From: Candidatus Oxydemutatoraceae bacterium
Lineage (GTDB): Bacteria > Pseudomonadota > Gammaproteobacteria > Poriferisulfidales > Oxydemutatoraceae
DNA: 64,000 bases
Direction: 5' to 3'
NCBI GenBank assembly: GCA_965219575.1
Contig: OZ244779.1
Span: 1,708,769-1,772,768 of the forward strand
The notes under the pieces are model-generated. The model had not been told where the DNA came from and made no database searches. It worked only from the letters and a program-made list of their open reading frames with translations. Shown piece after piece: positions 1 to 64,000 of this stretch; positions within the stretch are counted from its first letter, which is position 1; each line of letters begins with the position of its first letter. The translations under genes and the position numbers were made by a program.

Positions 1-3000
1 TGCGCATCGAAGCGCGCGTTATTGCGACCGATGGGTTGCCAATCTATCCCTGCCAAGTCTATATCGGCTGTCAACTCATAACCGCGACAGCCGCTACGGC
101 AATAAATCCGAGTACTATTACTCGTGCCACCTGCCCTATAAAAACGACCGTCCAAACTATGACGCATCGCATTCAACTGTTCGGGGGTGGCAACATCTAT
201 CAAACCGTCGTTGTCGCCGTCTATTGCGGCGAGGTCTATCGGCTCATTCAGACGCGAAACGCTAAAACGGTAGCGATACGATTTGCGATCCTCGCCTTCT
301 TCTACGACCACATCCAATAGCGTATCACCGCCGGTGTCCAATGCAATCAGTGGTGTATCAGTGCCGCTTTTCACTCTGAGCACCTCGGTATCGGTGGTCG
401 TTTTATAGACCACAATATCGGCATTCGGAGCAAACGCCTCGGCAACAAAGCGTAGACCTTGTTGGTCGGCACCGACCACAATCTCGTAATCGTTGAATGT
501 CGCAAAATCAAAAGGTCGGCTGAGACCGGCATTGTCGAGTAACTCGAAACGCTTCATCAAGCTCCCCTGATACGGGAGTATCTTGCCGCACAACGGGTTG
601 TCGTGTCGTGCGCGTTGACATTCATCGGAATTGTACTTGATCACCGGAGATTGACCGGCACCACCGAAATCCCAATCGTCGGCATCCCAAGCGGCAAAAA
701 TACCGGTCATCGTCGTTGCCCGCAACTCGGCACCGCTTCTCGCTCGACTTGCCGGCACATCAACCCCGGCAATGTCGCGATCAAAATAGCTGTTTGTGAC
801 AACCCCTAGGCTATTACTCAGGTTTCCTTGCGCCACGCCCACTCTAGTCATCAGCATAGAGGCATAGCTGTTGCCGATGTTCAAACTTCGGTCGAGGTTC
901 GCTCCTAACATCGCAGTATTTATAAGTTCATTTTCGATCGTCGTTTCGATTCTTCCGATCGCACGGCTGTTTTCGATCGACTCACTACCGATGCTATCAC
1001 TGTAATTACTCAACACTAATCCATGCACAAAAGCGGGCTGCTCCGGTACGAAACGAATCGATGACCTCAAAGTGCCGATAAAATAGCTATTACTCAATGA
1101 AGACTTGGCAAAAAAAGCTGAAAAAGGAGCCACATCTTCTCCGCTTAAATCTCCGATTACATAACTATTGCGGATTGTACTTCTCGTTAAAGATGCTGCC
1201 ATTGCCACTGCTATGGTTGAATTTATATCCACATTGACTAAACCCAAGCCGTCTATATCGGAGTCCGAAACGATAGCGAAAAGTGCGATGAGATCGGAGG
1301 CATCCAATACGCTTAGATTGGATATTGCATAGCCGTTGCCTTTGAATACGGCATTGGATAAGTCAACGAATTCCCACCTTCGAGTCGTCCAGATAGGCCT
1401 ATTTGTGGCCGGCTCTCGATAGCTGGCAGGGTCGTCGAAATCCAAGTCTCGCATCAACTCGTAGCCACGGCATACACCATTCGGACAACCTACAGTATCG
1501 AGTTCACCATCGCGTGCCGTTCTATAACCTATCTCTTTTTGAAAATTGAAACGCACCATTGCCACATCTTCCAGATAATGAAGGTCTACCAAGCCATCGT
1601 TGTCGGCATCTATCGGCGTCTCAAACCGGTAATCCAAATAGACCGTATAGCGCACCGTGCGAGTGCCGTGAACCACAATGACGACTTCGGTGGTGCCGTC
1701 GGCGTTCAGAGGAATTACGCCGCTCGGTGCATCGCTGTTAATATTCTCGGATATTGGCGTATCGCCGACATAGACGCTATAGGTGGCAGTCGCTTCGCGT
1801 GTCGTGGCAACCAGCTGCACGCGCGGCGTATCGTTTAGCACCGTGGTGCGATAAGCACCGCCGATATCCAGTAGTGTGTCGTCGAAGGGTTCGGTGAGCT
1901 GTGCGTAGCGAGCGGTGAGTGCGCTCAAGCCGTAGCGTGTTTTGGGGGCAATCAGAGTACCACACACCGGCAGGCGCGATGTGGGATCTGCGGCACTATC
2001 TGCGGCACTGAGGCACGCCGAACTACCCAATATATCGGTTGCCGCAGTATATTTGAGCGTCGGGTATTGCTCGGGAGTGCCGAAATCCCAGTTGTCTTTA
2101 CTCCATAAGTAATAGACACCGGTCGCCGTGGTGCCCGGCTCGGTTGCCGCCCGCAACCGCTGCGAGGTTCTTGCAAATGCACTGAAGAGAGTTTGATCTA
2201 GAATGGTAGAGGAATTGAGACCACTATGCCAATAATTCGGCATAGTACTATCAATACGAGTAAATCTCACAGAAAAATTAGCAAATTCAGCTGTTGTTTG
2301 CTCGTCTAGTGCATAATTGGCATTCAATATCACTCCGATTATATTTCCAGCACCTAAAAATGTACCTGGTTGACTATTACCGGATGCAAAGATTAAATTA
2401 CCCCGCGTATAGTTATTACTGATATTAATCGCTTGCTCTCCTGAAAAGGTACCCCTTGTCAACTCTCCCGTTTGACCGACAAATCCACCAGTACCGAATA
2501 CACTAGCGATATTTCCTAGGTTATTGTTCGTAACCGAACCGACTGCAAAGCTGTTCAATACCGTACAGCCGTTGCATCTGCCGAGAATGCCGCCGCCGTT
2601 GTAATTGAAAACCTGCACTGCAACACTGCTCCTGCTGTTGACGATGATGCCGGTATTTGCCGGCTCGGGTCTGGTATCGGCAAAGGTGGTGGTGTAAAAA
2701 CCGATATTGCCGACCAGTCCGCCGACATTGATGTTACCCTCTACGCGACCGGTCGCGTAGCTGTTGGCAATGCGCCCACCCCCGCGCAGGTTGCCGGCTA
2801 TCGCACCGACACGCGTGCCGCCTTCTATGCGCACATCCGGCAAGCCGAGATTGCGTACCGCACCGCGGTTGCCGAGAACACCCTCGCTGCCGATATTGCC
2901 GAATAAGCCGACATAGTTTCTGCCGTCGCGGTTGATCTGCAGATTGGAGATTGTGTAGCCGTTGCCGTCGAACTCGGCGGTGAATCGTAGCCTTGGGGTG

Positions 3001-6000
3001 TTAATGCCGGGGGGCTGAAAACCGCCTATCGGTGTCCAACCGGTGTCGGTGGTGACGGCAAAGTCGTGGACGACCCAGCTGCGGTTTATTGCACCCGAGC
3101 GGTAGCTACTCGGGTCGTTGAAATCCAAATCGCGCATCAATTCATAGCCGCGGCAGACTCGGTTCGGACACCCTAAGACTCGCAGCGGGTCGTCGGCCGT
3201 CAATCTGTAGCCGACCTCCCCGCCGGCAAGATTGAGGCGTAGCATCGCAAGCTCTTCCAGATAGTTAATCTCTACGAGACCGTCGCGGTCGGCATCCACC
3301 GCCGGCAGCGGTGCAACCGGTTGATACTCCAGATAAAGGGTATAGCGCACCGTGCCGTTACCGTTGACCTCTACGACAACTTCGGTGATGCCGTCGCTGC
3401 GCAGGTCTATCGTGCCGCTGGGATCACCGCTGGCAATGTTGGTATTCTCATCTGTTAGCATGTCGTTGACATAGACGCTATAGGTGGCAGACGACTCCAA
3501 AGTCGTTGCGCGCAATGCGATTTGCGGCGCAACATTGCGCACCGTGCCGAAATACGCACTGCCGATATGGAGTGCATCGGCGTCAAATGGCGGGTCCATC
3601 CCGGCATCGCCGAGCGGGACGAGTGATTCCAAGCCCCAGCGTAGTTTGGGGGCAATCAGCGTGCCGCACACCGGCAGGCGCGATGTGGGATCTGCGGCAC
3701 TATCTGCGGCACTGAGGCACGCCGAACTACCCAATATATCGGTTGCCGCAGTATATTTGAGCGTCGGGTATTGCATGTCATTGCCGAAATCCCAGTTGTC
3801 CTTGCGCCATCGGTAATAGACAGCGGTATCCGTGGTGCTCGGCTTGGTTGGCTCCCGCAACTGCTGCGCGGTTCCTTCAAATGCATTTATTAGATTAATA
3901 ACATTCATCTTAAACATCGGGTTCGCACTCCGATTATAATTCGGCACGGTACTAGTAGGATTAACCATATGAGCTCTCAGAGCCAAAAATTCTGGTGGGT
4001 CTAACCGATTGTTATCAAAAAGGTTTCCAAGTGCATAATTGGCATTGATTATCGCCTCCCCCAAAACTCCACTACCCATAAATAAGCCTGGCTGAGCTGC
4101 TACAATAGACCGATAGAATAAATCACCCCATGCATAGTTATTACTGATATTGATCGCTTGGTTTGCATCGGAGCGCAGTCCAAAAGTTTCCCCTATTTGA
4201 CCGACAAATCCGCCAATACCGAATCGAGTGGGGATAGTTGATCTAAGTGCACTGTTCGTAACCGAACCCACCGCAAAGCTGTTCAATATCGTGCAGCCGT
4301 TGCATCTGCCGAGGATGCCGCCACCGTTGCTGAATCTAACCCCTACTTCAACACTGCTCCTGCTATTGACGATGATACCAGCGTTCGCACCATCAGGTCT
4401 GGTATCTTCGGGGACGGTGGTGAAAAAACCGATATTGCCGACGAGACCGCCGACATTGACATTCCCGGATATAATGCCGGTCGCATAGCTGTTGACAATG
4501 CGCCCACCCCCGCGCAGGTCGCCGGCTAGCGCACCGACACGGCCATTGGCTTGTATGGTCACATTTGCCACACCCAAATTGCGTACCGCACCGCCGTCGA
4601 TAGAACCGAATAAGCCTATAATGTTCAAGCTAATGCTGTTGATCTGCAAATTGTAGATTGCGTAGCCGTTGCCGTCGAACTCGCCGGTGAACGGTGTCGT
4701 TTCATTGCCTATCGGTAGCCAACCTTGGTTGACAGTTACAAAATTGAAACTTGGCACTCTCCAGTCCGGGTTTATTTCACCCGAGAGATAGCTGTTCGGG
4801 TCGTCGAAATTGAGGTCGCGCATCAATTCGTATTGACCCGCCAAGGTGGTGGTGCTGGCAGCGATGGCATGCAGGTGATCCAGATAATAGATCTCGGTGA
4901 ACCCGTCGCCGTCGCGGTCCGCCAGCATGCGATTTTCCAAGCGCAGATAGAGCGTATAGTGCACCGTCTCGGCACCTTTAACCTCTACGACGATTTCGTT
5001 GACATCGAAGCGGGATAGCGCAATCACACCGCTGGCATCACCGCTGTCAATGTCGGTATTATCAGCTGTTAGAGTGCCGTTCACATAGATGCTATAAGTG
5101 GCAGACGACTCTTGTGTGGTGCCGATCAATACGAGTTCGGGCGTGGCACTGCCGAAAGTGCCGAAATAAGCACCGCCGACATTCTGTGCCGTCGCATCGA
5201 AGGGGGGAGACAGCTCCGTGGCACCTTGCGCAACGAGTGATTTTAAGCCGTAGCGCACTTTGGGGGCAATCAGCGTGCCGCATACCGGCAGCCGAGGCGA
5301 TGTAGTGTCCGATGTACTGTCCTTGGCACTAAGACACGCCGGGCGACCCAGCACATCGGTTGCCGAAGTGTATTTGAGGATCGGGTATTGCTCGGCAGTA
5401 CCGAAATCCCAGTTTTCTTCGCGCCATAAGTAATAGACATCGGTGGGCGTGGTACCCGGCTTGATTGGCTCCCGCAACTGCTGCGCGGTTCTTTCAAATG
5501 CACTGAAGAGAGTTTGATCTAGAATGGTAGAGGAATTGAGACCACTATGCCAATAATTCGGCATAGTACTATCAATACGAGTAAATCTCGCAAAAGAATT
5601 AGCAAATTCAGCTGTTGTTTGCTCGTCTAGTGCATAATTGGCATTCAATATCACTCCGATTATATTTCCAGCACCTAAAAATGTACCTGGTTGACTATTA
5701 CCGGATGCAAAGATTAAATTACCCCGCGTATAGTTATTACTGATATTAATCGCTTGCTCTCCTGAAAAAGCACCCCTTGTCAGCTCTCCCGTTTGACCGA
5801 CAAATCCACCAGTACCGAATACATTAGCGATACTTCCTAGGTTATTGTTCGTAACCGAACCGACCGCAAAGCTGTTCAATACCGTACAGCCGTTGCATCT
5901 GCCGAGGATGCCACCGCCGTTGTAACTGAACACCCGCACTGCGACACTGCTTCTGCTGTTGACGATAATGCCGGTATTTGCCGGCTCGGATCTGGTATTG

Positions 6001-9000
6001 GCAAAAACGGGGGTATAAAAACCGATATTGCCGACCAGTCCGCCGACATTGAGGGATCCACCTACGAGACCGGTCGCATAGCTATTGGCAATGCGCCCAC
6101 CCCCGCGCAGGTCGCCGGCGATCGCACCGACATGTCTCAAAGCAGTTATATTCACATTTGCGACACCCAGATTACGCACCGCACCGCCGTTGTCGATAGC
6201 ACCGAATAAGCCTACAAAGTCGGTGGTAATACGATTGATCTGCAGATTAGAGATTGCGTAGCTGTTGCCTTCAAATTCGCCGGTGAACGGGCCGGCATCG
6301 GTACCTATCGGCACCCACCCTAGCGGATCATTACCAAGGCGATCGAACTCTGACACCCTCCAGTCTTGGTTTATTGCACCCGAGCGGTAGCTGTTCGGGT
6401 CGTCAAAATCCAAATCGCGCATCAATTCGTAGCCGCGACATATTCCACCCGGACAACCGAAGGCATTCGGTTCGGCATCGGGTGCGGCTTTATAGCCTAT
6501 CTCGGTGTCTTGCGGGGTGTTGAAATTGAGCGTCGCAAGGTCTTCCAGATAATTGATATCTACCAAGCCGTCGTGGTCGGTGTCTACCGAGGTTGCCGGC
6601 ACATAATCCAGATTGAGGGTATAGCGCACCGGCTCGGTGCCGTGAACCTCTACGACGACTTCGGTGATGCCGTCGGCGTTCAGAGGAATTACGCCGCTCG
6701 GTGCACCGCTGTCAATGCGGGTACTCCCGGGTAATACGCTGCCGTTCACATAGATGCTGTAGGCAGACGATTTCAAGGTCGTGGCAATCAATACCAGTTC
6801 GGGTGTGTCATTGCGCACGGTGCCGGAATAAATACCGTCTATATGGAGTGCCGCGGCATCGAAGGGGGGACTCAACTGGATGTTACGGGCAGTGTCGAGT
6901 GCGCTTAAACCATAGCGTAGTTTGGGAGCAATCAGTCTGCCGCATACCGGCAGCCGAGGCGATGCGGTGTCCTCGGCACTGCGACACGCCGGACTACCCA
7001 GCACATCGGTTGCCGCAGTGTATTTGAGCGTCGGGTATTGCTCGGCAGTGCCGAAATCCCAGTTGTCCTCACTCCATCGGTAATAGACATCGGTAGGCGT
7101 AGTGCCCGGCTCGGTTGGTGATCGCAACTGCTGCGCGGTTTTTTCAAATGCATTTATAGGAAGGTTTTGATCAGTATCATCTATGATATCGGGAGTAATA
7201 TCATCGGCATAATAATTCGGCACGGTACGAGCAGGGACAGTTAAAGGTGAAGCAATAAATGGTGAAGGTATTAATTCATCATTCTGAATAGCACGCCCAC
7301 TTGCATAATTGGCATTCACTATCGCCTTCTGCAAAGTTCCAGCACCTACAAATGTGCCTGGGTTAACTCTACCGATTCTAAATATCAAATCACCCCACGC
7401 ATAGTTATTGCTGATATTAATCGCTTGATCTATATTGAAGCGACCTCCAGTCGTTTCACCCATTTGACCGACAAATCCGCCATTGCCTCGAATAGAAAAA
7501 GGCTCTAGCTCTGAATTGTTAGTAACCGAACCGACCGCAAAGCTGTTCAATATCGTACAGCCGTTGCATCTGCCGAGGATGCCGCCGCCGTTGTAGTTTC
7601 TAGCCTCTACTGCGACACTGCTCCTGCTGTTGACGATGATGCCGGTATTTGCCGGATCAGGTCTGGTATCGTTGGGTTCGGTAGTAAAAAAACCGATATT
7701 GCCGACCAGTCCGCCGACATTGAAATTCCCTGATATAATGCCGGTCGCATAGCTGTTGACAATGCGCCCACCGCCGCGCAAGTCGCCGGCGATCGCACCG
7801 ACATGCGTGCCGCCCTCTATGCGCACATTCGACAAGCCGAGATTGCGCACCGCACCGCCGTTGCCGATAGAACCGAATAAGCCTACGAAGTCGGTGGTAG
7901 TGCGGTTGATCTGCAAATTGGATATCACGAAGTTGTTGCCGTCAAACTCGCCGCTGAACGGTGCCGTTTCATTGCCTATCGGCACCCAACCGGTGTCGGT
8001 GGTATTGGCAATCCAGTATTGGTTTATTGCACCCGAGCGGTAGCTGTTCGGGTCGTTAAAATCCAAATCGCGCATCAATTTGTAGTTGTCTGCCAAAGTC
8101 GTCTCATCGGCATTGATTGCTTGAAGGTGCTCCAGATAATAGATCTCCAAGAAACCGTCGCCGTCAATGTCCGCCGCTACGCGATCACTCAGGTAGTTCA
8201 GGTCCAGCGGATAGTAGACGCTCTCGTTATCGCTACCGATAATCTCCAGAACGATGCGGTTGACACCTTCAACCAAAATGATCGGCGTGGCAATCGTGCC
8301 ACTGTCGATGCTGTCATGGAGCGTGCCGTCGATGCTCCCGAGATAGATATTGATGAACGCACCGTCTTGCGTTGCGGTCGGGATCAAGGCGACGGTGTCG
8401 GTGCTAACCGTGCCAAGATAACCGCTACCGCCGGCGGTGAAAGGTGGTAGCAATTCGCCCGATGCCAATTCCAGATTCTTCAAAGCGTTGCGAATTTGTG
8501 GTGAGATAATATCACCACAGTTCGGCAGACCGGTGCCGTCGCAAACCGCAACGGCATTAATGGATGCGTATTTCAATATCGGGTATTGCATGTCGCTACC
8601 GAAATCCCAGTCGGTGTTACTCCAGTTCGCATAAATGCCGGTGGCAGCATTTCGGTTAGTCGGTGCTTGCAGTTGTATCGTAGTTCGACCGCTACCGGAA
8701 GCACTGATATCCAGTCCGCCGGTCTGTCTATCCCAATAGCTATCTTGAGCGGTAGCCGATCCTGTCCCTATTAAACCCCCTAGCGCAGACCCGCTACCGG
8801 ATACGCGACCGGTTGCATAGCTATTGCTTATCGTGTTCGCACCCGACGCATTACCGACCAACCCCCCGACATCGGACGCATCGCCGGCAACAACCGCACC
8901 CGTCGCATAGCTGTTCATGATGACGGCATTGTCTAATTTTTGACCGACCAAGCCGCCTATATCTTGATTGGTGCCGGCATTTATCACATCGACACGACCG

Positions 9001-12000
9001 GTCGCATAGCTATTTCTAATTTCACTATTAAAATGCCAACCGACTAAACCACCGATATTCCACTCACCCGAAACATTGCCGCTTGCATGACTGTTGACGA
9101 TATCGGCAGTACCATTGCCGGCTAATCCTCCGACTCGTTGTTCACCTAAAACATTAACGGCTACATGGCTGTTGGCAATCAAACCGCCACGATGAATGCC
9201 AACCAAACCGCCGACAGCACCTTCTGCGGAGATGTCACCGCTCGCATAACTACCGATGATGGTACCTCGATTGTCACCGACCAGTGCACCGACAGTAGTG
9301 GAACCTTGTATTTTTACACCGATCAAACCAAGATTGCGCACCATACTGCCGGGACCGGTAGCAGCGAACAAGCCCCTAAAGGTGGAACCAGCACCAGTAC
9401 TGCGGTTGATTTGTAGATTGAATATCGTATAGCCGTTGCCGTCGAACTCGCCGGTGTATCGGTTCCTTAAATCACCTATGGAATCCCAGCCGATATCATC
9501 GCCATCGTCATCGTCGAAATCATCCACCGTCCAATCGCTGTTGACGGTGCCCGAGAGATAACTGTCGGCATCGTTGAAGTCCAGATCGCGCATCAATTCG
9601 TAGTTGCCGGTGAGGTTGTTTCTAATCGCATCCAGATGCTCCAGATAATAGAGCTCGACGAACCCGTTGCCGTCTCGGTCCGCCAACACACGATCGCCTA
9701 GATAGTTTATATAGAGCGGATATTGAACGCGCGTCGTGCCGGTGATGATCTCCAAGACGATGCGGTTGACAGCGTCTCGATCCAATACAATCGGCATGCT
9801 ACTCATACCACTAACGACACTTTGATCGGGTGTGCCGTCGACGCTGCCGAGATAGATGTTGATAACGGTATCGTCGTGCATTGCGGTCGGGATTAAGGCA
9901 ATGGTGTCGGTGGTCGCACCGCCTAGATAGTTGCTACTGCCGGCATTGAAAGCCGGTATCAATGTCCCCGATACCAATTCCAAATTTCTCAAGCCGTTGC
10001 GAATTTGCGGTGATATTAGATCACCACAATTCGGCAGACCGTTGCCGTCACAAACCGTAACGGTAGCGGTGGATGCGTATTTTAATATCGGATATTGCTC
10101 GGTATTGCCGAAATCCCAATCGTCGGGATCCCAGTTCTCATAGATGCCGATGTCGGCATTTTGATTGGTCGGTGTTTGCAGTTGTGTTGTCGTTTGACTG
10201 CTCCCGGAAGCACTGCTATCCAGTCCGCTGGTCCGGCTATCCCAATAGCTGTTGCGAGCGGTAGCCGATCCTGTCCCTATTAAACCCCCTAGCGCAGACC
10301 CGCCGGCGGATACGCGACCGGTTGCATAGCTATTGCTTATCGTGTTTGCCCCCGACGCATTACCGACCAAACCGCCCACATCGGATGCATCGCCGGCGAC
10401 GATCGCACCCGTCGCATAGCTGTTTCTAATCACGGCGTTGTTTGATTTTTCACCCACCAAACCGCCTATATACCGATTAATAGTAGCTTCTATCACACGA
10501 ACACGACCGCTCGCATAGCTATTTCCGATTTCACTATTTGCATATACACCGACTAAACCACCGACCGACTGCTCACCCGAAACATTACCGGTTGCATGGC
10601 TGTTGATGATATCGGAAGCGCCGTTGCCGACCAATCCGCCGACCCGTTGTCGACCTACGACATTAACGGCTGCATCGCTGTTGGCAATCAAACCGCTACT
10701 AAAATGTCCCACCAGACCACCGACCCGATGCCCGGCGACGATACGACCGCTTGCGTAGCTACCGATGATAGTCGCTTGATTGGCACCGACCAGTGCACCG
10801 ACAAGATTGGCACCTTGTATTTTTACACCGATCAAACCGAGATTGCGCACCATGCCGCCGCGACCGGTAGCACCGAACAGGCCTTGAAGTGTGCCGTTAT
10901 CTCGGTTGATTTGTAGATTAGATATCGTGTAGCCGTTGCCTTCGAGGCGACCGGTGAATCGGTTGCTATCGGTACCTATCGGTTGCCAACCGAGGTCGGT
11001 GGCATCGTCGAAATCGTCCACCGTCCAGAGTGCTTTATTTGCCAAATCTTCGTAGCTGGTATCGTCCAGAAAATCCAGGTCTCTGGTTAGTACATAGTTA
11101 CCGTCGCTATTGTTGCGTATGTTATCGAGGTCTTCCAAAGTGTCGATTATGGTCGCCGGATTGCCGTCTTCATCGAATAAGCCGAAGCGATAGCGGAGCG
11201 ATAAGTTGTAGCGGTCCACACCGCCGCTTCGGCCGTCGCTAGCGGGCGTGATCACTTCTATCGCAATATATGTCGTAGTGCTTTCGCTCAGTGTTATTTC
11301 TCGGCTAACAACACCGCCGGCAACGGCGGTCATCGGCATGCTACGACCGGTTTCGTTATATGCGTCGTCCATATAGATAAAGGTGATCTGCGCATTCGGG
11401 TCGGTAGCAACGGCAACCAGGTTGGCACTCGGGGTGTCGCGTTCGACAACACCGATGTAGCTCCGATAGCGGGTGTCGGGCGGAGGAACCAGTCTGCTTC
11501 TGCGTTCCGACACACCCAATGCGATCAGTGCGCGCCGCGCGATTACTGCACCGCAATTCGGCAAACCGTCGCCGTCGCAGGCTCGGCTACGCCCGGTGGT
11601 GTTGGCAGCGTATTTCAGAACCGGGTATTGGGTGTTATTGCCGAAATCCCAATTCGCATTGTCCCAGTTGTAATAAACATCGCTCACATTTCCCGATTGG
11701 GCACTACCGGCTTGCAACTCGGCAGTGCTTAGCAAGGCGGAATTACGGATTGTTGCTCCCGAACTTATGTTGTTCACCAAAGGTCGCAACGACAGATCGG
11801 AGTTTGCATAGCTATTGATTAGCGACGCATTGGAATTGCTCAAGCGACCGATCAGGCTACCGCCGACATCCACCCTGCCGATGCCGTAACTATTTTCATA
11901 CAGACCTCGGTTATTCGTACCCGCTAATCCGCCGACCTCGCTCCGACCTTGAACCCAACCGGTGGTATAGAGGTTTCTATAGTTTGAATAGCTACTGCCG

Positions 12001-15000
12001 AATAATCCGCCGACATTGCGATTACCGCTAACAAAACTATCGGCGTAGCTATTGTAGCTGGTTGCCGTAGTCGGTGTGAAAGCACTACGACCGACCAAGC
12101 CGCCGACCGAGTTTTGACCGCGAACGATACCCGCCGCATAGCTGTTGCCGATGATATTCTTATCTTCGCCGACCAAACCGCCGGAAATACTATCGCTCGC
12201 CGAACTTTGAACGGTGCATACCGCATGGCTATTTAGGATTTCGCCGTTGTCGGCATTGCGTCCGACCAAGCCACCCAAGCCTCTGCTACCGCGCACCGTG
12301 CCGTGCGCATAACTGCCGATCACCGTGCCGTCGTTCATGCCGGCCAAAGTGCCGACACCGGGGTAATCGTCGGCGTGCCGATTGCCGTTGTAGTCTTCTA
12401 TCTCGGCATCGACCAAGCCCAGATTGCGCACCGTCCCGACACTGCCGATGACCCCGAACAAGCCTTTGTGCATGGCGTTATCGTCGTTGTTGATTTGCAG
12501 ATTGGCTATCGTATAGCCGTTGCCGTCGAAGGTGCCGGTGAACGGTGTGTCGGCATCGCCTATCGGTGTCCAGCCGAGGTCGGTCGCATCGCGATAGTCG
12601 TCCACCGTCCAAATCGCTCTGAAAACGGTGCCGTCGTAGCTGGCATCGTCTGCAAAATCCAAGTTGCGGGTCAATACATAATTCCCGCTCAGACGGTTGC
12701 GCACCGCATCGAGGTCCTCCAGCGAGTCTATCGGAACGCCGGGGCGGTATCGCAGATGTAGCGGATATTCTACGGTCGGTTGACCGGCAACACTCGGGGT
12801 GATTTCAATAACGACATATTGGATCGTGTCTTGTTTTAGCCGAAACGGCGCACTGAGATCGCCGCTGCTGAACGCATCGCCGAGTTGCCGGCGGGCGGTG
12901 CCGTCGTATAGATAGATTCTGATCTCGGCAGCACTATCAAGTGCGACCGGGCGCAGACGGATATTGTCGCGCAACGACAATACCTCACCCGAATAATTGC
13001 TCTGTCCGACGGCGAAGCGAGGCAACAATTCACCGTCGACTATAGATAAATCCTGCAACAAGCCGAAGCGCAACTGCGGTGCTATCAGGCTCCCGCAAAC
13101 CGGTAAACCGCCGACACCGGCGGCATTACAAGTGCGCACACCGGTGATGTCGGGATTTTGTGCGTATTTGAGTGTCGGGTATTGCTCGGCAGTGCCGAAA
13201 TCCCAGTCGTCGCTACTCCAGTTCGCATAGATGCCGGTTGCGGCATTTTGATCGGTCGGTTCCTGCAGTTGTGTCGTAGTTTGACCGCTGCCGGAAGCAC
13301 TTGTATCCAATCCGCCGGTCTGCCTGTCCCAGTAGCTGTCGCGAGCGGTACCCGATCCTGCCCCTATTAAACCCCCTATCGCAGACCCGCCGGCGAATAC
13401 ATTACCGGTTGCATAGCTATTGTTTATCGTGTTCGCACCCGACGCATTACCGGCAAAACCACCCACATTAAACGCATCGCCACCGGTGATCGCACCGGTC
13501 GCATAGCTGTTTCTAATGACGGCATTGTCCGATTTTTGACCTGCAAAACCGCCTATGTGTTCATTAAAAGTGGCATCCATAACCCGAACACGGCCGGTCG
13601 CATAGCTATTTCTGATTTCCCCGGTGTTGAACTCGCCGATGAAACCACCACCCAAACCCTCTGCCGAAACATCGCCGGTCGCATAACTGTTGATGATCAA
13701 ATTGGGGGTCGTTCCTTCGGCAATACCGACCAAGCCTCCGACACCATCGGTTCCGGTGACATCGACGGCAGCATAGCTGTTGATAATCCATCCCGACCGA
13801 AGATGTGCGGCAACCAAACCGCCGACATGATCGGTTCCGCTAACTGTGCCGACCGCATAACTGCCGATGACGGTGCCTCGGTTTGCACCGACCAGCGCAG
13901 CGGTGTCCTGTTCACCCGCTATATCGACATCGATTAAACCGAGGTTGCGTATAGTACCGGTGATACTGCCGAACAGACTGTGACCGGCACCGCTTCTATT
14001 AATCTGCAGATTGGATATCACGAAGCCGTTGCCGTCGAACTCGCCGCCGAATCGGGCGGTATCGGTGCCTATCGATTGCCAACCGGTATCGGCAGGATCG
14101 TCGAAATCGTCCACCGTCCAAGTCGCTTTATTTGCCAAGTCGTCGTAGCTGTCATCGTCTTCAAAATCCAAGTTGCGGGTCAATAGATAACGCGCATCGA
14201 GACGGTTGCGTATGTTGTACAGGTCTTCCAGCGAGTCTATTTCAACGACCGCATCGCGCGACCGGTATTGCAGATACAGCGGATATTCTACGGTCGGTTC
14301 GCCATCGGCACTCGGGTTGATTTCAACGATGAGGTACTGGGTATCATCGGTATCCAGCATAATCGGCGCGCTGCGGTTGCCGGCGGCGAGGGTGTTGCCG
14401 ATCTGCGTCTTGACGCCGGCAACGAACTCGAAGATTTTGATCTCGGCAGCGAGATCGAATGCGATCGGTTGCAAACGGATCGGGTTTTCGGAAGACACTA
14501 CGCGACCGCTGTAACTGCCGTGATTTGACACATGGAATGGAGGCTCCAATTCGCCGTCGACGACGAGTATATCCTCCAATAAGCCGTAGCGGAGTTGCGG
14601 TGCTATCAGGCTCCCGCAGATCGGCAACCCGTCGCCACCGTCGGCATTGCAACTTTGCGGCCCGTCGCTCCTTGGATTTAATCTATATTTGAGTATCGGG
14701 TATTGCCTATCGGTGCCGAAATCCCAATAGTCGAGGTTCCATCCGGTGTATCGCTCGGGAGCCGTTGCATTCGCTGCGGTCGGCAATTGCATCTCTTCGG
14801 TGGTCAGACCGCTGCCCGCAGCACTGGTAGCTCGACCGCTGGTTTGCGTATTCCAATAGCTATTCCTGACACCGGCACGAATGCCGCCGGTGTCGAAGCC
14901 GCCGATCAACCCCCCTATCGGTGTTCCGCTTCCCGATACGCGACCGATAGAATATACATTGCTTGTTCGACCTCGCCGGGCAAAACCGACAAAACCACCC

Positions 15001-18000
15001 ACATTGACTGCAATGCCGGTAGCGACTGCACCCGTTGCATAACTATCCGTAATATTTGTACCGGGAGTATCTAACCTTCCCGCAAAACCACCTATGGATG
15101 AATTAATACTAGAAGAGATTTCTTTGACATTGCCGGTTGCATAGCTATTTCTGATAGAAGCATCAAATAAATTGCTAGTATCTACTCCGATCAAGCCACC
15201 AATACTAAATTGACCCTCAACGGTGCCGGTCGCATAACTGTTCAAAATGGAACCGCGATTCTCTCCGACCAATCCTCCGATTCTACCTATACCTACAACA
15301 TTGACGGCAGCGTGACTGTTGATGATTGAACCATGTATAGTGACACCCGTATTAGAATCAAAACTGGCTAAGTTTTGACCGACCAAACCACCAACCTCTC
15401 TATTTGCCGAAACCTCGCCGACCGCATAGCAACCGATGATATCACCTCGATTCAACCCTGCCAGTGCACCAATAACCCGAGGACCGTTTTTTATTTCTAC
15501 ATCGAGCAAACCGAGGTTACGGACAACACCTCCGCTTGGGATAATAGCAAACAGACCGATATTATCAGCATTTCTGTTTATCTGTAAATTGGCTATCACG
15601 AAGCCGTTGCCGTCGAAGCTACCGTTGAAATTGTTTATCGGCTGCCAGCCGAGATCACCGGCATCGTCGAAATTGTCCACCGTCCACGCGGCTTTATTCG
15701 TCTCGGCATTTTCGTAGCTGTCGTCGTCTAGAAAATCCAGACTTCGGGTCAATAGATAGCTCGCACTCGGGTTGTTGCGTATTCTATTCAAATCTTCCAG
15801 CGAGTCTATTTCTATGACGGGGTCGGGTTCTTCGGGGTCGGCGGTGCGCAGATAGAGCGGATACTCTATCGTATCGGGATAGGCGGATGTATCGATCGCA
15901 ACGACGATATGATTGACGCCCGCAGACAGCACGATCGGCGCGCTGGTGTCGCCGCTGGCTATCGCACTGCCGATTGCCGTTCTGCCGTCGGCAGTGATGC
16001 GATAGAGGGTGATATCGGCAGGCGTGGTCTGTGCGGTCGGGATGATGCGCACCTGCGTCTCGATAGTGATGCCGGTATAGCTACCGCTACCCTGCGGCGG
16101 GGCAACGAAGGCGGGGTTCAACGCACCGCTTGCCAGACGCAGGTTGCGCAGACCGTAGCGGAGTTGGGGTGCTACGACATCGCCGCAGCGAGGCAACCCG
16201 GTGCCGTCGCATGCCAGCGGCACACCGGTGCCGGTGGATTGGGCATATTTGAGTATCGGGTATTGCATGTTATTGCCGAAATCCCAGTTGTCGGGACTCC
16301 ATAGATAATATGTGCCATTTTGATTGTTGCTTTGTGCAACCCCGGCGCGCAGTTGTGCTGCCGAGCGACCTTTTAAGGTAGTATAGAGAGCCAATACGAC
16401 GCTTAAGGAGGAGCCATCGTCGGTATTCCAATAATTCTCCGCACCACTAAAGGAAGGAGCCCCAATAACAACAACGCTTCTTTGACCGGAAAAAGTAAAA
16501 CGCGCTTGTCCGACAGAGTAGTTGGCATTGAGTGTTATTTCAGGTCCAGAAGCGTCTAATTCACCGGCAAATCCTCCACTAGAGGCTCGGTTTGTATTCG
16601 TACCCGTAACATTCGTATTACCCCACGCATAGTTGTTGACAAAGTTAAATCCACCGGAAGTTGACATGCCACCGACAAAACCACCGATGGTATTGTCGCC
16701 GGATACCATCCCGACCGCAAAGCTGTTCCTTGCCGTGCAGCTCGTGCAGTATCCGATCAAGCCACCGACATTCCCTCCGCTTGCCGATACCGCAACATTG
16801 GCATGGCTGTTGAGCATCGCACCGCTGCCGTCGACACCTCCACCGACGATGCCACCGATGGCATTGCCGACCAAACCACCGACATTGGCAACGGCGGATA
16901 CCTCACCCGATGTATGACTGTTGATGATATGGCCGCGATGCTCACCGACCAAACCGCCGACATCGGTGCCGCTATCGAAAATCACCACGCCCCGTGCGGC
17001 ACTCCCGATAACGGTGCCGGCGTTTGTGCCTGCCAACGCACCGACATCATCGCTGCCGTCTATTTGCGCACCGGTCAAACCGAGGTCGCGGACGATGCCG
17101 CCGCTACCGATCACACCGAACAGACCTTGATTTTGCTCTTCGCGGTTGATTTGCAGGTTGAATATCGTATTGCCGTTGCCGTCGAAGGTGCCGGTGAACG
17201 GGGTGCCGTCGCTACCGATGGGCTCCCAACCTTCATCGAGCGCGTCGTCGAAGTCGGCTACCGTCCAGTCGGCATTGACGAACCCGATGCGATAGCTTGC
17301 CGGGTCCAGAAAATCTAGATCCCTGATCAAGCGATAACTACCACTCAAATCACCGCGTATATTGTTAAGATCTTCTATATAGTTGATCTCGGCTCTCGGT
17401 GTTAGGTCTAAATAGAGGAATTCCAGCGTATATCTCAATATCGGGATGTCGGGTAGACGCGGGTCAACCTCAACGACGATGCGGTTGGCACCGAGTTCTA
17501 AAGTGATCGGCTCCGATTTGCTACCGCTTGCCACATCCGCTTGCAGTAGTATCTCGTCGTCGCCGCTATAGATAGAGACGACACCGTTGCCCCTGATCGT
17601 CGGAGTCAGCGATACGGTGTTGCTCGGGGTGGTACTGATTGCCCTGCCGAAATAGCCGAGCAACTCGGGGACGAAAGGTGGATCCAAATTCGCACCATCC
17701 ACCGCAAGCGCACTCAAGCCGTAGAGTCGCTGCGGCAATATTAAGCCCCCGCAATCGGGGGCGCCGGCTACATCACAAACATTGCCGAACGGACCTGCGC
17801 TATATTTAAGTCTCGGATACTCGCTTTCGCTACCGAAATCCCATATCTCGTCGCTCCAGTTCTCGTAAAGACCGACGGCAGCGGTCGGCATTTGCAGTTG
17901 CACCGTGGTCCTGCCCCGATCTCCGACGGCATTCATCCCGCTATCCCAGTAGCTGTCGTTAAAAATTAACGGAGGGAAACCGCTCGCCCTGGAAGATATT

Positions 18001-21000
18001 TGATCACCGAGCAGATCTACGCCGGCCGGTGCCGAACCGGTTGCATAACTATTCTCTATCACGCCGCCGTTAACCAGACCGAGCAGCTTGCCTTCGGCAC
18101 CAATTCTACAGCTTTCGGTGGACGATGCTAAAGTGGCATCGGCATAGCTGTTTTTAATCGTGCTCGACGGACCGAATTGATTGCCGACCAAACCGCCGAC
18201 ATGACAATATCCGGCGACGGTCGTCGCTTGCACAAAACTATTGTAGATCTCTGCATAAAAATTTCTGCCGACCAAGCCACCGATGTGGTGGGTGGCGTTT
18301 GCCACCGCCGGGTTGACCCGTATCTCGGAATCTACTACGAAACTGTTGCCGATGTAGGCGATGTCGTTGGAACCAAGACCGTTTCTGCCGACCAAACCGC
18401 CGATATAATTATGATTACCTCCTCCTCTAGTATTACCGACCCCTTCTACGATACTTGCTATTACGCCGCTGTTCAATACCAAACCTCTGTTGTGACCGAC
18501 CAGCGCAGCGACCTGTACGGCAGCGGAATTGGAAGCTCTAACATCGGCATCGTTGAGGATTAGATTTTTAACCGTTCCCCGCACCCCGATTGTTCCGAAC
18601 AGACCGACCGCACTCGTGCCGGCATCACCCACTTTGACCTGTAAGTTGGATATCGCAAAACCGTTGCCGTCGAAGGTGCCGGTGAAATTATCTATCGGTT
18701 GCCAGCCGTCGTCGCCGGCAGCACCGAAATCGTTCACCGTCCAATCGCTGTTGACCCGCCTCGTGCGATAGCTTAAGGCATCCTCAAAATCCAGATTTCC
18801 GGTTAATCTGTAGGTGCCGGTCGGGTTGTTGCGTAACGCATCGAGGTCTTCCAGAGTGTTGATCTCTATCGGTGTTCGCGGCACACGATAGCTTAAACGG
18901 AAGTTGTATCGACGTTTGCGTGCCGAAGGATCCGACGGGGTGAGTTCGACGACGATGTGGTTTTCACCGTCCTGCAGAGTGATTTCTCCGCTCAACTCGC
19001 CGCCGCCGAACTCGGAAACCAACGCCGTGTTATCCTCGCCACGCAAGACAAGAAACCGCGCACCGGCATCCTCCGACCCGACGATCAATCGGATGATGTT
19101 GTCGGCACCGACACCGACGACATGCGTTCGGTAATCGCTCAACCTACCGTCAAAGTTTAGGCGCGGTGAAAATCTACCGGGAAATACGCTTAATTCGTTC
19201 AGATCATAGCTCGGTTTCGGTGCTATCAGACTGCCGCAGACCGGCAAGCCGTCGCCGCCGGCATCGCTACAAGTGCGCCGACCGCTACTATCGGGGTTTC
19301 GGGCATATCTGAGGCGCGGATATTGCCGATTGGTGCCGAAATCCCAGTTGTCGGTACTCCAGCCGGTATAGCGGGTAGGGCTCGGTGCGGTCGGCGATTG
19401 CATCTGTTGTGTATTGAGACCGCTACCTCTTGCGCTATTGCTTAGACCGCTGGTTTGTGTATCCCAATAGCTGTTTTGAACGCGACCATCGGTGTTGCTG
19501 TTTCCCAAGAAACCCCCTATATTTGACCCGCTTGCGGATACACTGCCTATGGAGTAACTATCGGCAATTAATACATTTGCGTTGTTAGGTTGCACTAGAT
19601 TGCCGATGAAACCACCCACTTGGTTTCTGCCGCTAACCGAACCGCTTGCATAGCTATTCCTAATGACGGTATTGTTTAATTTTTCACCTACAAAACCCCC
19701 GATAGCCCTAGTGCCGTCGGTAGTGCCCATCACATTACCGGTTGCATAACTATTTCTGATTTCACCCCTTCTTTGCACACCGACGAAACCACCGGCAAAA
19801 CCGACTGCCGAAATGTTGCCGGTCGCATAACTGTTGATAATCAAATTGGGAGTATTTTCTTCGGCAACACCGACCAACCCCCCGACTGCCTCGTTTCCGT
19901 TGACATCGACGCCGGCGTAGCTGTTGATAATCCAGCCCGAAGCTAGATGCGCACCGACCAAACCGCCGATGTTATTGCCTCCATCGATCCTGCCGGTTGC
20001 ATAACTGCCGATGATGACACCTCGGTTCGCACTTGCCAGCGCGCCGCTATAATTACCGCTACCGGCATCTATTCTGACATCGGTCAAACCGAGGTTGCGC
20101 ACGGTACCGGTGATACTACCGAACAGACTTTGATTACCGGCATTTCTATTGATTTGCAAATTGGATATTACGAAGCCGTTGCCGTCGAAAATACCGGAGA
20201 ATCGGTTTCTATCATTACCTATGGATTGCCAGCCGAAGTCGGTTTGATCGTCAAAGTCCATCGGCCTCGTCCACCATAAAGGCCGGTTTGTTGCCGCATC
20301 TTCATAACTGGCATTATTGCCGAAGTCCAGATCTCTGAGCAGGCAATAGCTACCGTCTCGGCGGTTGCGTATGTTGTTAAGGTCTTCCAAAGTGTTGATC
20401 GGCGTGAAATTGCTCAACTCCGAACACTCTCTCGTTTCAACGACATCAGGGACGACGACACGGTTGAGAATAATGGACTGGCGCACCGTTTGAACACTCC
20501 TGACTTCTATTACGAGGTGGCGCATCGGTGCGCCGGCAGTCAGAGTCAATGCCATGCTGGGTTCGCCGCTGGCCAGACCGGATTGCAATAGAGTACCGTT
20601 TGCGTCGTAGATATCGATGTCGGCATTGTCCTCGAAGGCGGTGGCAATCAGGCGAATCTCGGAAACCGACGCCGATACCCGGATGTTGCCTAAATAACTG
20701 CCACCGGTGAACGCCGGCGATAGGGTGCCGTTGACTGCCGTTAAAAACCGCAAGCCACGCCGCAATTCGGGAGAGATCAAGGTGCCACATTCGGGGGTGT
20801 CCGGCGTGCCGCACGCCGGTTGACCGGTGAGGTCGGGGTTCGGTGCATGTTTGAGGACCGGGTATTGGGCATCGCTACCGAAGTCCCAATCGTCGGGATT
20901 CCAACCGAAATACACTCCGTCGGTGTTACTATACTGTGCAATGCCGGTCCGTAGCTCTGCCGTTGTTTTGCCGCTGCCGCCGGCCGAAGTTGACACACCG

Positions 21001-24000
21001 CCGGCGATTGTATCCCAGTAGCTCGCGTCAACGGTAGAAGGTGCTACAAGCCGCCCGATTAATCCCCCGAGTGGAGAATTAATGCGGGAACGCGCAGGTC
21101 TCACCACCCTAACCGTTGCGTAGCTGTTGCTTACGCTACTGTTTCGTCGCTGAAAACCGACCAACCCACCGACAGAGGCACCGATGTTATCGGGATTATT
21201 GAGGGAACCTTGTGCATAACTATTGACGACTTCACTACTATTCTCTAAACTCCCCACCAATGTTCCCGCATTATTATCACTATTGTTTGTGGTGACATCG
21301 GCAACCGCATAACTATTGATAATCCTAGAGGCTTGTACATGACCGACCAACCCGGCAACATGAGGCATGCCGCTGGTAATTCTACCGGTGGCATAGCTGT
21401 TGATAATCAGACCATTCTGCGACATCCGCCCGACCAAAATAGCGGAAGCACCGAGTCCACTAGAAATGTTCGAGGAGCGGACTATATCCATGAACGCACC
21501 GCTGTTGATAATCTCTCCGCCTAAGTTCTCGGCAACCAAACCGCCTATTAGATTACTTGCCGTGCCGGCGGCGGTTATTTCACCCTGCACATAGCAATTA
21601 ACGACCGCGCCGCTATTGATTACCGCTAGAGCGGAGAGTCTTTGACTAATCGACGGCGATCCCGCTATCTCTAGACCTGCTATGCGGAGGTTGCGTATCA
21701 CACCCGAGTTGGCGGAGAATAAACCCTTGTCACCGGTTGCCGCATTATTCATTTGTAAATTGTGGAGCGTGTTGCGGTTGCCTTCGAAAGTGCCGGTGAA
21801 CGGAGTGCTACGATCTCCTATCGCGATCCAGCCGACATCGTCGGACGCAGTAAAGTCGGATACCGTCCATAACGCTCTGTTAAGATGCCGGTTGCGATAG
21901 CTGTCGTTGTCTTCGAAATCCAAGTCTCTCATCAGTTCGTAGCCGAAGCAACCGCTGTCGGGACACCCGCCGGTCACCTCGCTTGTCGCCGTGCTTTCCC
22001 TATAACCGCTACCGGATAGCTCGTAGCGGATTGCGTTCAACGCTTCCAAATCGTAAAGCTCTATCAGACCGTCGTGATCTTTATCTACGATCGCAGTCGG
22101 TGTCTGCGCTGTTAGGGTGTTATCGTAGCCTTGCCGGTCTATATAGTATATTTGCAGGCGGTAGCGCACATTGCCTAATTCGTGGGTGGTCGTATCGAAT
22201 GTCGCATCGGTCGCGCCGTCTATGCCGATCCAGCTATCCGCTTCACCGGTTTCGCTGAATTGCCATTGGTATAGCCGACCTTGTTCGGCAATCGAGCCGA
22301 CACCGTCGGCATCCGCGGCGATGACTTCCTCAAAACCCGGCGAGTGCAATAACGAAGTGCCGTTCACGAAGGCTAGAGGTGCCAAAACCGGACTGCCGTT
22401 ATCCACTTTGGCGACGACGAGCTGCTCGGAGCCTACACCGCGATTGCCGAAGCGACCGTCGCTTAGCTCCACACGCAGTGTTGCAATACGCCCGGTTTCG
22501 GTTATTGATGCCACGAAATCGCCGGCTATTGTTAGATCGAAGTCGGGTTGGTTTATGGTGATGCCGGTGTCTAGACCGTCCATCAACAGCGGCATTTGCG
22601 GTGCGGTTTGTCTCCACATGTAAGATAAGGGAACGCGCGCATCGGTGTTGCTTGCCACATTCAAACGTACCGTTTGACCTTCTCGCACCTGCCTGTTGCT
22701 CGGATCTACCGTCACGCTCACAGCGAGACTGCGGAGGATTTGCACACTATAATTTCGGGCAACGATTAGCTTGGTCGCGGCAGGTGTCGCATCGAGGTTA
22801 ATCGATAGATCGTTATCGCTACCGGTGACCGTAATTGGGTTGGCTTCGTCGCCGACTTTTAAGACCGTGAATGTAGCATCGCCATCGCTTGCGGCAACAT
22901 CCAAGCTAATCGCAGCCGGGTTGTCGCCTACCACCACATAGTAGTTGTTAATCTCGGGGTCGAACTCGGGAACCAATGTGAAGCCACCGTTGACCGCTAG
23001 GGTGGCTATGCGAACGAATTGTTGCCTTAGGGCAATGCCGTCGGCATCGCGCAGTATCGGGTATTCGGTGGTGGAACCGAAATTCCAGTCGTTGCGACTC
23101 CACAGATAAAAAGCATCGGATACATTCTCGCCGTCTGCAACCGCTGCCTTGAGATCGGCAATACCGCGACCACCGTCGCTCGTCGTGATGCCGGCTTCGG
23201 TGGTATCCCAATAGCTACGCACTACGCTGCCCGAATTAATACCGACCAAGCCACCGACATCGTCGCCGCTGCCGATCACTCGCCTCACTCGCCCGGCAGC
23301 ATAAGCGGTGCGAACCTCGCCGCTGTTCTCGCCGACCAAACCGCCGACGCGATCGGCACCGACGACCGAACTCGACGCATAGCACAGTTCCACCGTGCCA
23401 CCGTTCCTACCGACCAAACCGCCGACTCTATCGACACCGGAAACCTGCGGGTTGACGGCATAGCTACTGCGTATCATTCCATTGTCGGCTCTGCCGACCA
23501 AACCACCGACATCGTTGACATCGTTGTCTATGCCGGGGTCGTCGCTGTTGTCTCCTACGACCGAACCTGTCGCATAGCCGAACATAATACTGCCGCCGAA
23601 CAAATAACCGACCAGACCACCGACGCCGAAACCGCTACCTCGTATATCGCCGGTCGCATAGCTGTTTTCAATTCGGCTGTTCTCGGCACTGCCGACCAAA
23701 CCACCGACATTCGAAACACCTGTTACATTTGCAAGTGCATAACTGTCGTTGATCGTGCCTTCGTTATTCATCCCGATCAAACCACCGACCGCAGTGTTGC
23801 CGACGACCACGCCGCTCGTGAAACTATTGATGATGACACTCCCGGTTTGGTCTACAGTACCGATCAACCCGCCGACATTGTCGCTACCGTCGATGCCGAT
23901 TTCGGTTGCCGAACAGTCGGCTAGGCGCTCGCTCGCATAAAAACCGATTAAACCACCGACATGTGTATTGCCGGAAACCTCCATATCGTTTGTCGTGCTG

Positions 24001-25553
24001 TCGGTAATCGTATTGTCGCTGTAGCCGACCAAACCGCCGATGTAGTTGACCCCGCCAACCGCACCGCTTGCCGAATTATCGGTCAAGCGGAAGGTCTGCA
24101 GACTATCGGCTGCGATAACTTCTTCGGACGACGGACAACGACGGCTGCCGGTGATGCTCAAACACGCATAGCCGATCAAACCGCCGGCATAATCGCCGGC
24201 TACCAACACATCGGCACTCACATTGTTGCCGACGATAGAACCGATGGTGTAGCCGACCAACCCCCCGACATAACCGTTGCCGTGTATGTTGCCTCTGATA
24301 TCGTTGCCACCGAGGATGCGCCCGGAATTGAAACCGACCAAACCGCCGACCCGCTCACCACCCAGCACATCGGTCGATGCAAAATTATCCGATACGATGC
24401 CGAAGTTGTCGCCGATCAAACCACCGACGGTATTGCCGTCGCGTATCACCGTCGCAATCTGCTCCGCCGCCTCGCAGTTGCTCGTCGCGCGGTTATCGCG
24501 ACAACGGCTTTCAAAAATACCGCCGGCAACTTGTTCCAGCAGTATATTGTTGTTGACCACGGTGCCTCTGTTGACGGCAACCAACCCTCCGACGGTTCCG
24601 ACACTGCCGATTACACGACCACGCACGACATTAACATTACTCACGATGCCTTCGTTGACGGCAACCAAAGCACCGACCTGCGACCGGCCGGTGATATTGG
24701 AACGCAACAATATCAAGCCATTGATTTGTGCTGTCGGCGCAGTGTGTGCGAAAAACCCGACACCGTCTACCGGACGGTTGATATAGAGGTTCGAAATCGT
24801 GAAACCTCTCGCCTCGAAGTAGCCGGAAAACGGACTCGCACCGGTGCCGATCGGCTGCCAACCCAAACCTTCGTTCCACTCCCGATTGATGCCACCGGCA
24901 AGATAGCTTTCGGCATCGCCGAAGTTTAAGTTCCTCGTTAACTCGTATCCCCTGCACACACCATCGTTGCCTTCGGCGTCTTCGGCGCAGCCTCGGTTGA
25001 ACAACGGCGCAGTGGGACTCGCCCTATAGCCACTTCCGTCCGGAACATATCGCACCGCATTCAAGTCCTCTAAATCGCAAATTTCTATCAAGCCGTCGTC
25101 GTCCACATCGACATCGACGGCATGACCACAGTTGCGATCTACGATAACGACCGAGACCGCAGCCGTCTCGCCGAAGCTGTAATTTGCTCCGCGTATCGGT
25201 TCACCGATGCTTAAATCTAAACGGCTGGAGACCGCCCTGTCGCCGGGGTCGGTATTTCTGGTGGGGATGCTCAGCACAAGTCGGGTGCTACCGGCGGGAA
25301 CGACGACCGTCCTGATACCCTCGAGTTCGTCGGGGACGAGATCGTTGTTGCCCTCTTCTTCTACCCTCAGAGTAACCGAAGTGTTTCTATTAGTCACCGC
25401 ATCGAGCGTTATCGCATAGTTTATGGTGCCGCCTTTATAGATCGCAGACGGTGCACTAAGAGATACGGATTGCGCAAATACTTCACCGGTCAGTAGTACG
25501 AACGATACGACGATAATCCAAAAATAGCTACTTGGCGGTTTCATATAAAGCAT
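1..25553 (-). CDS. Giant secreted/surface repeat protein (>=8,500 aa; GLUG-motif beta-helix + cadherin-like beta-sandwich modules), 3' end outside window
   Basis: ATG at 25553 (or in-frame 25544) gives MLYMKPPSSYFWIIVVSFVLLTGEVFA-QS, a Sec-type signal peptide. The same frame reads DLAGIDWQPIGRNNARF at the left edge and is open wherever I translated it. None of the listed minus-strand ORFs in 1-25.5 kb is in this frame, as expected for an ORF with no stop in the window. Repeating motifs: DxDxDGLIEIxxLEDL, YELxRDLDF, GWxPIG, FDGNGYTISNL, VGGLVG, SYATG, WDFGxxxQYP. Confidence 0.9.
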   Translation of the reverse strand, partial: MLYMKPPSSYFWIIVVSFVLLTGEVFAQSVSLSAPSAIYKGGTINYAITLDAVTNRNTSVTLRVEEEGNNDLVPDELEGIRTVVVPAGSTRLVLSIPTRNTDPGDRAVSSRLDLSIGEPIRGANYSFGETAAVSVVIVDRNCGHAVDVDVDDDGLIEICDLEDLNAVRYVPDGSGYRASPTAPLFNRGCAEDAEGNDGVCRGYELTRNLNFGDAESYLAGGINREWNEGLGWQPIGTGASPFSGYFEARGFTISNLYINRPVDGVGFFAHTAPTAQINGLILLRSNITGRSQVGALVAVNEGIVSNVNVVRGRVIGSVGTVGGLVAVNRGTVVNNNILLEQVAGGIFESRCRDNRATSNCEAAEQIATVIRDGNTVGGLIGDNFGIVSDNFASTDVLGGERVGGLVGFNSGRILGGNDIRGNIHGNGYVGGLVGYTIGSIVGNNVSADVLVAGDYAGGLIGYACLSITGSRRCPSSEEVIAADSLQTFRLTDNSASGAVGGVNYIGGLVGYSDNTITDSTTNDMEVSGNTHVGGLIGFYASERLADCSATEIGIDGSDNVGGLIGTVDQTGSVIINSFTSGVVVGNTAVGGLIGMNNEGTINDSYALANVTGVSNVGGLVGSAENSRIENSYATGDIRGSGFGVGGLVGYLFGGSIMFGYATGSVVGDNSDDPGIDNDVNDVGGLVGRADNGMIRSSYAVNPQVSGVDRVGGLVGRNGGTVELCYASSSVVGADRVGGLVGENSGEVRTAYAAGRVRRVIGSGDDVGGLVGINSGSVVRSYWDTTEAGITTSDGGRGIADLKAAVADGENVSDAFYLWSRNDWNFGSTTEYPILRDADGIALRQQFVRIATLAVNGGFTLVPEFDPEINNYYVVVGDNPAAISLDVAASDGDATFTVLKVGDEANPITVTGSDNDLSINLDATPAATKLIVARNYSVQILRSLAVSVTVDPSNRQVREGQTVRLNVASNTDARVPLSYMWRQTAPQMPLLMDGLDTGITINQPDFDLTIAGDFVASITETGRIATLRVELSDGRFGNRGVGSEQLVVAKVDNGSPVLAPLAFVNGTSLLHSPGFEEVIAADADGVGSIAEQGRLYQWQFSETGEADSWIGIDGATDATFDTTTHELGNVRYRLQIYYIDRQGYDNTLTAQTPTAIVDKDHDGLIELYDLEALNAIRYELSGSGYRESTATSEVTGGCPDSGCFGYELMRDLDFEDNDSYRNRHLNRALWTVSDFTASDDVGWIAIGDRSTPFTGTFEGNRNTLHNLQMNNAATGDKGLFSANSGVIRNLRIAGLEIAGSPSISQRLSALAVINSGAVVNCYVQGEITAAGTASNLIGGLVAENLGGEIINSGAFMDIVRSSNISSGLGASAILVGRMSQNGLIINSYATGRITSGMPHVAGLVGHVQASRIINSYAVADVTTNNSDNNAGTLVGSLENSSEVVNSYAQGSLNNPDNIGASVGGLVGFQRRNSSVSNSYATVRVVRPARSRINSPLGGLIGRLVAPSTVDASYWDTIAGGVSTSAGGSGKTTAELRTGIAQYSNTDGVYFGWNPDDWDFGSDAQYPVLKHAPNPDLTGQPACGTPDTPECGTLISPELRRGLRFLTAVNGTLSPAFTGGSYLGNIRVSASVSEIRLIATAFEDNADIDIYDANGTLLQSGLASGEPSMALTLTAGAPMRHLVIEVRSVQTVRQSIILNRVVVPDVVETRECSELSNFTPINTLEDLNNIRNRRDGSYCLLRDLDFGNNASYEDAATNRPLWWTRPMDFDDQTDFGWQSIGNDRNRFSGIFDGNGFVISNLQINRNAGNQSLFGSITGTVRNLGLTDVRIDAGSGNYSGALASANRGVIIGSYATGRIDGGNNIGGLVGAHLASGWIINSYAGVDVNGNEAVGGLVGVAEENTPNLIINSYATGNISAVGFAGGFVGVQRRGEIRNSYATGNVMGTTDGTRAIGGFVGEKLNNTVIRNSYASGSVSGRNQVGGFIGNLVQPNNANVLIADSYSIGSVSASGSNIGGFLGNSNTDGRVQNSYWDTQTSGLSNSARGSGLNTQQMQSPTAPSPTRYTGWSTDNWDFGTNRQYPRLRYARNPDSSGRRTCSDAGGDGLPVCGSLIAPKPSYDLNELSVFPGRFSPRLNFDGRLSDYRTHVVGVGADNIIRLIVGSEDAGARFLVLRGEDNTALVSEFGGGELSGEITLQDGENHIVVELTPSDPSARKRRYNFRLSYRVPRTPIEINTLEDLDALRNNPTGTYRLTGNLDFEDALSYRTRRVNSDWTVNDFGAAGDDGWQPIDNFTGTFDGNGFAISNLQVKVGDAGTSAVGLFGTIGVRGTVKNLILNDADVRASNSAAVQVAALVGHNRGLVLNSGVIASIVEGVGNTRGGGNHNYIGGLVGRNGLGSNDIAYIGNSFVVDSEIRVNPAVANATHHIGGLVGRNFYAEIYNSFVQATTVAGYCHVGGLVGNQFGPSSTIKNSYADATLASSTESCRIGAEGKLLGLVNGGVIENSYATGSAPAGVDLLGDQISSRASGFPPLIFNDSYWDSGMNAVGDRGRTTVQLQMPTAAVGLYENWSDEIWDFGSESEYPRLKYSAGPFGNVCDVAGAPDCGGLILPQRLYGLSALAVDGANLDPPFVPELLGYFGRAISTTPSNTVSLTPTIRGNGVVSIYSGDDEILLQADVASGSKSEPITLELGANRIVVEVDPRLPDIPILRYTLEFLYLDLTPRAEINYIEDLNNIRGDLSGSYRLIRDLDFLDPASYRIGFVNADWTVADFDDALDEGWEPIGSDGTPFTGTFDGNGNTIFNLQINREEQNQGLFGVIGSGGIVRDLGLTGAQIDGSDDVGALAGTNAGTVIGSAARGVVIFDSGTDVGGLVGEHRGHIINSHTSGEVSAVANVGGLVGNAIGGIVGGGVDGSGAMLNSHANVAVSASGGNVGGLIGYCTSCTARNSFAVGMVSGDNTIGGFVGGMSTSGGFNFVNNYAWGNTNVTGTNTNRASSGGFAGELDASGPEITLNANYSVGQARFTFSGQRSVVVIGAPSFSGAENYWNTDDGSSLSVVLALYTTLKGRSAAQLRAGVAQSNNQNGTYYLWSPDNWDFGNNMQYPILKYAQSTGTGVPLACDGTGLPRCGDVVAPQLRYGLRNLRLASGALNPAFVAPPQGSGSYTGITIETQVRIIPTAQTTPADITLYRITADGRTAIGSAIASGDTSAPIVLSAGVNHIVVAIDTSAYPDTIEYPLYLRTADPEEPDPVIEIDSLEDLNRIRNNPSASYLLTRSLDFLDDDSYENAETNKAAWTVDNFDDAGDLGWQPINNFNGSFDGNGFVIANLQINRNADNIGLFAIIPSGGVVRNLGLLDVEIKNGPRVIGALAGLNRGDIIGCYAVGEVSANREVGGLVGQNLASFDSNTGVTIHGSIINSHAAVNVVGIGRIGGLVGENRGSILNSYATGTVEGQFSIGGLIGVDTSNLFDASIRNSYATGNVKEISSSINSSIGGFAGRLDTPGTNITDSYATGAVATGIAVNVGGFVGFARRGRTSNVYSIGRVSGSGTPIGGLIGGFDTGGIRAGVRNSYWNTQTSGRATSAAGSGLTTEEMQLPTAANATAPERYTGWNLDYWDFGTDRQYPILKYRLNPRSDGPQSCNADGGDGLPICGSLIAPQLRYGLLEDILVVDGELEPPFHVSNHGSYSGRVVSSENPIRLQPIAFDLAAEIKIFEFVAGVKTQIGNTLAAGNRSAPIMLDTDDTQYLIVEINPSADGEPTVEYPLYLQYRSRDAVVEIDSLEDLYNIRNRLDARYLLTRNLDFEDDDSYDDLANKATWTVDDFDDPADTGWQSIGTDTARFGGEFDGNGFVISNLQINRSGAGHSLFGSITGTIRNLGLIDVDIAGEQDTAALVGANRGTVIGSYAVGTVSGTDHVGGLVAAHLRSGWIINSYAAVDVTGTDGVGGLVGIAEGTTPNLIINSYATGDVSAEGLGGGFIGEFNTGEIRNSYATGRVRVMDATFNEHIGGFAGQKSDNAVIRNSYATGAITGGDAFNVGGFAGNASGANTINNSYATGNVFAGGSAIGGLIGAGSGTARDSYWDRQTGGLDTSASGSGQTTTQLQEPTDQNAATGIYANWSSDDWDFGTAEQYPTLKYAQNPDITGVRTCNAAGVGGLPVCGSLIAPQLRFGLLQDLSIVDGELLPRFAVGQSNYSGEVLSLRDNIRLRPVALDSAAEIRIYLYDGTARRQLGDAFSSGDLSAPFRLKQDTIQYVVIEITPSVAGQPTVEYPLHLRYRPGVPIDSLEDLDAVRNRLSGNYVLTRNLDFADDASYDGTVFRAIWTVDDYRDATDLGWTPIGDADTPFTGTFDGNGYTIANLQINNDDNAMHKGLFGVIGSVGTVRNLGLVDAEIEDYNGNRHADDYPGVGTLAGMNDGTVIGSYAHGTVRGSRGLGGLVGRNADNGEILNSHAVCTVQSSASDSISGGLVGEDKNIIGNSYAAGIVRGQNSVGGLVGRSAFTPTTATSYNSYADSFVSGNRNVGGLFGSSYSNYRNLYTTGWVQGRSEVGGLAGTNNRGLYENSYGIGRVDVGGSLIGRLSNSNASLINSYANSDLSLRPLVNNISSGATIRNSALLSTAELQAGSAQSGNVSDVYYNWDNANWDFGNNTQYPVLKYAANTTGRSRACDGDGLPNCGAVIARRALIALGVSERRSRLVPPPDTRYRSYIGVVERDTPSANLVAVATDPNAQITFIYMDDAYNETGRSMPMTAVAGGVVSREITLSESTTTYIAIEVITPASDGRSGGVDRYNLSLRYRFGLFDEDGNPATIIDTLEDLDNIRNNSDGNYVLTRDLDFLDDTSYEDLANKALWTVDDFDDATDLGWQPIGTDSNRFTGRLEGNGYTISNLQINRDNGTLQGLFGATGRGGMVRNLGLIGVKIQGANLVGALVGANQATIIGSYASGRIVAGHRVGGLVGHFSSGLIANSDAAVNVVGRQRVGGLVGNGASDIINSHATGNVSGEQSVGGLVGVYANSEIGNSYASGRVRVIEATINRYIGGLVGEKSNNAVIRNSYATGAIVAGDASDVGGLVGNASGANTISNSYATGRVSAGGSALGGLIGTGSATARNSYWDSRTSGLDSSASGSSQTTTQLQTPTNQNADIGIYENWDPDDWDFGNTEQYPILKYASTATVTVCDGNGLPNCGDLISPQIRNGLRNLELVSGTLIPAFNAGSSNYLGGATTDTIALIPTAMHDDTVINIYLGSVDGTPDQSVVSGMSSMPIVLDRDAVNRIVLEIITGTTRVQYPLYINYLGDRVLADRDGNGFVELYYLEHLDAIRNNLTGNYELMRDLDFNDADSYLSGTVNSDWTVDDFDDDDGDDIGWDSIGDLRNRYTGEFDGNGYTIFNLQINRSTGAGSTFRGLFAATGPGSMVRNLGLIGVKIQGSTTVGALVGDNRGTIIGSYASGDISAEGAVGGLVGIHRGGLIANSHVAVNVLGEQRVGGLAGNGTADIVNSHASGNVSGEWNIGGLVGWHFNSEIRNSYATGRVDVINAGTNQDIGGLVGQKLDNAVIMNSYATGAVVAGDASDVGGLVGNASGANTISNSYATGRVSGSGSALGGLIGTGSATAQDSYWDRQTGGLDISASGSGRTTIQLQAPTNRNAATGIYANWSNTDWDFGSDMQYPILKYASINAVAVCDGTGLPNCGDIISPQIRNALKNLELASGELLPPFTAGGSGYLGTVSTDTVALIPTATQDGAFINIYLGSIDGTLHDSIDSGTIATPIILVEGVNRIVLEIIGSDNESVYYPLDLNYLSDRVAADIDGDGFLEIYYLEHLQAINADETTLADNYKLMRDLDFNDPNSYRSGAINQYWIANTTDTGWVPIGNETAPFSGEFDGNNFVISNLQINRTTTDFVGLFGSIGNGGAVRNLGLSNVRIEGGTHVGAIAGDLRGGGRIVNSYATGIISGNFNVGGLVGNIGFFTTEPNDTRPDPANTGIIVNSRSSVAVEARNYNGGGILGRCNGCTILNSFAVGSVTNNSELEPFSIRGNGGFVGQMGETTGGRFNIDQAINISNNYAWGDLIFRIGRVNPGTFVGAGTLQKAIVNANYASGRAIQNDELIPSPFIASPLTVPARTVPNYYADDITPDIIDDTDQNLPINAFEKTAQQLRSPTEPGTTPTDVYYRWSEDNWDFGTAEQYPTLKYTAATDVLGSPACRSAEDTASPRLPVCGRLIAPKLRYGLSALDTARNIQLSPPFDAAALHIDGIYSGTVRNDTPELVLIATTLKSSAYSIYVNGSVLPGSTRIDSGAPSGVIPLNADGITEVVVEVHGTEPVRYTLNLDYVPATSVDTDHDGLVDINYLEDLATLNFNTPQDTEIGYKAAPDAEPNAFGCPGGICRGYELMRDLDFDDPNSYRSGAINQDWRVSEFDRLGNDPLGWVPIGTDAGPFTGEFEGNSYAISNLQINRITTDFVGLFGAIDNGGAVRNLGVANVNITALRHVGAIAGDLRGGGRIANSYATGLVGGSLNVGGLVGNIGFYTPVFANTRSEPANTGIIVNSRSSVAVRVFSYNGGGILGRCNGCTVLNSFAVGSVTNNNLGSIANVFGTGGFVGQTGELTRGAFSGEQAINISNNYTRGNLIFASGNSQPGTFLGAGNIIGVILNANYALDEQTTAEFANSFARFTRIDSTMPNYWHSGLNSSTILDQTLFSAFERTAQQLREPIKPGTTPTDVYYLWREENWDFGTAEQYPILKYTSATDVLGRPACLSAKDSTSDTTSPRLPVCGTLIAPKVRYGLKSLVAQGATELSPPFDATAQNVGGAYFGTFGSATPELVLIGTTQESSATYSIYVNGTLTADNTDIDSGDASGVIALSRFDVNEIVVEVKGAETVHYTLYLRLENRMLADRDGDGFTEIYYLDHLHAIAASTTTLAGQYELMRDLNFDDPNSYLSGEINPDWRVPSFNFVTVNQGWLPIGNETTPFTGEFDGNGYAIYNLQINSISLNIIGLFGSIDGGAVRNLGVANVTIQANGRVGALAGDLRGGGRIVNSYATGIISGNVNVGGLVGNIGFFTTVPEDTRPDGANAGIIVNSRSSVEVGVRFSNGGGILGRCNGCTILNSFAVGSVTNSALRSTIPTRFGIGGFVGQIGETFGLRSDANQAINISNNYAWGDLFYRSIVAAQPGLFMGSGVLGEAIINANYALGNLFDNNRLDPPEFLALRAHMVNPTSTVPNYNRSANPMFKMNVINLINAFEGTAQQLREPTKPSTTDTAVYYRWRKDNWDFGNDMQYPTLKYTAATDILGSSACLSAADSAADPTSRLPVCGTLIAPKLRWGLESLVPLGDAGMDPPFDADALHIGSAYFGTVRNVAPQIALRATTLESSATYSVYVNDMLTDENTNIASGDPSGTIDLRSDGITEVVVEVNGNGTVRYTLYLEYQPVAPLPAVDADRDGLVEINYLEELAMLRLNLAGGEVGYRLTADDPLRVLGCPNRVCRGYELMRDLDFNDPSSYRSGAINRSWVVHDFAVTTDTGWTPIGGFQPPGINTPRLRFTAEFDGNGYTISNLQINRDGRNYVGLFGNIGSEGVLGNRGAVRNLGLPDVRIEGGTRVGAIAGNLRGGGRIANSYATGRVEGNINVGGLVGNIGFYTTTFADTRPEPANTGIIVNSRSSVAVQVFNYNGGGILGRCNGCTVLNSFAVGSVTNNNLGNIASVFGTGGFVGQTGELTRGTFSGEQAINISNNYTRGNLIFASGNSQPGTFLGAGNIIGVILNANYALDEQTTAEFANFSVRFTRIDSTMPNYWHSGLNSSTILDQTLFSAFARTSQRLRAATEPGTTATGVYYLWSKDNWDFGTPEQYPTLKYTAATDILGSSACLSAADSAADPTSRLPVCGTLIAPKTRYGLSALTARYAQLTEPFDDTLLDIGGAYRTTVLNDTPRVQLVATTREATATYSVYVGDTPISENINSDAPSGVIPLNADGTTEVVIVVHGTRTVRYTVYLDYRFETPIDADNDGLVDLHYLEDVAMVRFNFQKEIGYRTARDGELDTVGCPNGVCRGYELMRDLDFDDPASYREPATNRPIWTTRRWEFVDLSNAVFKGNGYAISNLSVLDASDLIALFAIVSDSDIDGLGLVNVDINSTIAVAMAASLTRSTIRNSYVIGDLSGEDVAPFSAFFAKSSLSNSYFIGTLRSSIRFVPEQPAFVHGLVLSNYSDSIGSESIENSRAIGRIETTIENELINTAMLGANLDRSLNIGNSYASMLMTRVGVAQGNLSNSLGVVTNSYFDRDIAGVDVPASRARSGAELRATTMTGIFAAWDADDWDFGGAGQSPVIKYNSDECQRARHDNPLCGKILPYQGSLMKRFELLDNAGLSRPFDFATFNDYEIVVGADQQGLRFVAEAFAPNADIVVYKTTTDTEVLRVKSGTDTPLIALDTGGDTLLDVVVEEGEDRKSYRYRFSVSRLNEPIDLAAIDGDNDGLIDVATPEQLNAMRHSLDGRFYRAGGTSNSTRIYCRSGCRGYELTADIDLAGIDWQPIGRNNARFDA

Positions 25554-25699
25554 CTCATAGGCATAAAATTGATGAAAAGATTATAACACCCTCTAAATAA
25601 TATCCCGAAAATTATCGATAGAATATTGCTGTGTGCCCGAGATTATTATCCTTAATAGAACCGCCGGTTGAGCCGATAGGTCAATCGACCGGTGCCATG

Positions 25700-26320
25700 C
25701 TAGATGCAGTCGGTTATTTTTTTGATTAGCTTTTTCATGCTTTGATCTTTGATCTTCATCGAGGCTTTGTTTGCAATCAATCGGGCACTGATGTCTCTGA
25801 TTTTTTCAAACTCTTGCAAACCGTTCGCGGCGAGGGTTTTGCCGGTATCGACCAAATCAACTATTAAATCGGCAAGTCCTAAAACCGGTGCCATTTCCAT
25901 CGAACCGTATAATTTTATAATGCCGACTTGGCGATTGTGTTCGGCAAAATATCGTTTTGCCGAAACACAATATTTGGTTGCCACTCGGGGACGGTACTTC
26001 GGTTGTCGATCGGGCAAACCGGCAACCGATAGACGGCATTTTGCGATCCCTAGATTGCATAACTCGTAGATGCCGCTACTCTCTTCTTCCATCAGCATGT
26101 CTTTGCCGACTATGCCGAGGTCGGCAGCACCGTACTCTACATAGGTAACGACATCGGCGGCACGCAATACTACAAATTCCATCTTTCGGTCTTTGCTTAG
26201 CAATATCAATTTGCGCTCGTCGCCGGAACCGTTTTGTAGACCCAGACCGGCGCGCTCGAGCAACGGCAATGTCGCTTCGAGCAATCGTCCTTTGCCTAAG
26301 GCAATTCTAAGTGCGGTCAT
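25700..26320 (-). CDS. hisG: ATP phosphoribosyltransferase, short form
   Basis: IALGKGRL, DVVTYVEYGAADLGIVGKD, RVATKY, KLYGSMEMAP, DLVDTGKTLAANGL; 206 aa (HisZ-dependent short form); downstream of murA. Confidence 0.95.
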   Translation of the reverse strand: MTALRIALGKGRLLEATLPLLERAGLGLQNGSGDERKLILLSKDRKMEFVVLRAADVVTYVEYGAADLGIVGKDMLMEEESSGIYELCNLGIAKCRLSVAGLPDRQPKYRPRVATKYCVSAKRYFAEHNRQVGIIKLYGSMEMAPVLGLADLIVDLVDTGKTLAANGLQEFEKIRDISARLIANKASMKIKDQSMKKLIKKITDCI

Positions 26321-26323
26321 AAT

Positions 26324-26597
26324 GGAACTATTAAAAAAGTGTGGGCATCACTAAAATCCAATCGCTTGCGCCCACATAATTACGCAAACCACCTGCAGAG
26401 GTAGGCGGACATGCAAGTCCGTCCCTACTATGTCTGCCCTAAAGTACCGTTTCGCACAGTCATAACCACTTGCGCGGTATGGTTTTGGTTTCCATAAATT
26501 GGATGTATAAATGTATAAATCGTGCAGATGCAACGCGTTAACGGGCGGACATGCAAGTCCGCCCCTACGGTTCATAAAATACTTTTTCAACATTCCC
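26324..26597. mobile_element. REP-bearing MITE copy between murA and hisG
   Basis: Degenerate terminal IRs GGAACTATTAAAAAAG / CTTTTTCAACATTCCC, ATAAT on both flanks, REP hairpin at 26543-26568. Confidence 0.75.
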
Positions 26598-26614
26598 ATA
26601 ATCTTTCCTTCGGT

Positions 26615-27895
<1,281 letters not shown>

Positions 27896-28543
27896 CTAAA
27901 GGCTTTGGGCGTCTCGGCTTAAGCGTGCTATCAATGCATCCAAGCCTTTATCCTTAATCTCCAAATCAAAGTTCTGTCTAAACTGTTTACCTACACCCAA
28001 ACCGTCGACTATCAAGTCAAAAATCACCCATCTGTTTTCCTTGAACAACATGGCATAGTTGATCGACACGGGTGCTTGCCCGCCGACGAAAAATAGCATC
28101 GTTTTTACTATTTGATAGCGGGCATCTTCGACGGTTTCGGGCATCGGATAATCAATCTTCTCTACTTTGGAAAGTAGCAACAGAGATTTCCCGTAGCTGC
28201 GTACCATTGTTCTACGCAGGGCATCGGTAAACGATCGGCGTTGTGTCTCGGAGGCACCATTCCAGTGAGAACCCAAAGTTAATTTGGAAAACAATTCCAT
28301 ATCAACCGCAGCGAGTATACGCCGATCTATCAGGTCGTATAGTTTTTCGGTATCGTTTTGGTAAGTCGCTTTGTTGATTTTAATCTCGGAAATGACGCTG
28401 TCGACCATAAAGGATAAAAAGTCTTTTGCGTCCCGGTAGCTTTGGGCGAATACCGGCTGGGCGAACACACCCATTAACAGAAAAAATATCGCGCCCTGCC
28501 TCACGCGTATAAAAAGTTCAGTGCAATAATTCATGCAGGTCAT
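27896..28543 (-). CDS. mlaC: MlaC/Ttg2D-family periplasmic phospholipid-binding protein
   Basis: Signal peptide, LGSHWNGASETQRRSF, WVIFDLIVDG...FRQNF...GLDALIARL; usual position upstream of murA. Confidence 0.8.
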   Translation of the reverse strand: MTCMNYCTELFIRVRQGAIFFLLMGVFAQPVFAQSYRDAKDFLSFMVDSVISEIKINKATYQNDTEKLYDLIDRRILAAVDMELFSKLTLGSHWNGASETQRRSFTDALRRTMVRSYGKSLLLLSKVEKIDYPMPETVEDARYQIVKTMLFFVGGQAPVSINYAMLFKENRWVIFDLIVDGLGVGKQFRQNFDLEIKDKGLDALIARLSRDAQSL

Positions 28544-28898
28544 TATATATGATAATGGTCTGTTGCAGCGAATAAACCCTGCGTGGAAAACAATGCTTGC
28601 ATAATAAAAATCGGTCGTTAAGGGTTATGTTATAATTAGACAATTCGTTCGGTTGAATAAGCAAATACAAATACCGAATTATAAGATTGAATTGAATTTC
28701 AAGCGTATGCACTCGAGGCGAGTGCCGCTTGCAGCAGATTTACCGATGATTTATAGGGCGATATACACATGTTGAATTGGGTGGGAATACTACTTATAAA
28801 AAATTCAAAAATGCGAATGAGGTATTCGTACAGTCTCTTTTGCGGGTTCGTAATGTACCGCACCGTGTGTTTGCCCGGCGCAAGAACAAGAGTTGATA

Positions 28899-31193
28899 AT
28901 GAAAAGAATTTTAGTCAATGCGACGCAACAGGAAGAGTTGCGTGTTGCCATAGCAGATGGTCAGAAATTATACAATCTGGATATCGAGGCGGCAACTAAG
29001 AGACAGAAAAAAGGAAATATATATAAAGGTGTTATCGCGTCTATAGCACCGAGCTTAAATGCGGTCTTCGTCGACTACGGCGGTTCGCGCCAAGGATTCC
29101 TTCCGACTAAGGAGATATGCCCTAAGTATTTTACCGCCGATTTCGACGGCCCTATTCGCAAGCAGGTTATACACAAGCTGATCGAAGAGGGGCAAGAACT
29201 CATCGTGCAGATTGTCCGCGAAGAGATATCGAACAAAGGTGCTTCTTTGAGTAGCTATATAAGTTTGAGCGGGCTCTATATGGTGCTGTTACCCGACAAA
29301 CCACGCACACACGGTATATCACAGCGCATTTCGGGAACCGATCGCCAACGGATGTACGATATAAGCCGCCAACTTAGCACGGAAAAGAACGAAGGCTTGA
29401 TTCTACGCACCGCCTGCTTGAATGCCGAGAAAAAAGATCTGCAAAAAAATCTCGATTACTTGCGCTATCTGTGGAAGCAAATACAAAAGACCGCCAACGA
29501 GCGACCGGCTCCTTTTTTAATCTACAAGGAAGCCAACATCGTGCTGCAGGCTATACAGAACAACTTGGGTTCCGATATAGACGAGATCGTTATAGACAAC
29601 CAAACGGTCTACGAAGAAACCAAAGAATTCATATCGATGGTACTACCGAGATATAAGAAGAAACTGAAGTTATACAGCGGCGATATCCCGTTGTTCAACC
29701 GCATGCACATCGAGACCCAAATTGAAACTTTGTATCAACACGAAATAAAACTACCGTCCGGAGGGGCTATCGTGTTGGATCACACCGAAGCGTTGACGAC
29801 CGTGGATATCAATTCGGGACGCTCGACACGACAACAAGATATAGAAGAGACCGCGCTAAAAACAAATCTGGAAGCAGCCGACGAAATTGCACGACAATTA
29901 CGTCTGCGGGACTTGGGAGGCTTGTTGGTAATAGATTTTATAGATATGAAACCACATCGCAACAAGCGTAGAGTGGAAGAGCGTCTGCGAGAATTATTGA
30001 AAGCGGATCGCGCTCGGACACGATTGGGGCGCATATCCGATTTCGGTTTATTGGAAATGTCTCGCCAGCGTCTGCGCCCTTCTCTACAAAACGATAGCGA
30101 AGTACTGTGCCCGCGTTGCAACGGGCGCGGCTTTATAAGAACCGTAAAATCCTCCGCTTTGGTCGCATTACGATTAATAGAAGGAGAGGCGGGTAAACCC
30201 CAGACTTCAACAGTCGTAGGTCAAGTGCCCATCGCAGTCAATCAATTCTTGATCGGCGAAAAAAGTACCGAATTGAAAGAAATAGAAAAACGCTACGGTA
30301 TAAAAGTAACCATAAACGCCGACTCGCAGATGGAAACACCGCATTATAAAATCATGCGCTACAAGGAGAACGGTTTTGCACTCGACAACGAGCCGGCTTC
30401 TATACGCTCATCGCTACCGGAACTTAACTTGTCCGAAAAACAAAACCAAGCCGAAACAATACCGGAAAAAGAAACCGCCGCTATTCCGACCGTCATCAAG
30501 ATGGAGAAAGCAACACTGTCCGAGATTGTCCGAAGCGTGTGTGAAAAATTAACATCCTTATTCTCGCTTAAGAAAGTGCCGGATAAACAAGATAGCAAGA
30601 TAGATGAAAAACAAAGCAAAAGTTCTGACGAAAAATTCCAAAGTTCGCATGCCGGTCGTAGTCAAAGCCCGAGAACGCAAACATACCATTCGAATAAAAG
30701 ACGGTCGGGTTATAAACAAACCGCTCAAAGAGATGCCGATTCGCGCTCAAAGCCGAGTAGTACACAGCAACAAAATCTTAGGAATAAAACAGCGTTTGGT
30801 TCGTCCGGCGAAAAACACCGACAATATCGGAGATCTAAAGCAAATTATAAAAGTGATCGTAATCGAGGTGCATCGTCCGGCCGCCGTAACTATACGAGCA
30901 GAGACTCTACTAAAAAGACATCTCCGCAAACCTCTCGCCGTGGCGATATCGATACTAGACCGACCGATACGCCACAGACGGTTAAAACAACCGGCGACTC
31001 CGTCAAAAAAACATTCTCGCAAACCTCTCGCCGTGGCGATGTCAATACCAGACCGGCAGATAAACCGCAAACGGTTAAAACAGAGGTTAAGCCCGATAAC
31101 GCATTTAAGCCCAAACCACCGCAAATCAAAGGCAAAAAATCCAAGCTGATACAGATAGAAACCAAGCCCCGAACCGATAACGACTCAAAATGA
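28899..31193 (+). CDS. rne: Ribonuclease E (RNase E/G family) with disordered C-terminal tail
   Basis: MKRILVNATQQEELRVA, GNIYKG, TEALTTVDINSG, EIARQLRLRDLGGLLVIDFIDM, CPRCNGRG; ATG 28899 preferred over TTG 28893. Confidence 0.95.
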   Translation: MKRILVNATQQEELRVAIADGQKLYNLDIEAATKRQKKGNIYKGVIASIAPSLNAVFVDYGGSRQGFLPTKEICPKYFTADFDGPIRKQVIHKLIEEGQELIVQIVREEISNKGASLSSYISLSGLYMVLLPDKPRTHGISQRISGTDRQRMYDISRQLSTEKNEGLILRTACLNAEKKDLQKNLDYLRYLWKQIQKTANERPAPFLIYKEANIVLQAIQNNLGSDIDEIVIDNQTVYEETKEFISMVLPRYKKKLKLYSGDIPLFNRMHIETQIETLYQHEIKLPSGGAIVLDHTEALTTVDINSGRSTRQQDIEETALKTNLEAADEIARQLRLRDLGGLLVIDFIDMKPHRNKRRVEERLRELLKADRARTRLGRISDFGLLEMSRQRLRPSLQNDSEVLCPRCNGRGFIRTVKSSALVALRLIEGEAGKPQTSTVVGQVPIAVNQFLIGEKSTELKEIEKRYGIKVTINADSQMETPHYKIMRYKENGFALDNEPASIRSSLPELNLSEKQNQAETIPEKETAAIPTVIKMEKATLSEIVRSVCEKLTSLFSLKKVPDKQDSKIDEKQSKSSDEKFQSSHAGRSQSPRTQTYHSNKRRSGYKQTAQRDADSRSKPSSTQQQNLRNKTAFGSSGEKHRQYRRSKANYKSDRNRGASSGRRNYTSRDSTKKTSPQTSRRGDIDTRPTDTPQTVKTTGDSVKKTFSQTSRRGDVNTRPADKPQTVKTEVKPDNAFKPKPPQIKGKKSKLIQIETKPRTDNDSK

Positions 31194-32566
31194 AGATTCG
31201 CTTATCGAATACGCTGACCGGTGCCAAAGAGATATTCGAACCGCACCGCCCCGACCGAGTATCGATGTATGTTTGCGGCCCCACGGTCTACAACTATATA
31301 CATATCGGCAATGCGCGCCCCATCGTCACATTCGATTTATTGTACCGGTTGCTCAAACAGCAATACGAAGAGGTAATCTATGTACGCAATATCACCGATG
31401 TGGACGATAAAATTATCAACGCGGCGAGTGCCGAAAACATCACGGTAGACGCTTTGACACAACGCTATACGGAAGCATTCCATCAAGATATAGACGACTT
31501 AAATGTCTTAGCACCGGATAGCGAACCGCGCGCAACCGAACATGTTTCGGCGATGATGAGAATGATCGAAAAGCTGTTGCAAAAAAGGCATGCATACGAA
31601 GCCGAGGGACATGTGTTGTTCGAGATAGCGACCGCCGAAAATTATGGTTGCCTATCGCACCAAAGTCCGGACGAAATCATAGCGGGTGCGCGGGTGGAGC
31701 CGGCATCGTATAAAAAGAACCCGTCGGATTTTGTTTTATGGAAACCTTCGACACCCGAGCAAATCGGTTGGGATAGTCCTTGGGGACGAGGGCGCCCCGG
31801 CTGGCACTTGGAATGTTCGGTGATGATCGAGGCACTGCTGGGAGATACCATAGACATTCACGGCGGTGGCATGGATCTGGTTTTCCCTCATCACGAAAAT
31901 GAAATCGCTCAGAGCGAGTGCGCTCATGACGGCAAGCAGTTCGTGCGTTATTGGATGCACAACGGTTATATCACCGTCAAAGGCGACAAGATGGCTAAAT
32001 CGGTGGGCAATTTTATCACGCTGCGCGATGTGCTACAAAATTTTCACGGCGAATGTGTGCGCTTGGCATTGATGAGCGTTCATTATAAAAAACCTCTGGA
32101 TTGGACACCCGATGCGCTACGGCAAGCTCGCAATAATCTGGACAAATGGTATCGCTTGTTGCTCCCTACCCGATCACAACCGGCAACCGCAGACGCCAAA
32201 GTTGCCGAAGCACTGGCCGACGACTTAAACACGCCGCTGGCAATCGCAGAATTACACCGCTTGGCGAACGAGGTGAGCCTCGCTTCGAAATCCGAACGCA
32301 ATGCCAAAGCTGCGGTGCTGCGCGCCTCGGCCAATTTCGTCGGTCTACTGCACGAAGAGCCTCGCCGATGGTTGCGCCGACAAGCACCGACTCAGGCGGT
32401 CGCAGAGCAGATATCCGAACAAGAAATAGAAGCCTTGGTTGCCAAGCGAAATCAAGCTCGTCGCAGTAAGGATTTTGCAACCGCCGACGAGATACGGGAC
32501 TATCTCAACACAGCCGGCATCATTTTAGAGGACGACGATTCCGGCACTCAGTGGCTGCGGCAATGA
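31190..32566 (+). CDS. cysS: Cysteine--tRNA ligase
   Basis: [47 protein letters not shown]; ATGA overlap with rne stop. Confidence 0.98.
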
Positions 32567-32811
32567 AAATAATCGGCGCGATAGTCCGCAAATCACTTTT
32601 GATGTTGATCAAAGCCTATCGCTATCTGTTGTCGCCGCTATTCGCATCGCATTGCCGCTTCTGCCCGAGTTGCTCGGAATACGCACTCGAGGCACTCGAA
32701 CGGCACGGTACGATTAAAGGAGGATGGCTAACCATCAAACGCTTACTTCGTTGTCATCCATTTGCACCGGGTGGCTGGGATCCGGTTCCGCCACCCGATA
32801 AACGAACATGA
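32563..32811 (+). CDS. yidD: Membrane protein insertion efficiency factor
   Basis: [46 protein letters not shown]; ATG 32563 overlaps cysS TGA. Confidence 0.93.
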
Positions 32812-32860
32812 TAAAATAGATTTTTGAGACATCCCGACAAACACAAGCCGAGGAAATATC

Positions 32861-33346
32861 ATGACCGATACACGCGATTACAATTTTGCCGAACGCAAAA
32901 ACATAGAACAAGTCGAAGAGGGAACCGACTTGGCTCCTAAATTCAATGCCGACGGACTGATGCCGGTGATCACCAGCGACTATAAAAGCGGCGAAATACT
33001 CATGCACGGCTATATGAATAAAGAAGCGTTGCTGAAGACGATCGAACACGGCGAGGCGTATTACTGGAGCCGTAGCCGACAATGCCTGTGGCACAAAGGA
33101 GATGTGAGCGGGCTGGTTCAAAAAGTCAAGCAACTGCTGATCGACGACGATCAAGACGCGCTGTGGATGCGCGTAGAAGTCGTCGGCGACGCAAGCTGTC
33201 ATGTCGGATACCGTTCTTGCTTTTATAGGGAAATCCCATTGGGTGCCTATTTACCCGAAGAACCCAAACTGCAATTCACCGAAAAGCACAAAGCCTTCGA
33301 CCCCGATGTGGTCTATCACAACCAACCGAACCCTACTGTCCTGTAG
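32861..33346 (+). CDS. hisI: Phosphoribosyl-AMP cyclohydrolase
   Basis: GLMPVI, YYWSRSRQCLWHKG, DDDQDAL, SCHVGYRSCFY; GAGG RBS. Confidence 0.93.
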   Translation: MTDTRDYNFAERKNIEQVEEGTDLAPKFNADGLMPVITSDYKSGEILMHGYMNKEALLKTIEHGEAYYWSRSRQCLWHKGDVSGLVQKVKQLLIDDDQDALWMRVEVVGDASCHVGYRSCFYREIPLGAYLPEEPKLQFTEKHKAFDPDVVYHNQPNPTVL

Positions 33347-33375
33347 CTACGATGCGTAGATAATGGATTAGATGG

Positions 33376-33540
33376 AATGCTGTTGAAAAAGTACTGTTTT
33401 TGCACAACTGCAACCGTCGCCGTATGGTTTTGGTTTCCATAAATTAACTGGTGTGCGATTTTATTTGTGCAGACGCAACGCGTTACGGGCGGACATGCAA
33501 GTCCGCCCCTACGATTCACGGATACTTTTTCAACAGTCCC
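33376..33540. repeat. REP-bearing MITE copy
   Basis: GCTGTTGAAAAAG ... CTTTTTCAACAGTCCC ends; REP at 33487-33512. Confidence 0.7.
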
Positions 33541-33593
33541 GACGGAATGCGCATATTGCACCCCTACATATACACAATACGTTGAGCTGACAT

Positions 33594-34103
33594 ATGACAC
33601 GGAAAAAAGTCGTGGTCAACGACAAGATGCAGAAAGATTATGTCTATTACCTGGTGGAACCGATAGGTCGTAATTTTGACGACGATTTCAAACCGCAACT
33701 CAGCCCCAAAGAGTTGCTGAAACTGGGAATTTTCGGCGGTAAGTATATGTGTGATTGCCAAGACGAATTTCCGGACACTTGGTTCAAGAATGCCAAACTC
33801 GCACTACTGCGTAAAGATCCCACATTAAATTATTTCAAGGTGGATGCTTCCTTACCGTTGCGGGAGTGGAGAAGGAAAGGTTGGATTTATCCTTACGACC
33901 CGCGCGGTTGGTTTCAATGGTATTGCCGCTATTATATGGGGCGGCGTATTCCTTCGGAAGACAAAAGGCAGATCAAACGATGGTGTGCGATCAAACGACA
34001 CGTAAGTGCCGTCGAAAAAAATTGCAGACGCGGCGATATAAATTGTCGTCCTCGACAACGGCAAGCATTGTTGCATTGGGCTTACGATTCTAGGAAACTA
34101 TGA
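33594..34103 (+). CDS. Conserved hypothetical protein (Trp/Arg-rich)
   Basis: 169-aa ORF with protein-like motifs FKPQLSPKELLKLGIFGGKY, DPRGWFQWYCRYYMGRR, RQALLHWAYDSR; function unknown. Confidence 0.75.
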   Translation: MTRKKVVVNDKMQKDYVYYLVEPIGRNFDDDFKPQLSPKELLKLGIFGGKYMCDCQDEFPDTWFKNAKLALLRKDPTLNYFKVDASLPLREWRRKGWIYPYDPRGWFQWYCRYYMGRRIPSEDKRQIKRWCAIKRHVSAVEKNCRRGDINCRPRQRQALLHWAYDSRKL

Positions 34104-34420
34104 CGGTAGGTAAACATAAATTGGGTGAATGAATGTACTTGTGCAGACATTTCCGGGGCTGTTAAAAAAGTTTGGACATCGCACGAATCTAACCGCTGCG
34201 CGCCACATAATTATCCAAACCACCTGTAGGGGCGGACTTGCATGCATGTCCGCCCTAAAGTACCGTTCGGCACAAGCTCAACCGCTCGCGCCACCAATTT
34301 ACGCTAACCACTCGTCGCTTATTTGCTATGGTCTGTCGAATTGCTAAATAGATAAACTTGTTATCCTGATAAATTTTTGATATGCGCATCTATTCCATCT
34401 TTAACCAACAAGGATTATCT

Positions 34421-34945
34421 ATGAGAAACAAAAATGTCAAACCTGAAACTTATACTCGCCGTCGTCAATCTATGCGACTAAGAGGATACGACTATGCTCA
34501 ACCGGGAATGTATTTTGTCACAATCTGTGTTCAGAATAAATTATATTTATTCGGTGATATTATCAATAATCAAATGCAATGTAATGATGCCGGCAATATG
34601 CTATGGTTTTGGTTTTATCAAATTGAGCATAAGTTTGCCGGTATAAAATGCGATGAGTGCATTGTGATGCCGAACCACATTCATTTTATTGTTGCTATTG
34701 CAGAGATGCAACAACAATGCCATTCTATCGTTGCGCATGATTACAAAAAAACATCTCTAAGTTCTACTGTGCGGAGGAAGATCAGTTTTAGTTTCATGAA
34801 TTGGATGGCGTACGATTTTATTTATGCTAACACGACGCGCATTACGGGCGGACATGCAAGTCCGCCCCTACGGTTGGTTTATAAATATTCACGGCGCAAG
34901 CGGTTACGGTTGCACGCTGACGATACTTTTTCAACAGCCCCATGA
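34421..34945 (+). pseudogene. Truncated REP-associated tyrosine transposase (RAYT/IS200-like Y1)
   Basis: RRQSMRLRGYDY..PGMYFVTICVQ and HUH motif VMPNHIHFI. The usual C-terminal half (WQRxxxxHIIR motif and catalytic Tyr) is absent and the frame runs into REP DNA. Flanked by inverted REPs at 34226-34255 and 34846-34871. Confidence 0.8.
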
Positions 34946-35532
34946 TGCAACCACCCCGTCAGGCTGCGCCTGCCACCCCTCCGAAGGAGGGGAATTAGCT
35001 TGTGCAGACATTTTTGGGGCTGTTGAAAAAGTGCGGCATCGTACGAATCCAATCACTTGCGCCATTTGGTTTTGGTTTCCATAAATTGGATGGATGAATG
35101 TATAAATCGTGTAGGCACAACGCGTTACGGGCGGACATGCTAGTCCGCCCCTACGGGTGGTTTGCAAATATTAACGGCGCAAGCGGTTACGGTTGCACGC
35201 CGACGATACTTTTTCAACAGCCCCATGATGCAACCACCCCGTCAGGCTGCGCCTGCCACCCCTCCGAAGGAGGGGAATTAGCTTGTGCAGACATTTTTGG
35301 GGCTGTTGAAAAAGTGCGGCATCGTACGAATCCAATCACTTGCGCCATTTGGTTTTGGTTTCCATAAATTGGATGGATGAATGTATAAATCGTGTAGGCA
35401 CAACGCGTTACGGGCGGACATGCTAGTCCGCCCCTACGGGTGGTTTGCAAATATTAACGGCGCAAGCGGTTACGGTTGCACGCCGACGATACTTTTTCAA
35501 CAGCCCCATGATGCAACCACCCCGTCAGGCTG
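34846..35532. repeat. Tandem 283-bp composite repeat (about 2.4 copies) of REP + MITE ends + CCCCTCC-GGAGGGG hairpin
   Basis: REP hairpins at 34846, 35129 and 35412 (283-bp period); identical ORFs 34931-35167 and 35214-35450. Confidence 0.9.
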
Positions 35533-35641
35533 AATAGAACCGCCGATTGAGCCAGTAGGTCAATCGGCAATTTAATTTTAGTCCGCCCCTGCAGGTGGTT
35601 TGCAAATATTCACGGCGCACGGGGGAATTAGCTGTTGCGGT

Positions 35642-36079
35642 CTAAAAACCGGCTTTCTTGTACCAGTAGCTTGCCAGTTCGGTATTTCTAGGTACCAGAG
35701 TACCCTCTTCGTAGATCATCGCCAATGTCGTTTGAGACCCGGCTAATCCTTGCTCCGCCGCCTTGCTAAACCATTCAACCGCCCTCTCGCCGTCGCGTGC
35801 GACACATTCGCCTTGCATATACATAAAACCCAAGCCGTGTTGCGCCAGGGCGTGCCCCTGCTCGGCTGCCGCAGACATCATGCGCAATGCCATAGCTTCG
35901 TTGGAATGCACACCGAGCCCGTTTTGGTAAATAATCGCACAACGATACATCGCCTCGGCATGGCCTTTTTCGATCAACGGAGCGAGTATTTTGACCGCTC
36001 TGGCAAAGTGTTTGGCTTCAAAGGCGGCCAGTCCGCTCGTCAAGGTGATGTCGTCGTCGCTAAAATCGTTATCGCTCAT
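35642..36079 (-). CDS. Sel1-repeat (SLR/TPR-like) protein
   Basis: GHAEAMYRCAIIYQNGLGV, GHALAQHGLGFMYMQGECV, AAEQGLAGSQTTLAMIYEEG; start placed at MSDND (36079) because the longer ORF begins in repeat DNA. Confidence 0.85.
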   Translation of the reverse strand: MSDNDFSDDDITLTSGLAAFEAKHFARAVKILAPLIEKGHAEAMYRCAIIYQNGLGVHSNEAMALRMMSAAAEQGHALAQHGLGFMYMQGECVARDGERAVEWFSKAAEQGLAGSQTTLAMIYEEGTLVPRNTELASYWYKKAGF

Positions 36080-36380
36080 CGTGTTACTCGGATAGCTATA
36101 AGTTTCATTCCGCTTGTGCCACATAATTACCCAGACCACTTGTAGGGGCGGACTTATATGTCCGCCCGAAACGCATCATGTTTGCACTATTAACGCGTTT
36201 ACCCATTAATATTATGAAAACCATAATTAGGTGGCGCAGGGCGGTTAGTGTTGTGCAGAACGGTACTTAAGGGCAGACATGCTAGTCTGCCCCTACAGTA
36301 GGTGAATATAAATTTGGTCGGTAAACACATTATTCGTGTAAAACGGTATTTTTCAACAGCCCCGGGGGTCTGCGTATCGC

Positions 36381-37289
36381 TCAAACACCTTCTTTCTTCG
36401 GCGGAATGACGTGCTTGTAGTTAATCCCCATCATCAATATCGACAGGCTCGCAACATAGATGGAGGAATAGGTGCCGATGATAACGCCGACGATCAAAGC
36501 GACGGTAAAGCCGGTTAAAATCTCGCCGCCGAATATAAACAAAGCGATAAGCACCAAGAGCGTGGTCAGCGAGGTAATCAAGGTGCGCGCCAGTGTCAAA
36601 TTGATGGATTTATTGATGACCTTCTCGGCAACATCTTTGAATTTGATGAAGCTCTCGCGAACTCTATCGTAGATTACAATCGTGTCGTTCAACGAATAAC
36701 CTATCACTGCGAGTATCGCAGCGAGCACCGGTAAATTAAATTCTATGCCCGACAGAGAAAAGAAGCCCAGGGTGATCAATACATCGTGGACCAGCGCAAT
36801 AATTGCGCCGATGGCAAAGCGATATTCAAAACGGAAGGCGACATAGATTAATATGCCCAGCAAAGCATAGAGAACGGCAAAACCGCCGTCCTCGCGAAGC
36901 TCCTCGCCTATCTGCGGTCCGACGAACTCGATCCGCCGCACTTCGGCTTGTTGCTGTTGCGATAATGCATTCAAAATCTGTGTGCTCAGTTCGCCTTGCG
37001 AAACCTCGGTACGCGGAGCCAGTCGTATCAGTACATCTTTTGCAGTGCCGAAATGCTGTAGCTGTGCGTCTTCAAAACCGGCGTCATCGAGTTGCTTGCG
37101 AATGCTCACCAAGTCGGCAACCTGTTGATAACCCACTTCCACCAAAGTGCCACCGGTGAAATCTATGCCGAAGTTTAATCCTCGATAAGCCAAAGAGGCT
37201 ATGCTCAGAACGATGAGTGCCGCCGAGACGATTAGTGCCGCGTTGCGATGCTTCATAAATTCGAAATTGCTCTGTTTGATAATCTGCAT
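36381..37289 (-). CDS. secF: Protein translocase subunit SecF
   Basis: GLNFGIDFTGG, EFVGPQIGEEL, ALVHDV, GYSLNDTIVIYDRVRE, GTYSSIY. Confidence 0.97.
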   Translation of the reverse strand: MQIIKQSNFEFMKHRNAALIVSAALIVLSIASLAYRGLNFGIDFTGGTLVEVGYQQVADLVSIRKQLDDAGFEDAQLQHFGTAKDVLIRLAPRTEVSQGELSTQILNALSQQQQAEVRRIEFVGPQIGEELREDGGFAVLYALLGILIYVAFRFEYRFAIGAIIALVHDVLITLGFFSLSGIEFNLPVLAAILAVIGYSLNDTIVIYDRVRESFIKFKDVAEKVINKSINLTLARTLITSLTTLLVLIALFIFGGEILTGFTVALIVGVIIGTYSSIYVASLSILMMGINYKHVIPPKKEGV

Positions 37290-37296
37290 GGCTCGA

Positions 37297-39165
37297 TTAA
37301 ATTGCGATCTGCTTGAGTCTACGCCCGCCGTACATCAGATTGACCAACGCACGAGTGCCGAAAATGGCAGTGAACATAGAACACATGATGCCGATGGACA
37401 AAGTGACCGAGAAACCTTTGATAGGACCGCTGCCGAAAACGAACAGCACGATTGCAGCAATCAAGGTCGTGATGTTGGCATCGGCAATCGTCGATAGTGC
37501 TTGTCTGTAGCCGTTGTCTATGCTCGCCTGTATGCTACTGCCGGCTTGTAGCTCTTGGCGTATGCGCTCAAAAATCAGCACATTCGCATCGACCGCCATA
37601 CCGACGGTCAATACGATGCCGACGATACCCGGCAATGTCAATGTCGCACCGGGTATCAACGACATAATTGCGGTGATGAGTAGCAGATTAAGCATCAAGG
37701 CCATGTTCGCAATCACTCCGAAGACACGGTAATAAACTATCATAAACAAAATGACGAGTATAAAACCCAAGACTATGGCGTTGATACCTTGATCTATATT
37801 TTGCTGCCCCAAGCTCGGTCCTACGGTGCGCTCCTCTATAATCTCTATCGGTGCCGCCAACGCACCGGCGCGCAACAATAACGCCAGCTTGCGTGCCGCT
37901 TGAGGGGAGTCCAGTCCGGTGATGTGAAACCGTTTGCCGAGCTGGGCTTGAATACGAGCGACACTGATGACCTCCTCGGTTGTTCTGGTTCTGCGCTTGA
38001 GTTCACCGTCGTCGTCGCGATAGGTGTAACTTTTGTTTTCTATGAAAACAACCGCCATCAGACGTTTGATGTTTTGTCCGGTAACCCGACTAAAGATACG
38101 CGACCCTTGCCCGTCCAACGTGATATTGACATCCGGTTGGTTGGTCTCGGGATCCAAGCCGGAAGACGCATCGACGATATGCTCGCCGCTCAGTATCACC
38201 TCCCTTTTGAGCAGTACCGGTTCGCTACCTTCGTATAGCAGTTCGGTTCCCGGCGGAATACGCCGGCTCCGTGCGACGCGCGCCGCATCGTATTGTTCGG
38301 CAACCATGCGAAATTCCAGAGTTGCGGTGGCACCCAAAATCTCCTTGGCTTGAGTCGGGTCTTGCACACCCGGCAGTTGGACGGCGATGCGGTCTATGCC
38401 CTGCCGTGCGATACTCGGTTCGGCAACACCCAATTCGTTGACTCTTTTTCTGAGCGTTAAAACATTTTGTTGCACCGCAAAATCCTGTATGGATTTAATC
38501 TCGTCCCGGCTAATCGTGAGATCGAGCATCGCCCTGCCGTCTCGCTCGTAGCTTTCATTGGAAAAAACCAACGGCATCTCCGAACGCACCTGCTCCCAAG
38601 CCGCATCTCGGGTCGCCTCGTCGGAGAATTGTATCTTCAAGGTCTGGTCGTCTACACTAAACTCGGTATAGCGCAAACGCGCCTCGCGGAGCATTCCGCG
38701 GATCGCATCCCTATAACTGATCATCGCTTTATCGAGTGCCGACTTTACATCGACTTGTAGCAGAAAATAAACACCGCCGCGCAAGTCCAAACCTAGATTC
38801 ATCGGGGTCGCATCAAAATCTCTTAGCCATTGCGGTGTTGCGGCTGCCAAATTCAACGCAGTGATATAACTGCTACCCATGAGTTCACGCAAATTTTCGG
38901 CAACCGATAGTTGACCCGTGGTATCGGCAAAACGAATCAACAATTTGTCGTTTTCGGTTATTTCCATTTCTTTGTAGGCAACATTTTGCTCGGCTAAAAA
39001 TGCCTCAACCCGCTTTTGCGTGTTTTCGGTGATCTTGGTATCGTCGTCGCCGGAGATCTCTATAGTCGGATCCTCCGGATACGCATTGGGTAAAGCATAA
39101 ACGATTGCAAGCGTGACCACTGCAATCAGTAGTATATACTTCCACAGCGGATAACGATTGGGCAT
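37297..39165 (-). CDS. secD: Protein translocase subunit SecD
   Basis: LGLDLRGG, RVNELGVAEP, LLRAGALAAP, VGPSLG, GMAVDANVLIFERI, DANITT, GPIKGF. Confidence 0.98.
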   Translation of the reverse strand: MPNRYPLWKYILLIAVVTLAIVYALPNAYPEDPTIEISGDDDTKITENTQKRVEAFLAEQNVAYKEMEITENDKLLIRFADTTGQLSVAENLRELMGSSYITALNLAAATPQWLRDFDATPMNLGLDLRGGVYFLLQVDVKSALDKAMISYRDAIRGMLREARLRYTEFSVDDQTLKIQFSDEATRDAAWEQVRSEMPLVFSNESYERDGRAMLDLTISRDEIKSIQDFAVQQNVLTLRKRVNELGVAEPSIARQGIDRIAVQLPGVQDPTQAKEILGATATLEFRMVAEQYDAARVARSRRIPPGTELLYEGSEPVLLKREVILSGEHIVDASSGLDPETNQPDVNITLDGQGSRIFSRVTGQNIKRLMAVVFIENKSYTYRDDDGELKRRTRTTEEVISVARIQAQLGKRFHITGLDSPQAARKLALLLRAGALAAPIEIIEERTVGPSLGQQNIDQGINAIVLGFILVILFMIVYYRVFGVIANMALMLNLLLITAIMSLIPGATLTLPGIVGIVLTVGMAVDANVLIFERIRQELQAGSSIQASIDNGYRQALSTIADANITTLIAAIVLFVFGSGPIKGFSVTLSIGIMCSMFTAIFGTRALVNLMYGGRRLKQIAI

Positions 39166-39178
39166 TATGGAATTATTA

Positions 39179-39508
39179 TCAGCTACTCAATGTGCCTTTG
39201 GGCAATACCGACGAAACCGAGTGCTTTTGTATTTTCAACTCTATGCCTTTCTGTACTTCTATATGCACAAAGCTATCCTCGACCTCGGTAACCTTGCCTA
39301 AAATACCTCCCGAAGTGGAAATCTCGTCGCCTTTGGATAGGGAACTCAATAGTGCCTTGTGTTCCTTATTGCGCTTGTTCTGAGGGCGTATTACCAGAAA
39401 ATACATAATCAAGAAAAAAATCACCACCATGAACAGCAATTCATAGCCTGCCGATGGTGCGGGTGCGCCCGCTTCTTGTGCGTATACGTTGTTTATAAAA
39501 CTTGTCAT
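39179..39508 (-). CDS. yajC: Preprotein translocase subunit YajC
   Basis: YFLVIRPQNKR..HKALLSSLSKGDEI.TSGGILGKV..VLPKGTL; start uncertain (39508 or 39553). Confidence 0.93.
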   Translation of the reverse strand: MTSFINNVYAQEAGAPAPSAGYELLFMVVIFFLIMYFLVIRPQNKRNKEHKALLSSLSKGDEISTSGGILGKVTEVEDSFVHIEVQKGIELKIQKHSVSSVLPKGTLSS

Positions 39509-39599
39509 CGAAATATAAGTTATGGCTATTTTCGTAAAACGCCTATTATACATAAAAACACAACGAGACGGTTCGCAAATATTAGGGGTGATGCCGGAA

Positions 39600-40241
39600 T
39601 TACTTGTCGATTTCCGCTTCTACCTCGGTGAGACTTTTACGAAAGGCGGGGCGATTAAAAATACGCCTGGCATACTGGCGGATCGGGCTACTGTTCTTTT
39701 GGGGCATATCGATATCCAAGCTGGATAAACGCCACAAGATAGGTGCTATGCTGCAATCGAGTATGCTTATTTCCTCATCCCAAAAAAAACGGTTTGCTTT
39801 GAAGGTGTCGGCATTGGCTACCAACATTTCTTGCATTACTTTTTTCGCCGTGTTCGCTATTCTCTTGCTGGGCGACGACAATTTTTTTACTTGGTTGTAC
39901 CAGTCGTGCTCTAAATGGTACATCGCCATGCGAAAGTTGGCGCGTGCAATCGGATCGGGCGGCATCATCGGTGGATGCGGATAACGCTCGTCTACATATT
40001 CCAATATGATACGCGGTTCGTATACGGTGATGTCACGATCGACCAGCGTGGGCACCGAGTTATACGGGTTGACCTCGGCAAGTTCCGGTGGCTTGTTGTT
40101 TCCGTCGACGATGATCGTTTCGTAATCGAGATCCTTTTCGGCTAGCAGAAAACGAACACGATGGCACTGCGGACACGAAGGAGCGGAATAGAGTTTTAGG
40201 GTAAATTGTCTATCGAGTAGCGAATAGTTATTTCTCGACAT
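39600..40241 (-). CDS. sspA: Stringent starvation protein A (GST-like)
   Basis: CHRVRFLLAEK, NPYNSVPTLVDRD, EYVDERYPHPPMMP, DCSIAPILWRL; directly after petC. Confidence 0.92.
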   Translation of the reverse strand: MSRNNYSLLDRQFTLKLYSAPSCPQCHRVRFLLAEKDLDYETIIVDGNNKPPELAEVNPYNSVPTLVDRDITVYEPRIILEYVDERYPHPPMMPPDPIARANFRMAMYHLEHDWYNQVKKLSSPSKRIANTAKKVMQEMLVANADTFKANRFFWDEEISILDCSIAPILWRLSSLDIDMPQKNSSPIRQYARRIFNRPAFRKSLTEVEAEIDK

Positions 40242-40995
40242 CTTTCCAGTATTCTTGTTTTAGCAAATAGACTACCGCCAATAAACCGAGCAAGAATAAA
40301 ATAACCCAAATGCCGACGCTTTGACGCTCCAGTTTCGCCGGCTCCGCCAAATAAGTCAAAAAAGTGACTATGTCCCTGACCACTCTGTCGTATTCTTCCG
40401 CCGACAAGGTGCCGGGCTCGACCAATTCGAAATCGGCAATAATCTGTCTCTGGTTGCCGTTTTCATCGGTGATAGTCTCGTATATCGGCTTTTGCCAGCC
40501 TTGTAAATCCCACATTACATGCGGCATGGCAACATGCTGGAATATTGCGTTGTTGACTCCCATAGGGCGCGTGTCGTCCAAGTAAAAAGCCTTGAGATAA
40601 GTATAGAGCCAGTCCTTGCCTCGAGCGCGAGAGACCAAGGTTAAGTCCGGCGGCACCGCGCCGAACCAACTACGCGCACCATCTGCGGGCATTGACACCA
40701 CCATCAAATCGCCGACCTTGCTGTCGGTGAATATGAAATCTTCTTTCACCATTTCTTCGCTCAATCCCAAGTCGCGCCCGACCCACTTGTAGCGCGCATA
40801 GCGAGAACTATGACAGCTCAAACAGTAGTTGACAAAATACTTTGCACCGCGTTGTAGCGTGTTGCGGTTGTGTATGTCTATATCTATACTTTGCAACGGA
40901 TACCCTTGCGACACCGCGGCACCGGCACTCGATGCCGTTGCCAGCAAAACTATCGCCGTCAATACGACAAACGATAGACGACAATGCTGCCTCAT
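40228..40995 (-). CDS. petC: Cytochrome c1 of the bc1 complex
   Basis: LQRGAKYFVNYCLSCH, PPDLTL, AMPHVMW, C-terminal TM + EYWKDV; ATG 40995 overlaps petB stop. Confidence 0.95.
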   Translation of the reverse strand: MRQHCRLSFVVLTAIVLLATASSAGAAVSQGYPLQSIDIDIHNRNTLQRGAKYFVNYCLSCHSSRYARYKWVGRDLGLSEEMVKEDFIFTDSKVGDLMVVSMPADGARSWFGAVPPDLTLVSRARGKDWLYTYLKAFYLDDTRPMGVNNAIFQHVAMPHVMWDLQGWQKPIYETITDENGNQRQIIADFELVEPGTLSAEEYDRVVRDIVTFLTYLAEPAKLERQSVGIWVILFLLGLLAVVYLLKQEYWKDVEK

Positions 40996-42401
40996 GCGAG
41001 TACTCTTTCGGGTTCGGGTTTGTCCTCCGACCACTGAGTAAAACTTTTCATCGTCGGCAAGAGTAGTTGTATCGATAAGTAAACCACGGGAATAAACCAC
41101 GAATAGATGACTAACTCGGGGGTTTGATCAAAGATCCTTTGTGCGTCGTAAATGCTGATCAAGGCAATCCAAAACACCAGCCATCCCCTGTTGAATAAGT
41201 TGGAGCGCGGTTTGCTATGCACCCATAATATAAAGAAAAACAAAAAGTAAAGCTCGCTGAAGCGCACCGCCATCTCGGTGCGAAACGGGTTGACCGACAA
41301 GGTTCCCAAATAACCCAAGTAGATAAAAACCACCACAAATACGGCAAGGTTGAGTTTATGCAAAGCACTGCGATAACGCACCGATTTAACCGGATTTTTA
41401 TCTATCCACGGCATAAAAAATAAGATGATAATAGACGCACCCATCGCCAATACACCGTACCACGGATCGGGGACCGCACGCAGCACCGTATAGAAAGGTG
41501 TGAAATACCAAAGCGGTGATATATGATCGGGTGTCACCAAAGGATTCGCCTCTATAAAGTTGTTATGCTCTAGAAAATACCCCCCCATCTCCGGAACATA
41601 AAATACGACGATGGAAAAAAACAGCAAGAACACGACCAAACCGACGATATCCTTGACCGTGTAATAAGGATGAAACGGGATGCCGTCTACGGGCGTGCCG
41701 TCGGCAGCTTTGTTGTTCTTAATCTCGATTCCGTCGGGGTTGTTTGAACCTACCTCGTGGAGTGCGATGATATGCATGAAAACCAAACCCGCCAGTATCA
41801 ACGGAAATGCGATGACATGAAAAGCAAAAAAACGATTGAGCGTTGCATCCGAAACCACATAGTCGCCGCGTATCCAAATTGCCAAATCCTCACCGATATA
41901 AGGAATAGCACCGAACAAATTGATGATGACTTGCGCACCCCAATAAGACATCTGTCCCCACGGCAATAGATAACCCATGAACGCCTCCGCCATCAAAGCG
42001 ACATAAATGAACATGCCGATAATCCACAGCAACTCACGCGGTTTTTTGAACGAACCATACATCAATGCACGAAACATGTGCAGATAAATAACGATGAAGA
42101 ATGCCGATGCGCCCGTGGAGTGCATGTAGCGAATCAACCACCCCCACTCTACATCACGCATGATATATTCAACCGACGCAAAAGCACTCGCCGCATCGGG
42201 TTTGTAATGCATGGTCAGAAAAATACCGGTGAATATCTGTAGCACCAATATAAATAACGCGAGCGAACCGAAGAAATACCAAAAGTTAAAATTCTTGGGC
42301 GCATAATAACCGGCAAGATGGTCTTGCCATATTTTACTCAGAGGGAAACGCTCGTCTATCCAACCCAAAAGACCGGTCGTCCTCTGCTCAGTCTGTTCCA
42401 T
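40992..42401 (-). CDS. petB: Cytochrome b of the bc1 complex
   Basis: YAPKNFNFWYFFGSL, WLIRYMHSTGAS, LPWGQMSYWGA, TLNRFFAFH, PLWYFTPFY; start MEQTEQ at 42401. Confidence 0.97.
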   Translation of the reverse strand: MEQTEQRTTGLLGWIDERFPLSKIWQDHLAGYYAPKNFNFWYFFGSLALFILVLQIFTGIFLTMHYKPDAASAFASVEYIMRDVEWGWLIRYMHSTGASAFFIVIYLHMFRALMYGSFKKPRELLWIIGMFIYVALMAEAFMGYLLPWGQMSYWGAQVIINLFGAIPYIGEDLAIWIRGDYVVSDATLNRFFAFHVIAFPLILAGLVFMHIIALHEVGSNNPDGIEIKNNKAADGTPVDGIPFHPYYTVKDIVGLVVFLLFFSIVVFYVPEMGGYFLEHNNFIEANPLVTPDHISPLWYFTPFYTVLRAVPDPWYGVLAMGASIIILFFMPWIDKNPVKSVRYRSALHKLNLAVFVVVFIYLGYLGTLSVNPFRTEMAVRFSELYFLFFFILWVHSKPRSNLFNRGWLVFWIALISIYDAQRIFDQTPELVIYSWFIPVVYLSIQLLLPTMKSFTQWSEDKPEPERVLA

Positions 42402-42402
42402 T

Positions 42403-43008
42403 TTAAGCCTTCTCCTTTTCCGATTCACCGATGACAATCTTGTCGTCGGCAGCATAGCGATACGGTGGGACTTCCAAATTCTTAGGTGCCGGCACACCGC
42501 GATAAACACGCCCCGCCAAGTCAAAACGCGAACCATGACACGCACAAAAGAAGCCACCTTCCCATTTAGACCCCAAATCTTCCGGCGCAATATCGGGTCG
42601 GTAAGTCGGCGAACATCCGAGATGCGTGCATATTCCGACCAATACCAAGAACTCCGGCTTGATTGATCTGTATTCGTTGTGCGCATACTCCGGCTGCTGC
42701 GGCTGATCCGATTTGGGATCGCGCAACTGCGGTTCCACATCCTTTAAGGTCTTCAACATCTCCTTAGTTCTATTAACTATCCATATCGGCTTGCCGCGCC
42801 ATTCTTCACGCACCATCTCGCCGGGCTCTATCTTGCTTAAATCAACCTCGACAGGCGCGCCCGCCGCTTGGGTTTTAGCACTGGGCTCCATGGACTTCAC
42901 GAAAGGAACAGCCGTTGTGACTATTCCCACACCCCCTACTATCTTCGCACTGGAGGTTAAGAAACGCCGACGCGTAACGTCAACTTTATCCTCATCATTA
43001 GCAGGCAT
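42403..43008 (-). CDS. petA: Rieske iron-sulfur subunit of the bc1 complex
   Basis: Tat signal TRRRFL, CTHLGC, CACHGSRFDLAGR, PAPKNL. Confidence 0.97.
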   Translation of the reverse strand: MPANDEDKVDVTRRRFLTSSAKIVGGVGIVTTAVPFVKSMEPSAKTQAAGAPVEVDLSKIEPGEMVREEWRGKPIWIVNRTKEMLKTLKDVEPQLRDPKSDQPQQPEYAHNEYRSIKPEFLVLVGICTHLGCSPTYRPDIAPEDLGSKWEGGFFCACHGSRFDLAGRVYRGVPAPKNLEVPPYRYAADDKIVIGESEKEKA

Positions 43009-43332
43009 TGTATGACTCTCTGTCTTTTATGTTTACATCAATAACTCTTGGGGAGTTTAGCTAAACCAGCCTACACATCGGTAGGCCATCACACCATAAT
43101 CAGTTAGGCGCAGTGGCAAATGTCAAAGCACTTAACACCTTACACTGGAGATTGCCACTGCTAGTTATATTAACTAATACGGGATTATAGCATAATAACG
43201 GGCGAACTGCACTAATCCATTCCCCGCTTGTAGAGGCAGAATAGAGCCGCCGATTGAGCCGGTAGGTCAATCGGCGGCCTTGATGTCCGCCCTTAGGGTG
43301 GCAGGCGCAGCCTGACGGGGTGGTTATAAAAG

Positions 43333-43541
43333 GGGGCTGTTGAAAAAGTACTGTCTCTGCAAAGTTGCAATCGCTTGCGCCGTGAATATTTGCAAACCAC
43401 TCGTAGGGGCGGACTAGCATGTCCGCCCGTAACGCGTTGTGCCTACACGATTTATACATTCATCCATCCAATTTATGGAAACCAAAACCAAATGGCGCAA
43501 GTGGTTGGATTTTTCAATGCCCGCACTTTTTCAACAGCCCC
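43333..43541. mobile_element. REP-bearing MITE (209 bp)
   Basis: IR GGGGCTGTTGAAAAAG / CTTTTTCAACAGCCCC; AAAAG on both flanks; REP at 43403-43428. Confidence 0.85.
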
Positions 43542-43823
43542 AAAAGGTTGGCACAGATATAGTGCTGGTCCATTCCCCTCCTCTGGAGGGGTGGCCTATG
43601 CATTTTGCAATGCATGCGTTTAGCAGTCATGTTGAGGTTCTGAACAAAGTCACGCCGATTGACCTACTGGTTCAATCGGCGGTTCTATTCAGCCTGACGG
43701 GGTGGTCGCAAATATGCCAGAACGATTAACACATCCCCACCCTACCCCAACAAACACTTCGGGTACATTCCTCAAACAATTTGCTATACTTTTGCTACAA
43801 AGAAATTGGCAAGGTTCGAAATA

Positions 43824-43988
43824 ATGAAATATAGTTTTATTGTGATTTTTGCGTTAGCACTTGGAGGATGCACACCCTCTTATGATTTCAAATATCATGA
43901 AACAAATAGTAGCCCAGCCCGTGTATGCTTTAGTAAATATATCTCCGGCGAACCTATCGGGGATTTTTGCAAAAATAAAATTCATTAA
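43824..43988 (+). CDS. Small putative lipoprotein (54 aa)
   Basis: MKYSFIVIFALALGG-C lipobox signal; two further Cys; possibly a fragment. Confidence 0.5.
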   Translation: MKYSFIVIFALALGGCTPSYDFKYHETNSSPARVCFSKYISGEPIGDFCKNKIH

Positions 43989-44075
43989 AAGTTTTAGTTT
44001 CCAAGTAGTTTGTTGTACTGCCGCTACTTTTTCAACAGCTTCATTTCCCCTATCTTTTGGTTTAGAGCGACGCAA

Positions 44076-44172
44076 CAAAAAAGCCGCCCGTAGGCGGCCT
44101 TTTGAATGTTGCATATTCACACTTATTAATCCTGATACAAAAATCGTTAATGTGGAATCCCTAATTCAATTT
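44076..44172 (-). ncRNA. tracrRNA (predicted, about 96 nt)
   Basis: Plus strand carries TCCTGATAC (44130-44138) and CCCTAATTCAAT (44159-44170), matching the crRNA-sense repeat, so the minus strand is the anti-repeat. It is followed by AAG, a UGAAU...AUUCA hairpin and a terminator, and is divergent from cas9. Confidence 0.85.
44077..44098 (-). terminator. Intrinsic terminator of tracrRNA
   Basis: Minus strand GCCGCC-TACG-GGCGGC followed by TTTTTT. Confidence 0.85.
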
Positions 44173-44176
44173 TTCC

Positions 44177-44205
44177 AGCGTAGCACACCTTGAATTAAAA
44201 AGCAA
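44177..44205 (-). promoter_or_regulatory. Putative sigma70 promoter for tracrRNA
   Basis: Minus strand TTGCTT-17 nt-TACGCT with extended -10 TG, ending 6 nt before the anti-repeat. Confidence 0.6.
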
Positions 44206-44292
44206 TTTTTCTTTGCGATTTAGCATGTAACCGTATTTATAGTTATAATAGCAGGTTTCATAAATGGATAACCAATAAGGAGGTATATCGTC

Positions 44293-47200
44293 ATGGGAAT
44301 TAAATATCGCTTAGGGCTGGATGTCGGTGCCAATTCACTCGGCTGGAGTGTGCTGAAACTAGACACGGATGATAAACCTTATAAAATAGAAAATGCCGGT
44401 GCACGCATTTTCTCCGACGGACGAGAACCTAAAGGCCATAGTACCTTGAAGGCAGTCAGGAGAACAGCACGATCCGCCCGCCGAAATAGAGACAGATTCA
44501 AACAGCGACAGACCTATTTAATAAAAGAACTTGAAAAGGCTAAATTGTTTCCGCCGGAATCCGATACTGCGACGCGCCACGCTATACAAAAACTTGACCC
44601 TTTAGAATTGCGGGCTAATGCGCTGCATGAAAAGCTAGACCCCTACCATATAGGTCGTGCATTATTTCATATAAATCAACGTCGCGGTTTTAAGAGCAAC
44701 CGCAAAGACACCAGCGAAGAGGCTAGAAGCGGTAAGGTCAGTAAATCCGTGATGGCACTATTCAAGAAAATGGGTTTAGTCCAACAAAGTTCTATCCTCG
44801 ATGAACCAGAAAAGCTCTCTGAAGAACAAAACAAATGGATCCGACAAGAGGAAGCCAAACAAAAAAAAGAAGCAATCACTAAATTAAAAGATTTAGACAT
44901 TACTTTTGGTTCGTTTTTGTGGGAACGACGCAAACAACACCCGCCACAGGCAACCCGTGCTCATCCCAACGTAGATGGCAAGTTATACGATCTTTATCCG
45001 ACCCGAGATCTATTAGAAGACGAATTTGACAAAATCTGTGCTAAACAACAAAAATATCACCCAAAACTTTTAAGCGCGGAAGTCGTCAAACATTTGAGAA
45101 AAATTATATTTTATCAGCGACCCTTGAAACCCCAAGAGCGCGGCAAATGTGCTTATCTGTATAAGGCAGGAGAACTCCGCGCTTTCCGAGCAATGCCGAG
45201 CTTTCAACGCTATCGCATCTATCAAGAAGTTAATAACTTGGAATGGGCCGGTCCGAGACAACCATATCGTTTGAGAGATTACCCCGAAGCAAGGGATGCC
45301 GTCGTGACACTATTAGAGAAACCTACTACTAAAAAAGGCAATGTCACCTTTACTAAAATTAAGAACGTACTTAAAGATCTAGGAGTCGCAGAAGGCGAGT
45401 TCAAATTAAATTACGAAACCTTGAAAAGAAAAAAAACAAAAAGAAAAAAAACAAAAAGTAAAAAAAACGAAAAGCAAAAAAAAGACTCGTCAGGTTTGGA
45501 CGGCAATCTCACCTCTAATATTATGCAAAAAGAAGATTGTATCGGAGCGCAGTGGCACGATTGGCCTATAGAAAAACAAGACTCATTCATTGGACTGATA
45601 TTAAACGATAAGCTCAGCGATGTAGAAGTCCGAGATAAGCTAGTGAAAGAATACAAACTTTCTGAGGAAATAGCTACAGTTTGTCTTGAGGAGCATCTGC
45701 CAGAAGGCACGGCACACCTATCCTTAAAAGCTGCCAAATTGCTCACGGAAAAAATGAAAAATGAATATTGTCTGCAGTCCGAAGCGGTGGAGCGTGTCTC
45801 GGAAGAGCACAGCGACTTTGTTAGTCCATTTATAAGATCTACCGAAGAGGGAAAATTATTAGAACGATTACCCTATTACGGAGAGTTTTTTAAAGATGGC
45901 AAACATATAATTCCGGGAACTCTAGATGAGAAAGATGAGCACGACAACTTAAGATTTTATGGAAGTGTGTCCAACCCGACGGTACACATCGCCTTGAACC
46001 AAATCCGCAATGTAATCAACGAACTGATAAAACGATACGGGAAGCCGACTTCCATTGTTATTGAATTGGGTAGAGAATTGCCGGCAGGTAAAGAAAGACG
46101 TAAAGAGATAAAAAGTGAACAGAAAGAGAACCAAACGAATAATGAAGAGATTGATGCAGAACTTAAAGAACTTGGACAGCTTATAAATAGGGATAACAGA
46201 ATCAGGTTTCGGCTTTGGAAGGAATTGGATGAGGAGGATCCTGCCGGACGCAAATGTCCATTTACGGGAGAAACCATCAATATTCATAAAATATTTAGTG
46301 ATGAAGTTGAAGTTGAACACCTTATTCCTTTTAGCAAGTCATTAGACGATAGTTTCTCTAATAAAGTATTGTGTTTAAGGCGAGCAAACCGAGACAAAAG
46401 GCAACAAACTCCATACGAAGCATTTGGCCATAGTCCAGGTGGTTACAACTGGAATAAGATTTTTGAACGTTCTAAAAGTTTGCCCAAAAGCAAGCAATGG
46501 CGATTTGAAAAAGACGCTATGAAAAAGTGGCATCACAACAACGAGTCCGATTTTCTAGCCCGGCATCTAAACGACACTCGATATATCGGCAGATTAACTA
46601 AAGATTATCTTGAAGCCATTTGTCCGTACAACAAAATTGATGTTGTCACCGGAAGATTGACTGCCCTTCTACGTGGTCATTGGGGATTAAACAGTATTCT
46701 AAAAGAGATACGAACCGATGAAGAACTTAAAAGGCTTGGACAAGAGGCTAGTAAAGATAATAGAGTCAGGTATTGGCTTTGGGAAGAATTAAACGAGGAT
46801 CCCAAAGGGCGCGAATGTCCATTTACAGGGAAGACCATTGTCAAGGACGACATATTTAGTGATGAATTTGAAATCGGATACCTCATTCCTGATAGTACAT
46901 CAAAGTGCGACAGTTTCTCTAATAAAGTGTTATGTTCGGCACAAGCAAAACAAGACAAAGGACAACAAACCCCATACGAGGCATTCGGTCATAGTCCCGA
47001 CGATTACAACTGGAATAATATTCTGCAACGCTCCGAAAGATTGCCTGAAAACAAGCAATGGCGATTTTTAGAAGACGCTATGGAAAAATGGCAGAGCAGA
47101 AATTTTGGTAGCAGCAGCTATAATAAAGCAAAGAAAAGCCGCGACGACCATAGGCATCACGCAATTGATGCCATTGTGATCGGAATGACTACGAGAAGTA

Positions 47201-48087
47201 TTTTACAAAAAGTAGCAACGGCTGCCAACCAATCCGAAGAGTTAGACCTTCCGTCTTTATTTAATAAAAAAGAAAATGGTAAAAGCGCAATTGATCCATG
47301 GCTCGGATTTCGTGCAGATGTGAAAAACATAATAGATAATATCATCGTTTCTCATAGAAAAAGGAACAAACAGTTGGGACAAGGTAACACAAAATTAGGA
47401 CGAGATAGCACAAGCGGACAGCTGCATGATAGTACTGCTTATGGCATAGTAACAAAACATGATAATGAAAAGAGTACGGTTGTGGTGCGCCGACCTATAA
47501 AAGAATTATCGGAAAATAGGAAAAAACTAGGATCTATTCGAGATAAGCATTTGAAAGAACAATTTTTAGATGCGTTTGACGGCAATGGCAAGGAGGGCGT
47601 GATGGTTCTAGCTGAACAGAAAAATATCAGAGGGTTGCGTTGTATTCAGGATTTATCAATCATTCCTATTAAGGATAAAGAAGGACGAGAATATAAGGCT
47701 TTGAAAGGGAATAGTAACTGGGGATACGAAATTTACGAATATCCTGACGAACATGAAAAAGCAGGGGAATGGGTAGGATTTCCTATTTCTACTCATGATG
47801 CCAATCAAAAAAACTTTCAACCGGGTGTAACCCATCGCCCGTATCCAACCGCTAAACTTGTAATGCGTTTGCATATTAATGATTATGTAGAAATTATCGG
47901 AGAAGATGGCTCACCGCAAATCATGCGTCTACAGAAAATTTCAGATAGCCTATCTTTTGTGTCTCCTAACGAAGCAAGCACTACAAAGTTCTCTGGCATG
48001 GGTGCTAGTTCCTTACTAAAAGGCAATGCTCGTAAGGTACATATTAGCCCGACAGGACTTAAAAATTACGATGGCAATTGTAGCTAA
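44293..48087 (+). CDS. cas9: Type II-C Cas9 (1264 aa) with a duplicated, degenerate second HNH domain
   Basis: RuvC-I GLDVGANSLGW, Arg-rich bridge helix, RRGFKSNRK, NPTVHIALNQ, RuvC-II IELGRE, HNH EVEHLIP..NKVL..ANRDK, RuvC-III HHAIDA; AAGGAGG RBS; no csn2 or cas4 in the locus. Confidence 0.97.
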   Translation: MGIKYRLGLDVGANSLGWSVLKLDTDDKPYKIENAGARIFSDGREPKGHSTLKAVRRTARSARRNRDRFKQRQTYLIKELEKAKLFPPESDTATRHAIQKLDPLELRANALHEKLDPYHIGRALFHINQRRGFKSNRKDTSEEARSGKVSKSVMALFKKMGLVQQSSILDEPEKLSEEQNKWIRQEEAKQKKEAITKLKDLDITFGSFLWERRKQHPPQATRAHPNVDGKLYDLYPTRDLLEDEFDKICAKQQKYHPKLLSAEVVKHLRKIIFYQRPLKPQERGKCAYLYKAGELRAFRAMPSFQRYRIYQEVNNLEWAGPRQPYRLRDYPEARDAVVTLLEKPTTKKGNVTFTKIKNVLKDLGVAEGEFKLNYETLKRKKTKRKKTKSKKNEKQKKDSSGLDGNLTSNIMQKEDCIGAQWHDWPIEKQDSFIGLILNDKLSDVEVRDKLVKEYKLSEEIATVCLEEHLPEGTAHLSLKAAKLLTEKMKNEYCLQSEAVERVSEEHSDFVSPFIRSTEEGKLLERLPYYGEFFKDGKHIIPGTLDEKDEHDNLRFYGSVSNPTVHIALNQIRNVINELIKRYGKPTSIVIELGRELPAGKERRKEIKSEQKENQTNNEEIDAELKELGQLINRDNRIRFRLWKELDEEDPAGRKCPFTGETINIHKIFSDEVEVEHLIPFSKSLDDSFSNKVLCLRRANRDKRQQTPYEAFGHSPGGYNWNKIFERSKSLPKSKQWRFEKDAMKKWHHNNESDFLARHLNDTRYIGRLTKDYLEAICPYNKIDVVTGRLTALLRGHWGLNSILKEIRTDEELKRLGQEASKDNRVRYWLWEELNEDPKGRECPFTGKTIVKDDIFSDEFEIGYLIPDSTSKCDSFSNKVLCSAQAKQDKGQQTPYEAFGHSPDDYNWNNILQRSERLPENKQWRFLEDAMEKWQSRNFGSSSYNKAKKSRDDHRHHAIDAIVIGMTTRSILQKVATAANQSEELDLPSLFNKKENGKSAIDPWLGFRADVKNIIDNIIVSHRKRNKQLGQGNTKLGRDSTSGQLHDSTAYGIVTKHDNEKSTVVVRRPIKELSENRKKLGSIRDKHLKEQFLDAFDGNGKEGVMVLAEQKNIRGLRCIQDLSIIPIKDKEGREYKALKGNSNWGYEIYEYPDEHEKAGEWVGFPISTHDANQKNFQPGVTHRPYPTAKLVMRLHINDYVEIIGEDGSPQIMRLQKISDSLSFVSPNEASTTKFSGMGASSLLKGNARKVHISPTGLKNYDGNCS

Positions 48088-48116
48088 CACTCTATATTCA
48101 ATAATCAATTTTTTGC

Positions 48117-49031
48117 ATGCCCGACCAAATCGTTGAAATTACGCAACCGGGTTATTGGTTGAGTAAGTCACGCGGATTTCTAGAAGTTCAAAGCAACGAT
48201 GAAAACCAAATCGGTGGAAAGATACCATTAGACGATATTCTATCGGTTGTTATTTCTACTCCGGGATGTTCTCTATCAACCGTTCTCATAGATTACCTGA
48301 GTCGTCGCAATATCCCCATTACGATATGCGGAGCAAACTACCTCCCCACAACGCTCATCTTACCGATAGACGGTTACAATAGACAATTCCAAGTCATGCA
48401 AAGCCAAACCGATTTATCGGCACCGCGCCGTAAGCGCGCATGGCAAGCTATAGTCAGAGCCAAAATACAAAATCAAGCCGATTTACTGGAGTTTGTCGGC
48501 AAAAATAATATGCAATTAAAACGCTTAATCTCAAATGTGAAATCCGGCGATATCGATAATTGCGAGGCTCAGGCAGCACGCATTTATTGGCAAAGTTTAT
48601 TCGGCGAAGATTTTCGTCGTGACCGCACCGCTATCGATTTGAATACTCCGCTCAACTATATTTACACGGTTATTAGAGCGTGTATTGCTCGCGGGATCAG
48701 TAGTGCAGGATTACATCCTACATTCAGCATACACCATAAAAATCCACAAAATGCATTCAACCTCGCCGATGATTTGATTGAACCCTATCGCCCTATTGCC
48801 GATTGCTTTGTTTGGAAGAGATACTTCAATAAATTTGATCGACTGACCCCCGAAGTAAAAGCGTCTTTAACAAGCATCGTAAATCTACAAATCCCTATAG
48901 GAGACGAAGTATCCCCTTTATCGTTGGCTGCCGTTAAGACATGCCGTTCTTACGCAAGCTATTGCCTCAATGAGGCAACAAATATCTTACTTCCTAAACT
49001 ACCTATGTCTTTAGAAATAGGGGCTTTATGA
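48117..49031 (+). CDS. cas1: CRISPR-associated integrase Cas1
   Basis: IPLDDI, EAQAARIYWQSLFG..FRRDR, LNYIY, GLHP..SIHH, NLADDLIEPYRP. Confidence 0.96.
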   Translation: MPDQIVEITQPGYWLSKSRGFLEVQSNDENQIGGKIPLDDILSVVISTPGCSLSTVLIDYLSRRNIPITICGANYLPTTLILPIDGYNRQFQVMQSQTDLSAPRRKRAWQAIVRAKIQNQADLLEFVGKNNMQLKRLISNVKSGDIDNCEAQAARIYWQSLFGEDFRRDRTAIDLNTPLNYIYTVIRACIARGISSAGLHPTFSIHHKNPQNAFNLADDLIEPYRPIADCFVWKRYFNKFDRLTPEVKASLTSIVNLQIPIGDEVSPLSLAAVKTCRSYASYCLNEATNILLPKLPMSLEIGAL

Positions 49032-49372
49032 GTAGTAACCAAAACCATCTAAGCCCGTATCGCATTATGTGGTTATTTGTAATGTTTGACTTGCCCGTAG
49101 GCACTAAAAAAGAGAGAGAGCAGGCGACAAAATTTCGTCAAGGACTTCTTGATTTAGGGTTTGAAATGTCACAATTTTCAGTATACTTAAAATACTGTCC
49201 GTCAAAAGAAAAATCGGAAGTAGTTAGTGACAAAGTCAAAGTTAAAATTCCGATTGGAGGTAAAGTAGATATTCTGATGATAACCGATAAACAGTTTTCA
49301 GGCATGAAAAGATTTTATGCAAAAACCGAAATTAAAAGCAGTGCAAAACCGAAGCAGTTACATATCTTTTGA
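49028..49372 (+). CDS. cas2: CRISPR-associated protein Cas2
   Basis: YRIMWLFVMFDLPV, FRQGLLDLGFEMSQFSVY, ITDKQF; ATGA overlap with cas1. Confidence 0.96.
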   Translation: MSSNQNHLSPYRIMWLFVMFDLPVGTKKEREQATKFRQGLLDLGFEMSQFSVYLKYCPSKEKSEVVSDKVKVKIPIGGKVDILMITDKQFSGMKRFYAKTEIKSSAKPKQLHIF

Positions 49373-50844
49373 TTATTTTTTTCTACGCAATATAGAAAAA
49401 AGTATCACCACAATAACTGCTTCGGCGTTGTCGGATTATACCATTGAATTAGGGGGTATCAGGACAACAAGCGGAATAATGTTTGGATTCGTGATATTGA
49501 TTATACCATTGAATTAGGGGGTATCAGGACAACAACTTCTGATATAAAGTAATAGCCGCCCATGATTATACCATTGAATTAGGGGGTATCAGGACAACGG
49601 AATGTACTGCAGTATTCTAAAAAATACAGATTATACCATTGAATTAGGGGGTATCAGGACAACTCTAGTTTTGATGGGGTAGAAACAGAATTAGATTATA
49701 CCATTGAATTAGGGGGTATCAGGACAACGGACATGTACTAATTAAAGTACTAATTGAAGATTATACCATTGAATTAGGGGGTATCAGGACAACATGACGG
49801 GGCAGGTGCGTATTGCACATAATGATTATACCATTGAATTAGGGGGTATCAGGACAACTACCATGCAAGTACGCAGTACAATAATCATGATTATACCATT
49901 GAATTAGGGGGTATCAGGACAACGGACATGTACTAATTAAAGTACTAATTGAAGATTATACCATTGAATTAGGGGGTATCAGGACAACATGACGGGGCAG
50001 GTGCGTATTGCACATAATGATTATACCATTGAATTAGGGGGTATCAGGACAACTACCATGCAAGTACGCAGTACAATAATCATGATTATACCATTGAATT
50101 AGGGGGTATCAGGACAACATGATTGAGACACACATAATCCATACTATCGATTATACCATTGAATTAGGGGGTATCAGGACAACGATGTTCGTCTTCCAAT
50201 GTATAACATTCAAGATTATACCATTGAATTAGGGGGTATCAGGACAACGATATTCTCCCACGCCTCACGCGCCGACAAGATTATACCATTGAATTAGGGG
50301 GTATCAGGACAACACAAACTACAAATAACACATAAAACCTCAAGATTATACCATTGAATTAGGGGGTATCAGGACAACACAAAGTTTCCGACACCTGAAA
50401 TTGATACTGATTATACCATTGAATTAGGGGGTATCAGGACAACATGAAGGAAGCGAAGGCTTTGGTTAGAAAGGATTATACCATTGAATTAGGGGGTATC
50501 AGGACAACTACTTCATTATCATAAACATAAGGCACTGAGATTATACCATTGAATTAGGGGGTATCAGGACAACGTTTCAGTGCTACTGAGGCGGCGGAGG
50601 GCAGATTATACCATTGAATTAGGGGGTATCAGGACAACCATTACAAGACACTAACGATTTCAAGTTTTGATTATACCATTGAATTAGGGGGTATCAGGAC
50701 AACGCCAATTCTGACTCGTCCATATAAGACAAGGATTATACCATTGAATTAGGGGGTGACGTTCTCCCAAAATTTAGTACTAATGCTTAAAGTTAGTTTT
50801 TCCGATAAACTAGAGAAGTTAAAAACATTACAGGAGAACTTAAC

Positions 50845-51111
50845 ATGAAGAGAAAACGTTTTAGTGAAGAACAAATCATTAAGGCATTAAAGTCAAATCA
50901 AGCCGGCATGAAAGTAATCGATATCTGTCGTGATCTAGGCATCGCCGAACAGACATTTTATCGCTGGCGCAGCAAGTATAATGGCATGGAAGTGGCAGAA
51001 GCTAAACGCCTGCGAGAGCTTGAAGCCGATAATAGCAAGCTCAAGAAGCTATTGGCTGAATCGGTGATGCAGTGTGAAACACTTAAGGAGGTATTATCAA
51101 AAAAGTGGTAA
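50845..51111 (+). CDS. IS3-family transposase OrfA
   Basis: MKRKRFSEEQII..GIAEQTFYRWRSKY..AKRLRELE (HTH + coiled coil); slippery A-AAA-AAG just before stop. Confidence 0.93.
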   Translation: MKRKRFSEEQIIKALKSNQAGMKVIDICRDLGIAEQTFYRWRSKYNGMEVAEAKRLRELEADNSKLKKLLAESVMQCETLKEVLSKKW

Positions 51112-51929
51112 AGCCGGCGCAACGCAAGCAGATTGTCAAAGATCTAGTGAGCGCGGGTCGGCATAGTGAACGCACTGCGTGTGCCCTTGCCAGTATTAGT
51201 CGCACTGCATATCGCTATCAGGGCAACCAAGCTGATAAAGATCGTCAACTGGAAGCTGCGTTATTGGAGAAGGCAAAGCAATATCCACATTATGGCTATA
51301 AGATGTTGCATGCGCTTTTGAAGAGCGAAGGCCGGGTCGTCAATGTGAAGCGTACCTATAGGCTTTATAAGAAGCTCAGGCTCGAATTGAGAACCAAGAA
51401 GCGCAAGAAGCTGTGTCATCCGCGTGGCGTGCCGAAAACACCGGCAACGGTGAATGAGTGCTGGTCAATGGACTTTGTGCATGACCAGTTTAGCGACGGC
51501 AGATGCTTTCGGGTATTGAACATAGTAGATAACTTCAGCCGTGAATGTGTCGGACAGATTGTTGATGTTTCGATCACCGGTCAACGCGTAGCAAACTATC
51601 TATCCGAATTGATAGAATGGCTCGGTGTGAAGCCGGCACGCATCGTCTGCGACAATGGCACCGAGTTTAGATGCAAGGCGATGTTCCACTGGAGCCGAGA
51701 TCAGCAGGTGGAATTGGACTTTATCCAACCCGGCAAACCGACCCAGAATGCCTTTGTAGAAAGTTTCAACGGCAAGTTCCGAGACGGTTGTCTGAACCAG
51801 TTCTGGTTTCGTTCAATAAAAGAGGCGAGAGAGATTATAGAAGCCTGGCGAATAGATTATAATGAAGTGCGTCCGCACAGCGCATTGGGTTATCAACCCC
51901 CAAGTGTATTTGCGGAGGCTATAGCATGA
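51105..51929 (+). CDS. IS3-family transposase OrfB (DDE integrase core)
   Basis: WSMDFVHD, DNGTEF, PGKPTQNAFVESFNGKFRDGCLN, YNEVRPHSALG. Confidence 0.95.
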   Translation: MVKPAQRKQIVKDLVSAGRHSERTACALASISRTAYRYQGNQADKDRQLEAALLEKAKQYPHYGYKMLHALLKSEGRVVNVKRTYRLYKKLRLELRTKKRKKLCHPRGVPKTPATVNECWSMDFVHDQFSDGRCFRVLNIVDNFSRECVGQIVDVSITGQRVANYLSELIEWLGVKPARIVCDNGTEFRCKAMFHWSRDQQVELDFIQPGKPTQNAFVESFNGKFRDGCLNQFWFRSIKEAREIIEAWRIDYNEVRPHSALGYQPPSVFAEAIA

Positions 51930-53943
51930 AAACTAACTTTGTATATGGTAATAAAAATGGGGTAACGTCAGGGGTATCAGGACAACAACTTCGTCCGCAG
52001 ACATCTGATGCGCACAGATTATACCATTGAATTAGGGGGTATCAGGACAACAAACGGTATCTGATAGTGAGGGAGCTTTGGGATTATACCATTGAATTAG
52101 GGGGTATCAGGACAACAAAAGTTCGGGTTGGGTTACTAATTCTGGCGATTATACCATTGAATTAGGGGGTATCAGGACAACTAGCTTGTGCCACTGCCCT
52201 TTTGCGTCACAGATTATACCATTGAATTAGGGGGTATCAGGACAACAAAAAGAGAGGTGAGATATGTTTGGATTTTGATTATACCATTGAATTAGGGGGT
52301 ATCAGGACAACAACTTGCGACCTTCAAAACTAGCCTCATGCGATTATACCATTGAATTAGGGGGTATCAGGACAACAATTTCATAAATATCATGATTTAC
52401 TCCAAAGATTATACCATTGAATTAGGGGGTATCAGGACAACTAGATTATCCGACACCGCTCTGGGATCACTGATTATACCATTGAATTAGGGGGTATCAG
52501 GACAACGCGGGTCGTTATTTAGTTCAGCCACATTATGATTATACCATTGAATTAGGGGGTATCAGGACAACAAACGAACAACATTGCTATCACTATCACC
52601 TGATTATACCATTGAATTAGGGGGTATCAGGACAACAAAATGACCCAAATTAATATCTACCAATCCGATTATACCATTGAATTAGGGGGTATCAGGACAA
52701 CATCATAACACTCCTTATTTATCTAACAAACGATTATACCATTGAATTAGGGGGTATCAGGACAACCAAGAGGAACTTCGGCACCTGTATCTGCTAGATT
52801 ATACCATTGAATTAGGGGGTATCAGGACAACATGACGGGGCAGGTGCGTATTGCACATAATGATTATACCATTGAATTAGGGGGTATCAGGACAACTAAA
52901 AGAAACATTACCATTAAAACTCTCCGGATTATACCATTGAATTAGGGGGTATCAGGACAACCCGACAACCAAACCATAATTTTGCTTATGAGATTATACC
53001 ATTGAATTAGGGGGTATCAGGACAACAAACAAACACAAAACACAAAACACAATACTGATTATACCATTGAATTAGGGGGTATCAGGACAACTCGTACCGC
53101 AGATATATCCCACTGCAACTGGATTATACCATTGAATTAGGGGGTATCAGGACAACAATAGTATCTTTTTTGATAGACAAATACAAGATTATACCATTGA
53201 ATTAGGGGGTATCAGGACAACAAATCATCCACATACTCCACAACATCACCAGATTATACCATTGAATTAGGGGGTATCAGGACAACATCCCGGCACCGCC
53301 ATAGACAACCGCAAGCGATTATACCATTGAATTAGGGGGTATCAGGACAACAGTGCCTCTATTATGGCACTGCATTTACTAGATTATACCATTGAATTAG
53401 GGGGTATCAGGACAACCTCCGGGTTGTCACTAACCAACAACCAGTTGATTATACCATTGAATTAGGGGGTATCAGGACAACTAGTAAATCTCCTGCTGTT
53501 GGTTTAAGATAGGATTATACCATTGAATTAGGGGGTATCAGGACAACACCTCTGTCAAACGAGCTACGTTGCCTTCAGATTATACCATTGAATTAGGGGG
53601 TATCAGGACAACACCTCTGTCAAACGAGCTACGTTGCCTTCAGATTATACCATTGAATTAGGGGGTATCAGGACAACCCCCCCGACCAATTAACGATTAT
53701 AAAATTAGATTATACCATTGAATTAGGGGGTATCAGGACAACTACCAACCACAGAATAAAAAATTTTCGTCATGCGTAAAGGCAAACTCATGTGCGATTC
53801 TAGATTTATGGTTACCTAAACCCCACGGACAAATGCACTAGTTTGCCTCACGCATGACGAAAGAAAATTAATTAACTCTAAATATCCTGTTTAGCACTCC
53901 AGTCTTGCCTGATTTATGAAACCTTTTCACTGCGTTTTTATGT

Positions 53944-54912
53944 CTACCATCGTATAAAATCCTCCTGCTCCCCCTTTGTTGAGGCTTTATTCGTTATCGG
54001 CTGAGAATTGCGCTCCCAGAAAACATTGTCTTTATAGCCCTGTATAGTTGGGTCGGCAGTCGCTTGTTTTAAGCGTTTGACCGCCCAGCAGCAATACTCT
54101 TGGTTGATTTCTATTGCACAGAAGCGTCGCTTTAGTTTGTCGGCGACAACCGCTGTGGTGCCACTCCCGGCAAAAGGATCCAACACAAAATCTCCCGACT
54201 TTGAGCTTGCTAGGATTAATTTTGCGATTAGCTTTTCGGGTTTCTGGGTAGGATGGTCGGTATTCTCTGCCATAGACCAAAACGGAATTGTTATATCGGT
54301 CCATATATTAGACGGATATGTGAGGCGATAATTACCGCTTGCTTCTTGTCTCCAGTCTTTAGGTTTTCCGTTGATTTTATAGGGTGCTATGACTTTGCGT
54401 TTGAGTTTGACCGCTTCTACATCGAAATGATACTGCTCTGAGACAGTGCAGAACCATAGGTCTTCGGTGTTGTTCTTCCAGTTATGCTTAGCACCCCGCC
54501 CTTTTTCTCTTTCCCAGCTAATCCGATTGCGGATATAAAAATGCGACTCTAGAATCGGTGCGACAAGCATAGAGGTTTTCCAATCGGAGCAAACATAAAC
54601 CGTTGCCGTCGGTTTTAGAGTCGGTTTCAATTTATTTATTGCGTCTTCAAACCATCGCCGATAAATATTTGCTTCCTTCACTTTGAAAAGTGTACCGTTG
54701 TAGTTCTTAGATAAATTATAAGGCGGGTCCAAAATCAATAAATCTACAAAATGGCAGGGTAGATACTTTGCAATAGCAAATATATCACCGCAGATAATTT
54801 TTCCATTGATCTGTTTGACACTAGACTTAGTGCTTAAACGATGGACTCCGCGTAGCAGTGTTTTTATTTCCTTGGGGTCGCAGTTTAAGGTTCGGTTTCT
54901 CACGATAATCAA
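53944..54912 (-). CDS. Site-specific DNA methyltransferase (N6A/N4C, beta class)
   Basis: DPPYN precedes HPTQKP..LDPFAGSGTT (beta-class motif order); no cognate endonuclease seen. Confidence 0.92.
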   Translation of the reverse strand: MIIVRNRTLNCDPKEIKTLLRGVHRLSTKSSVKQINGKIICGDIFAIAKYLPCHFVDLLILDPPYNLSKNYNGTLFKVKEANIYRRWFEDAINKLKPTLKPTATVYVCSDWKTSMLVAPILESHFYIRNRISWEREKGRGAKHNWKNNTEDLWFCTVSEQYHFDVEAVKLKRKVIAPYKINGKPKDWRQEASGNYRLTYPSNIWTDITIPFWSMAENTDHPTQKPEKLIAKLILASSKSGDFVLDPFAGSGTTAVVADKLKRRFCAIEINQEYCCWAVKRLKQATADPTIQGYKDNVFWERNSQPITNKASTKGEQEDFIRW

Positions 54913-55442
54913 CTATTAAATTTACTTTGGCATTCCTGATGGCTGTTTGGAATAACATTATAATACAGAGTAAAGTCTTGTGGTTTTGTGAGAGTTTGGT
55001 TGCGCGGATACTTTGGCGCAAGCGGTTATAGACCACCCCGTCAGGCTGCGCCTGCCACCCCTCCAGAGGAGGGGAATTAAATAGTGCAGATATCTAGGGC
55101 TGTTGAAAAATAGAACCGCCGATTGCTCCAGTAGGTCAATCGGCGTAACATTATGCAGAACTGTAACGCGCTGCGTCTGCACAAATAAAGTTGTACACCA
55201 GTTAATTTATGGAAACCAAAACCATACGGCGCAAGCGGCTGCGGCTGTGTAGAACGGTGTTTTACCCTAAATCCGCATTAGATTCCTGCAAGCTCGCATC
55301 CTCTTATATTGCAACACGCTCAGGCAAATTACCAATGCACCCATTGGGTGAAACAGTAATTATTAATCATTTTTCACATAAAACTCTCTACAAAGTCTTA
55401 GTTTTTTGTTACTATTTATCAATTAACAATATGGGAGGCATT

Positions 55443-56732
55443 ATGTCAAAACGAAATAAAAAAAAGCGCAAGAAGCAGTACCGGCGGGCACCGTATACGC
55501 TCGGTGTCACTAAAGAGAGATTCACCTCTCGCAGTGGTCTGTTGCCACTCGCTGAATTACTAGAAGCACTTAAAATTAAGCAACAAGCTGATGCCTTGTT
55601 TCCGGCACCGGGGAGCAATTGCAGTTATGACAACAGCACGATCGTCAATACCTTTGTGCTGATGCTCAACGAGGGTGCCAGTTGTCTTGAAGATGTCTAC
55701 CACCTACACACCGAAGCGGAGTTGCTTAAGCTGCTGGGCATTCAAGAGTTGCCGGGAGCAGATACTTTAGCGCAGTGGTTGCATCGTCATGGTGAGGCTG
55801 GCGTGCCGTTAGTTGGCGAAATCAGTCGCCGGGTGGTTGCCGAGACCTTGAAACTGTTGCGAGTAGATCGTGTCACTTTGGACATCGACGCAACAGCCAT
55901 TTTGAATAATAAGTCAGGTGATCATTGGACTTATCTGAAGCATCGAGGTTATATGCCGATGATCGGCATCATAGCGCAAAGTGGTCAGGTCATCGCCGCA
56001 GAGTTCCGTGACGGGAATGTTCCACCAAGCTATGATAATGCCGGTTTTATTGAAAAGTGCCAAGATCAGTTGTTGGCGGCAGGGATCGTCGTTGGGCGCG
56101 TGCGTTCGGACTCGGCGAGTTATCAAAAAGTAATCATTGAAGGTCTAGCCCATCGAGACATTGAGTTTATTATTCGTGCCAAACTGGATACTGCAATCAA
56201 GACGGTGATTGCTTCAGTGTCGGCAACGGATTGGAAACCGTTGCGCTTACGAGACGGCAGCCTATCGCAACACCAATGGGTCGCTCGTCGCACCCACATT
56301 ATGCACAACAGCGACACCCTATTTAATCTCATCATGCAACGCTGCCGTAAGAGCGAAGTTGCCGACTTGCCTGAGCAGAGAGAGTTGCCGGGACTGTCTA
56401 TAGAAACGCGATACGAAACTGATCAGTATATCTATCGTGTCATTGCGACTAATATTGAAGGGCTAGACGACTCGCAGATCGTCCACGAGTATAATCAGCG
56501 TGGCGAGTGTGCGGAGAACCGCATTAAGGAGCTCAAATCGGACTTTTCGGCAGGTCGTCTGCCATGTAGTGATTTTGGTGCCAATGCCCTGTATGTTGCT
56601 GTGTGTGCGTTAGCCTACAATGTGTTTGCACTGTTGCGTTGTGGCTTACCGACAGAGTTTCGTTTTGCCAGAGCACCGACGCTGCGAGTGCGGTTGTTTG
56701 GTCTGGCGGCAAAGGTTGTGCGACACGGGTGA
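55443..56732 (+). pseudogene. IS1380-family DDE transposase, C-terminally truncated
   Basis: TSRSGL, LDIDAT, GYMP, FRDGN, RSDSASY, YNQRGECAENRIKELK, FGANA; GGAGG RBS before 55443. TGA at 56730 is followed in frame by HGMLKLHNAH, then the MITE, then YKLLKRVL...LLH* (57146). Confidence 0.85.
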
Positions 56733-56762
56733 CACGGGATGCTCAAACTACACAACGCACAT

Positions 56763-57055
56763 GGGACTGTTGAAAAAGTATTTCATAGAGTGGTAGGGGC
56801 GGACTTTATTAAATTGCCGATTGACCTACCGGCTCAATCGGCGGCTCTGTTCTGCCTGTAACGCGTTGCGCCTGCACAATTTATACATTCATCCAATTTA
56901 TGGACACTAAAACTAAATGGCGCAAGCGGTTACGGCTGTGCAAAACGTTATCGTTTTGGGCAGACACACAGGTCTGCCCCTACGACTTTGTGGTTATCAT
57001 ACATGTGGTGCAAAGCGGTTGGATTCGTGCAAAACGGTACTTTTTCAACAGTCCC
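56763..57055. mobile_element. REP-bearing MITE (293 bp) nested in IS1380
   Basis: IR GGGACTGTTGAAAAAGTA / TACTTTTTCAACAGTCCC; ACAT target duplication; REP at 56958-56983. Confidence 0.9.
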
Positions 57056-57444
57056 ACATTACAAATTGTTAAAGAGAGTTCTCGCACACTTCCACGGCAT
57101 TCTGGGCAGGCTATTGTCTGAGGTGCGATACCCGTTGCTACATTAAGACCAGTCATTCTATCTCGTTGCCATTGACAATGCATCATTCAAAGTAGATGCC
57201 ATACCCGAACCTACCCCAATTCGAGGGAGCAGAGCATTTTTGAGGTTCACTGGGGTCTAAATGGAAGTTTATTCCTCTTAGCCGAACAAATATGTAGCGT
57301 AAAATTCCAGATTGAGGTGATTGACCTGACAATTTAGCAGAAAATTATCCATCCCATACGCTTTTCATACCCCATTGCGGATTTAGGGCGCATCTACGAC
57401 TACCCCGTCAGGCAAAGCCTTGAACCTCTCCCAAAAAGGGAAAT

Positions 57445-57653
57445 GGGGCTGTTGAAAAAGTGCGGCATCGTACGAATCCAATCACTTGCGCCATTTGGTT
57501 TTGGTTTCCATAAATTGGATGGATGAATGTATAAATCGTGTAGACACAACGCGTTATGGGCGGACATGCTAGTCCGCCCCTACGGGTGGTTTGCAAATAT
57601 TCACAGCGCAAGCGGTCACGATTGCGCCGTGACGATACTTTTTCAACAGCCCC
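57445..57653. mobile_element. REP-bearing MITE (209 bp)
   Basis: IR GGGGCTGTTGAAAAAG; AAAT target duplication; REP at 57558-57583. Confidence 0.88.
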
Positions 57654-57740
57654 AAATAATGATTCGAGTCAATTCGCTCGCGCAGACATTATAGTAGAAT
57701 AGTTCCTTATTTTCTCGCTGAAAACACGAACTATTCAATT

Positions 57741-59045
57741 ATGGCAGAGGCAAAAATCACTTATCAACACGGTATCGCATCGAACCGATTGCAGTTCACA
57801 CATCTATTGCTACAAGTATTCTTTGTCGGCATGGCATGGGGGGTGATGCGTACCGTCGTACCGGTACTAGCCGAAACCGAATTCGGAAAGCCGGAGGACG
57901 CTTTTACTTTACTCTCCGCATTTGTCATTACATTTGGTTTCGTCAAAGGAACATTAAACTTTGTTGCCGGTCGCCTTTCCGAGCGGATGGGACGCAAATC
58001 GATTTTAATCGCCGGCTGGATAACCGCACTGCCGGTGCCGTGGATGATCTTTTATGCGCCCGGCTGGAATTGGATTATTGCTTCTACGATATTACTCGGC
58101 ATCAATCAAGGTTTGTGCTGGTCCATGACGCAGACCTCTAAAATGGATATCACGCATCTGAATCAACGAGGGCTCGCCATAGGTTTGAACGAATTTGCCG
58201 GCTATTTGGGAGTTGCCGTCGCCGGTGTGGTCACCGGTTATCTATCCGAACTGCTACCACCGCGCGAGGCATTATTATTTTTCGGGATTGTGGTTATTTC
58301 ATCGGCGTTAATATTCGCTTGGGTTTGGGTACTAGAAACGCTGCCGTGGATGCACACCGAAGCGCGCAGCCGGCAGAAGGAAAATAATATACACCGATAC
58401 TTCTACGGTTCTCGTTCAATCTCCGACACACCGACTACTCGGGAAGTCTTTGTTTGGGTGAGTTGGCAAGATCGCAGAATGGTGGCTTTTAGCCAAGCCG
58501 GATTGATAGAAAAATTCGTAGACACGCTCATCTGGGTATTCTACCCGGTCTACCTATACGAACAGGGTTTGAGCTTGTTCCATATCGGCATCGTCGTCGG
58601 CATTTACGGCTTCGTCTGGGGAACACTGCAAACCGTCACCGGAAAACTTTCCGACCAGATCGGGCGTATGAAGCCGATCGTTTCCGGAATGTGGATTTGT
58701 GCCGTCGGTGTTGCAATGAAATTGTACGGCGACGACATACTATGGTGGTGTTTCAGCGCAGCGATCACCGGACTGGGCATGGCTTTGCTGTATCCCAATT
58801 TGAGTGCTGCCGTCAACGACATCAGCCATCCGAATTGGCGCGGCTCGGCTATCGGCGTTTATCGGTTCTGGCGTGATCTGGGATACGGAGTCGGTGCGCT
58901 CATTTTGGGTTTGACCGCCGATATCCACGGTGCGATTACGAGTACTTTCTGGGTGGTCATTGTATCTATGTTTTTGTCCGGCTTGTTCGTGTGCTATTGG
59001 GGACAAGAAACCTTACCCAAGCTACGCAAGGCGGTGCTCGATTAG
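57741..59045 (+). CDS. MFS transporter
   Basis: About 12 hydrophobic segments; motif A GRLSERMGRK and GKLSDQIGR; WRGSAIGVYRFWRDLGY. Confidence 0.9.
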   Translation: MAEAKITYQHGIASNRLQFTHLLLQVFFVGMAWGVMRTVVPVLAETEFGKPEDAFTLLSAFVITFGFVKGTLNFVAGRLSERMGRKSILIAGWITALPVPWMIFYAPGWNWIIASTILLGINQGLCWSMTQTSKMDITHLNQRGLAIGLNEFAGYLGVAVAGVVTGYLSELLPPREALLFFGIVVISSALIFAWVWVLETLPWMHTEARSRQKENNIHRYFYGSRSISDTPTTREVFVWVSWQDRRMVAFSQAGLIEKFVDTLIWVFYPVYLYEQGLSLFHIGIVVGIYGFVWGTLQTVTGKLSDQIGRMKPIVSGMWICAVGVAMKLYGDDILWWCFSAAITGLGMALLYPNLSAAVNDISHPNWRGSAIGVYRFWRDLGYGVGALILGLTADIHGAITSTFWVVIVSMFLSGLFVCYWGQETLPKLRKAVLD

Positions 59046-59054
59046 GTTAATCGG

Positions 59055-59141
59055 CGGAGAGGGAGGGATTCGAACCCCCGGATCGCTTGCGCGATCTTCG
59101 GTTTTCAAGACCGATGCCTTCGACCACTCGGCCACCTCTCC
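59055..59141 (-). tRNA. tRNA-Ser(TGA)
   Basis: GGAGAGG acceptor stem, GAGTGG D-loop, CTTGAAA anticodon loop, long variable arm GATCGC-GCAA-GCGATC, GGTTCGAATCC T-arm, discriminator G followed by CCG. Confidence 0.95.
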
Positions 59142-59362
59142 GAAAGAACTTTAGGAAGTTATAAAAGAATACTACATAATCGTCGCCTAATCCAAAGGAA
59201 AAGAATAAATTGTGCAGAACTCCGGGGCTGTTGAAAATGTATTTCATAGAGTGGTAGGGGCAGTATAAATTCACGGCGCAAGCGGTTACGGTTGCACGCT
59301 GACGATACTTTTTCACAGTCTCATGTGCCGACACAATGTATAAGGACAGCCACTTTGCGTTG

Positions 59363-60304
59363 TTATTTGAGCCGTTTAATCTCCTCAGCGGATAAACCCG
59401 TCACTTCGGAAATCAACGAAACCTCCAGACCCTTTTGCAACATATTCAAGGCGATATTTCGAACCTCTTTAACCCTACCTTGTTCAATGCCTTGTTCAAT
59501 GCCTTCTTCTATCAGCCCTTCCCTTTCCAAGTTGTATTCCAGCTTGTATCTGTCGTGGGCTATAGAATCCCACAGATCTATCTCCTCCTCCGATACCTTC
59601 GCTAAATGCTCTAATGCCATCTTTATCTCTCCGTCTTGTGATAAATGCGCTACCTGCTCGGGTGTCAAGTCCTTTGAATGTTTCATAATATAGCACCACC
59701 TATCGGCCATATCAACTAGCTCTAAGTAGCTCTTATTAAATTTGTTTAGTTCCACTATCATTATCGTTAAATCCATCTTGAGTTTCTTATTCAGATGCTT
59801 AATCGATTTGATTTCTAGTTGGTCTATATGTTCGTCCGTGTCGCCAAATACCGTGAAGTCGGTGAATGCCAGCAAGTAGGTCGGACTAATCTTGCTATAC
59901 TTTTGTCCACGATTTACGACATGCGTATGCAACTGTGCCCAATAGAGCAACATTCTACCCAGGAAGTGTTTCTCACGATAGACCTGCATTTCTATGCTAA
60001 CATTCTCGCCACTATTCAATTTGACATTGAGGTCTAGTACGACTTGCTTGCCGTCCGGCGTGTTCGGTGGGATGACACTGTCTTCCAGATGCAACTTATC
60101 GTCCGATTGACTCTGTGGTTGCTTTGCAGACTCGGACTCTGTGTTGTTTTTTTCAGGGTTCAGTATCACCATATCCGAGGCATTATCGGAGATCGGCAGG
60201 AAGCTCTTGATCAGCGAGAGCAGTACCTGTTTATTAGTTGAGAAGTATCGTTTGAAGACGCGGTCTTTGGTCAGTGGTAAATATTTTCTCTGTTCTTTGT
60301 TCAT
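59363..60304 (-). CDS. Rpn-family / PD-(D/E)XK nuclease-like putative transposase
   Basis: DRVFKRYF, LDLNVKL..IEMQV, RMLLYWA, VELNKF, EEGIEQGIEQG, IALNML..ISEVTGLSAEEI; GGAGG RBS. Confidence 0.88.
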   Translation of the reverse strand: MNKEQRKYLPLTKDRVFKRYFSTNKQVLLSLIKSFLPISDNASDMVILNPEKNNTESESAKQPQSQSDDKLHLEDSVIPPNTPDGKQVVLDLNVKLNSGENVSIEMQVYREKHFLGRMLLYWAQLHTHVVNRGQKYSKISPTYLLAFTDFTVFGDTDEHIDQLEIKSIKHLNKKLKMDLTIMIVELNKFNKSYLELVDMADRWCYIMKHSKDLTPEQVAHLSQDGEIKMALEHLAKVSEEEIDLWDSIAHDRYKLEYNLEREGLIEEGIEQGIEQGRVKEVRNIALNMLQKGLEVSLISEVTGLSAEEIKRLK

Positions 60305-60534
60305 GAAACCTCCTATAAGTTTTGGTTAAAACTCATAGGGTGAGCGAATATTTAGGGTGTGGGGAAACATTTCGATGAACGGTAGCAGATATTAGATAAA
60401 CGGTAAAATATTGTGCAGATACATGGGGTTATTGGAAAGTACCGTTCTGCACAAATAGCATCGTTTCTTGTTGCATAGAATCGGCACTTGCTCCAGTTGG
60501 GCAAGTGCCGTAACCTCGTACAAAATCTAAATAT

Positions 60535-60790
60535 GGGGCTGTTGAAAAAGTATCGTCAGCGTGCAACCGTAACCGCTTGCGCCGTGAATTTATAATAACC
60601 ACCAAGCCGTAGGGGCAGACCTGTGTGTCTGCCCTTAAGTACCGTCCAGAATAACCGTAACCGCTTGTGCCATTTGGTTTTGGTTTCCATAAATCGGGTG
60701 AATGAATGTATAAATCGTGCCGACCAACGCGCTACGGGCGGACATGCAAGTCCGCCCCTACGGTTCATAAAATACTTTTTCAACAGCCCC
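60535..60790. mobile_element. MITE (256 bp) carrying an inverted REP pair
   Basis: IR GGGGCTGTTGAAAAAG; ATAT target duplication; REPs at 60609-60634 and 60736-60761 in opposite orientation. Confidence 0.88.
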
Positions 60791-61108
60791 ATATTGCAAT
60801 CGTGAGAAATAATATGAATATCAAAAACAAGTGGTGTCATGTTTTGCGGAACAATAGCACATCGGCAACTCAAACATTACAAGATGCAACAGTCGCTTGC
60901 GCCATTGAATTTACGATAACCGCCGAGCCGTAGAGGCAGAGTAGAGCCACCGATTGACCTACTGGTTCAATCGGCGTGACTTCGTTCAGAATCTCAACAT
61001 GACTGCTAAACGCATGCATTGCAAAATGCATAGGCCATCCCTCCGAAGGAGGGGAATGTACCGTCCCTGCGGTTCGTGGATACATTTTTAACAGCCTCTT
61101 TTAATGGT

Positions 61109-64000
61109 TTAGGGTGGCGTTTCTTCCAGAGCACCTTCTAAAAATACTCTGACTTGAATAAAGGCACGGATACTTTGTACTCTTTCTATTCTAACTCTTT
61201 CTATTCTAACCGTGTAGTCCACGGATCTGATGTTGCCGTCCGGTGACTCCAATCTGATTACGATCGCCGTTGCTGCCGTAGGTAATGGATCGATCGTCAG
61301 CGAATCTCCACCTGCCACCACATTGAAATCTACATTGTTTATGCTATAGCTAATCGTAGTATCGGCATTATCCGCAGTCGCATTCAGCACAACCCGAGTG
61401 ATATCATCGGCAATTCTTAATAGGTATGTAAGCTCGTTCTGCATAAATAGTTCTGCATTGGTAGGTTCTACAACCGTCAATGAAACCAAATCCGGGGGTT
61501 GACTTTCCGTCAAATACTCGGATACCGTATAACCCTGCGTGTCGGTATAAGTCACTTCCACACGATAGCGTCTGTCACTCGGCGCATCACTCGATACCGT
61601 ATATCCGGCAGTTGTTGCAGAGGGAATATCTACCCAGTCATTGGTGCCGATATCAAGGCTCTGCCACCGATACGACAAAGTGCCGGTCGTGCTATCGTCC
61701 GGATCTAATGCGCCGATGACCGAACTCACATTGAAGTTAAGACCGTTCACCGTCAAACTAGAATCAATCATCGGAAAACCGTTATTTATCTTCTTGACGG
61801 TTATCTTATTGCTTAGATTGAAAACCGTATTAAACCCGATATCCCTTAGCGTCAATTGGATCACGACATCGGTACTCTGTATCGTTGTCGATTCTATATA
61901 GTTGGTAGGGATCGTAAAACTCGGCAGAGCGGTGGAAGTGTCGGATAACATCAACGGTTCACCCTCGGTTTGTGTCCACTCATAGCTATAGTTTCCACTA
62001 CCGTTATCGATTGTAGTGCTTAGCGTAACTCGCGCCCCTTCATCGACCGTATTGTCTTCAGCTATAGTACCGTTCTCGGATGCCATGATAGCCGAGACTA
62101 CAAGAGGCAAGATATCAAACTCATAGACACTGTTAAGCTCGGCACCGTTGATGGTTTCGGTCACCGTAAAGACTAGGGTGGTCGTCGTATCGTTCAGAGT
62201 TATAGCACTACTCGTGCTACCGCTATTCATGTCGGCAAAATAATTCCTTTCGGGGCTTTCTCCGCGTTTGGTAATCGTAATCGTTGCGGTGCCGGTGTTG
62301 ACCGCAAACGGTCTCAGTTGCATGGTCTCTAGGTTATCGGAAACGACAATCCTATATTGCTTGATAAGCGGAGAGAAAGACGGTTCCAGTTCTAAAATAG
62401 CGTCGTTGTCGTCCGACAGGAAAAATACGAAATCCAAACCGCGATCGCGACCGGGTTGATCGGGCAACAATAAGCTACATTGAGGCAATAGCGTATCGGG
62501 ATCGTCGTCGCAAGCGGCATTATTTTCGAGACCGACGGCGTAGCGTAGTGCCGGATAGCTCTGCGAGTCTCCGAAATCCCAATCGGCACGACTCGGATAG
62601 TCGGGATTCCAGTTGTAATAAACCTCGGTCGAGATGCTTCCCGGCGCAGTCGGTGAGCGCAGTTCCACCGTGGTTTTACTCGTGCCGCCGGCGGAAGTGG
62701 CTTGTCCACCGGTGTCTCTATTCCAATAGCTGTCGGTGATAATAACGGTTCTCGAAGTCGCACCGACCATCCCCCCGATGTTTCGGTTATCGTCTCCCGT
62801 GCCACGCACCGCACCGATCGTATAACTGTTTTCAATCGTGCCGAGTTCCAATAGACCGACCAAACCACCCACATTCGAAATGCCCGATACATCACCCTCG
62901 GCATAAGTATTTATAATACGCGCTTTGTTGTTATAGCCAATCAAACCGCCTATGTTTTTATTGTTATTTCCCGTACCGGTTGCATCGCCGGTCGCATAGC
63001 TGTTGATGATTGTAGGAACATTCATTAAACCATCCGACATACCCTCCTCGCTTAATCCCACCAAACCACCTACACTGCTATTACCGCTGGTAGCACCGGT
63101 CGCATAGCTGTTGACGATTAGAGAAAAATTGTAACCGACCAAGCCACCCACATTGACATCATTCCCCTGTGCGTCAACATTAACGGCACCGCTTGCATGA
63201 CTACCCATGATAAAACCGCTACTGATGCCGATTAGCCCACCTATGTCGGTATCGTCCGTTTCGGTGCCGTTCACCGTACTGTCGGCGTAACTATTAATGA
63301 CGACTGCATCATTAGCTATAAGTCCTGATAATCCACCTATGTTATTCGAGCCGGTGACGGTGCCACTCGCAAAACTATTTCTGATGATGCTATTATTGAA
63401 ACCAACCAAGCCACCTATGTCAACCGAGCCGGTAACAGTACCAATTGCAGAACTATTATTGATTTGAGCATTAATACCGTTAACACCAACCAGTCCGCCG
63501 AGACTGGATGAATCTGATAAAGTTCCGGAAACGGAACCGGTCATCCGACTATTGCTGATTAGACCTCCATTTAAGCCGACCAATCCACCTACTATATCAC
63601 CCCCGCTGATGTCCACATTCGATAGATTGACATTCCTGATCTCGGATAGAATGAAACGAAATAAACCCATCGTTGTTCCATCATTTATATTTATATATAA
63701 ATTAGCAATCGTGTAATCGTTTCCCTCAAATATAGCGGTCAAAGGAGCAATAGGTGGCCAGCCTGAATTCGTTCTATCTTTATTGGCAATCCACATTACT
63801 TTGATGGCTTTGGTGCGGTAGCTATTGTTATCCGTGAAGTCTAGATCTTTGGTTAGCTCGTAACCCTCGCAACCGTCGGCAGGGCAACCTGTCATTATGA
63901 CCACCGCACCGGCACTTGTTTTATAACCGGCTCCGTCCAATTGATAGCGTATTTCATCGAGACCCTCCAAATCGCAAATCTCTATCAAGCCGTCGTTATC
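61109..64000 (-). CDS. Second GLUG/cadherin-like surface protein (C-terminal part; 5' end outside window)
   Basis: Frame open to the right edge (DNDGLIEICDLEG); same module motifs as the giant ORF; ends IRAFIQVRVFLEGALEETPP. Confidence 0.9.
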   Translation of the reverse strand, partial: DNDGLIEICDLEGLDEIRYQLDGAGYKTSAGAVVIMTGCPADGCEGYELTKDLDFTDNNSYRTKAIKVMWIANKDRTNSGWPPIAPLTAIFEGNDYTIANLYININDGTTMGLFRFILSEIRNVNLSNVDISGGDIVGGLVGLNGGLISNSRMTGSVSGTLSDSSSLGGLVGVNGINAQINNSSAIGTVTGSVDIGGLVGFNNSIIRNSFASGTVTGSNNIGGLSGLIANDAVVINSYADSTVNGTETDDTDIGGLIGISSGFIMGSHASGAVNVDAQGNDVNVGGLVGYNFSLIVNSYATGATSGNSSVGGLVGLSEEGMSDGLMNVPTIINSYATGDATGTGNNNKNIGGLIGYNNKARIINTYAEGDVSGISNVGGLVGLLELGTIENSYTIGAVRGTGDDNRNIGGMVGATSRTVIITDSYWNRDTGGQATSAGGTSKTTVELRSPTAPGSISTEVYYNWNPDYPSRADWDFGDSQSYPALRYAVGLENNAACDDDPDTLLPQCSLLLPDQPGRDRGLDFVFFLSDDNDAILELEPSFSPLIKQYRIVVSDNLETMQLRPFAVNTGTATITITKRGESPERNYFADMNSGSTSSAITLNDTTTTLVFTVTETINGAELNSVYEFDILPLVVSAIMASENGTIAEDNTVDEGARVTLSTTIDNGSGNYSYEWTQTEGEPLMLSDTSTALPSFTIPTNYIESTTIQSTDVVIQLTLRDIGFNTVFNLSNKITVKKINNGFPMIDSSLTVNGLNFNVSSVIGALDPDDSTTGTLSYRWQSLDIGTNDWVDIPSATTAGYTVSSDAPSDRRYRVEVTYTDTQGYTVSEYLTESQPPDLVSLTVVEPTNAELFMQNELTYLLRIADDITRVVLNATADNADTTISYSINNVDFNVVAGGDSLTIDPLPTAATAIVIRLESPDGNIRSVDYTVRIERVRIERVQSIRAFIQVRVFLEGALEETPP

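What the first reader, a model, noticed from the sequence alone, without database searches (positions are those of the whole stretch)
46153..47091. Cas9 with two HNH domains: an intact HNH plus a catalytically substituted copy inserted in RuvC-III
Seen: aa 621-746 (46153-46530) is repeated as aa 809-933 (46717-47091), 81/126 identical by hand alignment. Copy 2 sits between HWGLNSIL and KSRDDHRHHAIDA, which is normally a short RuvC-III loop in II-C Cas9s. Copy 1 keeps E675-H676, N690 and N699 (same spacing as SpCas9 D839/H840/N854/N863). Copy 2 has G862-Y863 and K886, each one base away (GAA>GGA, CAC>TAC, AAC>AAA), and keeps only N877. Copy 2 also loses several basic residues (LRRANRDKR>SAQAKQDKG, several K>E) while the frame and hydrophobic core are retained. 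RuvC motifs, cas1/cas2, tracrRNA and the 47-spacer array all look intact. Established: Cas9s have one HNH, and AcrIIC1 and AcrIIC3 bind the HNH domain of II-C Cas9s. Inference: a retained pseudo-HNH could be a built-in anti-CRISPR decoy (more plausibly for AcrIIC3-type binders, since AcrIIC1 contacts the active site) or an allosteric/fidelity module. I know of no described example but cannot search.
Basis: partly seen in the sequence, partly recalled or inferred. Interest (0 to 1): 0.93.

Follow-up and report, generated by a model that had tools for sequence, protein, structure and literature searches.

The report
Cas9 with a second, dead HNH domain
A CRISPR Cas9 enzyme from uncultured marine sulfur bacteria carries an extra, catalytically disabled copy of one of its two DNA-cutting domains, kept by natural selection in a few related species for a purpose still unknown.

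Summary
The 1264-aa type II-C Cas9 (window 44293-48087) has two Pfam HNH_4 domains: 86.9 and 60 bits, 63% identical to each other. Copy 2 (aa 809-933) sits in a RuvC-III loop that is 12 aa at the median in 144 aligned Cas9s, a few residues before the RuvC His/Asp motif. It is not an assembly error: contigs from two studies span it without a difference. Eight distinct sequences carry it, from 'Candidatus Porisulfidus' MAGs and related ENA assemblies. All copy 2s form one clade (100/100), so the duplication happened once. Copy 2 has G-Y in place of the catalytic E-H in 7 of 8 sequences. Its dN/dS is 0.115-0.150, no higher than the rest of the gene, and it is more conserved than the catalytic copy. 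Two single-HNH relatives, 93% identical outside the loop, nest inside the clade, so the domain is dispensable or exchangeable. I found no other dual-HNH Cas9 in protein, genome or paper searches. The domain most likely works as a non-catalytic accessory module. The anti-CRISPR decoy idea gets no support, and its AcrIIC1 form is contradicted.

The parts
44293..48087 (+). cas9, type II-C, 1264 aa, with two HNH domains
   Evidence: ORF. TIGR01865 scores 690.8 bits against a cut-off of 100. Pfam finds HNH_4 twice, RuvC_III and Cas9_a.
46153..46530 (+). HNH copy 1 (aa 621-746), catalytic residues E675, H676, N690, N699 intact
   Evidence: HNH_4 86.9 bits. Codons checked.
46531..46716 (+). L2 linker and first part of RuvC-III (aa 747-808). 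It lies between the two copies and ends in ...HWGLNSIL KEIRT.
   Evidence: Alignment with the single-HNH relative G044. The RuvC_III Pfam match is split into 2 stretches.
46717..47091 (+). HNH copy 2 (aa 809-933), the degenerate copy inserted in the RuvC-III loop
   Evidence: HNH_4 60 bits. 63% identical to copy 1. dN/dS 0.115-0.150.
46876..46881 (+). Codons G862-Y863 of copy 2, in place of the E-H catalytic dyad
   Evidence: GGA TAC against GAA CAC in copy 1. G-Y is found in 7 of 8 dual-HNH sequences.
46948..46950 (+). Codon K886 of copy 2, in place of the second Asn (N699 of copy 1)
   Evidence: AAA against AAC. Lys is found only in the window and in P0005; the other 6 of 8 sequences have Asn.
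47092..47139 (+). Linker after copy 2 (aa 934-949, ...SRNFGSSSYNKAKKS), probably the remnant of the ancestral loop tail
   Evidence: Comparison of loop sequences.
47140..47172 (+). RuvC-III catalytic motif RDDHRHHAIDA (aa 950-960)
   Evidence: H956 and D959 are invariant in 144 aligned Cas9s. Codons checked.
48117..49031 (+). cas1
   Evidence: Pfam Cas_Cas1, 96.6 bits.
49028..49372 (+). cas2
   Evidence: Pfam CRISPR_Cas2, 49 bits.
49434..50756 (.). CRISPR array, first part: 20 whole repeats plus the left 23 nt of a split repeat
50757..51970 (+). IS3-family insertion sequence inside a CRISPR repeat
   Evidence: ORFs hit HTH_Tnp_1 (81.2 bits) and rve/rve_3. Terminal inverted repeats and GGGG at both joints.
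51971..53742 (.). CRISPR array, second part: the right 16 nt of the split repeat plus 27 whole repeats
44075..44180 (-). tracrRNA candidate: anti-repeat in two parts (44170-44159 and 44138-44130) followed by a terminator hairpin with a U run
   Evidence: Tail fold -27.7 kcal/mol, z -5.8. Conserved in L013 and L014.

Best explanation
One intragenic duplication copied the whole HNH module of a type II-C Cas9 (about 126 aa, from the end of linker L1 to the start of L2). The copy landed in a surface loop of RuvC-III that varies in length and ends about 15 residues before the RuvC His/Asp motif.

The enzyme still cuts with HNH copy 1 and RuvC. Copy 2 lost the catalytic dyad (E-H to G-Y) and had its active-site face remodelled. 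It kept the fold and has been held under purifying selection since.

I read copy 2 as a pseudo-nuclease accessory domain, tethered at the mouth of the RuvC site. It would act there as a steric or electrostatic module that modulates how the non-target strand reaches RuvC, or how HNH copy 1 docks.

Shown: the duplication, its position, the loss of catalytic residues, the selection and the distribution. Inferred: that copy 2 is catalytically dead and that the enzyme is active. Hypothesis only: the gating or docking role.
For: Two HNH_4 hits in one frame occur in the window, in G003 (89 + 65.9 bits) and in G001 (83 + 60.6 bits).

All 7 copy 2s in the tree form one clade (100/100). That clade is sister to the copy 1s of the same Cas9 clade, with weak support of 74/87.

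Within one genome, copy 1 and copy 2 differ by dS 0.78-1.57, against 0.18-0.57 between species. The duplication therefore predates the species splits, and there is no sign of concerted evolution.

dN/dS of copy 2 is 0.137, 0.115 and 0.150 in the three species pairs. Bootstrap upper bounds are 0.25-0.38. Fisher tests of synonymous against non-synonymous change give p = 8.7e-5 to 4.2e-10.

Copy 2 has a mean pairwise identity of 88.4%, against 83.8% for copy 1, in the same 8 proteins.

Copy 2 carries more non-synonymous change than copy 1 relative to the outgroup G044 (dN 0.39-0.43 against 0.31-0.34). It has a long stem (0.34 changes per site) followed by short branches. That is early divergence followed by constraint.

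The 16 columns with no residue shared between the copies include several at or near the active-site face: R640>W, K654>E, F680>D/N and R700>Q/H.

The loop was already long and variable in the nearest relatives (12-46 aa) and has a median of 12 aa in 144 Cas9s.

The system looks alive. RuvC and HNH copy 1 residues are intact. cas1 and cas2 are present. All 47 whole repeats are identical. The arrays of the three species share no spacer: 0 shared among 45, 44 and 8. The locus sits at the same chromosomal place in all three genomes.
Against: Two single-HNH proteins (P0006, P0007) are 93% identical to dual-HNH G001/P0004 outside the loop and nest inside the dual clade. Holding the dual-HNH proteins together as one clade is rejected (p-AU 2.3e-5), although I named that group only after seeing the tree. 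The domain is therefore dispensable or freely exchanged.

Low dN/dS could reflect nothing more than selection against misfolding of an inserted domain.

There is no structural model, no expression data and no biochemistry. Nothing here shows where copy 2 sits in three dimensions, or that it touches DNA, RuvC or copy 1.

P0005 keeps E-H in copy 2, so 'dead' does not hold for all members on that criterion, although P0005 has Lys at the second Asn.

DNA for the dN/dS estimates exists for only three species.
Confidence: 0.45

Rival explanations
1. Tolerated passenger. The duplicate landed in a permissive loop and has no function of its own. It is conserved only because variants that misfold would damage the whole Cas9.
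For: The loop is permissive: it is 12-46 aa and of low complexity in the nearest relatives. P0006 and P0007 lack the domain yet are 93% identical elsewhere. The domain occurs only in a small clade: 8 sequences, with none among the other 116 listed hits, none in the 150 listed, and none in 35 other long open frames.
Against: dN/dS of 0.115-0.150 is as low as, or lower than, the catalytic copy (0.16-0.32) and the rest of the gene (0.16-0.26). Copy 2 is more conserved than copy 1. It has survived without a frameshift or deletion over a copy 1-copy 2 dS of about 0.8-1.6. A useless insert of 145 aa would be expected to shrink in a genome with active recombination at this gene.
Confidence: 0.3
2. 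Built-in anti-CRISPR decoy. Copy 2 soaks up phage inhibitors that bind the HNH domain and so spares the catalytic copy.
For: The fold and much of the surface are kept: 63% identity to copy 1. AcrIIC3 is reported to bind a non-conserved HNH region opposite the active site (PMC6538845 passage), and that side is not where copy 2 lost its catalytic residues.
Against: AcrIIC1 is reported to bind D587, H588, K549, K551, D598, K603 and N616 of the Neisseria HNH (PMC6538845 passage). I could map five of these through the alignments. Of those five, the window's copy 2 keeps 2 (D873, K878), while copy 1 keeps 4 in kind.

A decoy should track copy 1, but the copies evolve independently. Copy 2 is slow-evolving rather than in an arms race. 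A 1:1 decoy in cis can at most double the inhibitor dose needed (inference).

No self-targeting spacer was found for 45 spacers in G000 or for the G003 array, so nothing points to a resident inhibitor.
Confidence: 0.1
3. Copy 2 is still a nuclease, or is one in some members, using non-canonical residues. The enzyme would then have three active sites.
For: P0005 keeps the E-H dyad and the first Asn in copy 2. 6 of 8 sequences keep both Asn residues.
Against: 7 of 8 sequences have Gly and Tyr at the metal-ligand and general-base positions. P0005 has Lys at the second Asn. Several basic residues around the site are replaced in every copy 2. Copy 2 scores lower than copy 1 against HNH_4 (60 against 86.9 bits) and against solved HNH chains (40.5 against 58.4 bits for 5vgb_A).
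Confidence: 0.04
4. Assembly artefact: a collapsed or chimeric repeat.
For: None found.
Against: The copies are only 78% identical in DNA. Logan contigs of 7107 nt (run X1) and 5784 nt (run X2), from two studies, span 45500-47800 with 0 differences and no joints. One of these runs may be the window's own source. Pieces from a third study (X6) bridge both junctions of copy 2. A fourth study (X7) holds a diverged relative with copy 2. Diverged orthologues in G001, G003 and four other protein clusters have the same architecture.
Confidence: 0.01

Closest known systems
Canonical type II-C Cas9 with solved structures (PDB 9ar4/8uza and 6jdq were the best matches; I recall these as Geobacillus and Neisseria meningitidis Cas9, the tool names only 'Cas9')
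   Same: The domain order is RuvC-I, REC, RuvC-II, HNH, RuvC-III, then the C-terminal domains. The RuvC and HNH catalytic residues are the same. TIGR01865 scores 690.8 bits. The locus is cas9-cas1-cas2-array with a tracrRNA candidate upstream.
   Different: The solved enzymes have only a few residues between the ...WNFNK strand and the His motif (alignment). The window has a 146-aa insert there that is a second HNH domain.
Nearest natural single-HNH relatives P0006 (1128 aa) and P0007 (1127 aa), unnamed ENA proteins
   Same: They are 93% identical to dual-HNH G001/P0004 outside the loop, and G001-like along the whole length (85-99% per 100-column window).
   Different: They have a 26-aa acidic, low-complexity loop in place of copy 2, resembling the loop of the outgroup P0008. 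They form a natural 'deletion' control.
Naturally inactivated nuclease domains kept as structural parts of CRISPR effectors or other pseudoenzymes (recalled examples, such as the dead RuvC of transposon-associated Cas12k; not tested here)
   Same: A nuclease fold is retained under selection after the catalytic residues were lost.
   Different: Here the dead domain is an extra copy beside a working one in the same polypeptide. It is not the only copy.
Effectors in which two or more HNH domains act together through oligomers (CBASS Cap5, SPARHA; search listing and abstracts only)
   Same: More than one HNH domain is present in the working assembly.
   Different: Those assemblies gain their HNH domains by oligomerisation of single-HNH proteins, and the domains are active. 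They are not Cas9.

Membership tests
Type II-C Cas9 (TIGR01865 cas_Csn1) | Match to the family model above its curated cut-off | tested here: met
   690.8 bits against a cut-off of 100. The Cas9d model NF049971 scores 132.6, below its cut-off of 375.
Type II-C Cas9 (TIGR01865 cas_Csn1) | RuvC catalytic Asp, Glu, His and Asp in motifs I, II and III | tested here: met
   D10, E591, H955/H956 and D959 are present. E591, H956 and D959 are invariant in 144 aligned Cas9s.
Type II-C Cas9 (TIGR01865 cas_Csn1) | An HNH domain with acidic residue-His, Asn, Asn | tested here: met
   Copy 1 has E675, H676, N690 and N699.
Type II-C Cas9 (TIGR01865 cas_Csn1) | Exactly one HNH domain between RuvC-II and RuvC-III | tested here: not met
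   There are two HNH_4 stretches. The second lies inside RuvC-III.
Type II-C Cas9 (TIGR01865 cas_Csn1) | Locus of cas9, cas1 and cas2 only (no csn2 or cas4), with an array and a tracrRNA | tested here: met
   cas1 and cas2 follow directly, and the array starts 62 nt after cas2. I ran no explicit search for csn2 or cas4. The tracrRNA candidate has a two-part anti-repeat, a terminator, and is conserved in 3 genomes.
Active HNH endonuclease (Pfam HNH_4, PF13395), for copy 2 | Match to the domain model above its cut-off | tested here: met
   60 bits against a cut-off of 22.
Active HNH endonuclease (Pfam HNH_4, PF13395), for copy 2 | General-base His and the preceding acidic metal ligand | tested here: not met
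   G862-Y863 in the window. G-Y occurs in 7 of 8 dual-HNH sequences and E-H only in P0005.
Active HNH endonuclease (Pfam HNH_4, PF13395), for copy 2 | The first and second Asn of the motif | tested here: inconclusive
   The first Asn (N877) is kept in 8 of 8. The second is Lys in the window and P0005 and Asn in the other 6.
Anti-CRISPR decoy (no defined family; a functional class) | Binds an HNH-directed inhibitor and thereby protects the catalytic copy | not testable with these tools
   The only evidence is indirect. Copy 2 keeps 2 of the 5 AcrIIC1 contact positions I could map.

The most novel reading that the evidence does not exclude
This small clade of Cas9 enzymes has evolved a third nuclease-lobe domain. 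It is a selected pseudo-HNH, planted next to the RuvC active site, that regulates the enzyme. It might gate the non-target strand or dock the catalytic HNH and so tune fidelity or cleavage order, or it might blunt HNH-directed inhibitors. That would be a natural example of a nuclease domain duplicated inside Cas9 and put to a new regulatory use.
Probability: 0.4. Interest if true: 0.8.

Novelty: new variant of a known kind. Interest (0 to 1): 0.62.

Why it matters
As far as I could find, Cas9 architecture is described as having a single HNH domain. A natural enzyme that tolerates, and by selection keeps, a folded 126-aa domain in the loop next to the RuvC catalytic histidine shows that this is a permissive insertion site. 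That is of practical interest for engineering domain insertions.

It also offers a natural matched pair, P0006/P0007 against G001/P0004, for asking what an extra domain at that site does to cleavage, fidelity and inhibitor sensitivity.

If the domain has a regulatory role, it would be a new way of controlling Cas9. If it has none, it is a clean case of how an internal duplicate is neutralised and then preserved.

Tried and rejected
Structure. Structure prediction was asked for aa 1-1200 with a 144-row alignment (A2).

Expression. No RNA holder was listed for the stretch.

Further DNA copies. Two scans of JGI metagenome contigs and one of viral contigs with the copy-2 segment found no relative. 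The dN/dS estimates therefore rest on three species.

Spacer targets. No spacer match of 20 nt or more was found elsewhere in G000. Outside the arrays, the G003 array matched only copies of its own inserted IS in G003, G001 and G000. The two halves of the window's array found nothing in the phage collection. In 19 genomes of the family they found only other arrays, weak repeat-like pieces in G002, and two marginal short matches (G017 and G011, E about 0.04-0.05) that I did not follow up. So I have no PAM and no target.

Rfam gave only two sub-threshold matches near the tracrRNA candidate.

Foreign origin of copy 2 was rejected. Its GC (41.1%) and GC3 (37.6%) match the gene as a whole (40.7% and 36.2%), and it groups with the clade's own copy 1.

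Recent or ongoing gene conversion between the copies was rejected for the three genomes with DNA. For P0005 it stays open. There, 4 of 20 diagnostic columns are copy-1-like and cluster within 11 columns around the dyad. That is either a short conversion tract or an ancestral state.

The paper PMC4714946, which I wanted for residues lining the non-target-strand groove, is not held. My statement that this loop lines that groove in SpCas9 is recall only and is not used as evidence. Supplementary files of papers were not consulted.
Full report
OBSERVATION. The window holds a 1264-aa ORF at 44293-48087. It matches the Cas9 equivalog TIGR01865 at 690.8 bits against a cut-off of 100. The internal repeat is real. 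BLASTP of the two segments gives 82/131 identical residues (63%), one gap, E 5e-59. DNA repeats of 242, 44 and 26 nt lie 561-564 nt apart at 77-85% identity. The DNA similarity runs from about 46153 to 46530 in copy 1 and from 46717 to 47091 in copy 2. Pfam HNH_4 (cut-off 22 bits) scores 86.9 bits on copy 1 and 60 bits on copy 2, and the RuvC_III match is split in two. The codons are as reported: GAA/CAC/AAT/AAC for E675, H676, N690 and N699 in copy 1, and GGA/TAC/AAT/AAA for G862, Y863, N877 and K886 in copy 2. D10, E591, H955/H956 and D959 of RuvC are present.

POSITION. Copy 2 lies between ...HWGLNSIL and ...KKSRDDHRHHAIDA. The single-HNH relative G044 has 14 residues there. In 144 aligned Cas9s the loop has a median of 12 aa. 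It is under 20 aa in 129 of them, 20-29 in 6, 41-46 in 2, and 145-148 in the 7 dual-HNH rows. The best solved relatives have only a few residues at this point (alignment). The nearest single-HNH relatives already have long, hydrophilic, partly acidic loops of 12-46 aa, so the site was permissive before the insertion. The insert ends about 15 residues before the invariant H956/D959. Its N-terminal link is about 5 residues and its C-terminal link about 15, rich in Gly, Ser and Lys. In Cas9 both ends of the HNH domain return to RuvC, which makes it a domain that can be inserted into a loop (inference from the known domain order).

DISTRIBUTION. Among 61 related genomes, 17 have a Cas9 match. Only G000, G003 (90% identical) and G001 (82%) match across the whole length. 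The HNH_4 model finds two hits in one open frame in G003 (89 and 65.9 bits, 1279-aa frame) and in G001 (83 and 60.6 bits, 1251-aa frame). G004 and G044 have one hit each, and each of the two Cas9 genes of G011 has one. The public records for G003 and G001 are titled 'MAG: uncultured candidatus Porisulfidus sp.'. A search of papers places that name among sponge-associated and SUP05-type sulfur oxidisers (listing only). In the 5.8-billion-protein collection, region 600-960 gave 5267 hits among the 8000 candidates scored. Of the 120 listed, 4 clusters (P0002-P0005) cover 95-100% of the region and the other 116 cover 54-65%. Cluster look-up adds P0269 (a gene call cut at the N-terminus, dual HNH) and shows that P0270 is the G001 protein. 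That makes 8 distinct dual-HNH sequences.

UNIQUENESS. A profile of HNH domains (A1) searched against 1.84 billion representatives gave 4891 hits. The best 150 listed reach at most 191.7 bits, roughly what one domain gives. 147 of them have one matched stretch. The 3 with two stretches each have a single Pfam HNH_4 domain. A dual-HNH protein whose two copies each scored under about 70 bits would fall below the listed 150, so distant cases are not excluded. In 401 genomes sampled across the phylum, 69 have an HNH_4 match. Only G000 has two in one open frame, and 35 other frames of 900 aa or more have one each. The metagenome and viral scans found no relative of copy 2. Four paper searches found no Cas9 with two HNH domains: 'two HNH domains' (6 papers), 'domain duplication' (3), 'second HNH' (5), and six further phrasings (2). 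I saw only listings and abstracts for these.

ORIGIN AND HISTORY. In a tree of HNH domains the 7 copy 2s form one clade (100/100) on a stem of 0.34 changes per site, followed by short branches. Together with the copy 1s of the same nine-protein clade they form one side of a branch, but only at 74/87 support. Within one genome the copies differ by dS 0.78-1.57 and dN 0.19-0.22, against dS 0.18-0.57 between species for either copy. The duplication is therefore roughly twice as old as the deepest species split sampled, and the copies are not being homogenised. Copy 2 has accumulated more non-synonymous change than copy 1 relative to G044 (0.39-0.43 against 0.31-0.34). Its composition matches the rest of the gene.

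In the tree of the rest of the protein, the single-HNH P0006 and P0007 sit inside the dual clade as sister to G001/P0004 (99% support). Forcing the 7 dual-HNH proteins into one clade costs 72.5 log-likelihood units (p-AU 2.3e-5), although I named that group only after seeing the tree. P0006 is G001-like along its whole length (85-99% per window), including both flanks of the loop. Its 26-aa loop resembles that of the outgroup P0008. P0003 is a mosaic of W-like and G001-like segments. The presence or absence of copy 2 has therefore been exchanged by recombination, or the domain was lost once by replacement.

SELECTION. Nei-Gojobori dN/dS for copy 2 is 0.137 (W-G003), 0.115 (W-G001) and 0.150 (G003-G001). 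For copy 1 it is 0.315, 0.225 and 0.162, and for the rest of the gene 0.259, 0.168 and 0.159. Bootstrap 95% upper bounds for copy 2 are 0.378, 0.253 and 0.323. Synonymous change exceeds non-synonymous change per site with Fisher p = 8.7e-5, 4.2e-10 and 3.2e-8. The three pairs share branches and are not independent. In the 8 proteins, copy 2 averages 88.4% pairwise identity (91.2% without P0005) and copy 1 averages 83.8% (84.0%). In a fourth study's contigs of a diverged relative, the copy-2 piece differs at 11 of 390 positions, while the two pieces upstream differ at 46 of 460 and 56 of 544.

CATALYTIC STATE. G-Y replaces the dyad in 7 of 8 sequences, and P0005 has E-H. The first Asn is kept in 8 of 8. 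The second Asn is kept in 6 and is Lys in the window and in P0005. Every member thus lacks at least one canonical residue. In P0005, 14 of 20 diagnostic columns are copy-2-like, 2 match neither copy, and 4 are copy-1-like. The 4 copy-1-like columns cluster within 11 columns around the dyad. That is either a short conversion from copy 1 or an ancestral state, and protein data alone cannot decide. Sixteen columns have no residue shared between copy 1 (14 sequences) and copy 2 (7 sequences), including R640>W, K654>E, F680>D/N and R700>Q/H. Net charge shifts from -5..+4 to -9..-3.

THE SYSTEM. cas1 and cas2 follow cas9. The array has 47 identical whole repeats, plus one repeat split by a 1214-nt IS3-family element, which gives 47 spacers. 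Read on the minus strand, each repeat ends in a TGGTATAAT box. I read that as repeat-borne promoters of the kind recalled for Neisseria. A tracrRNA candidate on the minus strand upstream of cas9 has a two-part anti-repeat (12 + 9 nt, 20 nt apart). The predicted duplex energy of -28.7 kcal/mol is only slightly better than the best unrelated site at -27.4. It also has a strong terminator (z -5.8) and is conserved in G003 and G001. The three arrays share no spacer. The locus sits next to the same cytochrome bc1 genes in all three genomes. I take the system to be functional, but that is inference.

ASSEMBLY. Contigs from two studies span 45500-47800 with no difference and no joint. One of these runs may be the window's own source. 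Low-depth pieces from a third study bridge both junctions of copy 2.

MECHANISM. Only the anatomy and the selection are shown. I commit to a non-catalytic accessory role at the RuvC mouth, with a confidence of 0.45. My reasons are that the domain is folded, constrained, stripped of its catalytic and several basic residues, and tied by short links next to the RuvC catalytic motif.

The passenger reading (0.3) is kept alive by P0006/P0007 and by the permissive loop.

The decoy reading (0.1) is weak. AcrIIC1 is reported to bind D587 and H588 plus K549, K551, D598, K603 and N616 (passages of PMC6538845 and PMC5859409). I could map five of these through the alignments to solved HNH chains, assuming that the aligned His is H588. 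Of those five, copy 1 keeps four in kind (E675, H676, D686, K691). The window's copy 2 keeps two (D873, K878). K549 and K551 lie outside the aligned stretch. AcrIIC3-type binding opposite the active site is not excluded.

LIMITS. There is no expression evidence, no protospacers, DNA for only three species, and no access to earlier scan notes.

Noticed in passing
window 50757-51970: An IS3-family element (ORFs 50845-51111 HTH_Tnp_1 and 51105-51929 rve) sits inside one CRISPR repeat. It has terminal inverted repeats and GGGG at both joints, and it splits the 47-spacer array in two.
   Followed up: yes
L013:12050-13502 (array of G003): The array of the sister species is also interrupted, by a different IS of about 1.45 kb. 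That IS has at least four more full copies in G003 and diverged copies in G001.
   Followed up: partly
window 45424-45483: An A-rich 15-nt tandem repeat inside cas9 encodes a Lys-rich tract (KRKKTKRKKTKSKKNEKQKK) in the REC lobe. The tract is shorter in G003 and absent in G001 and G044.
   Followed up: no
window 49434-53742, minus strand: Read on the minus strand, every repeat starts GTTGT and ends TGGTATAATC, an extended -10-like box. This suggests crRNAs are made from promoters inside the repeats, so the IS insertion need not silence the array (own reading).
   Followed up: no
window 44130-44170, minus strand: The anti-repeat of the tracrRNA candidate is in two exact parts (12 and 9 nt) separated by 20 nt. 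The arrangement is conserved in G003 and G001. It would put an unusually large bulge in the repeat:anti-repeat duplex.
   Followed up: partly
L015:6727-6763 (G002:C2:199726-199762): G002, of the same genus and with no Cas9 match, has one lone repeat-like sequence (34-37 nt, 89-92% identical). It is not at the syntenic place.
   Followed up: partly
window 44293-49372: The cas operon is lower in GC than the genome: cas9 40.7%, cas2 35.1%, genome 47.0%.
   Followed up: no
window 53944-63988: Downstream of the array lie an N6/N4 DNA methylase (minus strand), a DDE transposase, an MFS transporter, a PD-(D/E)XK transposase-family protein, and a 959-aa protein with GLUG and cadherin-like repeats.
   Followed up: no
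G000:C1:201305-201448 (outside the window): A stand-alone ORF of 211-216 aa with an HNH_4 match (about 29-32 bits) is present in G000, G001, G003 and G004.
   Followed up: no
P0005 (ENA protein, 1258 aa), copy 2: This is the one dual-HNH Cas9 whose second HNH keeps the E-H dyad, though it has Lys at the second Asn. It also has a 3-aa insertion and a longer branch than the other copy 2s.
   Followed up: partly
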